Counted from the stretch's first letter, positions 1 to 64,000 are shown. The stretch is 64,000 bases of DNA from an uncultured delta proteobacterium (GCA_963808625.1 CAWEHK010000043.1:83405-147404); one strand, 5' to 3'. Numbers and translations: made by a program. The notes: a model not told the origin generated them from the sequence alone.

Positions 1-1
1 G

Positions 2-193
2 AAAGGGATTTGGATTGAAAAGAAGGTGTTGCGGGATTTTCTTGCCGCCCAGCCGCAGAGCTTCTGGTCGGGCTGCAAGGAAGCCCGTATTAACGGGGCC
101 GAGGTAGCACCCGAAGCGGTGGTCAACTGGCCATGGCCGGACGAGGATGAGCACATTCGCCTGGCGGTGGAAGCAAGTGATCCCGAGGCCTGA
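2..193 (+). CDS. 3' end of a hypothetical protein running in from the window edge
   Basis: Open frame KGIWIEKKVLRDFLAAQPQSFW...EASDPEA* ending in TGA at 191-193; no family recognised. Confidence 0.4.
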   Translation, partial: KGIWIEKKVLRDFLAAQPQSFWSGCKEARINGAEVAPEAVVNWPWPDEDEHIRLAVEASDPEA

Positions 194-259
194 AGCGCTG
201 CGAGCAACGTCCGTGGGTCAGGGATTGAGGACGCTGCGAAAATTGCAGGGCAGGGTGTA

Positions 260-602
260 AGAGGCTGTCTGAAAATTCAATTTTTGCGCAAAACTCGAAG
301 GAAGAATCCCTCCGACCCACCTTTAAAAAGGGGGAGCTCGTTCGCTCGTTCCCGCTCGTTCGCTCGTTCGCTCGTTCCCAAGCTCCAGCTTCACTCGTTT
401 CGCTCGTTCCCAAGCTCTGCTTCGCTCGTTCGCTCGTTCCCAAGCTCCAGCTTGGGAACGCAGGCACGGAAGCTCCAGCTTCCTGTGCGTCTTGAGTATC
501 AGATGGTATCCACAAGTCCGACGAAGCTGGAGCTTCCAAGGAGGTGGGTTCCCAAGCCAGAGCTTGGGAACCAGCTTTAGGGGGAATTTTCAGACAGTCT
601 CT
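260..602. mobile_element. MITE-like non-autonomous element carrying REP-type palindromes
   Basis: Terminal inverted repeats AGAGGCTGTCTGAAAATTC / GAATTTTCAGACAGTCTCT (18/19 match); interior has repeated CTCGTTCG units and GTTCCCAAGCTC...GCTTGGGAAC palindromes; a similar left end occurs near 39887. Confidence 0.6.
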
Positions 603-866
603 AAGAACCGCAAGAGGCAGGCCGAGGAAGGGGACTTTGCCTGGTTCGGGAAAGCCTCAGGGCTTTGGCGATCAAGCTGCCTGCTCGTACCGTGAGATTT
701 GCCTGCTGCCTTCCTGATGATTAAGTTCAATTTGTCTCACCAGTGGGGGGAGATGACAGGGGCCGGGCTCGGCCCCGAAAAAAAGAAAACGTCCAGCCGA
801 TTGACTTTCATAGCCTCAAGACGCTAGGATTTACCCCTTAACGTAATCGGAAGGGAGGTAATTCAA

Positions 867-1214
867 GTGGGACCCGAACATCATCTCCCAATTTTTGGAT
901 CCACCGACTGCGGTTGCTGTGAGACCGGCGATCTGACCAGGGAAGAGAGCGGTCAAATCTATGGGTGCCACGAAAAGAGCACCGTTCTCACGCACCGGGA
1001 AGAAGAGGTCCTCAAGCGCATCAGGGAACTCGGTCTCGAAGCCAAAGCGCTCAGGGCCGAGCTGAAGCGCCTCGAGGAAGCAGAACCCGTTGATTTGCAG
1101 GCCAAACAAAGGGTCATGGAAGAACTGGAGAGCTTGCGCCGGATGCGTTCCGCCCTGGATTCGGAGCGGATCGCCGCCGCCGATGAGCGGATGCGCCTGT
1201 TAGGGCATGCTTAG
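867..1214 (+). CDS. Hypothetical protein (Cys-containing N-terminus, coiled-coil C-terminus)
   Basis: 115-aa ORF with GGAGG upstream, followed by a terminator-like hairpin. Confidence 0.6.
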   Translation: MGPEHHLPIFGSTDCGCCETGDLTREESGQIYGCHEKSTVLTHREEEVLKRIRELGLEAKALRAELKRLEEAEPVDLQAKQRVMEELESLRRMRSALDSERIAAADERMRLLGHA

Positions 1215-1262
1215 GAAAAGGGATAATCCAGGGACGGGTAAATCATCCTTGTTGAACTCCAC

Positions 1263-1296
1263 AAAAACCCGGCGGGCTGAGTTCTCCGGGTTTTTT
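1263..1296 (+). terminator. Intrinsic terminator-like hairpin
   Basis: AAAAACCCGG...CCGGGTTTTTT. Confidence 0.55.
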
Positions 1297-1576
1297 CATT
1301 GCTCCCCGGCACGACACCCACCCGCCAGAAAATCACCAGGCGATATTGGTGGGCAAGATGAAGCCTTGCCCACCCTACCGTGCTACTGTATTTGAAGCCA
1401 AGGGTGGGCTTCCGCTGACGTGTGCCGTCCAGATCAAACCATGGAGGGTGGGCACGTCTTCTTGTGCCCACGGAAACCGCGCATGAACTTAAGCTGGCAT
1501 GTGCCGGCCAGGTCAAGCCTGACCGGGCAGATGACCATCTGCCGCACATGACGAGCAATTCCGGGAGGAACGTAAC

Positions 1577-3832
<2,256 letters not shown>

Positions 3833-3851
3833 GCAACTGTCTCAAGTTGAA

Positions 3852-4068
3852 TGCCCTGAAAGGGCTTCATAAAATAGCCCAGGGTCAGCAACAGCGCCAC
3901 CCTGGGAGGGGAAGCCCAAATCTTTTCTTTACCCTGAAAGGGTTACATAAATCGTTGTACCGCTATGTTTTATGCAACCCCTTCAGGGTAGATAGTCGTG
4001 TTGTACCTGGCTCCCCAGGGTGGCGCTAGCGCTGACCCTGGGCTAATTTATCGAGCCCCTTCAGGGCA
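3852..4068. repeat. ~217-bp palindromic dispersed repeat (copy 1 of 3)
   Basis: TGCCCTGAAAGGGCT...CCCAGGGTCAGC...GCCACCCTGGG...AGCCCCTTCAGGGCA; other copies at 12324-13876 (IS-interrupted) and 51517-51745. Confidence 0.85.
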
Positions 4069-4586
4069 GTAAAGCTGGCTTGATGCATATGGGGTAAATC
4101 CCTCCCCTGCAGTCCGAACTCAAACATGTGCAGTTTCCGGATGAACACTGGTTAAGAACGGGCCGTGGTTCGCCGGCGAGCACACAGCGCGGCCTCAACC
4201 GGAACCAAAAACGCTTCACCACGAAGGACACGAAGACCGCGAAGAAATCTTCATAAACGTTGTCATCACCCTCGTTATGGTCTTCATTTTCTTCGTGCTC
4301 TTCGTGCTCTTCGTGGTAGATTTTTGCTGCCCTGGCGGAAGTCTGCCGGATGGTGTGCGGTGAAAAATATTTGCCCCGATTTGAAGCAATCAAGCGGGCA
4401 ATTCTTCGCTTGCATTTGTGAATTTACTCGCTATAGTAATGCGGCGTGTAGAGAGCGGTTCGATATTCAAAGTTATTTGGGAAGTCGGTCTTTCGCCTGA
4501 ATGAAACGGTTCCAAAATAGCTTCGAAGTAGCGCACCACCATTACCCAACAAAATTACCCAACAAAATTAAAAGAGGATCTACAAA

Positions 4587-4788
4587 ATGGCGGAAGGTCG
4601 AGTGAAGTGGTTTAATGACAGCAAGGGCTATGGTTTTATCCAGACCGACAGCGGCAAGGATGTTTTTGTGCATCACAGCGCCATCGAAGGGGAAGGATTC
4701 AAGTCGCTGAGCGAGGGCGACCGGGTCAGCTTCGTCGAGGAAAAAGGCACCAAAGGGACCGCAGGCAACTAAGGTGAGAAAACTCTAA
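4587..4788 (+). CDS. cspA: Cold-shock protein (one apparent +1 frameshift near 4757)
   Basis: [18 protein letters not shown]...[12 protein letters not shown]1/RNP2 motifs; removing one G restores [11 protein letters not shown] ending at 4788. Confidence 0.9.
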
Positions 4789-4824
4789 CCAGCACCAGGC
4801 TGATGAAGTTTAGGATTTGCGGGG

Positions 4825-4853
4825 AAGCCGGAGCGTGAAAAGCTCCGGCTTTT
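4825..4853 (+). terminator. Intrinsic terminator after csp
   Basis: AAGCCGGAGC-loop-GCTCCGGCTTTT. Confidence 0.7.
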
Positions 4854-4952
4854 CTATTTTCGGTTTCGCCCTGGGGAGCAAGATTTTGCGCTGATTGCTT
4901 GTTGCCTCAGAAGCGACGCTCATTCCTGCCGCACCGGCAGGCCCGGCGGCTA

Positions 4953-5273
4953 TCACCCCTGGTAGATGCCGCTGACGACATCGGCGATCTCACATTCGAG
5001 ATCATGTTCTTTGAGCAGGCGAACGATCTCGTGCAACTGGCCGGGATGATTCATGGCCACTTCGAGGTCGCCGGCCGCGTCGAGCACCGGGAACCGGTTC
5101 TCCCCGAGCACCCGCACCGCTTCCTCGAGCTTGTCAACCAACAGGCCCAGCACCGAGTATTCGGCCATGTAAGAAATCGGCAACGGCCGGGCCAGCCGAC
5201 AACACGCCTCGGGTTGCCCCCGGTCCTTGCCTGATCTCGTCTTCTCTTTCGCCAGTATGGGTAGCTTCCACAT
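4953..5273 (-). CDS. Hypothetical protein (start uncertain)
   Basis: ORF with a protein-like C-terminal half (YSVLGLLVD...EIADVVSGIYQG). Confidence 0.45.
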   Translation of the reverse strand: MWKLPILAKEKTRSGKDRGQPEACCRLARPLPISYMAEYSVLGLLVDKLEEAVRVLGENRFPVLDAAGDLEVAMNHPGQLHEIVRLLKEHDLECEIADVVSGIYQG

Positions 5274-5347
5274 CTTGTGTTGTCCGCTGGTTAGATATGG
5301 TAATTGGTTTTGTATACATGGATTTTGTCAGCTGAGTCAAACGCGAA

Positions 5348-5814
5348 ACGCGGCGCAGGGTGTAATCAGAAGTGGGAGTAACCTTCGTCCCGAATGCCTG
5401 CTGCTGAGCCACATCGTCATTCCGGCATTCTTCTAGCCGGAATCCAGGACTGTTTAACCACTGCAGATGTACTCCTGGATTCCGGCTTAAAGCGTGCCGG
5501 AATGACGATTTGCGTATGTCCAAAGCTATTATTGTTGCGTTCAGATCTGTCACAACTCTCACTTCTAATTGCACCCACGCGGCGCAGGGTGTAATCAGAA
5601 GTGGGAGTAACCTTCGTCCCGAATGCCTGCTGCTGAGCCACTATCGTCATTCCGGCATTCTTTAGCCGGAATCCAGGGCTGCATAACCACTGCCCATCTA
5701 CTCCTGGATTCCGGCTTAAAGCGTGCCGGAATGACGATTTGCGTATGTCCAAAGCTATTATTGTTGCTTTCAGTAATGTCACAACTCTGACTTCCATTCA
5801 CACCCACGCGGCGC
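5348..5814. mobile_element. Two tandem MITE-like elements (229-bp period)
   Basis: Units bounded by GGGTGTAATCAGAAGTG ... ACTTC(N)CACCC, separated and flanked by three copies of ACGCGGCGC (5348, 5577, 5806); interior GTCATTCCGGC...GCCGGAATGAC palindromes. Confidence 0.75.
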
Positions 5815-6035
5815 CCGGATTCGCCGCTGGCACCTGGGGCCGAATCGTGGCTCAAAACGGGCCGCCGGTGTCCGGCGCGATATGCTGCATTTGTCCTTCT
5901 GAGAAGGACGAAAAGGATAAATTGCATCCCTGTGAGAAGGATAAATTGCGTCGCCTCATGCGGCAGAAAATCTCCGAAGCGGCAGACTGGCTTCAAGGGC
6001 GTACCCCAGGTCCCTGGTAATGATAACAGCACCGA

Positions 6036-6058
6036 CCAGAGGGGGACACCCCCTCTGG
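6036..6058 (-). promoter_or_regulatory. GC-rich hairpin downstream of VR1 (candidate DGR target-recognition stem-loop)
   Basis: CCAGAGGGGG-ACA-CCCCCTCTGG, perfect 10-bp stem, about 93 nt past the target-1 stop codon. Confidence 0.5.
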
Positions 6059-6150
6059 ACTCCCCCGCGTCTCCTCGGACATCCCGCGTGCTCATGGGGC
6101 CACTCCCGGAGCCGAACATCAGAGTTTCAGAGACCCAGAGTCCAGAGTTT

Positions 6151-9100
6151 TCAGAGTTCAGAGGTGGAGGGAGGGGACGCCACCACCCGAAACCCGATAT
6201 TCCTGAGCCTGAGGTCCGGGAGGTTCCCGCCGCGGGCCGCACAGCGCACAAAGTCCGCATTGATGCCGAACGCGCCGCCGCGCAACACACGGCGAACCTC
6301 CCTCGAAGCATCCAGGTTCTCCCTCCCGTCCCTTGCATCGTAAGGATACTTAAACTCCGGCGTCTCCCAGTCCTTACCCCACAAACTCCGGGTCCACTCC
6401 CACACGTTGCCGCTCATATCCTCCACCCCATAGGGGCTGGCACCTTTAGGAAAACATCCCACCGCACTGGTGGAACCGATTCCCGTATCATCATAGTTCG
6501 CCCGGTCACGATCAAGCTCTTGTCCCCAGGGGTAGGTGCGACCGTCCGTTCCCCGCGCCGCCTTCTCCCATTCCGCTTCGCTGGGGAGGCGAACTTCCCA
6601 GGCGTCACCCAGTCTCTTCGCCCTTCGGAGCTCCTCGGTCAACCACCTGGTAAAGGCCAGGGCCTCATACCAGGTGATGCCAACCACCGGGTGGTTAGAC
6701 AGGCTGAATGGTTCCCCATAATCTTCCGGGTGCATCCGTGACTGAATCATGCCATTTTTCCACACCCCTTCCCTCTTGGCCTCACGCCAGTATTCCTCGA
6801 TCCGGTACCCGTCCGCATCCACAAAAGCCTGGAATTGACCGTTGGTCACGGGATATCGGGAAATCTTGTAAGCATAGGGGATATCGAATTCATATCCCTT
6901 GTCGTCTCCCATGGTGAATGGACCGGCGGGCACCTCGCACCAGGCAATGTCGGGCAGCCCATCGGCACCAAGTCCCACGCCAAGGCGGAAGTCCCCAAAC
7001 CGTGCCAAGGTGTTCGCCACATCCGAGCGCTCGACCGCCACCAGCGCGCCTGTTCCCACGAGGCCCGCAAGCCATTCTTTCACCCTCTCCAATAAGGGAG
7101 CATGGCGTGCTACGGCCTGGACGTCTTTCAGGCCGATCTCCAGCAGCGCTTCCCCGGCAAGGTGCGCCAGGCGGCAGTCGATCTCGGCAATGGCACCGCC
7201 CGCAATGGCGTGCGGGCAAAGCGCCGCGGCCACCTCCACCGCCAGGTGGGTGACGCGTTTGAGGCGAGCCATCACCCCCACCGCCCAGAGCGTCACCTGG
7301 CGCCACTGGGTATAGTTCTCGCGGGCCAAAGCGGCGGTAGCGTCCGGAAAGTCGGGCTGCACCGCCAGGTAACAGCCGGCCAGATACTCCTGGTAGCTGC
7401 GATGCGGAAAGGTGTAGACGCCCTTGCCGCGATCGATCAGCAGGCCGGCGCGGTGCTGGATGTCGGTAACAAGAAGCTTGGCGCGGTCCCAACTGCCCTC
7501 CAGGTAGTCCTTGAACACCCTCAGCAGCGTGGCCTCGTCGATATCGGCAGGACCCTGGGCACCCTTCTGCGCCAGGTGAACCTCGAAGGCCACCTGCTCC
7601 AACGCCGCTTCCAGCTTTTCCGAGCTCACCATCCGGTTGATGCTCGCCTCCGGCCCCAATCGGGCTTCCTGCCAGCGGACAAGCAACAGGCTGACCATCT
7701 GCTCGTAAAGCTTGACGCGATCATCGGGCAGCCGGCCCCAGGAGAAGTGGAGGGAGGCCATCATGGCCAACTGGAGCGGATTTTCAGCCAGGGGCGCCAG
7801 GTCCGGTCGGCGCGACAGCCTCCCGTAGGCGCCGGGCCTCTTCCGCGGCTTCCGCCTCGCTCTTCCAGCCCAGGCGGCATACCTCCCCATACCAGCAATC
7901 GATGAACGCCGCGATCTGTTTTTGGTCGAAGGGCGCCAGCGTGTGCTCTTTGAAACGATCCAGTTGGCAGCACGCGTCCTGGTACGCGTACCCCCGACAG
8001 GTCACGAGGTAGCGGTTTTCGGGGTGGTTGAAGGTGGCGGTGAAATCGGCCACCGCGTCACGGACGATCTGCCGCTGCGCGGGGTCGGCCACTTCGTCCA
8101 GGCCGTCCAGAAGGACCAGGACGCCGCCCTTCAGCAACTGTTGACGGAGGCCGGGTGCAAAGTCCGCCAGCTCCTGGCTGGCCAGGGTTTCGACGATGAA
8201 ATCCCAGAGGCCGGTGGCGGAGCCTCTGCAACGCTCGCTCTTGGCAAACTGGCGGAGCACCACCTGCACCGGCAGCAGCGGGCCGTGGGTCCACGCCGGC
8301 TGCAAGCGGTCCAACCAGCCGTCGCCAGGAAGCCATCCGGGCTCGCCCGCCTCCTCCAGCCGGGCGCCGGCCAGGCACAAGGCCAGGTGGTTGGCAAAAG
8401 TGGATTTGCCGCTTCCAGGGTCGCCCAGAATCACCAGGTAAGGCTCACGGGCCGCGGCCTCGAGCGCGGGAAGCAGCCGGCTCTCGCGTTCTTCCCGGAT
8501 CATGGCCTCCGACGGGCGCGGTGAAATTTCGCCTTCGGCTTCCAGTTTTTCACCGGCCACTTGGGTGCGCGTGTTGAGCGCGACGTAGATTTTGAGCAGG
8601 TCCAGGGTCTGTTGGCGAACACGTTCCACGGCACGGGGGTCGATCACTGCCAGAGGCAAAGCGTTGGCCGTCGCCTGGAGGCGGCGCAGGTAATTCGCTT
8701 CCAAACGGGCCAATTCGATCTCTGAGACGGCGGGTTGGAGAGCCACCGGGGGACGGCCTTTCCTCGCCGGTTTGCCGCCGGGCAATGGGAGCGGGAAGCG
8801 GAACTCCCCCTTGTCCACGTTGCGGTACGTCAGCGTGTCTCGGGCCCAAAAACCACCCTGGTGGTCGCTGTAAGTCCGCAGGATGACGACGCCCTCACCA
8901 GCCTCCAGATCGAGCCTCACCCAGTTGTATCCGTTCGGATAGTCGGCGGCTCTCATAGCCGGCGCCGGCGGCGATGATCATGGCCCCGGCATCGGGTGTT
9001 TTCAGGCTGAGCAGCCCGGTGCGGTGCAAGTGTCCGTGCAGGATGAAGCGACAACTGCCCATCAGGAGCGCTTCGCACTCTTCCCGGTCAAACTCGCACA

Positions 9101-9759
9101 GCCAGTCGAAAGGATGATGCAGCAGAGTGATACTCAGATCGGCACCTTGGGCGCAGAGCGATCGCCTGCCTTACCTGGCGCTCGCCAATTACCAGGCGGC
9201 CTCGATCCTCGTCTCCTCCCCGGGCCAGCCAGGCCGAGCTCAGCGCCAGGACAGCAAGCCGCCGGCCGGCGACGTCGAACGATTGTACCACGAAGGGAGC
9301 TTCATCCGTGAACGACCGGTCCGGGCTGAAATAGTCGTTTACAAACCGTGCATACGCGTCAAGGCGCTGAAAGAGCACGCGTCGGTCCGTATCGGCCGCC
9401 AGCACTTCGGCAACCGCCTCCCGGCTGTCCAGCGCCGACGCAATAGCCGATGCGCCCCTGGTGATGGCGGCCCGGTCCACGTCGTGGTTGCCCGGTGCAA
9501 CGAACAGGCGGGTCCTGGGCACGGCGGTGACCTGCAACAACTCATCGAAGAACTGCCTCGCGAGCTCGTACTCCTCAGCTTTGCCGCTGAAAGCAATGTC
9601 CCCGGTGATCGCGATGAAGTCGGGGCGCAAGTGGTCTTCCGTAATCCGGGTCTCCACATCGTCCACCAGTTTGCGCAGCACGATGTCACGATCCCAGGTG
9701 TGCCCCTCGCCGGCACGGAAGTGGAGGTCGGAGAGGTGAAGCCAGGTTATTGTGGACAT
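6151..9759 (-). CDS. DGR target 1: metallophosphoesterase - NACHT NTPase - FGE-sulfatase (CLec) protein, split by apparent frameshifts near 9140, 8950 and 7850
   Basis: LHLSDLH, TGDIA, PGNHD, HHP and HGHLH phosphoesterase motifs; GDPGSGKST Walker A, LLDGLDEV Walker [40 protein letters not shown]...GFRVV. Confidence 0.88.
6175..6294 (-). repeat. DGR variable repeat VR1
   Basis: 120-nt ungapped match to TR with 16 mismatches, all at TR adenines; encodes [40 protein letters not shown]. Confidence 0.95.
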
Positions 9760-9832
9760 GCGAGAGCCTCCGTATCAGGTTAACGTCGATTTGTGCGCTC
9801 ACAGGAGGGCGGGTTTTCCAACCCGCCGAACT

Positions 9833-11083
9833 TTACATGCAAATTCCTATACGATCGAGTAAGACCTCTGCTACGAAAAGTTCTTTTATAGGTCTTCGGG
9901 TGTGCTGAGGCGACACGAACGACTGCGGATAAGCTCTCAAAGGTGACCTCACGCGAAGGCGCGAAGACGCAAAGCGAAGCAAGAAACCTTCTTTCGGCTC
10001 TTTTTGCTTCGCAACAGATTTACCGCTCGACTCACCGCTACCCCTCCTCCTGCTCAATGGTACACTCAGTACCGCCTTCCGCAATCCCACGGTATTCCCG
10101 TAGCGGGCATGATTGACCCAGCCCTTGACGCTTTCGGTAACACGCTCCAGGGGTAATTCTCCAGCCTTAAATGACGCGATGAGTCGCTTCAGCCTCCGCC
10201 GGTAGAACATCCCTTTCCTGCGCTTCAAACGACGCCGGTCAGGGTACACCAGAAAGCCCAGGAAGGGAAAACCTTCGTCTACCGGTCGCGGATGAGCACC
10301 TTGATGAATCGTTACACGCAAACGAGCCAGCCTGGCTTCTGCGCCCTGCTTCCAATCCCAGAGCGTCGGCTTGTCGTCGGCAAAAAGAAGGAAATCGTCC
10401 ACGTAACGCACGTAGGCCTTGCACCGCAGTTCTCGCTTCACAAAGTGGTCGAACGGGTTGAGATAGCAATTCGCCCAGAACTGGCTGGTGAGGTTCCCGA
10501 TGGGCAAGCCTCGTGGTCGGTTTATGGCCATGAGATCATCGCCGGCGAAATAGACCATGTCATAGTGTTCGCTCAGCACCCCGATGCCGCTTTCCAAAAT
10601 GAGGCCGATCAGCCAGAGCACGTCCCTATCAGTGAGCTTTCGAGCAAGAATGGTCCGGAGGATCGCATGATCGATACTCGGAAAGAACTGGCGGACATCA
10701 CCCTGGAGGACATACCGATATTGACGCGCCAGTTTCTGTGCCCGGTTGAGGGCCCGATGCGTGCCTTTGCCCACCCGGTTTGCGTAGGAGTCGGCGATAA
10801 AGGTGCGCTCAAAGACCGGTTCGATGAGGTTGCACAGGGCATGATGGACCACCCGGTCCCGGAACGGCGCCGCCGAAATCAGGCGGCGTTTGGGCTCATG
10901 GATCGTGAAACTGGTGTAGGGGCCGGGCCGGTAGACCTTCGAGCTCAGCTCCTCGCGCAGCTCCAGGAGATTGTCTTCGAGGCGATATTCAAAGGCTGCC
11001 ACATTGGGGTGCCCGCGCTTCCCGGTGGCTGCCCGCCGAAACGCAAGGAGCAGATTCTCAAATGAACAGAGCTCATCGAACAT
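9833..11083 (-). CDS. DGR reverse transcriptase
   Basis: EPKRRLISAAPFRDRVVHHAL, GKGTH, DVRQFFPSIDH, GLPIGNLTSQFWAN, YVRYVDDF, FLGF; lies directly after TR; the C-terminal tail runs through a REP-like insert. Confidence 0.93.
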   Translation of the reverse strand: MFDELCSFENLLLAFRRAATGKRGHPNVAAFEYRLEDNLLELREELSSKVYRPGPYTSFTIHEPKRRLISAAPFRDRVVHHALCNLIEPVFERTFIADSYANRVGKGTHRALNRAQKLARQYRYVLQGDVRQFFPSIDHAILRTILARKLTDRDVLWLIGLILESGIGVLSEHYDMVYFAGDDLMAINRPRGLPIGNLTSQFWANCYLNPFDHFVKRELRCKAYVRYVDDFLLFADDKPTLWDWKQGAEARLARLRVTIHQGAHPRPVDEGFPFLGFLVYPDRRRLKRRKGMFYRRRLKRLIASFKAGELPLERVTESVKGWVNHARYGNTVGLRKAVLSVPLSRRRGSGESSGKSVAKQKEPKEGFLLRFASSRLRVRSPLRAYPQSFVSPQHTRRPIKELFVAEVLLDRIGICM

Positions 11084-11279
11084 GGCAAGCCATCTCAAAA
11101 AAAGATGATCCTGCACCAGGGTCAGGGGACCAAGGGTGCAGGATCGTTGTTATTCGCCCGGCCCGGTCTGACCCGAGCGCGGCCGGGAACAGACTCCGCT
11201 ATTTTTCGCCTCGGCCCGAAAGGGAGGAAGCCCCGTCGGGCAATCCCGGCAGGAACGCCGTTCCCGCTGCGAAAATTGT

Positions 11280-11399
11280 GGACGCCACCACCCGAAACCC
11301 GATATTCCTGTTCCTGTTGTTCGGGTTGTTCCTGTTGCGGGCCGCACAGCGCACATTGTTCGCATTGTTGTTGAACGCGCCGCCGCGCAACACACGGCG
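11280..11399 (-). ncRNA. DGR template repeat (TR)
   Basis: Intergenic between avd and RT; reads [40 protein letters not shown]; 28 adenines (12 AAY, 3 AGG, 1 ATC codons), all other codons adenine-free. Confidence 0.95.
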
Positions 11400-11421
11400 T
11401 TTCCGAGTCTGTCCCCGCAAC

Positions 11422-11443
11422 ACCGGGGCCCGCAGGCCCCGGT
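11422..11443 (-). promoter_or_regulatory. Hairpin just 5' of TR
   Basis: ACCGGGGCC-CGCA-GGCCCCGGT, 9-bp perfect stem. Confidence 0.45.
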
Positions 11444-11632
11444 AATTGCCCTGTTTCTAAGTGCAGCGCCGCACAAACAACGTGTCACTAACCAGTTGAT
11501 GCACAGAACGTCGGGTTTCAAGCTTCCTCATCGAATCACGGCATTGTGAACCGCAATCATGGTGAGGAACGAAACCCAACCTACGAGACTGACAACTCGG
11601 ACACTTTATTGTGCAGCGGTGAACTAGTCCAA

Positions 11633-11742
11633 CAACGGTACATTGGTGAAACTCCAATCCGTGTGGCGAAAGGCTTTCCAGCCTGCCATGCCGAAGCGGC
11701 CAAAAGGCAGGCTGGAAAGCCTGCCCCACAGATTAAGGCCCC
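11633..11742. repeat. REP-like palindromic repeat, inverted copy at 51260-51369
   Basis: GGCTTTCCAGCCTGCC...GGCAGGCTGGAAAGCC core; near-identical reverse complement at 51260-51369. Confidence 0.8.
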
Positions 11743-11816
11743 GAAGCGGAAACGCTCGTTTCTGAGAGCGTACTAAGTTTGGTTCCAGGCAGATGACGTA
11801 GGCAAAATGACGCCGG

Positions 11817-12170
11817 TCACCTCGGTTGTCGGGTCACTTTCTGCCAGCCGCCCAGTAACCGGCCGATTTCATTTGCCATGACCGCAACGTGTTCGTATTG
11901 CCCCAGAGAGAGCCAGCCCCATCGTGCGGCCAGCCGCAGATACATGCGCATTTTTGCCAGGGCCTCATCGGCCAGGAGCAACTGCTCGATGCGGGCATTG
12001 GCCTTCCGCAGGTTGGCTTCTTCCAGTCGTTCGCGCAGGTCGAAAGCCGCATCCAGCAGGCGCCGGGTGAACGTATGCCGGTGGGCTTTCGGAAAATGAT
12101 TCGTCGCGGGAAGCAGCCAGGTCAGCAGGTCGAAGGTGCGGGTAAAAATGGGCATTTCCTGTTGGCTCAT
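11817..12170 (-). CDS. avd: DGR accessory variability determinant (bAvd-like four-helix bundle)
   Basis: 117 aa; PIFTRTFDLLTWL...FPKAHR...EIGRLLGGW; directly upstream of TR and RT. Confidence 0.9.
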   Translation of the reverse strand: MSQQEMPIFTRTFDLLTWLLPATNHFPKAHRHTFTRRLLDAAFDLRERLEEANLRKANARIEQLLLADEALAKMRMYLRLAARWGWLSLGQYEHVAVMANEIGRLLGGWQKVTRQPR

Positions 12171-12439
12171 CGGCTCCTTTGCTCACATTATGCACTGGAT
12201 GTCATTTCGAAGTGATCAACCATCCCTCGGCAATGCCACCGCAGGAATGCCTCCATAGGCACCACGCTACGGATTACCCGAGTTGAAGTTATGCCTGCGA
12301 CTGGTTGCCCGTCGGGTGATGAGTGCCCTGAAAGGGCTTCATCACATAGCCCAGGGTCAGCAACAGCGCCACCCTGGGAGGGGAAAGCCAATCCCCTTTC
12401 CTTTACCCTGAAAGGGTTAGATAAATGGTTACCGTCGGT

Positions 12440-13764
12440 CAGTGGTGTCCGGTTAGGTTTTTGCAATTAAGCTGTCTCCTCGCTGCTCTTTGAAATCCGA
12501 AGGAATCGGAGGTTTTTGTTGGGAATCGCGAAGCTCGTTCTGGATTCTTATGCGAGCTCTCTTACTCGCTTGATGCTGACCTTTTCCTGGTAGTGATTAT
12601 GACAATAGATGGCTAGCAGCAGATAGGTAATAAGTCCGGAGAGAATTTGCACCATCAACCCGTACTCTGTCCTTGCGATAAGGTGATAGACCTTCAGATG
12701 ACGTTTCCACCAGGCAAAAAACTTCTCGATTTGCCAACGCAGTTTATAGATAAAAGCGATCTGCTCGGCAAAGAGATCATGGCGATCGGTAGCCACCCAG
12801 TAGTCTACGTTATCGACACGGTATCCAACAAGGCGAACTTGCTTTTGTGTCTGGTTAATACCTGGAGTCCCGAGCAGAACGATAGCATCGTAGAAGACGA
12901 TGCTGTTGGTTGGGACCGAGTTCATTTGAATGCAAGTTTTCTTGGTATTTGCCTTGATACGGCAGACAAAGTGCTTGCCGTCGGTTTGCCATTGATCAAA
13001 GCTTTTGTGGCACTGATAGCCCCGGTCCATGACACCAGTCTGGCCAGGTGAGAGGATCATGGCAACAAAGGGGCGCTCACCCTCCTTACCGTCGGTGAGA
13101 AAGATTTTGGAGGGAATACCACGATTGATGTCAAAGCCAACATGGACTTTAGCTTTCTTTGAACCGTCCCGGTAGTCAGCCCAGTACATAGAGAGGACAG
13201 CCTGGATGAGCGAGCCGTCAATGCCCACCAGTTCACCAAGTTCGGTGTGCTGGGCGGGTAAAACATTAGAGGCTTGGTTCTGAAGTTGCTGGTACACGTG
13301 ACCAAGCTGTTCAAGACCGCGATTGTTAATGGCCTCGAAAAAACTGCTCTTCTGGATGCCATCGGGAGGCGCAATGTGATTGCGGGCGAAGTCATCCTCT
13401 TCAAGAGCCTGGATTAGATGCCGCCCAGAGGTGTGTTCCTCGAGATGAAAGTAAACCAATGCTTTGAGTTGTTGTTCGAAGTTCATCTGCAAGGGTCGGT
13501 TCCCTCTTGCCACCAGGGGATTAGCGGTAGCAAGGGTGATTTCAGTTGGTTTGAAGAGCTCATCAAAACTCGGCGTAGCGTACTTACGGTCGTAAGGGTG
13601 GAATGTCTTCGGCATTTTCGTAACTCCTTAGAAATATAGGATTTTCCGAAAATGGCCGCGACCCACACCTTAATTGAAATGTCAAGTAAAAAAGTGACTC
13701 AACCTGTTGTTTTTTGACATTTTTTACACCTTATCATATGCAATTTCTTAACCGGACATCACTG
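12440..13764 (-). mobile_element. IS4-family insertion sequence, 1325 bp
   Basis: Terminal inverted repeats CAGTGGTGTCCGGTTA / TAACCGGACATCACTG; 9-bp target duplication ACCGTCGGT at 12431-12439 and 13765-13773. Confidence 0.92.
12548..13615 (-). CDS. IS4-family DDE transposase (probable frameshift near the 3' end; true stop likely about 12453)
   Basis: GIDGS, MDRGY and YKLRWQIEKFF (YREK-like) motifs. Confidence 0.9.
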   Translation of the reverse strand: MPKTFHPYDRKYATPSFDELFKPTEITLATANPLVARGNRPLQMNFEQQLKALVYFHLEEHTSGRHLIQALEEDDFARNHIAPPDGIQKSSFFEAINNRGLEQLGHVYQQLQNQASNVLPAQHTELGELVGIDGSLIQAVLSMYWADYRDGSKKAKVHVGFDINRGIPSKIFLTDGKEGERPFVAMILSPGQTGVMDRGYQCHKSFDQWQTDGKHFVCRIKANTKKTCIQMNSVPTNSIVFYDAIVLLGTPGINQTQKQVRLVGYRVDNVDYWVATDRHDLFAEQIAFIYKLRWQIEKFFAWWKRHLKVYHLIARTEYGLMVQILSGLITYLLLAIYCHNHYQEKVSIKRVRELA

Positions 13765-13993
13765 ACCGTCGGTATGATTTATGTAACCCCTTCAGGGTAG
13801 ATATCCTTATTGCGCCCGGTTCCCAGGGTGGCGCTATCGCTGACCCTGGGCTCATTTATGGAGCCCCTTCAGGGCAAAAAAGACAGCTTGATGCCTATGC
13901 GGACACCCCCTTTGGACTCCCCCGCCCATTCTCGCACAAGTTCCATCACTCGTGTTCAAGATTACATTTTCCAGGATCCAGAGTCCAGAGTTT

Positions 13994-16900
13994 TCAGAGT
14001 TCAGAGGTAGAGGGAGGGGACGCCACCACCCGAAACCCGATAAGCCTGAACCAGTCGTTCGGGGAGTTCCTGAAGCGAGCCGCACAGCGCACATAGTTCG
14101 CACTGAGGTCGAACGCGCCGCCGCGCAACACACGGCAAACCTCCTCCGACGCATCCAGATTCTCCCTCCCGTCCCCTACAACATAAGGATATTTAAACTC
14201 AGACTTCTCCCAGTCCTTACCCCACAGGCTCCTGGTCCACTCCCACACATTCCCAGCCATATCAAGGCAACCATAGGGGCTGGCTCCACCAGGGAAAATG
14301 CCTACCGGAGTAGTATCCTCCAATTCAAGTTCCCGAAGAGTTGCACCGCACCGCATCGAACTGGTCTCCCCAAGGGTAATTGGGGGCGTCCCCATCGCCT
14401 CGCGCTGCCTTTTCCCACTCCGCTTCACTTGGCAGAATGACGTGTTGTCGTGTCATCTCGCTCAGCCAGCGACAATACGACATGGAGTCATGCCAAGTAA
14501 CTCCGGTCACAGGATGGCTCTCCCGACCTCTGGGAGGATGTGCTTCCTCCCAACCCCCCGGTGCAGTATGACCCGTTGCCTGGACGAACAAATAGTACTG
14601 AGCATTCGTTATCGGCACCCGTGAAATGCGAAAAGCCTCCAGGTGGACTTGGTGTCTTGGTCTTTCATGGGTGGAGTGCTCATCACTGCCCATCCAGAAC
14701 TTCCCCGCCGGAACAAGGACCCACTCAGGCTGCCCATACGGCGGAGACCAGAGACGATTCCCACCGATTCGAGCCAGAGCTCTTACCGCCGCACTCCGGC
14801 GCTCGGCCAGGGCTTTCGCGCTCATCCCCCGTGATAGAAGAGTGAGAACCGATTTGAACCGTCCTCGAGGCGGAGGAGTGTCCAATTCCTTTCTCAGCTG
14901 TTTCTGAACTTCACTCTCCAGGTTTCCCTGAACCCTATTGCTTCCTACATCCAAGAGGCATTCGGCGGCGAGCACCAGATTATGATACAGCTCCTCTTCC
15001 TGTTGCAAGTCAGCGATGGCCTGTATCAATCGGGTGACCCGCTCTTTCCCATGGGTGCTGAGATACCCGGCTTCGAGCAGAATCACCTCTCGCCACCAGG
15101 GATCCGGCACACGATCAAGTGTGTAAGCGACATAATCGTCACGGCACGCTACAGCCAGCGCTGTCAGGTACTCCTGAAAGGTGAGATGAGAGAAGCCGTA
15201 GGCCCCCTCTCCGCGAGCCACCAGCAGCCCGGTGCGCTCCTCAATGATCTTCAAAAATCCGTCAACAGCCTTGTTGACCTTCTTCTGATCGCCCAAATCA
15301 TCGAGAAACAATTCAGCCAGAATGGTCTTCAGGTCCTCCAGGGAAATCTCTTTGAGTTGCCTCTCATGCATGGTGAGCGCAAGGGTTTGCAGCATGACGC
15401 GTTTGTCGCCTATATCAAAGGTCTTTCCTTCCAGCACAGGGACCTCTCGTATCCCTCTGGCCTCATCCCATTTCCCTAAAAGGACATCGACCGCCTCAGC
15501 ATAGAGCTCTGCGCGGCGGTCGGGGAGTTGCACGCGATCTCGATGGACCATGGCGATGACCGTCAACATGAGGGGATTGATGGCCAGTTCACGAATTCGT
15601 GAGTTATCCTGGATGGCTTTCATCAGCTGTCGGGTTTGCTTAGCAGCATACGACTCCGCAGTCAGGCCAGGCCCCATTAGCCCAATGGCCACCATGCGAT
15701 GCCAGTTGGTCAGGAACTGCTCGACATCGCCCACGGTGAAATCACGGACCGTCGTCGTGGTAAAGGCTTCCCCCAGGCAGGCTGGGCCGGTATAGCCAAC
15801 AATGCGGCAAGTCACCACGTAGCGGCATTTATCGTAAGCTCTGACAAAGCTTTCCACCAGTCGCGACACCCGTTGCCGCAAATCAGGATCGGCGACTTCG
15901 TCCAGGCCGTCCAACAAGACAACAGCCTTGCCATCGTTCAACCATTCGTCAAAGAAATCCAAGGGCAATACGATGCGTTCTTCTTTTAGCGAGCCAAACA
16001 GGAAATTCAGCAGCCGCGCATGGCCCTCTGTCCCGTCATCGACGGAATGATGGGAGCGCAGAAATGACCCGATCTTTCTCAGCGGCAGGAGGATCGGCAA
16101 TCTTCCGCTCTCATCCAGGCCAAGCTCTTCCCGGGCCAGGGAGGTACTCTCGGCAAGGTCTTTTGCATAGAGCAGGGCGACATAGCGCAAGAGGGTAGTC
16201 TTGCCGCTCCCCGGATCACCCAATACAACCAGGCGTGGGTTCGCAGCCAGAGCTTCCTCAACTTTGACCGTGACCGTTTCCGTCACGGGCGCTCCTTGCT
16301 GGTGCAGGCGATGCCTTTCGCCAGGGGCCAACATCAATTCCTCTGCAAGCCATCTCTCCTTTTCCTCGGCGGCTTGACGACGCGTGGCCCGCAGCCTTAC
16401 ATAGATGCGATCGAGCTCAATATGGACCAGCTTCCCGCCAGAACGTATCCCCTGCAACTGGAGGTACCGGTTGAGACTGATCACATGGGTCAGATAACGC
16501 CCCATGGCGGAGGCGCGTTCCACGGCAGACATGGCGATAGGCACTTCACCCGCGTAGACCGTTGCCCCATCTTTCGCAATGATTACATGCCCCGACACAT
16601 TGCCGCCCACCGCCGCACCGCCTTGGCCTGCCGCGATTCCTCTTTTGGTTGCTGCGGCACCGGACCCGGTGACAATGAGGTTATCGCCCCCCTCGTGTTC
16701 AGCGGCTTTGAGCAATTCGGCGAGTTCGCCCGCAAAAGCGGCATCCGACGCGATCAGTTTGCGCAACTCTTTGCGGAACGAGGCTTCATTGTCCTGGTCT
16801 TCGGGGTTGGCAACGAGGTTCTTTACCGCCTCTTCCGCTGGCGCCTTGCCCCTGAACCTAGCCGTGATCGCATGCCACACTTTGCCAACCTGCTCGGGCA

Positions 16901-17006
16901 GTTTCCTGCCCACTTCCTCGGCCGCTTTCTCGCCTGCCTTGGTGAGGTAGGGGATGAGCAAGGCCGTGGCCGACGATGCAATTGATGCAATGGTAACCGG
17001 GTCCAT
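13994..17006 (-). CDS. DGR target 2: helical N-terminal domain + Gly-rich motif - NACHT NTPase - FGE-sulfatase (CLec), apparent frameshift near 14333
   Basis: ATG at 17006 with [72 protein letters not shown]...GFRVV. Confidence 0.88.
14018..14137 (-). repeat. DGR variable repeat VR2
   Basis: 120-nt ungapped match to TR; 15 mismatches at TR adenines plus 2 C-to-T changes (one synonymous, one at the boundary); encodes [40 protein letters not shown]. Confidence 0.93.
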
Positions 17007-17560
17007 GGTTTTCTCCTTTGGCTCCCGACAATGTGATCGTGCCATTGAGTTAGAGGACCCATCAATCCTCGTCTTTGACATTTACCACTTGGATGCTGCC
17101 GTGCACATCCCCTTTGACCGCAATGCCACCCTTCCCGGCCGCGACTCCTCCTTTGGTCGCTGCGGCGCCGGACCCGGTCACAATGAGGGTATCGCTCGCC
17201 TCGTCCTGAGCGGCTTTGAGCAATTCGGCAAGTTCGCCGGCAAAAGCAGTATCCGACGCGATCAGTTTGCGCAACTCTTTGCGGAATGAGGCCTCGTTGT
17301 CCCGGTCTTCGGGGTTGGCGACGAGGTCTCTTACCGCCTCTTCGGCCGGGGCTTTGCCCCTGAACCTGGCGGTGATGGCATGCCACATTTTACCAGCCTT
17401 CTCGGGCAGTTTCCTGCCCACTTCCTCGGCCGCTTTCTCGCCTGCCTTGGTGAGATAGGGTACGAGCAGGGCCGTGGCCGATGATGCAATTGTCGCAATG
17501 GTAACCGGGTCCATGGTTTCCTCCTTTGGCTCCCGCCAGGGTAATTGTGCCATTGAGTTA
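16590..17560. repeat. Tandem duplication, 508-bp period, including RBS and upstream sequence
   Basis: About 16590-17052 repeats at about 17098-17560; the first 102 aa of the two products differ at 9 positions. Confidence 0.9.
17062..17514 (-). CDS. 150-aa helical (Bell-like) protein with C-terminal Gly-rich, amyloid-like motif
   Basis: MDPVTIATIASSATALLVPYL...WHAITARF...FAGELAELL followed by GSGAAATKGGVAAGKGGIAVKGDVHGSIQV; AAGGAGG RBS. The ORF is solid; the family call is by resemblance. Confidence 0.7.
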   Translation of the reverse strand: MDPVTIATIASSATALLVPYLTKAGEKAAEEVGRKLPEKAGKMWHAITARFRGKAPAEEAVRDLVANPEDRDNEASFRKELRKLIASDTAFAGELAELLKAAQDEASDTLIVTGSGAAATKGGVAAGKGGIAVKGDVHGSIQVVNVKDED

Positions 17561-17642
17561 AGAAGAAAGTTGGCTATACTTTAGCTTCCTTCACGGAAGG
17601 CGATGGAGAACTATTATGACCTATTAAGCGAGAAATGTGCCC

Positions 17643-18422
17643 ATGAAGATTCGCCTGTTTCAGATCGATGCGTTTACCGACACGCTGTTCAAGGGCAATC
17701 CGGCGGCGGTGTGCCCGTTGGATAGCTGGCTCGATGATGCTACCCTCCAGGCCATTGCCGCCGAGAACAATCTCTCGGAAACGGCCTACTTCGTTAAGCG
17801 GTCGGATCACTACAAACTGCGGTGGTTCACTCCGAAAGCCGAAGTGGACCTCTGCGGCCATGCGACGCTGGCCTCAGCTCACGTCATCCTCACCTTCCTT
17901 GACCCGGAGAGCGACGCCGTCCAATTCCAGACGAAGAGCGGCGAGCTTTCGGTCGAGCGACGGGGAGAGCTCCTGGCGATGACGTTTCCGGCCCGCCCGG
18001 GCGCCCCCTGCAAAGCTCCGGAAAGCCTTGTCGAGGCCCTGGGAATGGCACCGAGCGAGTGTTTTCTGGCGCGGGACTACCTGGCGGTCTTCGCGTCGGA
18101 AGCAAGCGTCAAAGCCATCGCCCCCCGAATGGACAAACTGGCCGCCCTGGACTGCCTGGGAGTCATCGTCTCTGCTCCCGGCACGCAATCGGATTTTGTG
18201 TCGCGCTTTTTCGCTCCGAAAGTCGGCATACCCGAAGACCCGGTGACGGGATCGGCTCATTGCACCCTGATTCCCTACTGGGCGGCCAGACTCGGCAAGA
18301 AGAAACTCCACGCGCTGCAGTTGTCCGCACGCGGCGGTGAACTCTTTTGCGAACATCTGGATGACAAGGTCGGCATCGCGGGCCGAGCGGTTACCTATCT
18401 CGAAGGAACCATCGATGTTTAG
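17643..18422 (+). CDS. PhzF-family isomerase/epimerase
   Basis: QIDAFT...GNPAAV, NLSETAY, LRWFTP..EVDLCGHATLA, EDPVTGSAH. Confidence 0.92.
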   Translation: MKIRLFQIDAFTDTLFKGNPAAVCPLDSWLDDATLQAIAAENNLSETAYFVKRSDHYKLRWFTPKAEVDLCGHATLASAHVILTFLDPESDAVQFQTKSGELSVERRGELLAMTFPARPGAPCKAPESLVEALGMAPSECFLARDYLAVFASEASVKAIAPRMDKLAALDCLGVIVSAPGTQSDFVSRFFAPKVGIPEDPVTGSAHCTLIPYWAARLGKKKLHALQLSARGGELFCEHLDDKVGIAGRAVTYLEGTIDV

Positions 18423-18522
18423 CGGTGCCTCATGGGCCGGTTGCGCCGTCTTTTGCTGCCGGCCCCTGGGACCTGGCAGGGCGTTGAAAACCTTCTGCCA
18501 ACGTCACCCCGGTGGAAGCTTA

Positions 18523-18739
18523 TAGGCGTCAACTTACGAGGACCTGTAATTACTTTCAGATGCTTACGGCTTTAGCTGCTGGCCGCCGATCGTCACCCCC
18601 GCATGTTCCCAGCGGGGGTCCAGGGGTTTGAAGGACCTTGCTGGATTCCCGCTGAAAGCAATGCGGGAATGACGTTCGGGAGCTTTTCGGGCCCTGTAAG
18701 CATTCAGTAGTACCTGGAAAACCCTTAAGTTGACGCCTA
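18523..18739. mobile_element. MITE-like element with REP cargo
   Basis: 14-bp perfect terminal inverted repeat TAGGCGTCAACTTA / TAAGTTGACGCCTA enclosing CGTCACCCCCGC...GCGGGAATGACG palindromes. Confidence 0.6.
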
Positions 18740-18912
18740 AGTGCGGAAGCCGGGGTCAAGAAAGCCTTGCAGAGCCTAGATTCCGGTTTTCACCGGAATG
18801 ACGAACAGGGCCTCTGAAACGCTTTTTTAACAGTCTGCCAGTCGCCATGGTTAGTGGTTGATGGTTGGCGACTCGGAGTCAAAAGCTCTTGCGGCGCTTT
18901 TTCACAAATCTG

Positions 18913-19200
18913 CTAGTCGCCTTCGAGCTTAAGGCCTTCGGGCGTTACTACTACCGCAGTCAACCCCATCTCACGAAGGTGTTCGGCGAGCGTGAACTCT
19001 TCCAGGGTAGCCGGAATTTGCTCGGCATGGCAGAAACTGAGGAAAGCCTCAACCACTATAGCCCGATGGGATTTTCCCTCGTGGCGGACGTGGAAAACGT
19101 GAATTCGCTCTCGGGGCTCGTATTTCATCTCTACCTCCGAACCCGGGAATTCGCTTTGCAGATAATCCTGAACGGCATCCAACTTTTCCTGGTCACTCAT
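18913..19200 (-). CDS. Hypothetical protein
   Basis: 95-aa ORF with AAGGAG RBS. Confidence 0.6.
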   Translation of the reverse strand: MSDQEKLDAVQDYLQSEFPGSEVEMKYEPRERIHVFHVRHEGKSHRAIVVEAFLSFCHAEQIPATLEEFTLAEHLREMGLTAVVVTPEGLKLEGD

Positions 19201-19214
19201 GGTAGGCTCCTTGC

Positions 19215-19328
19215 TGGCGGTTGGTGGTTAGCTGTTAGCTCTTGGCTGTTGGCTGTTGGCTCTTGGCTCTTAGCTCTTAGCTCTTGGGTGTTGGGTGTTG
19301 GGTGTTGGGTGTTGGCTGTTGGCTGTTA
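19215..19328. repeat. Degenerate heptamer tandem repeat (GGCTGTT/GCTCTTA/GGGTGTT)
   Basis: 7-nt periodicity visible in sequence. Confidence 0.85.
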
Positions 19329-19518
19329 TCAGAAAACGATGGACATAGCAACTCGGGCGCGGACATTTTTCTCAGGATGTATAATCGTTAGGCTAGAAAT
19401 CTGCTTTCTGTAGGAGCGGCACTTTGCCGCGACCTTGATGAAGTTGCGCCTAAGAGGCGCTCCTACAGAAAGGTGGTGGTTTTGGCAAAGTGAGAGATCG
19501 CTGCCTTAACCGGTATAG

Positions 19519-19628
19519 CACTCGTCACTCATTACTCGTCACTCATGGCTCATTACTCATGACTCATTACTCGTCACTCATCACTCATCACTCGTCACTC
19601 ATCACTCATCACTCATCACTCATCACTC
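19519..19628. repeat. Heptamer tandem repeat (CACTCAT)
   Basis: 7-nt periodicity directly upstream of the MBOAT start codon. Confidence 0.85.
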
Positions 19629-19643
19629 AACAAGATTTTTGAC

Positions 19644-21156
19644 ATGATCTTCAGTTCCGTAATCTTCCTTTTCTTCTTTCTGCCCTGTGTTTGGGCCGTC
19701 TATTACCTGTCCTGGAAGAAAGCGCACGACTTTGCCCTGCTTCTGGCAAGCCTGGTCTTCTATGCATGGGGCGGAAGAGAGCAGGTTTTGGTACTGCTTT
19801 TCTCCATTCTTGTAAACTACCTTGTAGGTTTATCTTTTCTCATCGTCGACCGCGTAGCCGTGGAGAGAAGAACCAGGCTCAATCCTGGCAGCGCCACCCC
19901 GTCGCAGGCCAGTGTTTCCAGTCCGAGAAAACTGCTTTTCATCCTTGGAATTACGTCTAACCTGGCGCTGCTCACCGGGTACAAGTACCTCAACTTCCTG
20001 GTCGCCAACCTCAACCTGTCACTTGGATGGCTCGACTTCGGACCGATTGCCCTTGATCAGGTCGTTGCTCCGCTGGGGATTTCCTTCTTTACCTTTCATG
20101 CTCTGTCATATCTGGTCGAAACCTACCAATTCAAAGCGGCGCCTCAAAGGAACCCACTCAAATTCGCGCTCTACCTCGCAGTCTTCCCGAAGGTCCTGGC
20201 CGGACCCATTCTAAGATACCACGATGCAGAAAACCAGCTTACAGAAAGACGCATCACCTCCCGGGCGTTCTCGATCGGAATCGAGCGTTTTATCATCGGC
20301 CTCGGGAAAGAAGGTGCTCATCGCCAATCCCCTGGCTGCCGTGGTCGACAAGATCTTTGCGATACCCGCGGGCGAGCTGGGCTTTGATGTTGCCTGGCTC
20401 GGCCTGGTCTGCTTCACGCTCCAGATCTACTTCGATTTTTCCGGATATACCGACATGGCCATCGGGCTCGGCAAGACTTTTGGTTTCGAGTTCCCCGAAA
20501 ATTTCAACTACCCTTACCTTTCCCAGTCCGTCCAGGAATTCTGGAGGAGATGGCACATCTCGCTTTCCGTCTGGTTCCGGGATTACCTTTACATTCCTCT
20601 TGGCGGAAACCGGTGTTCTCCGGCAAAGCACTATCGCAACCTCATCGTCGTCTTTCTGCTCTGCGGCCTCTGGCATGGCGCGAGCTGGAATTTCATCATC
20701 TGGGGGCTGTGGTACGGCTTGTTCCTGGTCCTCGAAAGGCTCGAAATCGGCAGCCGGCTTCGAGCCGCCTGGCGCCCCGTGCGGCATCTGTATGCGCTGG
20801 GGGTGATCATGATCGGCTGGGTACTGTTCCGAACCGACGATCTTTCCCATGCGCTATACTATCTTCGAGCCCTGTCAGGATTGAACGGGGCCGGCAGCGG
20901 ACAATACTATCCGGACCAGTACCTTGACAACGAAGTAGGCCTTATTTTGATCGTTGGAGGAATGGCGGCGCTGCCCCTGGCGACGTTCCTGAAGAAACTG
21001 AGCGGCGGCTTTGGGGGAAGCCCCTGGGCACGGCACCGGGCAGTAACGTATGGAATTTCAGCAGTCCACATTGCCTTTTTGGGCCTTTTGTTTGTATTAT
21101 CCTGTTCGGCGGTAGCCGTGGGCACATACAATCCGTTTATCTACTTCAAGTTCTAG
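19644..21156 (+). CDS. MBOAT-family O-acyltransferase (AlgI/DltB-like), frameshift near 20310
   Basis: MIFSSVIFLFFFLP, PLGISFFTF, LAGPILRY, QIYFDFSGYTDMAIG, FWRRWHISLS, GLWHGA, NPFIYFKF. Confidence 0.92.
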
Positions 21157-21334
21157 CCCGCGTCCGATCCACCGAATATCGAATGTCGAACAAGGAACCG
21201 CAGAATATCGAAGGAGAACAGGGAAGAGGGTACTTCATCATTCGAAATTCCTTGTTCGATATTCGATATTCGTTTTTTTCATCGAGGACATGCTTCTGGG
21301 ATGAACATTAGCCGACAAGACTGGAACAGAGCAT

Positions 21335-22447
21335 ATGGTTGCGAGAATTAGGGACTGGCGCCTGCTGTTGATTATTGCTTTCGTCGGCGTGCTCTGCCTG
21401 CCGCTTTTGCAGATGCAGCTGCGCTTCTTCCCCGAACCGGAAAACACCGAAAATCGGGAACTGGCCCAGGCGCCCGCCGGGGATTATGCGTCCTTTGCTG
21501 AATTTGCCGACGGCTGGGAGCGATACGCGGTCGATAATTTTGGCTTTCGTCCTTACCTGATTCGCTGGAACAGCCTTTTGAAGCTGACCCTGCTTGGGGT
21601 TTCCCCCGTTCCGAGCGTGATTCTCGGCAAGGATTCCTGGCTCTTCTACCATTCCGAAGCCCTGGCCGACGGCAACACCATTAATGACTTCCGAGGGACC
21701 ATTCCGTTAACGCAGGCAGAGCTGGATAAGCTCCAGAGGCGGCTCGAAGCAAACCAACGGGCGTTTGCGCGGAGAAACATCGCCTACCTGGTGGCGATTG
21801 TCCCAAACAAGAGCACCATCTACAGTGAATACCTGCCGGACAACATCAGGACCTTTCGGAACACCACCCGCCTCGACCAACTGCTCGACCACATGCATCA
21901 GCGTTCGCCGGTGAAGGTCCTTGACCTCCGGGACGCCCTCTTCCGGGCCAAGAGCGAACACCCGGTCTACTGGAAAACCGATTCCCACTGGAACAGCTAT
22001 GGGGCTTACATCGGCTACGCGGAGATCATGCGGCGCCTGTCCGCTTATCTTCCGGCGCTTGCCGCCGCCCCGATCACCGGCGCCGAGGTAAAGACGGAAC
22101 GCTCCCCGACCGGCGGCGATCTGGCGCAAATGCTCTTCCTGCAGGACGCCCTGGCGGAAGAAAACGACACCCGCTTCAGCCTGGACAACGCCCCCGGCCG
22201 GCCTGTGATGGGGACCCTGATCTTCCGCCACGACTCCTTCGGCGATGGGCTCTACCCTTATCTCCGTCGCCACTTCAAGGAACTGGCCAACATTGCGCCG
22301 TTTGCACCCTATCGTTTCGAAGCCATCTTCGCCAAGCGCCCGCAGGCGGTGCTCCATGTCTTCGCCGAACGCTATATCACCCAGGCCATCCATGACGACT
22401 TCTTCTATGAAGCAGGAGATCAGCCTCAAAATCAGCACCCATCGTGA
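21335..22447 (+). CDS. AlgJ/AlgX-like polysaccharide O-acetyltransferase
   Basis: N-terminal anchor, ENRELA, DNFGFR, GKDSWLF, KTDSHWN, DSF; adjacent to the MBOAT gene. Confidence 0.85.
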   Translation: MVARIRDWRLLLIIAFVGVLCLPLLQMQLRFFPEPENTENRELAQAPAGDYASFAEFADGWERYAVDNFGFRPYLIRWNSLLKLTLLGVSPVPSVILGKDSWLFYHSEALADGNTINDFRGTIPLTQAELDKLQRRLEANQRAFARRNIAYLVAIVPNKSTIYSEYLPDNIRTFRNTTRLDQLLDHMHQRSPVKVLDLRDALFRAKSEHPVYWKTDSHWNSYGAYIGYAEIMRRLSAYLPALAAAPITGAEVKTERSPTGGDLAQMLFLQDALAEENDTRFSLDNAPGRPVMGTLIFRHDSFGDGLYPYLRRHFKELANIAPFAPYRFEAIFAKRPQAVLHVFAERYITQAIHDDFFYEAGDQPQNQHPS

Positions 22448-22466
22448 GAATGGTGACGATATCATC

Positions 22467-22865
22467 TCACCGGAGACTACGAACATATTGATATGATAAG
22501 ATTCTTGCATCTCTTGTGAGGATCGTGGCGTCTTCTTCGCGGGCAGTTGCAACGATAATCTGATCCGCTGGATCGTTATGGAACGGTTGTGGAAGGTTGG
22601 TTGATCGATAGGCTATGGTTGGGGACAAGGGAACCAGCCTTAGCTTGGGCATATCAAGGGCCAAATCGATCCAGTCTTCAGGATTATTTGAAATACCGAG
22701 CCTGCCTTTTTCGAGCAGCTTGCTGAATTCCCACGGGGAGATCGCTGACAGGAGCAATTCACTGTATTTGGTTATATCACCTATGAGGGAGGTCACTTGT
22801 TCTGAGAGATTCTGCGGACGCATATGCCACCATATCCAGATATGCGTATCGAGTAGATACTTCAT
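22467..22865 (-). CDS. vapC: PIN-domain (VapC) toxin
   Basis: YLLDTHIWIW, SAISPWE, HNDPADQIIVATA, LTRD. Confidence 0.9.
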   Translation of the reverse strand: MKYLLDTHIWIWWHMRPQNLSEQVTSLIGDITKYSELLLSAISPWEFSKLLEKGRLGISNNPEDWIDLALDMPKLRLVPLSPTIAYRSTNLPQPFHNDPADQIIVATAREEDATILTRDARILSYQYVRSLR

Positions 22866-23095
22866 TTACAGGATTCCCATATCTCTTCCCCAAGCGGGGA
22901 AACAATATCCTTCTCAAAAACATATGCCTCAGCAAGCTTACCTGGTACAGGATTTGGTTCTTTATTACGATATGGAATAATTTGAGCAAGCGGCTTTCCG
23001 CGTTTGGTTATGACAATCCCTTCCCGTGTCTTTGCAATCTGGTCCAATATTCTTAATGCATGTGCTTTGAATTGACTTATTCCCATTGTTTTCAT
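22862..23095 (-). CDS. Phd/YefM-family antitoxin
   Basis: MKTMGISQFKAH...IVITKRGKPLA; overlaps the vapC start. Confidence 0.88.
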   Translation of the reverse strand: MKTMGISQFKAHALRILDQIAKTREGIVITKRGKPLAQIIPYRNKEPNPVPGKLAEAYVFEKDIVSPLGEEIWESCK

Positions 23096-23328
23096 AAAAA
23101 CCCTCCTCACGCAAATAAATATAGTCAAATGAAATGACCATGTCAATGACGCCTGCGCCCACCGCGGACCACCCGGTTGGTACCTGGAGAGCAGGAGACT
23201 ACCGACCCGAAGCGCCACATCATGGGCTTTCCCAGTCTGCCACCTTAGTCATGGCAGGAGGGAAGGCCTGCCCCACATCGATGCGGGAACTCAAGAGTAA
23301 GCAACTTGTTCGTGCCCGGACCGGCACG

Positions 23329-24297
23329 CTAGGCATGGATGCTCAGAAACTCAAGGGCGCGTGATTCCGACCAGTATTCGCCGCTCCTGTCGAATGAGAC
23401 AAAACCCACATGCCCGCCGGACTGGGGAGTTTCCAGAAAAAGGAAGGGATTGGCCAGGGCCTCTTGATAGGGATAGCAGGCGAGTGCCAGAAAGGGATCG
23501 TCCAACGCGTTGACCAGCAGCGTCGGCACGGCAATCCGAGCCAGGAACGGCTTGCTGCTCGATCTTTCCCAGTAGTCTTCGGCGCTCTTGAAACCATGAA
23601 GCGGCGCCGTATAGCGCTCATCAAAGTCCTGGAAAGTGCGCATGCGTGAGAAGCCGCGATCGTCAATTTCCCCCGGGAATCGATCCATTTTGGCGCGGAC
23701 CTTTTCGTGCAGCATGCGCAGGAAGCGCTTCATGTAAATCCTGTTTTCCAGACCGGCCATCTTCCGGGCGCTGCTGGCCAAATCACACGGCACCGAGAAC
23801 ACGACGGCGGCCCCGATGGTTGGGTTGAGCTCCAGGGCCCGTTCCCCAAGATATTTCAAGATCACATTCCCGCCCAAACTGAACCCAATGAGCGCCGACT
23901 TTTCATAGCGACCGCTTTGAAGGACATGGGTCAGCACGGTATGAAGGTCCGGAGTATCACCACTGTGATAGAAGCGCACCTTTTGATTGGGTTCGCCACT
24001 GCAGCCGCGAAAGTTCCACACCACCGCATCCCACCCATGGCGATTGAGGGCTCGGACCATCCCGAGCACGTAAGGGCGGGTGGAATTGCCCTCCAGGCCA
24101 TGAGCGACGATGGCCACCCGGGCCGCTTCGACCGGTGCCCGGTCAAGGTCCAAAAAGTCGCCATCGGGAGTGCTTATGCGCTCACGAAGATAGCCGACAC
24201 CGCTCACGCGACGGAAAAAATTCGGATAGATGGTCTGAAGATGACCGTGGTTGAAAAACAACGGCGGACGGTAGGAAGAATGGCGAAGGATCGGCAT
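23329..24297 (-). CDS. YheT-like alpha/beta hydrolase
   Basis: HLQTI, HGLEG, NFRGCSG, GFSLGG nucleophile elbow, DDPF, GGHVGF. Confidence 0.9.
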   Translation of the reverse strand: MPILRHSSYRPPLFFNHGHLQTIYPNFFRRVSGVGYLRERISTPDGDFLDLDRAPVEAARVAIVAHGLEGNSTRPYVLGMVRALNRHGWDAVVWNFRGCSGEPNQKVRFYHSGDTPDLHTVLTHVLQSGRYEKSALIGFSLGGNVILKYLGERALELNPTIGAAVVFSVPCDLASSARKMAGLENRIYMKRFLRMLHEKVRAKMDRFPGEIDDRGFSRMRTFQDFDERYTAPLHGFKSAEDYWERSSSKPFLARIAVPTLLVNALDDPFLALACYPYQEALANPFLFLETPQSGGHVGFVSFDRSGEYWSESRALEFLSIHA

Positions 24298-24448
24298 CGT
24301 GCCCTCAGATTAGTGATTCACTGATCTCCATCCCTTTTCGAACCACGAAGAACACGAAGAGCACGAAGCAATCTTTTCGTGTCCTTCGTGTTCTTCGTGG
24401 TCAAAGAAGGTCATTATTTTTGGACGTCTCCTTATTCTCGGACAGCCC

Positions 24449-24814
24449 CTAACGGATGAATACGTGGGAGACCAGGATTCCCCAGAATTGTATCGGCCTC
24501 ACGTCCATGGAAATTGCTTCATAGCGCCACCCAAGGTGCCGGCGACACCGGCGACAGAAGGCAAAACGCCACCGGTAGCCGGGAAACCAGGAGTATTCCT
24601 CGGTGGCCGCGCCCACCGCAACCACGCCGTGACAGGAAGCGAACGTACAGAAATCGCATTCGATTCCAGCAGGGTTGGTAAAATGGTGATGCCGCGCGCC
24701 GCCAACAGCAAGCAGGCAATCCGAGGAGGCGATGAGCGCACTGCAGCCGGAACACTGATAGGCTTTATCACCGTTGCCGCCGGTCGCTCCATATGGTGAA
24801 AAAAGGCCGAACAT
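24449..24814 (-). CDS. Cereblon/CULT-domain protein
   Basis: CxxC, FTNPAG, SWFPGYRW, CxxC, HLGW. Confidence 0.85.
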   Translation of the reverse strand: MFGLFSPYGATGGNGDKAYQCSGCSALIASSDCLLAVGGARHHHFTNPAGIECDFCTFASCHGVVAVGAATEEYSWFPGYRWRFAFCRRCRRHLGWRYEAISMDVRPIQFWGILVSHVFIR

Positions 24815-24966
24815 TCCTGACTCCCACCGCTCGAAGCGGGCAAAAACAAGGATTCAAACGTGCTGTGCTGACTGCAACCCTAAAATTACCACGAATAATA
24901 TGCTATATTCCAGACCTGCATGGGAAGAAAACCGAGCGCAGCAAGAACGAGACCCTGGAATGAGGT

Positions 24967-25515
24967 GTGGTGATGGCAGAAATAAAGAGTACCCTGGAAC
25001 TGGTTATGGAAAGGACCCGACACCTTACGCAGAGTGAGGAAGAAAAGCGGGAACAGGCCGCGGCTGAGTTCAGGAAAAGCCTCAACGGCCTGCTGCAAAA
25101 ATGTCAGGACGGGGCCCTGGCGCCCGACCACTTCCGGGAAGATCTGCGCCGCTTGCAGGAGACCGTGCGCGTGGCCGACAGCCTCATCATTCCGGAAGAG
25201 ATCGGCAAACGCCTGGATCTTGAAGGGGATAATGACTGGGCCATCACCCTCCTTAGAGAGGCCTTTAACATCAGTCCTCAAGGAATCGCAGCCGTTCTCG
25301 GCGAATACCGGCAGGCCCGCGATACACTGGCCAGGCAAAAGCGCGACGAAATCAGAAAAGACCTCGCCGAGACGCGAGGAATCTCCGGCCCTGCCGTCGT
25401 TCCCAACCCCGCCGCAGACCCCAACTGGAGCACGGAAAAACAGCGTCTTCGCGCCCGCTTTGAGTCAATACTGGTCCAGGAAATTGACAGGCTGAAAGCG
25501 GCCTGGCTGTCCTGA
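24967..25515 (+). CDS. Hypothetical helical protein
   Basis: 182-aa ORF beginning MAEIKSTLELVMERT. Confidence 0.7.
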   Translation: MVMAEIKSTLELVMERTRHLTQSEEEKREQAAAEFRKSLNGLLQKCQDGALAPDHFREDLRRLQETVRVADSLIIPEEIGKRLDLEGDNDWAITLLREAFNISPQGIAAVLGEYRQARDTLARQKRDEIRKDLAETRGISGPAVVPNPAADPNWSTEKQRLRARFESILVQEIDRLKAAWLS

Positions 25516-25788
25516 AGGCAAGCTCGAGTTAGCGCCCTTCGGGCGGACTACAAAACACAAATTCACCGCAGAGAACGCAGAGATCGCACAGGGAACAATA
25601 GCCTACAGAAAAATCTTAACAGAATTTCAAGAGCTTGAACGTTAGCAATGCAGTAAAGATCTCCCCTCAAGAGTTCCGAAATCACGATTGGAGGCTTCCA
25701 ATGCTTTTCTCTGCGTCCTCTGCGTCCTCTGCGGTAAAAAAAATGGAAATTCCTATACGATCGAGTTACCAGCTTCAGTTAATACGAG

Positions 25789-26448
25789 TTAGATATAAGC
25801 AAACCAGACCCTTTCGACGCTCTGGAAGTTCCTCCGCACCTGCGCGGCGTTCACGATGATGTCCCCGTGGCCGGGAAGCAGCGTTTCGACCTCCAGGTCG
25901 GAAAGGGTTTTGATGCTTTCCTTGAGGGTGCGGCCGTTGCCGCCGGGAAGGTCGGTGCGCCCAAGGCCCTCCTTAAAGATCACGTCGCCGGTGAAAAGCG
26001 CTTTCTGTTCCGGCCAGTAGAGGGAAATGGACCCCGGAGAATGTCCCGGAGTATGGATGACCAGGAACTCGAGCCCCTTGACGGCGAGGTCCCCTTCCTT
26101 CAGGAAAAAGGCGGGAACGTAAGCATCGGGGTCAAGCGAAGCGCCGAGAACCCTTCCCATATCTTTGAGCAGGTCCCAGTCGGTTTGATGGACCCCAAAT
26201 AAGGCTGGGTGCTCCTGAAACAGCTTCACCGCCTCAACATGATCCGGGTGACAATGGGTCGCGATGACCAGGTCGATGTCCTCGAGTCCCAGCCCCAGGT
26301 CCCGGAGACCGGCCTCGACATGGCCAAAGAGATGGAGATGCCCCGGATCGATGAGCACCCGGGCCGGACCGTCGATGAGGTAGGTATTGCAGTTGTTGGC
26401 CGACATCGAATTCCACAGAAAGCCGTGGAGGTTTTCGAGAATTTTCAT
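25789..26448 (-). CDS. MBL-fold metallo-hydrolase
   Basis: THCHPDH, HTPGHSPGS, FTGD, PGHG. Confidence 0.9.
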   Translation of the reverse strand: MKILENLHGFLWNSMSANNCNTYLIDGPARVLIDPGHLHLFGHVEAGLRDLGLGLEDIDLVIATHCHPDHVEAVKLFQEHPALFGVHQTDWDLLKDMGRVLGASLDPDAYVPAFFLKEGDLAVKGLEFLVIHTPGHSPGSISLYWPEQKALFTGDVIFKEGLGRTDLPGGNGRTLKESIKTLSDLEVETLLPGHGDIIVNAAQVRRNFQSVERVWFAYI

Positions 26449-26472
26449 TTGCGTCCTTCCTGCGTTGCGCGT

Positions 26473-26891
26473 TCATTCCCCGATAATTTTGAGGAGCACC
26501 CGTTTTTTCCTGCGCCCGTCAAATTCACCATAGAAGATCTGTTCCCAGGGGCCAAGATCCAGCTTGCCGCCGGTGACCGCGACGACCACCTCACGACCCA
26601 TGATTTGCCGCTTCAGATGAGCATCCGCATTGTCTTCACCAACGTTATGCCGGTACTGCGAAACGGGTTCATGCGGCGCCAGTTTTTCCAGCCAGAGTTC
26701 ATAATCGTGATGGAGGCCCGGATTCGTCATCGTTGATGAAGACCGAGGCCGTGATGTGCATGGCGTTGCAGAGCACCAGGCCCTCCTCGATGCCGCTTTC
26801 CCGGAGGCACGGCTTCAATCTGGGGGGTAATATTGATAAAGGCCCGGCGCGTGGGAACGTTGAACCAGAGCTCCTTGCGATATGATTTCAT
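26473..26891 (-). CDS. yjbQ: YjbQ/UPF0047-family protein, frameshifted
   Basis: [10 protein letters not shown]...; [30 protein letters not shown]. Confidence 0.85.
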
Positions 26892-26904
26892 GGACTCACT
26901 CCTT

Positions 26905-27030
26905 TGCGATTTCGGATTTCGGATGTCGGATGTCGGATTGCGGATTTCGGATTGCGGATTTCGGATTTCGGATTTCGGATGTCGGATTGCGGATGGCGGA
27001 TGGCGGATGGCGGATTTCGGATGGTGGATG
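26905..27030. repeat. Heptamer tandem repeat (CGGATTT/CGGATGG)
   Basis: 7-nt periodicity. Confidence 0.85.
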
Positions 27031-27091
27031 TTCAGCGTGGCGGGACTCCTTGGGTGCATGCCTACCAGTCTTTCTTTTTGAGCTCAAGTAC

Positions 27092-27189
27092 CAAGAGCCA
27101 AGAGCTAAGAGCTAAGAGCTAAGAGAAAGAGCCAACTGCCAAGAGCCAACCGCTAAGAGCTAAGAGCTAAGAGCCAACTGCTAAGAGCC
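27092..27189. repeat. Heptamer tandem repeat (AGAGCTA/AGAGCCA)
   Basis: 7-nt periodicity. Confidence 0.8.
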
Positions 27190-29374
27190 ACCTGCCGCTT
27201 TGCCGGGCCATGAGGCTCGAACCACGGTCCCCTGGCCGATGACCGACTCGATGCGGAAGGCGCCGCCGGCGAGCTCTGTGCGTTCTCTCATTCCGGCAAT
27301 CCCGAGGCCTTTCTCGTGACTGCTTTTCGCCAGTGCGGAAGAAAGATCAAACCCGATGCCATTATCTTCTATGGTCAGGTGAATGAGACCATCTTGCACT
27401 TTCGAGGGAGAGACTGACCAATTCCGCTTTGCTGTGTCTGGCAATATTGTTCAAGGCCTCCTGTACAATTCGGAAGATGACAATTTTCAAGGGCTCGGGG
27501 ATGTCTTCTTCATCAATGTCAATTTCCTGTTCAATGCAGATCCCCGCATAGGTCTTTTGAAATTCTCGGCAAAACCAGCCAATGGTGGCGATGATCCCAA
27601 GATCATCCAGCATGGAGGGCCGCAGTCCGGTATAAATCCTGCGCGCTTCTTCCATCGCATTCTGGACGACGGGAATGATCAGCTCGAGGGACGAACCATC
27701 GTCCCTCGCTCAGTCCTTGCTCAACTCTCCCAAGCACATTTTCCACTTTAAACTTGATGGCGGCAAGAGACTGCCCGATGCTGTCGTGCAGTTCCCTCGC
27801 AATCCTTTTCCGTTCCTCTTCCTGCGTGGTCAGCAACTGGGAGGACATGAGCCGAAGCTTTCTCTCGGATTCCAGCAAGGCCTGTTCGGTTTGTTTGCGT
27901 TCGTTGATTTCCTGCTGAAGGAGATCATTGGCCTCGTGCCAGTTCGGCAGTTCGCTCCCGGACTAATTCTTCGAGGTGTTCACGATATTTTTGGAGCTCC
28001 TCTTCGACCAGTCTTACGCTCCGTAATATCACGGGCTGCCGCAAAGATGCCCAGCACTTTTCCCGATCTCATCCTGGTAGAGCGAGGCATTGTAGAGCAC
28101 GGAGGTGATGTGGCCGCTCCGATGAGAAATCTGCAATTCATAATCGCGCACCTAGCCTTCCTTGAAGACCTTCTGGTAGCCTTCTTTCGCCTTTTCCGGG
28201 TCCGTAAAGTAGTCGCAAAAATCGGTCCCGATGAGTTGTTCCCGCGAGCATCCGGTTACTTTTTCGGTGGCGGCATTGACATCACTGATCTTGCCATCGG
28301 CATTGATGGTGACCAGAGGATCAAGACTGGCCTCGATCAAGCTCCGATTATAGGCATTGGCCAACCGCAGTGCTTCTTCCGCTCGTATGCGTTCGGTCAG
28401 TTCCCGGGACAATTCGTCGGTCCGCCGGTTTACCAGCGTTCTCAGGGAACGATTCCAGACGAACATGCCAATGAGAGCCAGGGAGGCCACACCAAGGACC
28501 GCAACAGACTGATCCAGAATTTTCGCTGTCGAACAGGTTCTCCTGCTCCAGCTGAACCCATTTCTTGAAGATGGCTTCCCTCTCGACCGGGACTGATCTC
28601 GTTGAGGGCCTTTTCAAGAATCCCCGCCAGCTCCGGCCAATCCTTTCGGCACCCGAAGGCCAGCCGGTACATATAACCCGTATTGCCCGCCAGCCGCAGG
28701 TTGGTGATCCCCTGCTTCTCAATGAAGTAGGTGGCCGCCCCCAGATTTGCCACCAGGGCATCCACCATGCCGAAAGAAACCTTTCGCAACCCGGTTTCGA
28801 CCGTCGGCACCACATCGAGGTCCAGATGCGGATAATTATTGACCACATAATCGTGATCGGCATAGCCGGAAACAATGGCCACCCGCATGCCGGCAAGCTT
28901 CTTCAAGGAGAGCGGGCGGTGACATTTTTTCTGACGATGATAACTGAAGGGAACTCGACAAAAGGGCTGGTGAAAAGCATGTATTCCGGAGCGCTGAGGG
29001 GTCTTGGCCGCGGCCCCGAACATGTCTATCTCTCTTTTCTTGGCCTTTTCAATGGCCTCATCCCAGTCACGCAGGCGGACAATCTTGAAGCGTATGCCAA
29101 GCTTCCTCTCGACCAGATCCACATAATCCGCGGCGATGCCCCGGTAACGGCCATCATCATCGAAATATTCGATCGGGGGATAGTCGGGGTCGGGGGCAAT
29201 AGTAATCTCGGGGTGGGCGCCCAGCCATTCCGTCTCGGCCTCGGTCAGCAGCGGTTTCGTTGCGGTCCCCGGGTCGGGGCCAACGGCAACCAATAGGAAA
29301 CCACCCAGGACTACCGCAAGAAACCAGGCAAAAAGACTTGCCGTTCTATGGATTACCGCAACCGTTTTGGCCAT
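27181..29374 (-). CDS. Sensor histidine kinase (periplasmic binding domain - TM - PAS - HisKA_3 - HATPase), several frameshifts
   Basis: PDYPPIEY binding domain; SLIEASLDPLVTI PAS; ERKRIARELHDSIGQ; LRPSMLDDLG; QEALNN; DNGIGF, GLGIAGMRER. Confidence 0.85.
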
Positions 29375-29656
29375 CCTTTACCCATTATTTTCCATAGTTG
29401 CCCCAGCATAATCTTCCGTGCGCAAACGGTCAATGAAGTAAAGGCCCCTGTTGCGGCAGCGGGAGGGAGGCGCAAGCGTGTTCAGGCAGCGCGTTGCTGT
29501 CTTCCAGGCGGCCGTGAGATAAAAACCATTGGGAGGAGATAGACTCCGCCCCTGCAGTTCACACTCACAGGTCCGGAGTTTCCGGATGGAAACCGGTGCC
29601 GTGCGCCGGGATTGCGGCGAAGGAGCCCTGGCCCGCGTCGAAGCACCCGGGCCCCA

Positions 29657-31270
29657 TCAGGAAGAGAAGGGAAAGATGATGCGGAAGGTGGTGCCGGCGC
29701 CGAATTGGGTGTCGAATTCGATGAAGGCGCCGTGTTTCTCCAGAATTTGCCGGGAGATGGCCAATCCCAGTCCCGTTCCTTCCGATTTCCTCGTAAAGAA
29801 AGGATCGAAGATCCGATCCTGGTCTTCTTCCAGAATCCCATCGCCGGTGTCCGTAACCTGCAGGACCACGGCTGCGGGTTCTTCCTGATACATGGTCCTG
29901 ATGGTGAGTGTTCCGCCCCCGGGCATGGCCTCAATGGCGTTGATCATCAAGTTCATGATCACCTGGCTGATCTGGTTGAAATCGACGACCAGCATGGGAA
30001 TATTGTCCCCAAGGTCAAGCTCCACTTCCATATTGGCCTTTCGCAGATGGGCCTTGGCCAGGTCATAGCAGTAGCCGACAATTTCATTCAGGTGATGAGG
30101 CAGGAACTGGGGATCACGGGGTTTGGCGAAGTTCAGCACCTGGTGAACGATACGATCGATCTTCTTGATTTGTTGGACGACGTCGTCGAACATTTGCTGC
30201 TGGGCAGGATCAAGGGATAACTCGCGCTGCAGCATCTGCGTGTTGAAGTTGATCGTCGCCAGGGGGTTGCGTATTTCATGGGCGATCCCGGCGGCGAGAG
30301 TCCCCAGCGCTTTGAGCCGCTCGGTCTGATGCAGTCGGTGTTCTAATTTTCTTTCTTCGGTGACATCCTTTTCATAGTAGACCACACGCTCCACATCCCC
30401 GTCGGCATTGAGGACAGGGAAGGCGTAGTAATGATAGTACCCCCCCCAGCGCGGATGAGGGCCTTCCCTTTGCACCGGCTGTGCCCCCCAGAGGCACGCC
30501 CAAATCGGGCATTCCGGGGGAGGCTGGTCCTGTCCGTAAAGGATCTCTCGTATACTTCTTGCCGATGAGGTCTCGCCTGCTTCCCATAAACCATTTCGCT
30601 GGTCCGATTGACGCGGAAAATGCGCAAGCTGGTTATCCACCAGGAAGATACTGTGCTGAATGGCATCGAAGCTGATTTCGAGCTCGCTCTTGGCCCGTTC
30701 GATGGATTCGAAGAGCTGCGCATTCTCGATCGCTACCCCCAGCTGATTGCCAATGGCGGTGAGGAACTCACTCCTTTCCGGCCGGATCTGGAGGTGGCCT
30801 TCGTTGGTCACATAGAGCAGCCCCAGCACTTTGTTTTGATTCTTGAGAGGAATGCAGATGACTTCATCGACCCCCGCGTCATACATGCGCTCGCGCAACT
30901 GGGCAAAGAAGAGCTTGCTGACCGGGACCCAGTGAACCATTTTGTGATAACCAAACCGGCTCATCACTTCCGGAGCTACGGTGATGGCCTGGATGGCATT
31001 CACCAGGGTGGAGGCAAAACCGTAATGAGCGGCCAATTCCAGCAGCCACTGGTCATCGGCGACGTCTTTGACCAGATAGATCGCCCCCATCTTCAGCCTG
31101 AGCGTGCTCAGAATCGCGACCAGAGCTCGCTGCAAGACGTCTTCCAGCCGGGGCGAGCTCTGCAGCGCGGAGGAGATCTGAAAGAGGATTTGCAGCTCGT
31201 GATGCTGCTGCAGGTATTCTTCTGGAGAGAGGATGGGGCTGGCCGTTTCTTTCGTTTCCGATGGTTCCAT
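29657..31270 (-). CDS. GAF-containing sensor histidine kinase (NtrB-like)
   Basis: LGVAIENAQL, AHEIRNPL, NLMINAIEAM, DTGDG, FDPFFT, GTGLGL. Confidence 0.88.
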   Translation of the reverse strand: MEPSETKETASPILSPEEYLQQHHELQILFQISSALQSSPRLEDVLQRALVAILSTLRLKMGAIYLVKDVADDQWLLELAAHYGFASTLVNAIQAITVAPEVMSRFGYHKMVHWVPVSKLFFAQLRERMYDAGVDEVICIPLKNQNKVLGLLYVTNEGHLQIRPERSEFLTAIGNQLGVAIENAQLFESIERAKSELEISFDAIQHSIFLVDNQLAHFPRQSDQRNGLWEAGETSSARSIREILYGQDQPPPECPIWACLWGAQPVQREGPHPRWGGYYHYYAFPVLNADGDVERVVYYEKDVTEERKLEHRLHQTERLKALGTLAAGIAHEIRNPLATINFNTQMLQRELSLDPAQQQMFDDVVQQIKKIDRIVHQVLNFAKPRDPQFLPHHLNEIVGYCYDLAKAHLRKANMEVELDLGDNIPMLVVDFNQISQVIMNLMINAIEAMPGGGTLTIRTMYQEEPAAVVLQVTDTGDGILEEDQDRIFDPFFTRKSEGTGLGLAISRQILEKHGAFIEFDTQFGAGTTFRIIFPFSS

Positions 31271-31509
31271 TAACCTCTTGGACTTTCTGTCACGGAAATC
31301 GGAGGGTCGGAGGCCGGAGGGCGGAGATCGGATTGACATAAGAAGCGGACATGATTTTCTCCCTCTCCGACCTCTAAGAGGCGTGTCTAAAAAGCCCTTC
31401 TATCCCGTCACCCCGGCGAAAGCCGGGGTCCAGAAGGTTTTAAAAAAACCTGGATTCCGGCTTTCGCCGGAATGACGCAATGCGATTCGGGAGAACTCTT
31501 TGCACACCC

Positions 31510-31645
31510 TCTAACTGCCGACTCCACGACTTCAGACTTCCTATTTCTGACTCCTGTCTCCTGCATCTCCTGACTCCTGACTCCTGACTTCTGACTCCTG
31601 CTCCTTCCGCTCTCCTGACTCCTGTCTCCTGTCTCCTGTCTTCCG
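31510..31645. repeat. Heptamer tandem repeat (CTCCTGA/CTCCTGT)
   Basis: 7-nt periodicity. Confidence 0.8.
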
Positions 31646-31647
31646 TC

Positions 31648-32577
31648 TTATTTCGTTCGCGCACTAATGGCTTCCCACTGCGAGTAGGTCGCCTTCGCCA
31701 CGCGGATGGAGGCAGCGTCCACCATTTTCCCATCGATGGCCAGGGAGCCGCACCCTGCCTTTTTAGCTTCTTCATACGCATTGAGAATCTTCAGGGAGCG
31801 CTCGACATCTTCCGGCGGAGGGGTATACATTTCATTAATGATTTCGATCTGATCGGGATGAATGACCCATTTCCCGTCATAGCCGAGGGCGGCGCTGAGG
31901 ATGCAGGAGCGCCGCAGTCCTTCCGGGTCTTTGTAATTCCCATAGGGAGCGTCAATCGCGGCCAGTCCCGCCGCCTTGGCGGCCATTGCCATGCAGCTGA
32001 GCGGAAAATGCCAGCGATGACCGGGATAAAAATCTTCAACATCCCCGTGGCCACTGATTCCTTTGCTCATCATGGTGAGCGACGCACTGTAGTCGGCCAC
32101 GCCAAAGACCAGGGTTTCCAGGCGCGGAGAGCTGAAGGCAATCTCCCTGGCCCGCAGCATTCCTTCGGCCGTCTCGATGGAAGGTTCCAGGCCGATCGGC
32201 TTCTGAAACCCCATGCGCATTTCGATTTGGGTCAACAGATAGTCGATGGCTTTGATTTCACTGGCATCATTGACCTTGGGAACCACAATGACATCAATAC
32301 AATCCCCGGCAGCTTCCACAACGTCAATGATATCCCGGTAGGCAAACGGAGTATCCATGCCATTGATGCGATAGCACCGCACTTTGCCGCTCCAGTCCTG
32401 TTCTTTGAAGGCAGCGATGACGCGCTTGCGGGCCTCTTCCTTCTCCTGAACCGGGACGCTGTCCTCAAGGTCGAGCATCAGGACATCCGTTGGGAGGCTA
32501 AAGGCTTTCTGGACCATCTTTTCACGATTGGCGGGTACGGAGAGGGTCGAACGACGCAGACGAATGGGTTTCTCCAC
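31648..32577 (-). CDS. CitE/malyl-CoA lyase-like (HpcH/HpaI aldolase/citrate lyase family) protein
   Basis: RRSTLSVP, LDLEDSV, RIN, PKV, IETAEG, FGVADY, GKWVIHP, DGKMVD. Confidence 0.88.
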   Translation of the reverse strand: MEKPIRLRRSTLSVPANREKMVQKAFSLPTDVLMLDLEDSVPVQEKEEARKRVIAAFKEQDWSGKVRCYRINGMDTPFAYRDIIDVVEAAGDCIDVIVVPKVNDASEIKAIDYLLTQIEMRMGFQKPIGLEPSIETAEGMLRAREIAFSSPRLETLVFGVADYSASLTMMSKGISGHGDVEDFYPGHRWHFPLSCMAMAAKAAGLAAIDAPYGNYKDPEGLRRSCILSAALGYDGKWVIHPDQIEIINEMYTPPPEDVERSLKILNAYEEAKKAGCGSLAIDGKMVDAASIRVAKATYSQWEAISARTK

Positions 32578-32865
32578 TTTAGTCTCCTTGCGTAAAAACA
32601 GTGGTCAGTGGTCAGTGATTCAGACCGTTACAACCTTATAAATGAAGCCGATTAGCGCTATTGTTCAGCCAGGCGAAGCCAAGGCTGGTTCTTCCGAAGC
32701 GAAACCCCTCAACCTGTCATTCCCGCAGGGTTTTTGAGCGGGAATCCAGCTTTCAAAGGCTCAAAACCTGGATTCCCGACAAAAGCTTTCGGGAATGACG
32801 TTGCTTGCATCCATGGCTGAAGCTCGACACCAATCGGGTAAATGAATGTCATTCCAGGGCCCAAC

Positions 32866-35622
32866 CTACCGTTTGGCCCATTTCTCCCTGATCGCGGCCT
32901 GGGCTGCGGCGAGCGTGGCCACCGGGACCCGATAGGGAGAACAACTCACGTAGTCCAGACCAATGCGGTGGCAGAACTCCACCGATGACGGTTCACCGCC
33001 GTGCTCTCCGCAAATACCGATCTTCAACTCGGGGTTCGACCCCGCGGCCTTTCGTCACCGCGATTTGCATGAGATGGCCAACACCGTCCTGGTCCAGCCG
33101 ATTGAAAGGATCGCTCTCCCAGACCTTCTCCGTCAAATAGGGGGGCAGGAACTTTCCCGCATCATCCCGGCTGATGCCGTAAACCATCTGGGTAAGGTCA
33201 TTGGTGCCGAAGGAGAAAAACTCGGCAACCCCGGCAACTTCGTCGGCGGTCAAGCGCCCCCCGGGGCACTTCGATCATCGTTCCCACCCGGTATTCCACC
33301 TGGACGCCACATTCCTCCATGACTTCCTTCGCCACCCGGTCGACAACCTGCTTTTGGTTTTTCAGCTCATTCACATGACCCACAAGAGGAATCATGATCT
33401 CAGGGTGGACGTCGAGCGCCTTCCTGTTTCACTTCACAGGCTGCTTCCAGGATGGCACGCGCCTGCATCGCCGTGATTTCAGGATAGACGATGCCAAGCC
33501 GGCAACCGCGATGCCCCAGCATGGGATTGGCTTCGTGCAGACTCACCACTTTGGCGTCGAGCTGTTCAAAGCTTACTCCCATTTGGTGAGCCAGTTTCTG
33601 GATGTCGCGTTCGTCGTGAGGCAAAAATTCATGCAGCGGCGGGTCCAGGGTACGGATGGTCACCGGTTTGCCTCTCATGACCCTGAAAAGGCCTTTGAAA
33701 TCCTCCTTTTGCATGGGCAGAAGTTTGGCCAGCGCTCGCTCCCGTCCCTCCTTGTCCTCTGCCAGGATCATTTCGCGAACGGCATCGATCCGATTGCCCT
33801 CAAAGAACATGTGCTCAGTCCGCGTCAGCCCGATCCCTTCCGCTCCGAAAGCAATGGCCTCCTCAGCCTGGTTGGCCTGGTCCGCATTGGTCCAAATCTC
33901 GAGGCGGCGGAATTCATCCGCCCAGCCGAGCAACGCCACATAGTCCTGATAGACCTGGGATCGCTGCGGCGCCAGGCTCTTATCGATCAGGACCCGGAGG
34001 ATCTCCGACGGGCGCGTCGGGATCTGCCCGGCGAAGACTTCTCCTGCCGTACCGTCCAATGACAGGTATTGACCCTCGCGAATAACCCGATCACCGATCG
34101 TCATGCGGCGGCCGGGGTAATCGATTTCAAGGGCCCCGCAACCCACGATGCAGACTTTCCCCATCTGGCGGGCCACCAATGCCGCATGTGAAGTCATCCC
34201 CCCGCGGGCGGTAAGAATTCCCCGCGCAGCATGCATGCCCCGAATATCGTCAGGTGAGGTTTCCAACCGCACGAGAATGACGATCTCTCCCCGTCTGACC
34301 CATTCTTCCGCATCGGCCGCATTAAAGACCACGCGCCCCGTTGCCGCACCAGGGCCGGCCGCCAGGCCCCGTGCCAGAATCACCCCATCCCTTTCCGCTT
34401 CCTCCTTGGCCTTGGGATCGAAGGTCGGGCGCAGCAACTGGTTCATCTGGTCGGGATCTACCCGCATCAGGGCTTCCTCTTTGCTGATGATCCCTTCCCG
34501 CACCATATCCACGGCGATCTTGAAGGAGGCAAAACCCGTGCGCTTTCCGGAGCGCGTCTGAAGCATCCAGAGCTTCCCTCTCTCAATCGTGAATTCAACG
34601 TCCTGCATGTCGCGATAATGGCGATCAAGGCCGCTGCGAATGCCATCGAGCTGCGTGTAGATTTCGGGCATCGCTTCTTCCAGGGAAAGTCCGTTTATTT
34701 CACCCTTCTGATGCCTGTTGATGGGCAGAGGCGTGCGGATTCCTGCCACGACGTCCTCGCCCTGGGCGTTGATCAGATATTCGCCGTAGAAAACATTTTC
34801 ACCCGTTGCGGGATTGCGGGTAAAGGCCACCCCCGTACCACAATCTTCGCCCATGTTCCCATAGACCATGGCCTGAATATTGACCGCCGTGCCCATATCT
34901 CCCGGGATGCGGTTTAATTCGCGGTAGGCAATGGCGCGGGGATTGTTCCACGAGCCAAAAACAGCGGTGATGGCGCCCCAGAGCTGGTCCATGGGGTCCT
35001 GACGGAATTCGAGCTTCTTGCGCTCCCTGATGAGCGCCTTGTAACGCTCCACCATGTCTCTCAGATCAGAGGCGCTGAGCTGATTGTCAAACTCGACGCC
35101 GCGCTTCTTGCGCATCTCCTCGATGATTTCGTCAAAAGGGTCAAGCTCATCCTTGGATTCCGGTTTGAGCCCGAGAACGACGTCGCCGTACATATTTACA
35201 AAGCGCCGATAGCAGTCGTAGGCAAAGCGCTCATCGCCCGTTTCCTTGATCAAACCCTGGACCGTCTGGTCATTGAGGCCGAGATTCAAGACCGTATCCA
35301 TCATCCCGGGCATACTGCTCGCCGCCCCGGAACGCACCGAGACAAGCAGCGGATTTTCGGGGTCGCCGAACTTGCGTCCCATGATCTCTTCCAGCCGGTG
35401 CAGGGCTTCCTCAACCTGCCCTTTCAGTTCCAGGGGATATTCCCCGTTATGTTCGTAATAATACGTGCAGATATCAGTCGTAATCGTAAAGCCCGGCGGG
35501 ACCGGAAGACCAAGGTTTGCCATTTCCGCCAGGTTCGCGCCCTTGCCTCCGAGCAACGCTTTCATTTGCGCATTACCATCGGCGCTTCCGCCGCCAAAGA
35601 AGTAGACATACTTAGGCGTCAT
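32866..35622 (-). CDS. ppdK: Pyruvate, phosphate dikinase (frameshifts in the 3' quarter)
   Basis: [38 protein letters not shown] (catalytic His), [26 protein letters not shown]. Confidence 0.95.
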
Positions 35623-36028
35623 AATCTGATCTCCCCTCTTCTCAAAATGAGCGTTCACCACTCATGCGAATTGACATCCAGGCAGGTTTTCGTAAGGGTT
35701 TTCATGCCCAAAAGTTTAACAAGCTATTGGTTGAGCAAATTACTATACTCAATTTCGCCGTTCTGTACACTAGAAAAACGATTCCGGCACCCACGGACAC
35801 GCTCCAGCACTCAAGATTACCATCGGCCCTACCCCATTCACCCGTGCCCTCGATGCTCTTGAATTATACTCATTTCGGATGAAATCTTCCGCTTCGGCAA
35901 GCCCGGCAATCAACCGCAGAGTCCGCTGAGATCACAGAGAAAGCCAATGATTATCTCTGCGCCCTCTGTGCTCTCTGCGGTGGAAAAGCAAACTGTTGAA
36001 CCTTTGCCCATTGCCGGTGGGCGGCTCC

Positions 36029-37159
36029 TTAGTCCAGCACGGGAATGTTCTTCCTCCGGCACATGTCCTTGAAAATCTTTGGCCAGACGGAAACCGTGAC
36101 CTCACCGAGGTGAGCTTTTTTGAGCAACAGCATCTGCGTTCGCGACTGCCCAATGCCCCCACCAATGCTCAGGGGAATCTCGTCATTCAGGATCGCCTGA
36201 TGGTAGGGGAACCTGAGAAAGTCGAGCTGACCGGTTTGCTCCAATTGTTTCCGGAGCGCCGCGGCGTCCACACGGACCCCCATGGAAGTCAATTCATGGC
36301 GGCGTTTGGTCACCGGGTTCCAGACCAGAATGTCCCCATTCAGGCCGTGCATGGGGTGGCCGTCCTGCGAAACGGTCTCGGTTACCCAGTCGTCATAATC
36401 GGCAGCACGAAGCTCATGAGGGTAGCCGTCTTTCAGGACCCAGCCGATCCCGTAAATGAAAATCGCCGGATATTCTTTCAGGGTTTCCGTCTCCCGATCC
36501 TTACGCGGCAATTCCGGGAACATGTCCAGGATCTCTTCGGCATGAAGGAAAACGAGTTTATCCGGAAGATTGGGATAGCGGTCCGTTTTCAGTTGCGGGA
36601 AGAGCCCCTGCACAAAGGTTTCCGCCCCTTTGATCACCTTCCACAGTTTTTCCACCACTGCGGTGAGGAACTGCAGGTTCCGTTGTTCCCTGGTTATGGC
36701 CAGTTCCCAGTCCCATTGGTCGACATAGGCGCTGTGGTCATGGTCGAGGAAGTAATCCTTCCGCACCGCCCGCATGTCCGTCAGGAGGCCCTCTCCAACC
36801 CCCATCCCAAACTGCTTCAAGGCCATCCGTTTCCACTTGGTTGCGGCCTGCACAACTTGAGCCTCGACCGGGTTCTTGCCGTAGTCGTTGGGAATGTGGA
36901 ACTGAATCGGGGAACGGGAACCGTCGCGGTCCAGAAGATCATTGATGCCGCTCTCCGCATCCACGATCAGGGGCACGGTAACCGGTATCAAATTGAGCTC
37001 CCGGCAAAGATTCTCCTCGATGTAGTTCTTGACGGCAGTGATGGCCAGTTGGGTTTCTTTTGGCGATAAGAGCGAACAGTAGTCTTGAGGCAGGATCAAC
37101 TCCAGCTCATCGTAGTTGCCAATGCCCGGTCCGGCAAGATCTGCGCCTTTGTTTCCCAT
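36029..37159 (-). CDS. asnA: Aspartate--ammonia ligase
   Basis: KWKR, HSAYVDQWDWE, RAADYDDW, GLNGDI, SIGGGIGQSR. Confidence 0.93.
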   Translation of the reverse strand: MGNKGADLAGPGIGNYDELELILPQDYCSLLSPKETQLAITAVKNYIEENLCRELNLIPVTVPLIVDAESGINDLLDRDGSRSPIQFHIPNDYGKNPVEAQVVQAATKWKRMALKQFGMGVGEGLLTDMRAVRKDYFLDHDHSAYVDQWDWELAITREQRNLQFLTAVVEKLWKVIKGAETFVQGLFPQLKTDRYPNLPDKLVFLHAEEILDMFPELPRKDRETETLKEYPAIFIYGIGWVLKDGYPHELRAADYDDWVTETVSQDGHPMHGLNGDILVWNPVTKRRHELTSMGVRVDAAALRKQLEQTGQLDFLRFPYHQAILNDEIPLSIGGGIGQSRTQMLLLKKAHLGEVTVSVWPKIFKDMCRRKNIPVLD

Positions 37160-37946
37160 GGTCGTTATTCCTCCCGATATGGTCTCCGCTTGAGGGTGGT
37201 TTGGGCCGCGCTTCGAGGGAATCCCAGCGAACCCTCGAAGCCTCTGCTTATAGCAGAGTTTGGATGCGGATCAACAAAAAATTGAAGCAGTCTCTTTGAC
37301 CGGTTCACTTCGGCGCAATTCCTCATCTTTTCTCTTTCTACTTTCTAAGTGAAGCAGCATACAAATACGTGTCCGTCAGCCACCCCGTGATGCCGGTGAA
37401 CATCGGCATCCCATGCCTTCCTGGATTCCGGCTTCCGCCGGAATGGCGATTTAGAGCGCTGGACGATTTTGAGATAGTTTCTACGGTATCGCGGCTCCTG
37501 CCAATGGCTTTATTCAGCCTCCAATGTTTGTATCGCTGTCTCGCGCTCGCCGCGAAGACCCTATTGCCGGAGAACTTGCCGGCATTGAAACAGTTGTCGC
37601 CGTTGGGTTCTACTTAAAATTTGACACTATTCATTGTTAGGTCTACAATTCGCCAGTCAAGCTTTTAATGGCACTTCATCAAGTCAGCCATCTGGTGTGC
37701 CGTGAACTGTCCAAAACTTCTTCGGTCCAGGGGGGTATGAGTGGATTTCACCGGCGGGGGTGAGCGCACATCCTCCATGACCATTAGGCGTCATTCAAGA
37801 GCGGACATTATGGAAGGAAGGGGGTGGAATGGCACGCGAACGGATTCAGTAGCAGGACGACGCTCCTAAAATGGTCAAATCCTTTTGGAGCGCCCGGTCG
37901 TTCACTTTTAATGTTTCAGGGTTAAGCCCCTGGAAGGAGGATTCAA

Positions 37947-38557
37947 ATGAAACGGATTCTAATGGGCATTTTGGTTTCGGGATTGATCATCGGCATATCG
38001 GATTTTGTTCAGGCTAAGTGTACCAAAATCCAAGACGGAGTTTTGGTTTCCTCGTCTGGAGATGTGTTGACCACGGGCTATGAAAATGGGCTTAGAATTA
38101 TCAAGCACACCTGTTTAACGGCACGTATTGCGACGCTTATCAAAATGCAGGTTGGTGCCAGCCCTACAAAGACGATGAACTGATCATGAAGTGGAACGAC
38201 GCATGGCTGTCAAACAAGGATTGCGATGGAGATGGATTGCTCGACCGTCACTCCGGATATGCCAACTACATTGGTTCCGGAGCATGGCTGACCAATCATC
38301 AAAAAGGTGTATACATTGACACGGACGGCCTGAAGCAAAGGTGGGAATACTTCTGTAAGATCGTTGCAGCGCCGGCAGACGCCATTTTAACAGGCGGAAT
38401 GTGGTATGCTCAGGACGGCAAAGAACTCGGCCCCGCAATATGGGGTGAGTTCATAACTATCCAAGAGATCTACAATGATACCGGAACCGGTGATCACGGC
38501 GTGCTGTACAAGAGTCCTTACAGTGCCGGTTTTGGGCGTTTTTCGCCAAAACAGTAA
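37947..38557 (+). CDS. Hypothetical secreted protein, frameshifted near 38085-38100
   Basis: Signal peptide MKRILMGILV...VQA; second frame MKWNDAWLSNKDCDGDGLLDRH; GAAGGAGG RBS. Confidence 0.65.
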
Positions 38558-38585
38558 CTAGATTGGAGCAACAGAGAACGTTTTG

Positions 38586-38614
38586 AAGGCAGGGTCAGCA
38601 ATGACCCTGCCTTT
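38586..38614. terminator. Intrinsic terminator hairpin
   Basis: AAGGCAGGGTCA-GCAA-TGACCCTGCCTTT. Confidence 0.7.
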
Positions 38615-38810
38615 GTCGTTCCGGCTTCATTAGACCAGAAGCAAGCTGACCCACGATGAGGCAAATTCGGCTTATCCAGCGCCATGGAAATTAACAGCTA
38701 CCAACCCTCATAGGAACGGTCGAAAGGCGATTCTTTCAATGGAATGGGACGCCGCGGCGGAGCGTTGTCTTCAAGTCCCAGCCTTCACCGGCACCGGCAT
38801 GGGCAGTCCC

Positions 38811-39791
38811 TCACGGACCTTGCGTGAAAAGTCCGGCATCATTCCCGATGGAATGGGCACGGGGATTGATATAGCAGCGCTGTCTCAATTCCTCGAAGGC
38901 CAGGCTGGTATCAAGCCCACCCAGGTCATAGGCATACTGGGCGGCATAACCCGAAAGGAGTATCTTCCAATTATACCTGGCTTTTCCGCCAAAGGCCCGG
39001 ATATGCCTGATGACGTTGGTCGTGCAGTTCGTGGTGAGCGTGTTGTAGAATTCCGGCTGTTGTTTCAGGGCGTTGATCTTGTGAATATACTCGAGGAAGA
39101 GCCGTTGGGCGTTCTCCGGGGAGATCCGGGTGCGGTAGAGGTAGACATCTTCCTGCGGGTCCCGGTAGTCGGTTCGTAAACGGATGATATCACGCTCATC
39201 CGCCGCCACGTAGATCAGCTCATATTGCCGGAAGAAACCCTTGACGGAGGAATAGCCCTCGTTCTTGTCTTTCCTCGCCTCGATGGAAAAAGCGACGTAA
39301 TCCGTTCCGCCGAAACCGAAGCTGAGCATGACGTGAGCGATGGCGTCCCCCATCCAGTAGACCGTAACGAGATCGACCGAGTCGAGCTTGCGCAGGTCGA
39401 ACGTCTTGTCGTAGTAGTTTGCATCGAAGTCCGTCTCCGTCCGGTAGGTGAAGTTGCGGATGTTGTGGAGCGTGACCAGGTTATCCTCGATCGTGGCATA
39501 GGGCAGCACGGCCACGTCAACTTGCCAGTCGCGCGCATTCGATGGCGCGATCGTGGTCCACCAAACCACGACCAGGGCGAAAACCCCGAGAAACCAGAAC
39601 AGGGTACGGCGACGGCGGGGGAGAACGAGGAACGCCGCAAGCGTTGCGAGCGCGAATAGTCCGGCCAGGGCCGTCCTCAGGTAAGCGCCCGGCAAGTCCG
39701 AGTAGTAGATAGCAAAGGAGGCCCAGGCCGTCATACCGGCAACAAGAAACCCAATCAGACTGATGCCGGCAATCCTGGCGATCTTTCCCAC
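38811..39791 (-). CDS. DUF4105 / Lnb N-terminal-like membrane protein
   Basis: Three TM segments; HNIRNFTYRTETD, IAHVMLSFGF, FYNTLTTNCTT. Confidence 0.8.
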   Translation of the reverse strand: MGKIARIAGISLIGFLVAGMTAWASFAIYYSDLPGAYLRTALAGLFALATLAAFLVLPRRRRTLFWFLGVFALVVVWWTTIAPSNARDWQVDVAVLPYATIEDNLVTLHNIRNFTYRTETDFDANYYDKTFDLRKLDSVDLVTVYWMGDAIAHVMLSFGFGGTDYVAFSIEARKDKNEGYSSVKGFFRQYELIYVAADERDIIRLRTDYRDPQEDVYLYRTRISPENAQRLFLEYIHKINALKQQPEFYNTLTTNCTTNVIRHIRAFGGKARYNWKILLSGYAAQYAYDLGGLDTSLAFEELRQRCYINPRAHSIGNDAGLFTQGP

Positions 39792-40192
39792 GATGTTCAG
39801 TTACCTTAAGAGGTTCAGGTTCATCTTCCTGCCACCTTGAGGAAATGGCAGCGCCAGGGACTGAGGTCCCCATAAAGCCCAGGGCTGAGAGCGTGTCTGA
39901 AAATTCAATTTTCGTGCAGCCCTCGGTTTAAAAATCCCTCCCGACCCCCTTAGAAAAGGGGGACTCAAAAATCCCCTTTTCATAATCGAGTTAATGAAAC
40001 GGTTTGGCAGCCCCTTCCACTCGGGTAAGCGGCCCATGGGAGGTTTCACTCTTGGAGGGAGAACCGTGCAACCGGTAGAGCCGCCAGACTTCTCCACCAA
40101 ACGCCCTGGCGGCTGGGGGAGAAGTCTGAAAGAGGAGACGGTTGGCCACGGTTGTCTTCATTAGTCGGAAATATCGGGTACCGAGGACATTC

Positions 40193-41077
40193 CTACACTT
40201 CCAGCCACGAGTCGGAATAGAGCGTATTGCCCAGAATGACCTTGGCGGTTTTCACATAGTCAACTTCTTCTTTTGATAACGATGCCATATCGATGGGCTC
40301 GCCATCTTCCACTTTATAAACCAGGGCTTCGAGGTCAGGCCGCTTCCCCCGGGCAATCTCATGGAGCGGGGTGTCGAAGGTGTCGACGATGGCGGAATAG
40401 AGTCCATGACGTTTCCAAATCATGAGCATCACCTGGTTGAGAATGGGCCGCAAGTGCTCCGGGGGTCCATTGGACACATTCGAAAGCCCGATCGTGCTCC
40501 GGGCTCCCGGCGCAATATCCTGGAACATTTTCATGAATTCGAGAACACTCATGATTTGCCCTTGCTGCACATTTACCGGGGTCTGGATGGGATCGATGAG
40601 CATCCGCTCAGGATCGATCCCGAATTCACCGGTCGCCTTGAACACCAGTTCGGCACAGAGCGCCCCGCGCTCATTCTCATCCCGGGGCATACCCTCCGGC
40701 CCCCAAAGCAGCCCGACAAAATCGGCATCGTATTCAGCGGCAAGGGGCAGCAGCGCGTCCATTCTCTCCGGACGCACCATGATTGAATTGATCAACGGCC
40801 GCCCTTTTTTGTGCACCTTGAGGCCGGCTTCGATGGCCTTGATATTGGAGGTATCAAGGGCCAGCGGGAGGTCCACGACCTCGTGCACCACCGGCACCAG
40901 CCAGGTCATCAAGTCGACACCGGTCTTCCCCGCCGGGCCGATATTGAGGTCGATCCAGTCCATGCCGGCTTCGGCTTCCTGAACCGCGAGTTCCTGCAAG
41001 GTTTTTGCATCCTTTTCCTTAAGAGCCTTGCCATATTTTTTGCTCATAATGTTTAGATTTTCACCAATGAGCTTCAT
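40193..41077 (-). CDS. acsE: Methyltetrahydrofolate:corrinoid/FeS protein methyltransferase
   Basis: Pterin-binding fold (IGENLN, IDLNIG, LALDT, INSI, IDP, GLSNVSNG); last gene of the acs cluster. Confidence 0.88.
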   Translation of the reverse strand: MKLIGENLNIMSKKYGKALKEKDAKTLQELAVQEAEAGMDWIDLNIGPAGKTGVDLMTWLVPVVHEVVDLPLALDTSNIKAIEAGLKVHKKGRPLINSIMVRPERMDALLPLAAEYDADFVGLLWGPEGMPRDENERGALCAELVFKATGEFGIDPERMLIDPIQTPVNVQQGQIMSVLEFMKMFQDIAPGARSTIGLSNVSNGPPEHLRPILNQVMLMIWKRHGLYSAIVDTFDTPLHEIARGKRPDLEALVYKVEDGEPIDMASLSKEEVDYVKTAKVILGNTLYSDSWLEV

Positions 41078-41293
41078 GCTTGCGTCCTCCCTCCATTTTG
41101 CCATTACTCACAGGCTGCTGAAGAATCTCCTTTTCGATGCTCGATAGCTGCTCCTGCCCGCACAGGCAGAAAGGCCCCGTAGGTTGGGGTTCGTTCCTCT
41201 CCATCATGATGGTGGTTCATACCACAGCGATTGATCGAGGAACGAAACCCAACGCACGCATCGAATTCGGACACTCATTTACACGGCACTGTA

Positions 41294-42643
41294 CTAAGGC
41301 TTCCAAACCTTAAGAAACTTGGGTATCTGGCTCGCTTCCCGGGGACCTACCGTCACCGTCCAGCCCCCGAGCTCCTCCTCAAGCTCCCCGCTGATCCCGG
41401 CGGCATAGCCCGGAATGACAATGGTCTTGTGTTTGACCTTGTCTTTGATGCCGCATTTGTTGATGAAGGTCCCCACCGATTCACCGGAGAACTTGCCGGC
41501 CGCCCAGGCCGTCATGACCGACAACCCCTCCGTATCCTGAACGCAAAGCCATGACGGTATGCGACTGGACTCAATTTCCCCCGAAACAATGAAGTAGGTG
41601 AGGGAGAAGTTGCACGTGACCAGAACGGGCGCGTTTTCATCGGGGTTGTTAATGGGGTAGATTCCCTGCTCAGCGGTCATCGGCCGCTGCGGATCAGTGT
41701 AAATATTGAGGCGCTCCAGAAAGAGCGGGAAGAGCGTATGGGGCTGGAAATCACTCATGGCGATCACCGCCCCATATTTGGCCACAAAGGTCGCGGCCAC
41801 AAGGGTCTCGTCCATCAAATTGTCAGCCATCTCATTGGCCATGATGATGGTCGGGAAACCCAGGGGGCGGAATTTGTCCTTAAGCGCGGCTCTGCGGATG
41901 AGGACCTGGTGTTCAAAGACCTTTTTCAGTTCCCGGCTGCCCGTGTCGATGACCAGGTCTTTGAGTCCCATGCCGCTGAGTTTTTCGGTGAGGGCAATCA
42001 CGCTCTCGAGGCTGCCGTCACCCTTGACGGCAAGGGGACAGGCCACCTCCTTGGCAAGTTCCCCAAAGGCGTCGGCATTGTCCGCCGTCGCCGCATACAG
42101 CAGCGGCTTCTTATCCTTCAAGGCGGCCGCGGCATCCTTCAGGACGTCGAATTTGTCCGCTTTCAAAACGAGGCTCGCCCCGGTCCCGTCGGAAACCTTC
42201 CTGGCGAGTGCCGTGAATTTAGCGGCATCACCCGAAGTGTCCTGGACGACAAACATTTCGGCGCGCAGCTTGAGGCCCACGCGGTCATACTGGCAGGCTT
42301 TGAAGCGGCCCATTTTTCCGTCAACGGAACCTTCATCCTCATCGGTGCTGACGACGGCCGCCAGGCCGGGGGGATTCACAAAGGTTTTTTCATGGCGAAA
42401 AAGGACGGTCTCACCGCCTACTTTAACCGCGTAATCGCCGGTTCCGATGGTCAAGGGTCGGATCGGCGGCGCGGATTCCGACGCCAGCTTTTCTTTAGCC
42501 TCTTCCGAAACGTAAGGACACTTTTCCAACTCGGCTTTCCCCCCCGCCAGGTTCATGGCGAAGGCCAGACACGTTGGGACCCCACATTCACCGCAGTTGG
42601 TCTTGGGAAGCAACTTAAAAATTTGAATACCCGTTAAGCCCAT
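41294..42643 (-). CDS. acsC: Corrinoid FeS protein, large (gamma) subunit
   Basis: LPKTNCGECGVPTCLAFA, GGETVLFRHEKTF, IYTDPQRP, NFSLTYF, AWAAGKF. Confidence 0.95.
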   Translation of the reverse strand: MGLTGIQIFKLLPKTNCGECGVPTCLAFAMNLAGGKAELEKCPYVSEEAKEKLASESAPPIRPLTIGTGDYAVKVGGETVLFRHEKTFVNPPGLAAVVSTDEDEGSVDGKMGRFKACQYDRVGLKLRAEMFVVQDTSGDAAKFTALARKVSDGTGASLVLKADKFDVLKDAAAALKDKKPLLYAATADNADAFGELAKEVACPLAVKGDGSLESVIALTEKLSGMGLKDLVIDTGSRELKKVFEHQVLIRRAALKDKFRPLGFPTIIMANEMADNLMDETLVAATFVAKYGAVIAMSDFQPHTLFPLFLERLNIYTDPQRPMTAEQGIYPINNPDENAPVLVTCNFSLTYFIVSGEIESSRIPSWLCVQDTEGLSVMTAWAAGKFSGESVGTFINKCGIKDKVKHKTIVIPGYAAGISGELEEELGGWTVTVGPREASQIPKFLKVWKP

Positions 42644-42655
42644 AGGATTTTCTCC

Positions 42656-44869
42656 TCATCCCAAAATCGATTCCATGGTCAAAGCCGGATGGCCCACCTC
42701 CTCGAGGAAGGCATAGATTTCGTCCTCGGTGACTCCCTGTTCTTCCGTAGCAATCATGTCGATGAAGTTGGGGACCCCAATCTCTTCCCCGCGCTTGAGC
42801 AGCCGCTCCCGAAGTTCCTCTTTAAGCATCTTCGGCATCCAGACGAGCCGCAGAAGACCGCCGTCACCCAAAACAAATTTGCGCTGGGTAATGTTATACT
42901 TGCTGTGCCCCACAAACCCCGGCGTGACATTGCCGCCGCCAATGGTCCCTGCAAGGGTCGTGAATTTCATACCGCTCGGCGTCATCCCGGTGAAATCGCG
43001 ATTGACGGTCATAATGCCGTTACTCATGGGCAGGATGGCGGCGATGCACTCGCAGCAGCCACACGTGGTCATCGGGTCGTAGACGATGCTGTAGAAATTG
43101 TAGCTCGAGATGGATTGGCGCGAAGCCTTGTAGACGAAATCGTTTACACCCTTCCAGTTGCCCAGTTTGGGATCGAGGGTATCACCCTTCTGGATGGGCT
43201 GGTTGGGCCCGGTCGAGTTGATTTCAAAGGAAGCCTTGCAATCCAGCCAGTTATAGGCACCGCACAACCCGGTCCGCTCCGGGCTGATGACGCACACATG
43301 CGTTGGCGCAAAGGACTGGCACAGCGTGCAGGAGTAGTAGGTTTCCGTCCCCTCGTCGGTCATGCCCTCGATGCGATCGTCGCGGGTCCCATAAGCATGC
43401 TGAGCGAGCGGCAGGATTTCCTTGACCTTTGCCTCATCCGTGTAGATTTTTACCTGGCACTTGTCAAAGATGGCGCCAAAATCCTGGTGGAATTTGGCAT
43501 GCAGGATTTTCCCGATGTGCTCGAGGGTAAAGCCCTTTTCGACCGCCTGTTTGCCAATGCGATACCAGGCGATATCCCGCTGGCCGATGTGCATGATTCC
43601 TTGAGCATAATTGACCAGGTGATGGATCTGGCGTTCGAGAATGGGTTCATAATCTTCCTGCATTTTGCGGCCCGCCACTTCCACTACGACCGCAAGAGGC
43701 AGCCTGTTTCCAGGTTGAATATCCTTGATGTCGGGACCGATAACGTCGACTCTGCCGTCTTCCACGGCATCCATATCGGCAATCTGCACCAGCTCAAAGC
43801 AGGGCGTTCTGCCCCCGCCGCATTCGAGATACACGTCATCCTTGCGCACCCGCTCGCCCTCGAAAGCAGGCCCATACGCTATGGGAATGGGGATTTCCGT
43901 GATCGTGACCTTGAGGCCGCGCACCTCGATGGACTTTGCCGTCATCTGATCGTGGGGCACATTGGCGACCACGTGCTCGTAGGTGCAGATCCCCGTCGGG
44001 AGGACTTCGGGGATATCCGTGTCAGAAATCGTGGGGAAGCCCCAGTTGATGGCCCCAGCCGCATTGGCCGCCCACTCCGCATTGACCTCTCCGAGCGCGT
44101 TGACAAAGGCAAACACCCGGTCTTTGTTGTATTTCAACACGGTGCGGTAATCGCCCGGCTGGACTCCACCGAAGGCCATCGCGGCCCGGTTGGCAAAGCC
44201 CAGCGCGAACACCGCCCCCGAAATATCCGGACCAAAAGGCACCAGGCGGGTGCCCCAACCAACCTGCACGCCGGCCTCAATCAACTGATCGGTAAAGGTG
44301 GTGCCGGCCTGGTTGGCACACATGAAGACGTACAGATTTTTCTTTTGATAGTCTTCCGCAATCATCTTGGCGGTTTCGGGGTCCGGTGCCGCGCCTACGA
44401 TGGCCGCAAACCCGGGGGCGCTGCCATCGACAAACTCGATACCGCGTTTGCGCATGATCGTGTCGTCAGCAGCCCCGAGCCAGATCCTTCCCCCCTCGAC
44501 ATCACAATCTTCGCCGGGGAGATAAAAATCCGGGTCTTCGACATACCGAATAGCCTCTCCGACTTCCTCAGCAAGAATCGCGGCCATCCCTGCATCCAGG
44601 AGATGCCCCAGATAGGGCACATGGATCGTGCCCTTGAGGTGAGGAGGCAAGAGTTCTTTACAGCGGGTAAGCACCTTTTCGGCGTCGGCAAGCTTTTCTA
44701 CCTTGATGCCCAAGATCGAATAAATGACGGGTAAATAGTAGGCGGTATTGGGGAAGGCCAAAGGCTGGTTGGGACCATATTTGTCCATCGCCCGTTTGAA
44801 CGTACCGTCCGCCTTGGAAACGATATTGTAAGCACCCTGAATCGCGGCAAAAGCGACTAACCTCGACAT
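42656..44869 (-). CDS. acsB: Acetyl-CoA synthase
   Basis: FPNTAYYLP, YSCTLCQSFAPTHVC, GLCGA, PMTTCGCCEC, VWMPK. Confidence 0.95.
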   Translation of the reverse strand: MSRLVAFAAIQGAYNIVSKADGTFKRAMDKYGPNQPLAFPNTAYYLPVIYSILGIKVEKLADAEKVLTRCKELLPPHLKGTIHVPYLGHLLDAGMAAILAEEVGEAIRYVEDPDFYLPGEDCDVEGGRIWLGAADDTIMRKRGIEFVDGSAPGFAAIVGAAPDPETAKMIAEDYQKKNLYVFMCANQAGTTFTDQLIEAGVQVGWGTRLVPFGPDISGAVFALGFANRAAMAFGGVQPGDYRTVLKYNKDRVFAFVNALGEVNAEWAANAAGAINWGFPTISDTDIPEVLPTGICTYEHVVANVPHDQMTAKSIEVRGLKVTITEIPIPIAYGPAFEGERVRKDDVYLECGGGRTPCFELVQIADMDAVEDGRVDVIGPDIKDIQPGNRLPLAVVVEVAGRKMQEDYEPILERQIHHLVNYAQGIMHIGQRDIAWYRIGKQAVEKGFTLEHIGKILHAKFHQDFGAIFDKCQVKIYTDEAKVKEILPLAQHAYGTRDDRIEGMTDEGTETYYSCTLCQSFAPTHVCVISPERTGLCGAYNWLDCKASFEINSTGPNQPIQKGDTLDPKLGNWKGVNDFVYKASRQSISSYNFYSIVYDPMTTCGCCECIAAILPMSNGIMTVNRDFTGMTPSGMKFTTLAGTIGGGNVTPGFVGHSKYNITQRKFVLGDGGLLRLVWMPKMLKEELRERLLKRGEEIGVPNFIDMIATEEQGVTEDEIYAFLEEVGHPALTMESILG

Positions 44870-44997
44870 GGTTTACTCCTCTTCTTAAGGGCTGTTTACC
44901 CTGACTTGCACTGCTGTAACATCGGCTTCAAACCGACATTTTCCGCTTCCCCGGGGGACCTTTGCCGGGGACCTGCCCCGATCCCCCCGCATCCTGT

Positions 44998-46992
44998 TTA
45001 GCCCTCTGCGGCCCTTCGGTCTTCCATGCTGAAGAGTTTGCGTTCGCGTTCCCCCATGATGCCCAAAGCCGCTCGCTTTTTGTCGATATGCGCAATCATC
45101 AGGTGCGCTATTTCGTATGGATCGGTAGCGAAACCCCACTTGCCGAAACCCTGGGTCTCGAGATCTTCAAACAGCAGCTTGTGGAATTTGGTGCCTTCCA
45201 CGATGGGGAAGGTGACCCCAAAAACGGTGAAGACTCCCGAGGCGACGAAGTATTGACCGATGCAAATGGCCTTTTCGCTCATGTACTCGGGCGCGCAACC
45301 CGCCACCGGAAGGTCGGCTATGCTGTCGCCGAGTCCGCCGATGCGGACCATTTCCGCGCAGGCAATCAGAATACGACTGTTGTCTACGCACGACCCAAGA
45401 CTGAGAACCGGGGGCATGCCCACCGTCTCACACACCTCCCGCAGGCCGTCGCCGGCCAGCACGGCGGCATCGGGTTTCATCAACCCGGCCTTGGCCAGGG
45501 CAATCTGCGAGCATCCCGTCTGCACCACCAGAACGTTGTGCTTGATCAGTTCCTTGACCAGGGTGACATGCACGTAATCCTGCTTCACGCGGGGATTGGT
45601 GCAGCCCACGACACCCGCAACTCCACGGATGCGGCCGTTGATGATGTTTTCGTTGAGGGGCGTGTACGATCCCCGGAAGGTGCCGCCCAGCATGTAATTG
45701 ATGTATTCATGGGAGAACCCGTGCACCCCCATGTCCTTGCGGCTGGGTATCACCACGCGGGCCGGGCGGTTCTTGAAGCGCTCGATGGCCAGCCCGATTA
45801 TCTCGTTGGGAGCTGCCTCCGGTTGGTGTTCGTGGAATTGGATGTGGGTCGCTCCCTCGATCTTGCATCGCGGGTTGGTGGTGAAGAATCTCGTGCCGTA
45901 GCACTCGGATAGCGTTGCCAGTGACTGCATGATGCACTGAACATCCACCGCCATGGCATCCACCGCGCCCGTGGCAATCACCGGCTCGACGCTGAGGAAA
46001 TTCCCGGCATGGGGAATCCCGTGACGGCCCAGGGCTTCAGCCCCGGAACAGCACATGCCCAGCAGATTGACCCCTTTTGCTCCCGCTGCTTTCGCCTGTT
46101 CGATAATGGCGGGATCACTCGTGGCAGCGATCATGGCTTCAAAGAGCAGCGGTTCGTGGCCGTGGATGATGATGTTCACCTGGTCTTCCTTGAGAAACCC
46201 CATATTCACGCCGGCGATGTGGGGCGTCGGGGTGCCGAAGAGAATATCGGTGATTTCCGTGGCCACCATGGACCCGCCCCAGCCGTCCGCCAGGGCCGTG
46301 CGCGAGCATTGCTTCACGATATTCTCGTAATCCTGGTCAACGCCCATGTGGCTGCGGTGCATGATCTCCATGATTTCGCGCATCGCCCCACGGGGCACGA
46401 CGCCATGCTTTCTCCAGGTCTCCAGGGTCTTTGCCGGCACCCGTTTGGCAAAAGGAATCTCACCCTCGACCTGGGTGTAGGTCCTTTCGAGTTCCTGGTA
46501 GAGGTCTTTGGCTACATCGATGACCTCGCGGCCCTCTACTTCGATCCCGATGCTGGCGGCAACACTGCGCAGCTTCTTCTCATCCTTGATCCGGAAGCCC
46601 TTGATATTGCCGTTGACCACTTCCCGGAACACATCGAGCATCCCCATACCGTGGTCCGTGTGGGCCGCACCGCCGCTGGCCACCATGCGGGCAAAATTAC
46701 GGGCGCCGATGGTGTCAATGGTAGCGCCGCAGACGCCCACCCGGGAATACGGGTCCCGGGCGTTGAGTCGACACGGCCCCATGAAACAGTGTTTGCAGCA
46801 CGCCGACTCGGCCCCGATGGGGCAGGGTTTCATATCAAAAGCCCTCTTGATGGCCGTTTCATGGCCGTCGGCTGCCACCTTTTGCAGCATCTGGAGAGTG
46901 GTTTCGCAGGTGGTTGTGTCCCGGTAGTCGATTTCCTTGACCTTCTTGCCTTCCAAAGAAACGGCTTTCAGTTTCTTTTCCTCATCTGACAT
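44998..46992 (-). CDS. cooS: Anaerobic Ni-carbon monoxide dehydrogenase catalytic subunit
   Basis: CCKHCFMGPC, GVCGA, HGHEP, CCSG, DVQC, GCTN, TGC, GSCVDN, SEKA. Confidence 0.95.
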   Translation of the reverse strand: MSDEEKKLKAVSLEGKKVKEIDYRDTTTCETTLQMLQKVAADGHETAIKRAFDMKPCPIGAESACCKHCFMGPCRLNARDPYSRVGVCGATIDTIGARNFARMVASGGAAHTDHGMGMLDVFREVVNGNIKGFRIKDEKKLRSVAASIGIEVEGREVIDVAKDLYQELERTYTQVEGEIPFAKRVPAKTLETWRKHGVVPRGAMREIMEIMHRSHMGVDQDYENIVKQCSRTALADGWGGSMVATEITDILFGTPTPHIAGVNMGFLKEDQVNIIIHGHEPLLFEAMIAATSDPAIIEQAKAAGAKGVNLLGMCCSGAEALGRHGIPHAGNFLSVEPVIATGAVDAMAVDVQCIMQSLATLSECYGTRFFTTNPRCKIEGATHIQFHEHQPEAAPNEIIGLAIERFKNRPARVVIPSRKDMGVHGFSHEYINYMLGGTFRGSYTPLNENIINGRIRGVAGVVGCTNPRVKQDYVHVTLVKELIKHNVLVVQTGCSQIALAKAGLMKPDAAVLAGDGLREVCETVGMPPVLSLGSCVDNSRILIACAEMVRIGGLGDSIADLPVAGCAPEYMSEKAICIGQYFVASGVFTVFGVTFPIVEGTKFHKLLFEDLETQGFGKWGFATDPYEIAHLMIAHIDKKRAALGIMGERERKLFSMEDRRAAEG

Positions 46993-47078
46993 GTTGCACC
47001 TCATCCCCCCTTCGTGGGGTCTTTGTTGAAATCCGCACAATCCTGGAAGTTATGGCATCGGACCCAGCCCAGGTCCCC

Positions 47079-48023
47079 CTAAATCATCCTCTCGGTGAAG
47101 CCCTTGACCAGCTTGACCGACTCCGGGTGTCGCAAAACGACCACGTCAGCCCCCGCAAGCAGCAGGTCAACGGCCACGATCGACTCCATCAGGACGCCCC
47201 GTTTCTCGGGGTCCCCCAATTCCGGAGCATCTTCGGCACTGAGATTTGCCTCTTTGGATTTCCACACTTCGTTGCCGACGTTGACGATAATCGGCTGCTG
47301 GAGCTTCTCGTCCTCCTGGGTCAATGCTGCCTGCATGATTCTTTCCATTACCGAATAGGTGTATTCCAGGCCGTAACCCAGGCCGCCGGTGGTCGGGTCA
47401 ATGAGCATATCCTGGGTCGCGACACCCAGATTGCCAAGGAGGATATTGAGCTGTTTCGCGAGATTGACATCAATCGGTGAGGAGGCAATGACGACATGTT
47501 TGTACCCGAGGCAGGCCGCCCCAATTTGCTTGTAATCCCCTTCCTCCACGGGAGAGAGGGCCAGGCGCCTGCCGGCGCACTTCTCGGCGACCAGACGCAT
47601 CACCTCCACGTCCTTGTCATGGTTGGCGACGCCCCAGATCACCACCGGCACCGCCACGGCATTGACCACGTTCGTCACGACTTCAGCGACCTCGGCGGCG
47701 GGTCGGTTCTCGGCGTTGGGGTCCGCACTCTTGGTCTGCACCACGATGACTTCCGCGCCGTATTCATCCACGCACTTCTTGGCCCACGCCACGGGGTCAC
47801 CCAGCACATCCACGAACGGCGCTTTCGCCACCTCCGACCATTCGGCACTGGGGTCCTTGTCCCAGATTTCCATGGCTATCTTGGGCGGCCGGGGGAGTTC
47901 TGCCTCAAAGGTATGAAAGGGAAAGGCCGCTTTGCCGCCAATCGTCACCGCCTTATCCCCTTGCCCCAAGGTCACTTCTCTGATGCGTCCGGAATAGACT
48001 TGCTTAGTAGGTTGAAAAGCCAA
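47079..48023 (-). CDS. acsD: Corrinoid FeS protein, small (delta) subunit
   Basis: YSGRIREVTLG, SPIDVNLAKQLN, DPTTGGLGYGLEYTYSVMER, RHP; AGGAGG RBS. Confidence 0.95.
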   Translation of the reverse strand: MAFQPTKQVYSGRIREVTLGQGDKAVTIGGKAAFPFHTFEAELPRPPKIAMEIWDKDPSAEWSEVAKAPFVDVLGDPVAWAKKCVDEYGAEVIVVQTKSADPNAENRPAAEVAEVVTNVVNAVAVPVVIWGVANHDKDVEVMRLVAEKCAGRRLALSPVEEGDYKQIGAACLGYKHVVIASSPIDVNLAKQLNILLGNLGVATQDMLIDPTTGGLGYGLEYTYSVMERIMQAALTQEDEKLQQPIIVNVGNEVWKSKEANLSAEDAPELGDPEKRGVLMESIVAVDLLLAGADVVVLRHPESVKLVKGFTERMI

Positions 48024-48648
48024 GGCCAGGTCCTCCTTTTAATTAGTCAAGTTTGGTTTCTCATGCCACCGATCAAAACCGGTGGCCCTTTTCCGTCGAA
48101 ACCTTCTCGCGCCGGGCCGCGTTCCGCAGGCTTCAGTGCGAGCTTTGTCTTAATGATAGGGTGCGGTTTTTTGGAAATGCTGCATGATCGCGTCCGTAAA
48201 GCCCCCTCACAACTGCACTCAGTGTTGACGAGGCGCCATCCAGCCCTGTCCCGCTGAGTTGGAGGTCGACAGGTCAGGGGAGGTCAAGGGTATAAGCAGC
48301 AATAAAGAAATGGTGATTGTAAGAGCTACCGGGAGAGTAGGATATCAAAAATTCGGGGAGGTTCAGTGAAATGAACTTGTGCTCCCGTTTAGGCTCAAGG
48401 CATCTACAATCGAACTTCAATGACCCTCGGCTTCAATATAAAATTGGGTCTCAAATGTCAACCGGTTTTCCCATTTTTCTCTATTTTGCAGGGTGAGATA
48501 GTGACCGTTTAGTGCTAGAATGGTGTATAGCCCCTTTGCGAGATCACGCTGAACCAAAGCGCTTCAAGGGACTATGCAGCCAATCTCGGACAACCACCAG
48601 GTCAAAGATAGTTGGAACAAATAGTCAATCCAATGACGGAGGGCAAAG

Positions 48649-50109
48649 ATGAACAAAACTGTTTTACACCCCTTGCACCCTGCACCCCTCATCATTTTCA
48701 GCCTTTTGACGGCAGCCGCATTGTTGGCCTTCACGGTGAACTTTTCGCAAGCCCAGGAAAGCCTCTGGAGAGGGAGGATTAATCTGGTTACCGCCATTGA
48801 ACAGGTTGCCAAACAGAATATCCCCGCCGTGGTTCATATCGAGGTGACCGAGCGCAAAGAGGTGGACAATCCTTTTTTGCCCTTCGCAAATGACCCTTTC
48901 TTTCGCCGCTACTTTAACCTGCCCAAAAAGATGCCGAAGAAGTTCAAGCAGGAAATCGTCGGCCTGGGAAGCGGCGTCATCATCGATACCCATGGCCACA
49001 TTCTTACGAACAACCATTTGGTTGCGGGAGCGAACAAGATCCAGGTGGTGATGGCTAACGGGCAGTCTCTGTCCGGGACCTCCGTAACGCTGGTGGGAAC
49101 GGATGCGAAAACAGATCTCGCCGTAATCCAAATTCCCGTGACCGATGCCATGCCCCACGTGACCTTCGGCGATTCCGACAAGGCCGAGGTGGGGCAATGG
49201 GTGATCGCCATCGGGCACCCCCGCGGCCTCGATCAGACCGTCACTCATGGGATTATCAGCGCCAAGCACCGCCGCGGCATTACCGACCCAAGCGGCTACC
49301 AGGATTTCCTGCAAACGGACGCGCCGATCAATCCGGGCAATAGCGGCGGCCCATTGCTAAATCTCTACGGAGAAGTGATCGGCATCAACTCCGCGATCGC
49401 CTCCGAATCCGGAGGCTCGGAAGGGATTGGCTTTGCCATCCCCAGCAACATGGCGGTGCACATCAGCAAGGAACTGATTGCCCATGGCAAAATCGAGCGC
49501 GGGTGGGTGGGTGTGAGCATCCAGGACCTCACCCCCGAACTGGTGCAAAAACTTGGCTTGCCAAACTCGAAGGGAGTCTACATTGCCGGCGTTTTCCAGG
49601 ACAGTCCGGCTGATCGGACGGGATTGAAAGAAGGAGACGTCATCATTGCCTACCAGGGCAAAGAAATCCCCGATGCCGGGACCTTCCGAAATGATGTGGC
49701 GACAGCCTTGATTGGCCAGGAAGTGAAGATTTCCGTGGTGCGGGAAGGCCGGAAGCAAGACTTCCTCGTGCAGGTGGGAAGCCAGGAGGAGCAGAAAAGG
49801 ATCCTGGCGGCGTCCCTCCGAGAAAGATTCGGCATTACCGTTCGGCGACTCACCACGAAAGAGATCAAAAAGTATGAATTGGGACCCGATCAGGGGGTTG
49901 CGGTCGCCGAGATCGCTCCCAAAAGCCCTTTTGCCAAGATCAGGTTCACCGCCGGTGACATCATCCTCCAGCTTGACGACGAATGGATCGATGACCCCGA
50001 GGAACTGGCCGCCATGCTGGCTGCTCTGCCAAGCCGCGAGAAGGTGACGGTCCTTGCCATCGACCACAAAAACGGCAAAACGGGTTATCTCACCCTGGTG
50101 CTTCCATGA
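48649..50109 (+). CDS. htrA: Do/HtrA-family serine endopeptidase with two PDZ domains
   Basis: GSGVII, TNNH, DLAV, LQTDAPINPGNSGGPL. Confidence 0.92.
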   Translation: MNKTVLHPLHPAPLIIFSLLTAAALLAFTVNFSQAQESLWRGRINLVTAIEQVAKQNIPAVVHIEVTERKEVDNPFLPFANDPFFRRYFNLPKKMPKKFKQEIVGLGSGVIIDTHGHILTNNHLVAGANKIQVVMANGQSLSGTSVTLVGTDAKTDLAVIQIPVTDAMPHVTFGDSDKAEVGQWVIAIGHPRGLDQTVTHGIISAKHRRGITDPSGYQDFLQTDAPINPGNSGGPLLNLYGEVIGINSAIASESGGSEGIGFAIPSNMAVHISKELIAHGKIERGWVGVSIQDLTPELVQKLGLPNSKGVYIAGVFQDSPADRTGLKEGDVIIAYQGKEIPDAGTFRNDVATALIGQEVKISVVREGRKQDFLVQVGSQEEQKRILAASLRERFGITVRRLTTKEIKKYELGPDQGVAVAEIAPKSPFAKIRFTAGDIILQLDDEWIDDPEELAAMLAALPSREKVTVLAIDHKNGKTGYLTLVLP

Positions 50110-50148
50110 GCAGCCTGCCGAAAGGCCGCAAGTTCACTTCCGGACGCG

Positions 50149-50256
50149 TCAGGAACCCTTGGACGCCTTCTTGGATTTCTTTTCGGCTTTCTTTTCTTTC
50201 ATGGTCTTCGCCGGTTTCTTCTTGTCGTCTTTCTTCGTATCCATGGCTTTGCTCAT
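50149..50256 (-). CDS. Small lysine-rich protein (35 aa), absent from the ORF track
   Basis: MSKAMDTKKDDKKKPAKTMKEKKAEKKSKKASKGS*; AAGGAG 8 nt upstream of ATG. Confidence 0.65.
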   Translation of the reverse strand: MSKAMDTKKDDKKKPAKTMKEKKAEKKSKKASKGS

Positions 50257-50801
50257 TGTCTTTGCTCCTTATGATCCAGGTCAAACTCTGGGTATTCTTC
50301 CTTTCTGAAATGCGGCAAAGTCCGCGCAGCGAGTCCTGCATCCTGTCTACAGGGTTGTTCTCCCGCACCTTCAAGACATGGCGTACCCACGATTTCACTG
50401 GCGGGTTGGAAAACCCGCCCTCCGTTACTGTTCTGCAGTACCTTTGGGGCCTCGCCCACTTAACGCTGCGCCGGCTTTGGGGGGCCGTCAGCATCGGGGT
50501 TGGCTTTAGGGAGCGCATCCCCGCGTTTGGAACCTATTACCTGATAACGGCAAACTCTGCAATATGTACGCGTGCCTGGGCGCATCTATGCTGAGTACGC
50601 CCCCGCATAAATGGGTGTCCGAATGCCACTCGTCATTCCCGCGTGTTTCGGGCGGGAATCCAGGCTGTGCAAATTCCCTGGATTCCCGCTAAGAGCATGC
50701 GGGAATGACGACCGGGTGGTAATGGACACTTTATTCTGCTGTGCTGTACTAAGCAAGGTTGGCTGCCCAATGAGCGGCCCGAACCAAGGGAAGGAGTCAC
50801 C

Positions 50802-51237
50802 ATGATGACCGAGCCCCAACCCCCGGCCCCATATCGCCTCCAGCCGATCGGATTCGTACGATCAAGCCTCAAGCGGCGAGAAGACTGCCCGCACCAGGGC
50901 TTCGAAGGAGCTCCCGAAGCCTGGGTGGAAATCGAACCGGCGTTTACCGCCGGCCTTGACGGCATCAGCCCCGGTTCCGAAGTAATTTTGATCACCTGGT
51001 TCCACGAGGCCCGGCGCGACATCCTGAAGGCTCCACCCGCGAGCCAATCCGAAAAACCCCCTTCGCGGAGTCTTTACCACCCGGTCGCCCGACCGCCCGA
51101 ACCCCATCGGCCTTCACCGTGTCGAAGTGCTGGAGATCAAGGAGGGGCGGCTGCTCCGGGTACACCCCCTGGAAGCCATGGACGGGACGCCGGTCATCGA
51201 CATCAAATCGGTCCTGCGTCAATCCTCCGACGCTTAG
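50802..51237 (+). CDS. trmO: TrmO/TsaA tRNA methyltransferase-family protein, frameshift near 51030
   Basis: PIGFVRS; second frame GVFTTRSPDRPNPIGL...DGTPVIDIK. Confidence 0.88.
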
Positions 51238-51516
51238 TACTACAACGAGGTTTCCGCAGGGGGCCTTAATCTGTGGGGCAGGCTTTCCGGCCTGCCTTTT
51301 GGCCGCTTCGGCATGGCCGGCTGGAAAGCCTGCCCCACACGGAATTGGAGTTTCACCAAAGTACCGTTGTAGTATTAGGAGGCGGTCTGAAAAACGCGTG
51401 TTTCGGGCAGTGATAAACCCTGTATGCGTCACGCCAAGTTTTCTGCCCCCCCGATGATCATTGCGGCCACCCTGAGTGACAAGTGATAGACCCAATATGC
51501 GTCACGCCAAGTTTTC

Positions 51517-51745
51517 TGCCCTGAAGGGGCTTCATAAATCAGCCCAGGGTCAGCGACAGCGCCACCCTGGGAAGCCAAGAGCCAAGTACAGCAAGAATAT
51601 CTACCCTGAAAGGGTTACATAAAATATACCGACACCACGATTTATTTAACCCCTTCAGGGTAAGGGAAAAGGGGATTGGGCTTTTCCCATCCCAGGGTGG
51701 CGCTGTTGCTGACCCTGGGCTATCTTATGAAGCCCTTTCAGGGCA
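51517..51745. repeat. Palindromic dispersed repeat (copy 3, inverted orientation)
   Basis: Same element as 3852-4068. Confidence 0.85.
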
Positions 51746-51789
51746 AACTTTCTTCGACTGCCGACCAGCCAGGAGTTGGTTTGTTGTCA

Positions 51790-52449
51790 TTATGGTCGAG
51801 GCGGGACTGAACCCAGGACGCTGTTCACAAATTCGGTCCTGGCATCGGGGTCCTCAATGACGAAATCCACGATCGCATCCAACTGATCCATGACCTGCCG
51901 AACCACGGCATCGCGCCTCTTCGCATCGGGTTCATCCTTCACCTGCAACTGCAGCCAGATCACCTTGGTAAGCAGCAGGGCAAGGTCCGATGAGGCCCCG
52001 TATATCGCCGACATCCTTTCGGCTGCCAGATCAACCTTGGCCGTGTGTTCTTTCAGGCTCAATTCGTGTATTTTCAGTTTCTCTTCAGCTTTCTTAACGC
52101 TGTCCAAAAGCGCTTCGGCATACTTTATTCCGGCATCCAGCTTTTCCGTGGTCGCGTTCAAATCGGAAATGGCGGTCCTGATGGCTTGCCTCTGGTATTC
52201 CACCTCCTTCCGGAGATCTTCGAGGGCCTCATCTTTAACCTGATTGACCTCGCTCTGGAAAAGCGCCAGTCCCGGAACTTCCCATCGTGCCTTCGCAAGC
52301 AGGTCATAATTGGCGATTGCCAGTCCGGCAAGCAGAGAGAAGGCCAGAAGGACAGCGGTCAAACCCGTGCCTATGAGCCTCTTGACCGCCAGCACAATCG
52401 CTGAACTGCACACGATAAGAAAGACGATCAGACCTGTGAGTTCCTTCAT
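51790..52449 (-). CDS. Hypothetical membrane-anchored coiled-coil protein
   Basis: Two N-terminal hydrophobic segments followed by a charged helical region. Confidence 0.65.
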   Translation of the reverse strand: MKELTGLIVFLIVCSSAIVLAVKRLIGTGLTAVLLAFSLLAGLAIANYDLLAKARWEVPGLALFQSEVNQVKDEALEDLRKEVEYQRQAIRTAISDLNATTEKLDAGIKYAEALLDSVKKAEEKLKIHELSLKEHTAKVDLAAERMSAIYGASSDLALLLTKVIWLQLQVKDEPDAKRRDAVVRQVMDQLDAIVDFVIEDPDARTEFVNSVLGSVPPRP

Positions 52450-52699
52450 TTAACAGACTCTTCTTCAAGAATTGGTTACCATGACATAACCCATTTTGAT
52501 TTTCCTTTGAAGTGGGTGCAAAATGGGTTAGCCTCTTCATGACAGTTCTTTATTTAGTCTTTTTGTTATGTTAACCGGATTGAGGTTACCAAATTGGGAA
52601 CCATTTTTCCATTGAAATGCGACCGCTTTCCCGGAGTCTTGATCTTATCTCCTGAAACCACTACCTTGTAAACCCCGTGCAACCATGGAGGAGACATCA

Positions 52700-53796
52700 A
52701 TGCCCAGAAAAGAGATCGATCTTCCCTACCATGTGGACCATCTTGCCATCCTCGATCAGGACGGACAGGTGGACAGCGACCTGGAGCCGTCCCTTGCCGA
52801 GGAGGTCCTCCTCAGAATGCATCGGACGATGGTCCTGGCCCGCCGATTCGACGAGCGGATGCTCACCCTCCAGCGCCAGGGTCGGATCGGGACTTTTGCC
52901 CCGATCAAGGGCCAGGAGGCTCAGATTGGCGCCGCTGTGGTGCTGGAGCCGGATGACTGGCTGGTCCCGTCGTTTCGCGAAATGCCCGCCGAACTCTGGC
53001 GCGGGAAAAGCCTCGAGAGCATCCTGCTCCTCTACGGCGGCTACAATGAGGGCGGCTACGTTCCCGAGGGGCTCAACAACCTGCCCGTCGCCATTCCCGT
53101 TGGCAGCCAGACCCTCCATGCCGCGGGCCTCGCTTACGCCATCAAGTACCGCAGGCAAAAGCAGGTAGCCATGACGTTTTTTGGCGATGGGGCGACTTCC
53201 GAAGGCGACTTCCACGAAGCGATGAATTTTTCGGCCGTTTTTCAGGTACCGGTGGTTTTCGTGGTGCAGAATAACCATTGGGCCATCTCCGTCCCGCGGT
53301 CGCGACAGACGCGTTCGAAAACCCTGGCGCAAAAGGCCCTGGCTTATGACATGCCGGGCCTCCAGGTTGACGGCAATGACGTCCTGGCCGTTTATGCCGC
53401 AGCCCGGGAAGCCGTCGACCGGGCCCGTGCGGGGGGCGGTCCCAGCCTGATCGAATGTGTCACCTACCGGATGTCCATGCACACGACCGCCGATGACCCG
53501 AAGAAGTATCGCACGGAAGAAGAGGTCGAGGAATGGGTCAAACGCGATCCAATCGCCAGATTCCAAAAGTACCTTACGGACAAGGGCCTTCTCACGGCAG
53601 AAGCCGATCGCCGGGGTCGAAGCTGAGGTCCAAAGCGAGATCAAAGCAGCGGAGGAGCGGTGGGCTCAGCAGGTCGAGAAAGCCACTCGAGCCCCTGGAC
53701 ATGTTTGCACACGCGTTCGCCGAAATGCCCCCTCACCTTCTCGCTCAACGAGAAGAACTGCGGCAGGAGCTCGCCGGTCGGAAAAAGGCGGAGTAA
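52700..53796 (+). CDS. pdhA: Pyruvate/2-oxoacid dehydrogenase E1 alpha subunit, frameshifted near the 3' end
   Basis: LQRQGRIGTF, GQEA, FFGDGATSEGDFHEAMN...QNN TPP motif, HTTADDP. Confidence 0.9.
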
Positions 53797-53864
53797 GAGG
53801 CATTTTCACGATGCGGGAGTCACGGCCCACCCTAATGAAGTCCCAATTGCAGAGGAGAGTGACA

Positions 53865-54845
53865 ATGGCTAAGATGACTATGGTCCAGGCCCTCAATCTG
53901 GCCTTGCATCAGGAAATGGAAAAGGATGACCGGGTCGTCGTTCTGGGCGAAGATGTCGGCTTGGACGGCGGCGTTTTTCGTGTCACCGACGGTTTGATTC
54001 ACAAATTCGGAGCGGAACGCGTGATCGACACGCCCCTTGCCGAATCCGGTATTGCCGGTTTTTCGATCGGGATGGCGTTGTACGGGCTCAGGCCGGTTTG
54101 CGAAATGCAATTTTCGGGGTTCAGTTATTTCGCCATGCACCAGATGGAGTCCCATGCGGCGCGCCTGCGGTGGCGCTCCCAGGGGCGTTTTTCGGTCCCG
54201 ATGGTGCTGCGTGCGCCATGCGGCGGGGGGGTGCGAGCCCTCGAACACCATTCGGAGAGCCGCGAAGCATACTGGGCCCATACCCCGGGCCTCAAAATGG
54301 TGATCCCCTCTTCGCCCCGAAATGCCCGGAGTCTGCTCATCAGTGCCATACGCGACCCCGACCCGGTCGTTTTCTATGAACCGAAAGCGGTCTATCGGGC
54401 GTTCCGGGAGGAGGTCCCGGAAGCCGAGGAAACCTTCCCCATCGGCAAGTCACAACTCGTGCGCGAAGGGAATGATATCACCCTTATTTCCTATGGCGCC
54501 ACGCTCCACCCGACCCTCGAAGCCGCTTCCGAACTGCACGAGAAGCACGGCATCGAGGCTGACGTCATCGATTTGCTGACCATCTCCCCGCTCGACGACG
54601 AACTCTTCACCAGCTCGGCCCGCAAAACGGGGCGGGTGGTGGTCGTGCACGAGGCGCCCCGCAGTTTCGGCCCTGGCGCCGAGGTCGTCGCCCGCCTGGT
54701 GGAGAAGGCCTTTCTCTACCTGGAAGCTCCCATCCGAAGAGTCACCGGGTTTGATATCGTCATCCCGCTCTTCCAGAGGGAACAGGAATACTTGCCCGGC
54801 GTTTATCGCATTGTCCAGGCCGTCCGGGAAACCTTGAACTTCTGA
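53865..54845 (+). CDS. pdhB: E1 beta subunit
   Basis: GEDVG..GGVFRVT, DTPLAE, EMQF, EHHSES, DPDPVVFYEPK. Confidence 0.9.
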   Translation: MAKMTMVQALNLALHQEMEKDDRVVVLGEDVGLDGGVFRVTDGLIHKFGAERVIDTPLAESGIAGFSIGMALYGLRPVCEMQFSGFSYFAMHQMESHAARLRWRSQGRFSVPMVLRAPCGGGVRALEHHSESREAYWAHTPGLKMVIPSSPRNARSLLISAIRDPDPVVFYEPKAVYRAFREEVPEAEETFPIGKSQLVREGNDITLISYGATLHPTLEAASELHEKHGIEADVIDLLTISPLDDELFTSSARKTGRVVVVHEAPRSFGPGAEVVARLVEKAFLYLEAPIRRVTGFDIVIPLFQREQEYLPGVYRIVQAVRETLNF

Positions 54846-54859
54846 GGGGAGGAGGAACC

Positions 54860-56206
54860 ATGCCAAGAGAATTCAGGCTCCCTGATCTTGGAGAAGGCAT
54901 TCACGAAGGCGAAGTGATCGAAGTCCTCGTGTCGGTGGGGGATAGGGTGATCGATGGAAATCCGATTCTCGTGGTTGAAACCGACAAAGCAACCACCGAA
55001 ATACCTTCTCCGGTGACCGGGGTGGTGCAGGAAATCCGTGTCAAACCCGGTGACATGGTCAAGGTGGGCGACGTGCTGATGGTTTTCCTGGAAGAAGGGG
55101 AAACCACGGCGCCTCGCAAAGCGAAGGAACGCGACGGAAGGCGAAGAGCTCGAGGAGGCACCAATGCGGGCCGGAGAGGGCCGCACCGGACGCCGCGCCG
55201 GTGCGCGGCCGAAGCAGCCCATGAAGAAGCCGCAGGACCGGCTGCAGCCGCGCCATCAACCCGCCGCCTTGCCCGCGAACTGGGCGTCGACCTTGGCCAG
55301 GTCCCGCCGACCGGGCCGGGCGGCCGGGTGACCCCTGAGGATGTGCGCGCCTTCGCCAAGCGTCTTGAGCCCGCTCCCGAACCACCCCCGCCGCCCGTGC
55401 CCCCGCTGGCAGAAGCTAGCGTTGCCACAGATGGAGCCGAGCCCGCCCCTGCCGCAGCGAAAGCTCCATCGCTTCCCGATTTTGGTCGCTGGGGGCCCAT
55501 TGTTCGCGAACCCTTGCGCTCCGTGCGGCGGGCCACAGCCAGACACATGGCTTTGGCCTGGTCGCAAATCCCCCACGTTACCCATCAGGACGTGGTGGAT
55601 ATCACCGAACTGGAAGCGTTCCGTCGCCGGCACAAAGCGGAGATCCAGGCGCAACAGGGGGCGCTCAGCCTGACGGTCTTTGCCATGAGAGCGGCGGTGG
55701 CGGCGCTGAAAGCCTACCCGCGATTCAACGCCAGTCTCGATACCGACGGGGAAGAGGTGATCTTGAAGCAGTATTACCATATCGGCGTGGCGGTGGACAC
55801 GGAACGCGGCCTCATCGTCCCGGTGGTCCGCGATGTTGACCGCAAGAGCATCACCCAGCTCGCTCTGGAGCTCAATGACCTGGTGGTGCGTGGTCGGGCC
55901 GGGAAGATCGAGCGCGAGGAACTGATCGGCGGCACTTTCACCATTACCAATATCGGCGTTTTGGGGGGGACCGGGTTTACCCCCATCGTCAACTACCCCG
56001 AGGTGGCCATCCTCGGCATGGCCAGGGCGAGCCTGCAGCCCGTGGTAAGAGGCGATGCCGAAAACTTCGAGATCGCCCCACGCCTGATGCTGCCACTCAT
56101 CCTCGGTTTTGATCATCGCGTGGTGGACGGCGCCGACGCCGCACGCTTTCTGGGAATGATCATGGAGGCCCTGGGCAACCCCGAGGAATTGTTGATGATG
56201 ATTTAG
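54860..56206 (+). CDS. E2 dihydrolipoamide acyltransferase
   Basis: Lipoyl domain ETDKA; E3-binding RRLARELGVDL; FDHRVVDGA. Confidence 0.92.
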   Translation: MPREFRLPDLGEGIHEGEVIEVLVSVGDRVIDGNPILVVETDKATTEIPSPVTGVVQEIRVKPGDMVKVGDVLMVFLEEGETTAPRKAKERDGRRRARGGTNAGRRGPHRTPRRCAAEAAHEEAAGPAAAAPSTRRLARELGVDLGQVPPTGPGGRVTPEDVRAFAKRLEPAPEPPPPPVPPLAEASVATDGAEPAPAAAKAPSLPDFGRWGPIVREPLRSVRRATARHMALAWSQIPHVTHQDVVDITELEAFRRRHKAEIQAQQGALSLTVFAMRAAVAALKAYPRFNASLDTDGEEVILKQYYHIGVAVDTERGLIVPVVRDVDRKSITQLALELNDLVVRGRAGKIEREELIGGTFTITNIGVLGGTGFTPIVNYPEVAILGMARASLQPVVRGDAENFEIAPRLMLPLILGFDHRVVDGADAARFLGMIMEALGNPEELLMMI

Positions 56207-56209
56207 AAG

Positions 56210-56428
56210 AGCAGTGGCTAGTGGCTAAGAAGAGCAGTGGCTAGTGGCTATAAAAGCAGTGGCTAGTGAATAGGAAAGCAGTGGCTAGTCAATAGTGCTC
56301 TAGCAGAGGGCGGCCATGACGGTAATCGGCCTTCGAGGTCGGCATCAGCCCCTTACTAATCACTATTCACCAGCCACTAGTCACTAGCCACTATTCACTA
56401 GCCACTAACCACTAGCCACTAGCCACTA
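56210..56428. repeat. Inverted pair of heptamer arrays (AGTGGCT ... AGCCACT)
   Basis: AGTGGCTAGTGGCT units on the left, CACTAGCCACTA units on the right. Confidence 0.8.
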
Positions 56429-56447
56429 TTTCAAGGAGACCAATGTC

Positions 56448-57881
56448 ATGGTCATGGGTGAGTTCACCCAGGAAACGGATGTCCTGGTGATTGGCGGCGG
56501 TCCGGGCGGGTACGCGGCGGCTTTTCGAGCGGCTGACCTGGGTCTCGATGTGACCATGGTGGATACCGGAGGACGCCTGGGAGGAGTGTGCCTCTTTCGG
56601 GGCTGCATTCCCATCAAAAACCCTCCTCCATGTTTCCGAGCTCCTCTATGATGCCCGCCATGCCGATGAGATGGGCATCACCTTCGGCGATCCCAGAGTG
56701 GATCTGGATCGTCTGCGGCAATGGAAGAACCAGGTGATCGAGAAGCTGGCCGGCGGGCTGATGGAGCTGAGCAATAAGCGCAGTGTGCAGGTACTGAAAG
56801 GGACGGGCCGTTTTTGAATCCTCCGAGCGCGCCCGCCTCCAGAATGCGGAAACCGGTCATATCAAGTTCCGCCATGCCATCATCGCCACGGGCTCGACCG
56901 CCACTGCCCTGCCGGCCCTGGCACAGAAGAAGGGCGGGCGCATCATGAGCTCGACTGGCGGCGCTGAGTCTGGCGGATATCCCGGGAAGTCTGCTGGTGG
57001 TCGGCGGCGGCTACGTTGGTGTGGAGCTGGGATCGGTGTACGCCTCGCTTGGCAGCCAGGTGACCATGGTGGAAGCGGGGGCAAGGTTGATGGCGGGTGC
57101 TGACCAGGACCTGGTGCAGCCGCTGGTGACCAGGCTGAAAGGGCTCTTCAAGGCCATTCACACCGACACACGTGTGAAGGAATTGAAGGAGCTCGACGAG
57201 CGGGTCGAGGTTGAGTTGGAAGGTGAGGTGGACTGAGCCCAGACAAACGTTCGACCGGGTCCTTGTGGCCATCGGCCGAAGCCCGAATGCCGAAGAACAT
57301 CGGCCTCGAAAACACCAAAGTCACGGCTGGATGATCACGGTTTCGTGATCGTCGATGAACAGCGGCGCACGACCGATGCGAAAATCTTTGCCGTGGGGGA
57401 TGTCGCCGGTGGCATCATGCTGGCGCACAAGGCCATGCATGAAGGCAAGGTGGCTGCGGAAGTCATTGCCGGCCTGCCGTCAGCCTTCGATTTTCAGGCC
57501 ATCCCGGCCGTGGTCTATACCGATCCGCAAATTGCCTGGTGCGGCTTGACCGAGGAAGATGCTCGCAAACAGGGGCGCGCCGTAAGAGTCTCGCGCTTCC
57601 CCTGGTCCGCCTCGGGTCGTGCGGCTTCGATGGGGCTCACCAAGGGCATGACCAAGATGATCATCGATGCCGAAACGGAACGGGTGCTCGGCGTCGGCAT
57701 CGTCGGTCGCGGCGCCGGGGAAATGATTGCCGAAGGAGTCCTCGCCGTCGAAATGGGGGCCCTTGCCGAAGACCTGGCACTCTCCATGCACCCCCACCCC
57801 ACCCTCTCGGAAAGCGAGGAAGAAGCCGCCGAAGCCTTCCTCGGCAGCTCCACCCACATTCTGCCCCAGCGGAAAACCTGA
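56448..57881 (+). CDS. lpdA: Dihydrolipoamide dehydrogenase, multiple frameshifts
   Basis: [45 protein letters not shown]. Confidence 0.92.
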
Positions 57882-58025
57882 AGCCAACCGATCTCATTGG
57901 GTTTGCTCCTGGCTGAGCCTTCAAGCGTGTCTAAGACTGAGAGCGTGTCCAAGAAGATCCTGGAGTCGTCACCCCCGCATTCTTCTGGCGGGGGGTCCGG
58001 AAGAGAGCCAGGCCAGTAACTCGGC

Positions 58026-58231
58026 GGGTGTAGTCAGAAGTGGGAGTTCGCCATGGCTTCATGTGACCATTATCTGATTGCGAATGAGTCTGCATGGTGT
58101 CGGTGGGCGCAAAAAGACGCGCCCACCCTACGCCGTGGCCCAATTGTAGGGTGGGCACAGTTTTACCGTGCCCCCCAGGACAGAAGACCCTGCCTTTCAG
58201 TAATTTCCAACCCCCACTTCTGTTCACACCC
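58026..58231. mobile_element. 206-bp MITE-like element with 9-bp target duplication
   Basis: Terminal inverted repeats GGGTGTAGTCAGAAGTGGG / CCCACTTCTGTTCACACCC; flanking direct repeat TAACTCGGC at 58017-58025 and 58232-58240. Confidence 0.8.
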
Positions 58232-58367
58232 TAACTCGGCGTGTTACTTGATTGCCTGATGCAAATGGATTATATGGACAAAGATGTTCGAAAAAGGATA
58301 TTAAAGGACATTATTCAACGCTGGGGTCTTTTCAGGAGAATTCGAAGTAATCGGGCAGGAGGGTTAC

Positions 58368-58655
58368 ATGGCGGGTAAACTCTTAACGCCAGAACAGGCT
58401 GCCAACCGACTGGCCGTCAGTTCCAGAAGCATCAGAGAGTGGTTGCGAACCGGCAAACTCAAGGGAGTCAGGGCCGGGAGACTATGGCGGATCAGAGACC
58501 GCGACATCGAGCAGTTCCTTGAAGATGGTTCGGAAAGACAGGCCGGGACAGCACAGACAGATGATCCATTTCTGGAAGTCATCGGATGTCTTTCCGGAGA
58601 AGCTCTGTCGTCACGGGAAATCGACCGGGAACTTTACGGGAAAGGCGCCGCATAA
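58368..58655 (+). CDS. Excisionase-like HTH protein, probable antitoxin
   Basis: LLTPEQAANRLAVS...GKLKGVRAGRLWRI; stop overlaps the PIN gene start (TAATG). Confidence 0.8.
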   Translation: MAGKLLTPEQAANRLAVSSRSIREWLRTGKLKGVRAGRLWRIRDRDIEQFLEDGSERQAGTAQTDDPFLEVIGCLSGEALSSREIDRELYGKGAA

Positions 58656-59083
58656 TGGCCAACGCCATCTTTATCGACACCTGGGGATGGGTGGCCCTGG
58701 GGTCCGCACGAGATTCGAAGCATCCTGAGGTGAGCAGGCTTTACCGAACGCTTCGAAGCGAGAAAAGGCTCATCTTCACGAGTGATTATATCCTCGACGA
58801 AACCGTCACCTTACTCTTTCGGAGGGAAGTGTACGCGGATGCCCTGCGGTTTATTACCGGAATATTGAAATCTGCCGAAGAGAGGTTCATCACCATTGAG
58901 AGAATCTCGTCGGATCGCTTCGCAGACGCCTGGAAACTTCGTCAGCGGTTCCAGGATAAGCCCGGCATTTCCTTTACGGATTTAACCTCCATGGTGGTGA
59001 TGAAAGAGCGACACATCAAGCACGTTCTCACCGAGGACGTGCATTTCCAACATGTAGGAATGGGATTTCAAATAGTGCCCTAG
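58655..59083 (+). CDS. vapC: PIN-domain toxin
   Basis: IFIDTWGW, ILDET, SFTD, LTEDVHF. Confidence 0.88.
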   Translation: MANAIFIDTWGWVALGSARDSKHPEVSRLYRTLRSEKRLIFTSDYILDETVTLLFRREVYADALRFITGILKSAEERFITIERISSDRFADAWKLRQRFQDKPGISFTDLTSMVVMKERHIKHVLTEDVHFQHVGMGFQIVP

Positions 59084-59170
59084 AATTTAGGTGTCTGCAC
59101 CGTTACCGTATTTCTCAGTGATACCAATCTTCATGTGAGAACATTTCACAGCAAACGGCTGCCATCGTTT

Positions 59171-59270
59171 GCTCCATTCAGTCCGGTCATACGCTGCCGG
59201 CTGTCGCCTCGGCAGCTATTCGCTCCCTTCATTTCGCTTCCGCTTCACGGGCATATGCCAAGGGTCCAAG
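59171..59270. repeat. 100-bp direct repeat, second copy at 60297-60396
   Basis: 97/100 identical by manual comparison; internal GCTGCCG...CGGCAGC hairpin. Confidence 0.88.
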
Positions 59271-59358
59271 CAAGCTGTCCCGAAGAAAGGTAATGACATT
59301 GGGAAACATCGAGTATATACTTGAGAGTGTATACAATCAGACCAAGAGGAGCCATCGT

Positions 59359-59586
59359 ATGAAGACAGCAAGGATCTTTAAAAGCGGAAACAGCCAGGCG
59401 GTGCGATTGCCGAAGGAATTTCATCTCGAGGGTGCTGAAGTCTACATAAAGAGGGTCGGTCCTGGTGTGCTCCTGATGCCCAAGGGTGATCCGTGGGCAT
59501 CGCTTACAGAGAGCCTGGACAAATTCAGTGAGGATTTCCTGGAAAAGAGAGTCCAACCTCGGCTGGAGACCAGGGAGACATTCTGA
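59359..59586 (+). CDS. vapB: AbrB/MazE-type VapB antitoxin
   Basis: MKTARIFKSGNSQAVRLPKEF. Confidence 0.92.
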   Translation: MKTARIFKSGNSQAVRLPKEFHLEGAEVYIKRVGPGVLLMPKGDPWASLTESLDKFSEDFLEKRVQPRLETRETF

Positions 59587-59984
59587 TGGTGTGCATGCTC
59601 GATACGGATATTTGCATCTACCTGATCAAAAGAAAACCGATCAATGTTCTGGACAGGCTCAAGACTTTTAGACCAGGTGAGGTGGCCGTCTCCTCCGTTA
59701 CCGCAGCCGAGCTCCAATACGGAGCTTACAAGAGCAGCCGACCGGAGCAGAACCAGGCAGCTCTGGCTGCGTTTCTGCTGCCTCTGGAGGTTGTCCCGTT
59801 TGATGAAAGCGCAGCCGCTCATTATGGTGAAATCAGAACTCACCTGGAAAGAAAGGGCAACATCATTGGAGCCATGGATCTCCTCATAGCCGCTCACGCC
59901 AGAAGCCTTTCTCTCACCCTGGTGACAAACAATATCCAGGAGTTCCAAAGAGTGCCCGGACTGCGCACAGAGAACTGGGTCTGA
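59586..59984 (+). CDS. vapC: VapC toxin
   Basis: MLDTDICIY, AELQYGA, IGAMDLLIAAHA, LVTNN..EF.RVPGL..ENW. Confidence 0.93.
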   Translation: MVCMLDTDICIYLIKRKPINVLDRLKTFRPGEVAVSSVTAAELQYGAYKSSRPEQNQAALAAFLLPLEVVPFDESAAAHYGEIRTHLERKGNIIGAMDLLIAAHARSLSLTLVTNNIQEFQRVPGLRTENWV

Positions 59985-60399
59985 CCGAATGCCGGCTCCG
60001 AAACCAGTCATCAAGATATTTTATGTCTGTGCTCATAGCGGCTGAATGCCTCTATCCTTACATGCCTAACAGGGAGATTTGTCACTTCACAATAAGTATG
60101 AGCCGATCTGTCACCCCCGCGTGCTTTTGGCGGGGGTCCAGCGATCAGAAAGACTTTGGATTCCCGCCAAAAGCGCGCGGGAATGACGCCCCAGGGTTTC
60201 CATAGTCCGTTGTGATCCTGCAGTTATTGTGAAGTTACAAGGATTTATCCCGCTGTACCCCCTGAACAGATGCTATTGAAACCGCCCTGTCCCTCCGCTC
60301 CATTCAGTCCGCTCATACGCTGCCGGCTGTCGCTTCGGCAGCTATTCGCTCCCTTCATTTCGCTTCCGCTTCACGGGCATTTGCCAAGGGTCCAAGGGC

Positions 60400-61937
60400 T
60401 CAAGGGCCAAGGGCAACGGACCTGGAGAGGCGAAAGCCCAAGTTGTAGTCGCGGCGGCCGGGCGGAGGTGTTGTAGCGAATCGCCGACCGGCAGTACTGC
60501 GCATCGTAGTCCCAGCTGCCGCCGCGGATCACCCGGTAGGAGCCTCTGGGGTTGTCCACCCAGGCCCGGCCGTCGGCCGGCGCCCCATTGTAGCTATCGT
60601 GATAGTCGTCCTCCACCCACTCCCAGACATTGCCGTGCATATCGTAAAGCCCCCAGGAATTGGGCTTTCTGGCCTGCAACCCGCTGAGTCTGTCTTTTGG
60701 AATTACCATCAATACCAGGCATATTCGCCAAGTTTGCCGGCATCGTCTCCAAATGAAAATTCAGTGGTCGTTCCCGCCCGGCAGGCATATTCCCACTCCG
60801 CCTCGCTGGGAAAGCGGTAGTCCTTGGTGTTTTCAATCTGATTGAGTTTTTCAATGAACCGCTTGGCATCTTCCCAGGAGACCTGCTCCACCGGGCAGTC
60901 GTCTCCGCACTTCTTAAAGCATGAAGGGTTATCCTCCCATCACTTTCCTCCACTGACCCTGGGTGACTTCGGTCGTCTGAAGGTAAAAGGATTGAGAGAT
61001 TTTGACATCATGCGGAGGTTTTTCATCTTTTTTATCGCCGGTGCTGCTGCCCATCGTGAATGACCCGGCCGGTATGAGGATAAACTCCATGCCGATGCTG
61101 TTTGTGAATTTCTTCGGGGGTGATACCCCGCTCGGTTTGGCCGCAAGCGGCGGTTCTGGCTTGACCTCGGGAGCCAAAGCTGTTGTATCCGGGGCTTTCA
61201 CGTCCGGCTTTGGTGCCTTGACTGTTGGCTCTGGAGCCTTCTGCAGTTCTTCCGGCTTCACCTGGGGAGCCGAAATTTCTGGTCTTGATGTTGTCGGCTC
61301 TTGCCGAAAAAGCAATATCGCTCCGGCGACAAACACCACAGCCAGGGCAATCAGAACCCCAGTCTTAGTAGGGAAGATTTTCCTCGGCGGTTTCACCATA
61401 TCGCGTTTTGGCTCTGATGGCTCAGGCTTGACTATCTTGGGTTCAACGATAGGCTCAGCGATTGGTTTCCGCTCAGGGAGGGCTGTCTCTGGAGGTATAG
61501 CGATATCTTCCTTCAGATTTGATCGCCTCTTGCTTCTCTCTCGGCGGCCGCCTCATGATTGCAGTTATGGCTTCAATCAATTGTTTGAAGCCTGGATGAG
61601 ATGGGTCTTCACGCCAGTCAACCAGCGACCCTGCCTGGCGCTGCCCAAATGGATACGGAATCTCGGCGTCCTCAATCAAAACGGGGATGAGGATCTCCCT
61701 CTTACGTCCTTCCTCTGCTTCCGCTAGCACAAATTCGGATTCCACAGAGCTCTTTGACCAGAGGACGAGCATGCAATCGGCAGCTTCGATACCCTCTTTT
61801 ATAGCCTTCGCCCAGAGCTTGCCCGGAGGGATGGGACGATCCCAGAACACCTGCCAGCCAAGACTTTCTAAAGCTCCTGCAACGTCTGCGGCTTGGTCTC
61901 GGTCCTCTTTGGCATAGCTGATAAAGATGTGAGCCAT
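60400..61937 (-). CDS. TIR - Pro-rich linker - TM - FGE-sulfatase (CLec) protein, several frameshifts
   Basis: [10 protein letters not shown]...VFWDR...[17 protein letters not shown] (TIR_2-like); hydrophobic [58 protein letters not shown]. Confidence 0.82.
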
Positions 61938-62191
61938 ATCCGCTAATCTACTCTGCGGGTTGAACGATGACAAATCGCTTTTGAGGGTTTGCTAATAAAC
62001 TGATAAGAAATCGTTTTTGAGGGTTTTTCCGTAGCAGGTGTCGTCGCTTCTGTCAAAAACAATCTTGTGCCGATTTCTCGATAATTAAACCGAAGTCCCG
62101 CGGCCCTATTTTGTGTGTGCATTTAAGGAGATGAATCTGTTGCCGTTTGGTATGACCAAAGTTATACTGTACGTGAAAGGAGTCCGCTCTA

Positions 62192-62437
62192 ATGAAGACG
62201 GTCAAAACCGCCATATCACTTCCAGAGGAAAGGTTTAACCAGCTTGAGGAGATGGCCAGACGTCTCGGGCTCAAACGCAGCCAGGTGGTTTCCGCCGCGC
62301 TTGCAGAGTATCTGGAGCGGCGCCGGGAAGACCAAATTACGGCACGGCTCAACGCGGTTTATCAGCAAGAAGCCCCGGGATTGGACCCGATTCTTGCCAC
62401 GATGCAGTCTTCCACCCTTGCGCCCGAGGAGTGGTGA
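62192..62437 (+). CDS. Ribbon-helix-helix antitoxin
   Basis: VKTAISLP...RSQVV..AL.EYL; overlaps the mazF start. Confidence 0.85.
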   Translation: MKTVKTAISLPEERFNQLEEMARRLGLKRSQVVSAALAEYLERRREDQITARLNAVYQQEAPGLDPILATMQSSTLAPEEW

Positions 62438-62775
62438 TGCGGCGGGGGGAAATTTGGTGGGCTTCTCTTCCCGAGCCAAAGGGGTCAGAGCCCGGGTACT
62501 CACGGCCGGTGCTCATAATCCAGGCTGATCCTTTTAATCTGAGCTTTATCAGGACCGTTATCGTGGTCATGATCACGAGAAATCTCGCTTTGGCAGATGC
62601 CCCCGGCAACGCGCTGCTGCCCCGAAAGTCGACCCGCCTCCCTCATGATTCAGTCGCCAATGTTTCTCAGGTGTTTACGATCGATAAATCCTTTCTGAGG
62701 GAAAAGGTGAGTGATTTACCGAAAGCGTTGCTTCAGAAAGTTGAGGCAGGGCTGCGCCTGGTGCTTTCGCTCTGA
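62437..62775 (+). CDS. mazF: PemK/MazF-family toxin
   Basis: RRGEIWWA...GSEPGYSRPVLIIQ...SVANVSQVFTIDK. Confidence 0.92.
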   Translation: MRRGEIWWASLPEPKGSEPGYSRPVLIIQADPFNLSFIRTVIVVMITRNLALADAPGNALLPRKSTRLPHDSVANVSQVFTIDKSFLREKVSDLPKALLQKVEAGLRLVLSL

Positions 62776-62805
62776 ATTCCTTCGGCGCTTGTCTTGCCGA
62801 AGTCG

Positions 62806-63963
62806 TCACAGCCTGATTGCGGGCAGGTCCCTCCAGGCAGTCACCTGGACGTCTTGCCGCACATAGCTTTCATCGCCCCCGTAGACCAGATAGGCGGTCT
62901 CGACCCCCTGGGCCAGTTTGGAAAAATAGGTCAGGCCCTTGAGTGCATCCCGGGTGACGGTCTGGCCAGCTTTGATCTCCACCGGGACAGGCTGGAGGCC
63001 CTGGTCCAGAGGAGGTCCACTTCATTGCCGAGGTTGTCGCGGAAGAAAAACAGGTTGTCGGTCTGGGCGGCGTTGAAACGCCTTTTGAGCATTTCAGCCA
63101 CGACGAAGCTTTCAAAGAGCGCGCCCCGCAGGGGGTGTGCGGCCAGTTGTCCGGAATGCTGAATGTTCAAAAGGAAACATGCCAGACCGGTATCCAGGAA
63201 ATAGAGCTTGGGAGATTTGATCAGTCGCTTATTGAAACTTTTATAATAGGGTCTCAGCAGTTTTACGACATAACTGGCTTCCAGCACCGAAAGCCAGTTC
63301 CGGCGGTGACATGGTTGATGCCACAATCGTTTCCCAGGCTGGATAGATTGAGGATTTGACCGGTCCGGCCGGCGCACAGTTTGAGAAAGATCTCAAACCG
63401 GGACAAATCCCGAACATGGATCAGCGAGCGCACGTCCCGCTCAACATAGGTGTTGACATAAAAGCCCATGGCCTCAGTAGGATTCAGGCCCTTGTCGAAA
63501 ATGCGGGGATAAAAGCCGGTGTATAGCACCTGGTCCAGATCAACCTCCTCCAGCCGGCGCCATACGCTTCGGCCAGGCTGAAGGGCAGCAGCCGGAGCAG
63601 AGCGGTTCGGCCGGCCAGGGATTGCGTGATGCCTTCCAGCAGTTCAAATTGCTGGCTGCCGGTCAGAATGAAGAGGCCTTCCCGCTGCTCTCTGTCAACG
63701 ATGGTCTGGATGTACGACAAGAGCTCCGGCACACGCTGAATTTCATCGATCACCGCGCCTTGTGGAAACCGGTTCAGAAAGCCGCGCGGGTCCTGGCGGG
63801 CAAAGTCGCGCTGGTCCAAATCCTCGAGGGACACGTAGGCCCGGTCCTGAAAAAGCATGCGACAGAGGGTGGTCTTGCCGGATTGCCGAGGTCCGGTGAT
63901 GGTCACCACCGGGTATTGGGCTGCCAGTTGGCGTGTTTTATCACTCAGTTCTCTGTCAATCAT
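62806..63963 (-). CDS. AAA_14 ATPase with DUF4143 domain, frameshifted
   Basis: ITGPRQSGKTTL, IDEIQ, LTGS, SLAGR, TYVERDV, KSPKLYFLDTGL, GALFE, EVD, EIK. Confidence 0.88.
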
Positions 63964-64000
63964 CTCATCGAGCCGATTTGCTTTATGATGATCATGCCGC

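Follow-up and report, generated by a model that had tools for sequence, protein, structure and literature searches.

The locus described here, which lies in a window of 64,000 nucleotides (the whole stretch of DNA that was analysed), raises the question of whether a single retroelement diversifies the recognition ends of two NLR-like proteins, and whether it is still able to do so. Our analysis makes it very probable that this is a complete DGR of the cellular, STAND NTPase-targeting type which diversifies two NLR-like targets, that the frameshifts in these targets are most likely assembly indels, and that the cassette was probably acquired horizontally. The minus strand carries all parts, in the order target 2 (with VR2), an IS4 insertion, avd, TR, RT and target 1 (with VR1). 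The components of the retroelement and its targets are as follows:

6133..6174, minus strand: candidate target-side homing element of about 42 nt directly after VR1, a putative role suggested by a near-identical stretch after VR2 (13976-14017) and not after TR
6151..9759, minus strand: target 1, some 1200 aa split over four frame pieces, metallophosphoesterase, NACHT and FGE-sulfatase/CLec with VR1 (Pfam Metallophos, NACHT, FGE-sulfatase)
6175..6294, minus strand: VR1, whose 16 mismatches to TR (16/16) are all at TR adenines
9833..11116, minus strand: DGR reverse transcriptase, 427-aa ORF (RVT_1), to which relatives align up to about residue 351
11117..11279, minus strand: TR-RT spacer of 163 nt, positionally equivalent to the spacer region of BPP-1, with a putative function by analogy
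11280..11399, minus strand: TR (template repeat), 120 nt with 28 adenines
11817..12170, minus strand: avd (accessory variability determinant), 117 aa (NF033474, PF22296)
13994..17081, minus strand: target 2, helical N-terminal module, NACHT and FGE-sulfatase/CLec with VR2; likely start Met at 17006, one frame change near 14332-14334
14018..14137, minus strand: VR2, 15 of whose 17 mismatches to TR are at TR adenines

The footprint left in the repeats carries most of the argument. VR1, TR and VR2 are three copies in register, read on the minus strand, and VR1 and VR2 are the only matches of TR in the 4.8-Mb assembly. With 28 adenines in 120 positions, the hypergeometric chance of the observed concentration is 1e-12 for VR1 (16/16) and 8e-10 for VR2 (at least 15 of 17); the two remaining mismatches of VR2 within the 120-nt block are a synonymous GCC>GCT change and one at the block's first position. 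Of the 28 adenine sites, ten are altered in VR1 as well as in VR2, 11 in a single VR and seven in neither. Compared with one another, VR1 and VR2 show 19 differences, of which 17 fall on TR adenines; this indicates that each target has been rewritten independently. The adenines of TR are confined to 12 AAY, three AGG and one ATC codons, and all remaining codons are free of A. This allows 4^28 = 7.2e16 nucleotide variants per target and, by the genetic code, 15^12 x 3^3 x 4 = 1.4e16 protein variants. The sequence-only reading had proposed a complete DGR with co-oriented avd, TR and RT and a target on either side, and this description stands, with Avd, TR and a DGR-type RT all present; its mismatch counts were reproduced by alignment, its tally of 28 adenines in 12 AAY and four further codons with an adenine-free framework was correct on recounting, and so was its arithmetic of 4^28 (about 7e16) theoretical variants per target.

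The homology between TR and the VRs ends at the GC-rich GGGTGGTGGCGTCC, and a stop codon lies 21 nt past each VR. No hairpin downstream of VR1 or VR2 stood out against shuffled sequences (z -0.97 and +1.39). A metagenomic relative of TR (L061) is identical at 115 of 120 positions and retains all 28 adenines. Metagenome scans gave 0 matches with a VR-specific 28-mer and 11 loci with a shared-framework 25-mer, all of them other DGRs (L061 among them); no alternative alleles of VR1 or VR2 were found in either scan.

The proteins of the retroelement point in the same direction. Avd scores 87.4 bits against NF033474 DivGenRetAVD (cut-off 80) and 64.5 bits against PF22296 bAvd (cut-off 40). The RT contains YVDD and IGNLTSQ, a type of motif which we take to be a hallmark of DGRs and which aligns to IGSLTSQ of the 328-aa RT of 8ub7. 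The latter is also the best PDB match (160.8 bits, against 85.2 bits for a group II intron RT). The RT shares 33.3% identity with the annotated BPP-1 brt over residues 12-345 (E 1e-39), and in our tree it falls into a clade of 32 rows with the RTs of BPP-1 and VP585, divided by a 99/96 split from the group II intron RT of its own genome and a fourth RT. Among 37 related RT loci, Avd is present in 32 and a homolog of the NACHT part lies beside the RT in 14 (two or more in four of these), while 12 further loci carry the FGE part only. An Rfam scan of positions 5000-18000 gave nothing over the gathering threshold. The notion that this is not a DGR, but a retron or group II intron RT beside three repeats that are ordinary paralogous gene ends, can be dismissed as vanishingly improbable: the top NCBIfam model of the RT is that of a group II intron RT/maturase, but its 128.9 bits lie far under the 300-bit cut-off, whereas the RT, for which a grouping with group II intron or retron RTs had been considered, groups with BPP-1 Brt and other annotated DGR RTs away from the group II intron RT of its own genome, a curated Avd match adjoins it, the non-coding repeat copy has adenines exactly at the sites that vary in the two coding copies, and such an identity is thus refuted by the TR/VR footprint, the Avd match, the scores against 8ub7 and BPP-1 brt, and the tree.

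The paradigm of such elements is the DGR of Bordetella phage BPP-1 (mtd-avd-TR-brt; NC_005357). Our locus has the same gene order (target-avd-TR-RT) and encodes homologs of its Avd and RT; in both, the VR lies at the 3' end of a target with a CLec fold, and TR and VR differ specifically at adenines. The distance from TR to the RT gene is 163 nt here and 144 nt (TR to brt) in BPP-1. In contrast to BPP-1, the present locus is cellular and does not belong to a phage, its targets are two cytoplasmic-type NLR-like ATPases instead of a tail-fibre protein, a hairpin after the VR was not detected, and the 417-nt spacer between avd and TR contains a dispersed repeat. By analogy with BPP-1, the avd-TR-RT unit would be transcribed, and RT and Avd would copy the TR RNA into cDNA while misreading adenines; this cDNA would then be exchanged for the homologous VR of 120 nt at the 3' end of either target gene.

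Both targets are NLR-like, being built of an N-terminal output module, a NACHT ATPase switch and a C-terminal FGE-sulfatase domain (C-type-lectin fold) with the VR at its tip. Pfam and NCBIfam recovered NACHT and FGE-sulfatase domains in each of them and bAvd beside them, so that all three domain assignments made earlier were confirmed. The NACHT matches (PF05729) reach 48.1 and 36.0 bits (cut-off 26.7), both proteins have an intact Walker A (GDPGSGKS/T) and an intact Walker B (LLDGLDEV), and the FGE-sulfatase match extends in both to position 254/255 of the profile. TvpA of T. denticola (2y3c) is among the PDB matches. The two receptors end differently at their N-terminus, as had been proposed, with a metallophosphoesterase in target 1 and an unnamed helical module in target 2.

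The head of target 1 matches Metallophos (PF00149), and its motifs DLH, GD, GNHD, HHP and GHLH are all present; these five blocks are the metal-binding motifs of a calcineurin-type metallophosphoesterase. This head is likely a nucleotide- or nucleic-acid-cleaving effector. Many homologs of about 1180-1250 aa combining PF00149, PF05729 and PF03781 are found among the best 120 matches to target 1.

In target 2, Pfam places NACHT at residues 284-462 and FGE-sulfatase in both frame pieces, and the protein is colinear with a homolog of 1043 aa (in locus L005; 56-58% identity). Its N-terminal module recurs in a neighbouring gene:

17062..17514, minus strand: stand-alone gene of 150 aa, six-helix N-terminal domain and Gly-rich tail, paralog of the target 2 N-terminus (mechanical ORF start 17553)

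This protein is 81-86% identical to the target 2 N-terminus and is a member of a family of about 147 aa without a Pfam domain (138 matches). Its AF2 model has helices at residues 3-108 and a disordered tail. At E<=10, Pfam gave only Cadherin_5 and EAD1 (PF19955; E 0.082, 13.8 bits, cut-off 24.2) for this helical module, both under their cut-offs. For the fold of the 150-aa protein, Foldseek had no match in the PDB at E<=0.001, and a wide VIA-align search reached a best Z of 6.0, a value uninformative for a helical bundle; a CARD stood at Z 4.4, as did a bacterial death-like domain, both within noise. A HetE-N lead from the Atlas was discarded as it covered just 14% of the members of one cluster. 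Complex prediction for the target 2 head and the 150-aa protein scored 0.02 (mark for a verdict, 0.32).

The six-helix module of target 2 and its free copy are likely an adaptor or executioner recruited on activation. One could speculate further that this head family, with its six helices and conserved Gly-rich tail, is an unrecognised death-fold or Bell-like adaptor or executioner, and that the ligand-bound, DGR-programmed NLR would template or recruit free copies via the shared tail, killing or arresting the cell. We regard this extension as doubtful; if true, it would join retroelement-driven receptor diversification to a relay from an NLR to a small executioner in a syntrophic, non-filamentous bacterium with a horizontally acquired cassette. 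The arrangement bears a resemblance, and only that, to the Bell/BASS and Bab-Agp amyloid pairs, in which a small, helical protein ends in a short conserved motif that recurs at the N-terminus of the NLR encoded next to it (Dyrka et al., bioRxiv 10.1101/2020.01.06.895854; Ibarlosa et al., 10.1101/2024.11.07.622273). Unlike in these pairs, the NLR studied here bears the whole helical domain plus the motif, and Pfam, Foldseek and VIA-align gave no Bell or Bab domain match, by sequence or fold, for the 150-aa protein or the target 2 head.

A piece of rpoB from the host genome is 90-96% identical to Syntrophobacteraceae, 59-64% to Gammaproteobacteria and 40-44% to Chloroflexota MAGs. The sequence thus points to a member of the Syntrophobacteraceae and excludes the Chloroflexota host at which the relatives of the RT hinted. 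CODH/ACS genes are present in the window, bearing out the earlier mention of Wood-Ljungdahl genes. The RT itself is closest to Chloroflexota MAGs, its nearest relative (78% identity) being encoded in an Anaerolineae MAG, and no RT above 39% identity turned up in the 40 relatives of the host that were searched (seven of the same genus). Because the cassette is found in none of the 40 relatives and the RT is closest to those of Chloroflexota, it was probably gained horizontally, likely by cross-phylum transfer of the whole cassette. In further support, positions 6-10 kb have a GC content of 0.63, compared with about 0.55 over the rest of the window. An 872-aa ORF on the minus strand (1211-3829) was rejected as a part of the system: it matches no family, has low Atlas recognition, and its composition resembles an antisense shadow of a fragmented plus-strand gene.

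Is the system still intact? Several mobile elements lie within the cassette:

11624..11760, unstranded: palindromic, MITE-like dispersed repeat in the spacer between avd and TR (91 blastn matches with the spacer as query, counting itself, in either orientation and on many contigs)
12249..12430, unstranded: one half of a dispersed repeat of about 300 bp split by IS4
12439..13765, minus strand: IS4-family insertion sequence between target 2 and avd (transposase 12548-13615; NF033592 IS4 transposase, 197 bits)
13768..13894, unstranded: the other half of the IS4-split repeat, which has many genome copies

The IS4 element has three more copies in the genome (94-99.8% identity). The halves of the repeat that it splits are contiguous at C37:143652-143940, and read contigs from one public run (X2) join 12430 to 13768. 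Together, the IS4 element and the MITE-like repeat could impair expression of the cassette. The frameshifts of the targets, already noted by the sequence-only reading, are present in the deposited sequence: three in target 1 (near 9149-9151, 8942-8950 and 7804-7815), which is left in four pieces, and one in target 2, left in two. Each of the four falls within a short run of G/C and looks like a single surplus base. Aligned with full-length homologs, the pieces are colinear and nothing has been lost; those of target 1 correspond to residues 1-199, 201-270, 271-630 and 640-1209 of homologs of 1206 and 1212 aa. The essential gene rpoB is broken in the same assembly, with five matches across two frames with stops and at least four frame changes relative to a 1370-aa homolog, and several other genes of the window, metabolic ones included, are likewise split. 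Since rpoB is affected in the same way and the target pieces are colinear with full-length homologs, the four frameshifts are most likely assembly errors (indels), and the DGR system is therefore probably intact.

The opposite view, that of a recently inactivated relic with targets that are true pseudogenes, a cassette eroded by IS4 and MITE-like repeats, and frozen VRs, seems rather improbable to us. It can call on the frame changes in both targets, but rpoB has at least as many per kb in this assembly, metabolic genes of the window are split too, and single extra bases in short G/C runs are typical of consensus errors. It can also call on the IS4 element and the dispersed repeat within the cassette, and degradation of DGR loci by transposons and MITEs has been reported (Doré et al., 2024, PMC10907252); nevertheless, IS4 interrupts no DGR gene or repeat, and RT and Avd retain uninterrupted, full-length reading frames. 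A second DGR of the same genome (contig C38), with 13/22 and 10/19 differences at adenines and a split RT, is clearly decayed, so that decay does occur in this genome. At the present locus, however, the mismatches are almost purely at adenines, which argues for little time since the last homing. Variation in the VRs was sought in nine public runs, each with only 0.05-0.08 of the locus words; the contigs from X1-X4 among them (88% likeness) are short, of low depth, mostly 88-95% alike and chiefly made of IS and dispersed repeats, with VR1 and VR2 outside strain-level cover.

If the DGR is complete and its targets intact, as we favour, what would the receptors recognize? Following the model put forward by Kaur et al. 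(2021, PMC8195603) and Doré et al. (2024, PMC10907252), the variable lectin tip would bind an invader molecule, NACHT would oligomerise and the N-terminal module would act. This adaptive immunity-like role of DGR-diversified targets is a published hypothesis. An alternative which we consider unlikely is that the role of the diversified NACHT-lectin proteins lies not in defence against phages but in telling self from non-self, in recognising partners or in signalling within syntrophic aggregates. Fungal NLRs of similar logic indeed function in allorecognition, and the literature consulted holds no experimental link between STAND-FGE targets and phage defence, although the NACHT clade contains proven anti-phage proteins (Doré et al., 2024, PMC10907252). 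No curated defence-system model exceeded its cut-off for either target: with PADLOC, the NACHT parts gave weak P-loop matches only, and the NCBIfam model EruA (cut-off 1000) gave 37.6 and 22 bits. The target 1 head nevertheless matches the heads of candidate anti-phage proteins, namely NCBIfam DS8 and DS9 (E 8e-22 and 7e-20; 76.8 and 71.3 bits over the phosphoesterase head only, under full-length cut-offs of 790 and 420) and PADLOC PDC-S60 (1.8e-24). Moreover, many paralogs occur in the genome, which is typical of conflict genes.

Returning to a DGR that diversifies counter-invader receptors, the architecture is already in print. The STAND NTPase-FGS systems of Kaur and colleagues (Kaur et al., 2020, PMC7159879; Kaur, Burroughs, Iyer and Aravind, 2021, PMC8195603) combine, like our targets, an N-terminal EAD or effector (calcineurin is listed), a NACHT-clade NTPase and FGS; an RT and a four-helix accessory protein are often encoded in linkage with them, two or more copies with differing N-terminal modules are common within a genome, and a copy of the adaptor domain may lie in a neighbouring gene. 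Our locus departs from them in that the target 2 module has no confident named EAD (the EAD1 match is under cut-off) and that its free copy has no recognisable fused effector. The clade 5 (5D) cellular DGRs with STAND NTPase-CLec targets, such as DGR 3 and DGR 6 of Thiohalocapsa PB-PSB1 (Doré et al., 2024, PMC10907252), likewise have one TR for two targets; in each target a NACHT/STAND NTPase occupies the centre, and the only CLec/FGE domain, which contains the VR, is C-terminal. Their paired targets differ at the N-terminus, Metallo (PF00149) belongs to the domains found in targets, the loci contain transposons and MITE-like repeats, several DGRs are found per genome, and horizontal acquisition has been inferred. 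This likeness concerns the architecture of related loci and not a placement in the RT clade numbering of that study, where natural diversification was shown by reads, whereas the present locus is known from assembled sequence. The host also differs, as the main text of that paper names no Syntropho- or Desulfo- taxon; a paper retrieved for DGRs and Syntrophobacter describes DGRs in Gammaproteobacteria. A multicellular or aggregate lifestyle of the host is an enrichment and no strict rule for STAND NTPase-FGS and clade 5D targets.

The locus is thus a good fresh example of the putative bacterial 'antigen receptor' system described between 2020 and 2024, and no new kind; the account given by Kaur et al. 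(2021) and Doré et al. (2024) stands as it was. DGR-diversified NLR-like proteins are the nearest bacterial counterpart of a somatically diversified antigen receptor, with a proposed immune function. The locus extends the known host range to a member of the Syntrophobacteraceae and adds a further case of likely cross-phylum transfer of a whole cassette. Compact and apparently complete, with one template, two receptors with different heads and clean adenine footprints, it could be used for reconstitution of such a system.

The element is a diversity-generating retroelement (DGR). Every part of the cassette is carried by the minus strand of the window, and the features read in the following order.

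17514-17062, minus: small gene (150 aa), first in reading order, directly upstream of target 2
17081/17006-13994, minus: target 2
14137-14018, minus: variable repeat VR2, in target 2
13768-13894 and 12249-12430: halves of a ~300-bp dispersed repeat, flanking the IS4 element
13765-12439, minus: IS4 element, between the two halves, from the target 2 side to the avd side
12170-11817, minus: avd
Spacer of 417 nt between avd and the template repeat (TR), holding a MITE-like repeat (11760-11624)
11399-11280, minus: TR, 120 nt
Spacer of 163 nt between TR and RT
11116-9833, minus: RT
9759-6151, minus: target 1
6294-6175, minus: variable repeat VR1, in target 1

Target-avd-TR-RT is also the gene order annotated in Bordetella phage BPP-1 (mtd(VR1)-avd-TR-brt), from which the cassette differs by an extra second target located downstream. 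Avd scored 87.4 bits against the NCBI curated DGR-Avd model (cut-off 80) and also passed Pfam bAvd. Among solved structures, the best relative of the RT is the 328-aa RT of 8ub7-8ube (160.8 bits), with group II intron RTs reaching at most 85 bits; its identity to the annotated BPP-1 brt is 33.3% over residues 12-345 (E 1e-39). A maximum-likelihood tree computed from 34 RTs places this RT within a 32-row DGR clade that includes the RTs of BPP-1 and Vibrio phage VP585 and is separated with 99/96 support from two RTs of the same genome, one of the group II intron type on contig C36 and a fourth RT on contig C54. Nine of 37 related RT loci are absent from this tree: a stop within the matched stretch excluded L008 and L026, and matches of L019, L031, L033, L034, L035, L038 and L039 were partial or split. 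The sequence-only reading of a complete DGR would have been refuted by an RT that grouped with those of group II introns or retrons, and it stands, since the RT shares a clade with phage DGR RTs, apart from the C36 intron RT. The fourth RT (C54:91178-91663; 404-aa open frame, YVDD) adjoins this intron RT outside the DGR clade, on a very long branch.

The repeats carry a clear adenine footprint. The 28 adenines of TR are confined to 12 AAY, three AGG and one ATC codons, and all remaining codons are adenine-free. All 16 differences between VR1 and TR lie at TR adenines, as do 15 of the 17 in VR2 (hypergeometric chance 1e-12 and 8e-10, respectively), the other two being a synonymous GCC>GCT change and the block's first base. 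Our recount thus agrees with the mismatch counts and codon placement first read from the sequence. A direct comparison of VR1 with VR2 shows 19 differing sites, and 17 of these are TR adenines, so that each target has been rewritten on its own; 10 adenine sites are changed in both repeats, 11 in one and seven in neither. Against the 4.8-Mb assembly, TR had no match beyond VR1 and VR2. The earlier estimate of 4^28 nucleotide variants (about 7e16) computes to 7.2e16, for which the genetic code permits 1.4e16 protein variants per target, stop codons being impossible.

Both targets are interrupted by frame changes (frames 0, 2, 1, 0 in target 1; 2, 1 in target 2). All four lie within short G/C runs and each reads as +1 base. 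Piece by piece, both targets align colinearly with full-length homologs and nothing is missing: residues 1-199, 201-270, 271-630 and 640-1209 for target 1 (homologs of 1206 and 1212 aa), and 12-925 and 899-1011 for target 2 (1043 aa). These frameshifts most likely represent assembly errors, judging from sequence comparison, and the system is probably intact. That they mark a relic is improbable, as the RT and Avd frames are open and full length and the essential, single-copy rpoB (C22:93402-97521) is broken at the same rate: it lies in at least five pieces, giving five matches that span two frames and contain internal stops, and shows at least four frame changes (~1/kb) against the 1370-aa Syntrophobacter fumaroxidans protein. 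Within the window, frame-broken stretches lie at 19644-21156, 33400-35661, 56206-57881 and 62931-63963, and the MBOAT, pyruvate phosphate dikinase, dihydrolipoamide dehydrogenase and AAA_14-DUF4143 genes are also cut. Frame changes abound across the whole assembly, and 'pseudogene' calls anywhere in this genome depend on polished reads. A further FGE-sulfatase gene (60467-61087, minus) lies in three frame pieces and has no link to TR. An 872-aa open frame (1211-3829, minus) matched no family and had low Atlas recognition; by composition it looks like the antisense shadow of a plus-strand gene in fragments.

The two different NACHT targets with FGE-sulfatase domains seen by the sequence-only reading were recovered: both domains occur in each, with shared Walker A (GDPGSGKS/T) and Walker B (LLDGLDEV) motifs, and their heads differ. 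The VR occupies the extreme end of the lectin-fold domain, and solved relatives include the Treponema denticola variable protein TvpA. The N-terminal head of target 1 is a calcineurin-like metallophosphoesterase, with all the motif blocks of this family (DLH, GD, GNHD, HHP, GHLH). Its first 223 residues gave 743 matches to longer proteins at E<=1e-10; proteins of ~1180-1250 aa that combine Metallophos, NACHT and FGE-sulfatase are numerous among the best 120. This head resembles candidate anti-phage heads, namely NCBIfam DS8/DS9 (far under the full-length cut-offs) and PADLOC PDC-S60.

The N-terminal module of target 2 belongs to no Pfam family, its top match being EAD1 (E 0.082, under cut-off). 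The free 150-aa protein encoded just upstream is the same module (81-86% identity), from a family of ~147-aa proteins (138 matches) with no Pfam domain. An AF2 model from 44 aligned sequences predicts, with good confidence, six helices over residues 3-108, followed by a disordered but highly conserved Gly-rich tail; fold comparison of this protein gave no convincing match. Duplication of an N-terminal module in a neighbour gene corresponds to the EAD principle of Kaur et al. (2021; PMC8195603), although no effector is recognisable in the free copy here.

Among the 37 related RT loci, 32 have Avd, 14 a homolog of the NACHT part beside the RT (two or more in four cases) and 12 the FGE part only; the 11 with neither are mostly short contigs. 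The target 2 head module occurs at four of these loci and the phosphoesterase head at none. Closest for target 2 is L005, a 21-kb Candidatus Contendobacter MAG contig encoding a 1043-aa homolog (56% identity) that shares the head module. The contig also encodes a free copy of the module, located after the RT, and has three NACHT-FGE genes altogether; the Avd query used had no match there.

The source genome has 24 FGE-sulfatase matches and about ten further NACHT-FGE paralogs (C43:57912-60087 and C43:62410-64589, 20-25 kb before the window; C12, C33, C37 (two), C44, C50, C16 and C21). None has a VR match to the window TR; they are receptors, frozen or orphan, or else targets whose templates are missing from the assembly. 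A second DGR (C38:14500-23300), outside the window, lies between two more NACHT-FGE genes.

C38:17671-18511: RT, split in two frames
C38:18667-18798: TR2
C38:16603-16734: VRa
C38:23017-23148: VRb

It looks decayed, because only 13 of 22 and 10 of 19 differences lie at TR2 adenines and VRa has an indel. A remote TR2-like end (C37:68448-68576) has 17 of 24 differences at adenines.

An rpoB piece places the host in Syntrophobacteraceae, with 90-96% identity to proteins of that family and only 40-44% to those of Chloroflexota MAGs. The Wood-Ljungdahl genes noticed earlier correspond to a CODH/ACS cluster (40193-48023, minus), all open, encoding a pterin-binding protein, CdhD-type subunits, ACS/CODH beta and a Prismane/CODH family protein. 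The nearest relatives of the RT, up to 78% identical, come from Chloroflexota/Anaerolineae MAGs, with Verrucomicrobiota and Contendobacter MAGs included, and no RT above 39% identity was found in 40 related genomes (seven of the same genus, 17 family, 15 order, one class). GC is 0.63 over 6-10 kb; elsewhere in the window it is about 0.55. The simplest reading is that the cassette would have been acquired horizontally, as likewise inferred by Doré et al. (2024; PMC10907252) for their DGR loci.

At DGR loci, Doré et al. (2024) report transposon and MITE-like traffic of this kind. Here, the IS4 element, with three further genome copies (94-99.8% identity), is inserted into the ~300-bp repeat, whose halves are contiguous elsewhere in the genome and in short read-derived contigs (X2, mostly 88-95% alike to the source DNA). 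A ~137-bp palindromic repeat (11624-11760; 91 blast hits for the query stretch, self included) lies between avd and TR. None of these interrupts a DGR gene or repeat. A third family forms 229-bp tandem units downstream of target 1 (5348-5814). The ~300-bp element recurs immediately downstream of other NACHT-FGE paralogs (C43:57504-57627, C43:62002-62127, C37:143652-143940), and part of it (12324-12378) has a sub-threshold Rfam match to Acido-Lenti-1 RNA (27.6 bits, gathering 37).

This architecture class is already described. In Kaur et al. (2021), STAND NTPase-FGS proteins of the NACHT clade bear EADs or effectors, calcineurin among them, at the N-terminus, are linked to an RT together with a four-helix protein, and occur in at least two copies per organism with different heads. 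Metallo PF00149 is among the target domains of Doré et al. (2024), who propose, as a hypothesis only, an adaptive-immunity-like role. The locus makes modest additions: a Syntrophobacteraceae host, possibly already in the supplement of Doré et al., a likely cross-phylum transfer, and an unnamed head module in target 2 with its free paralog.
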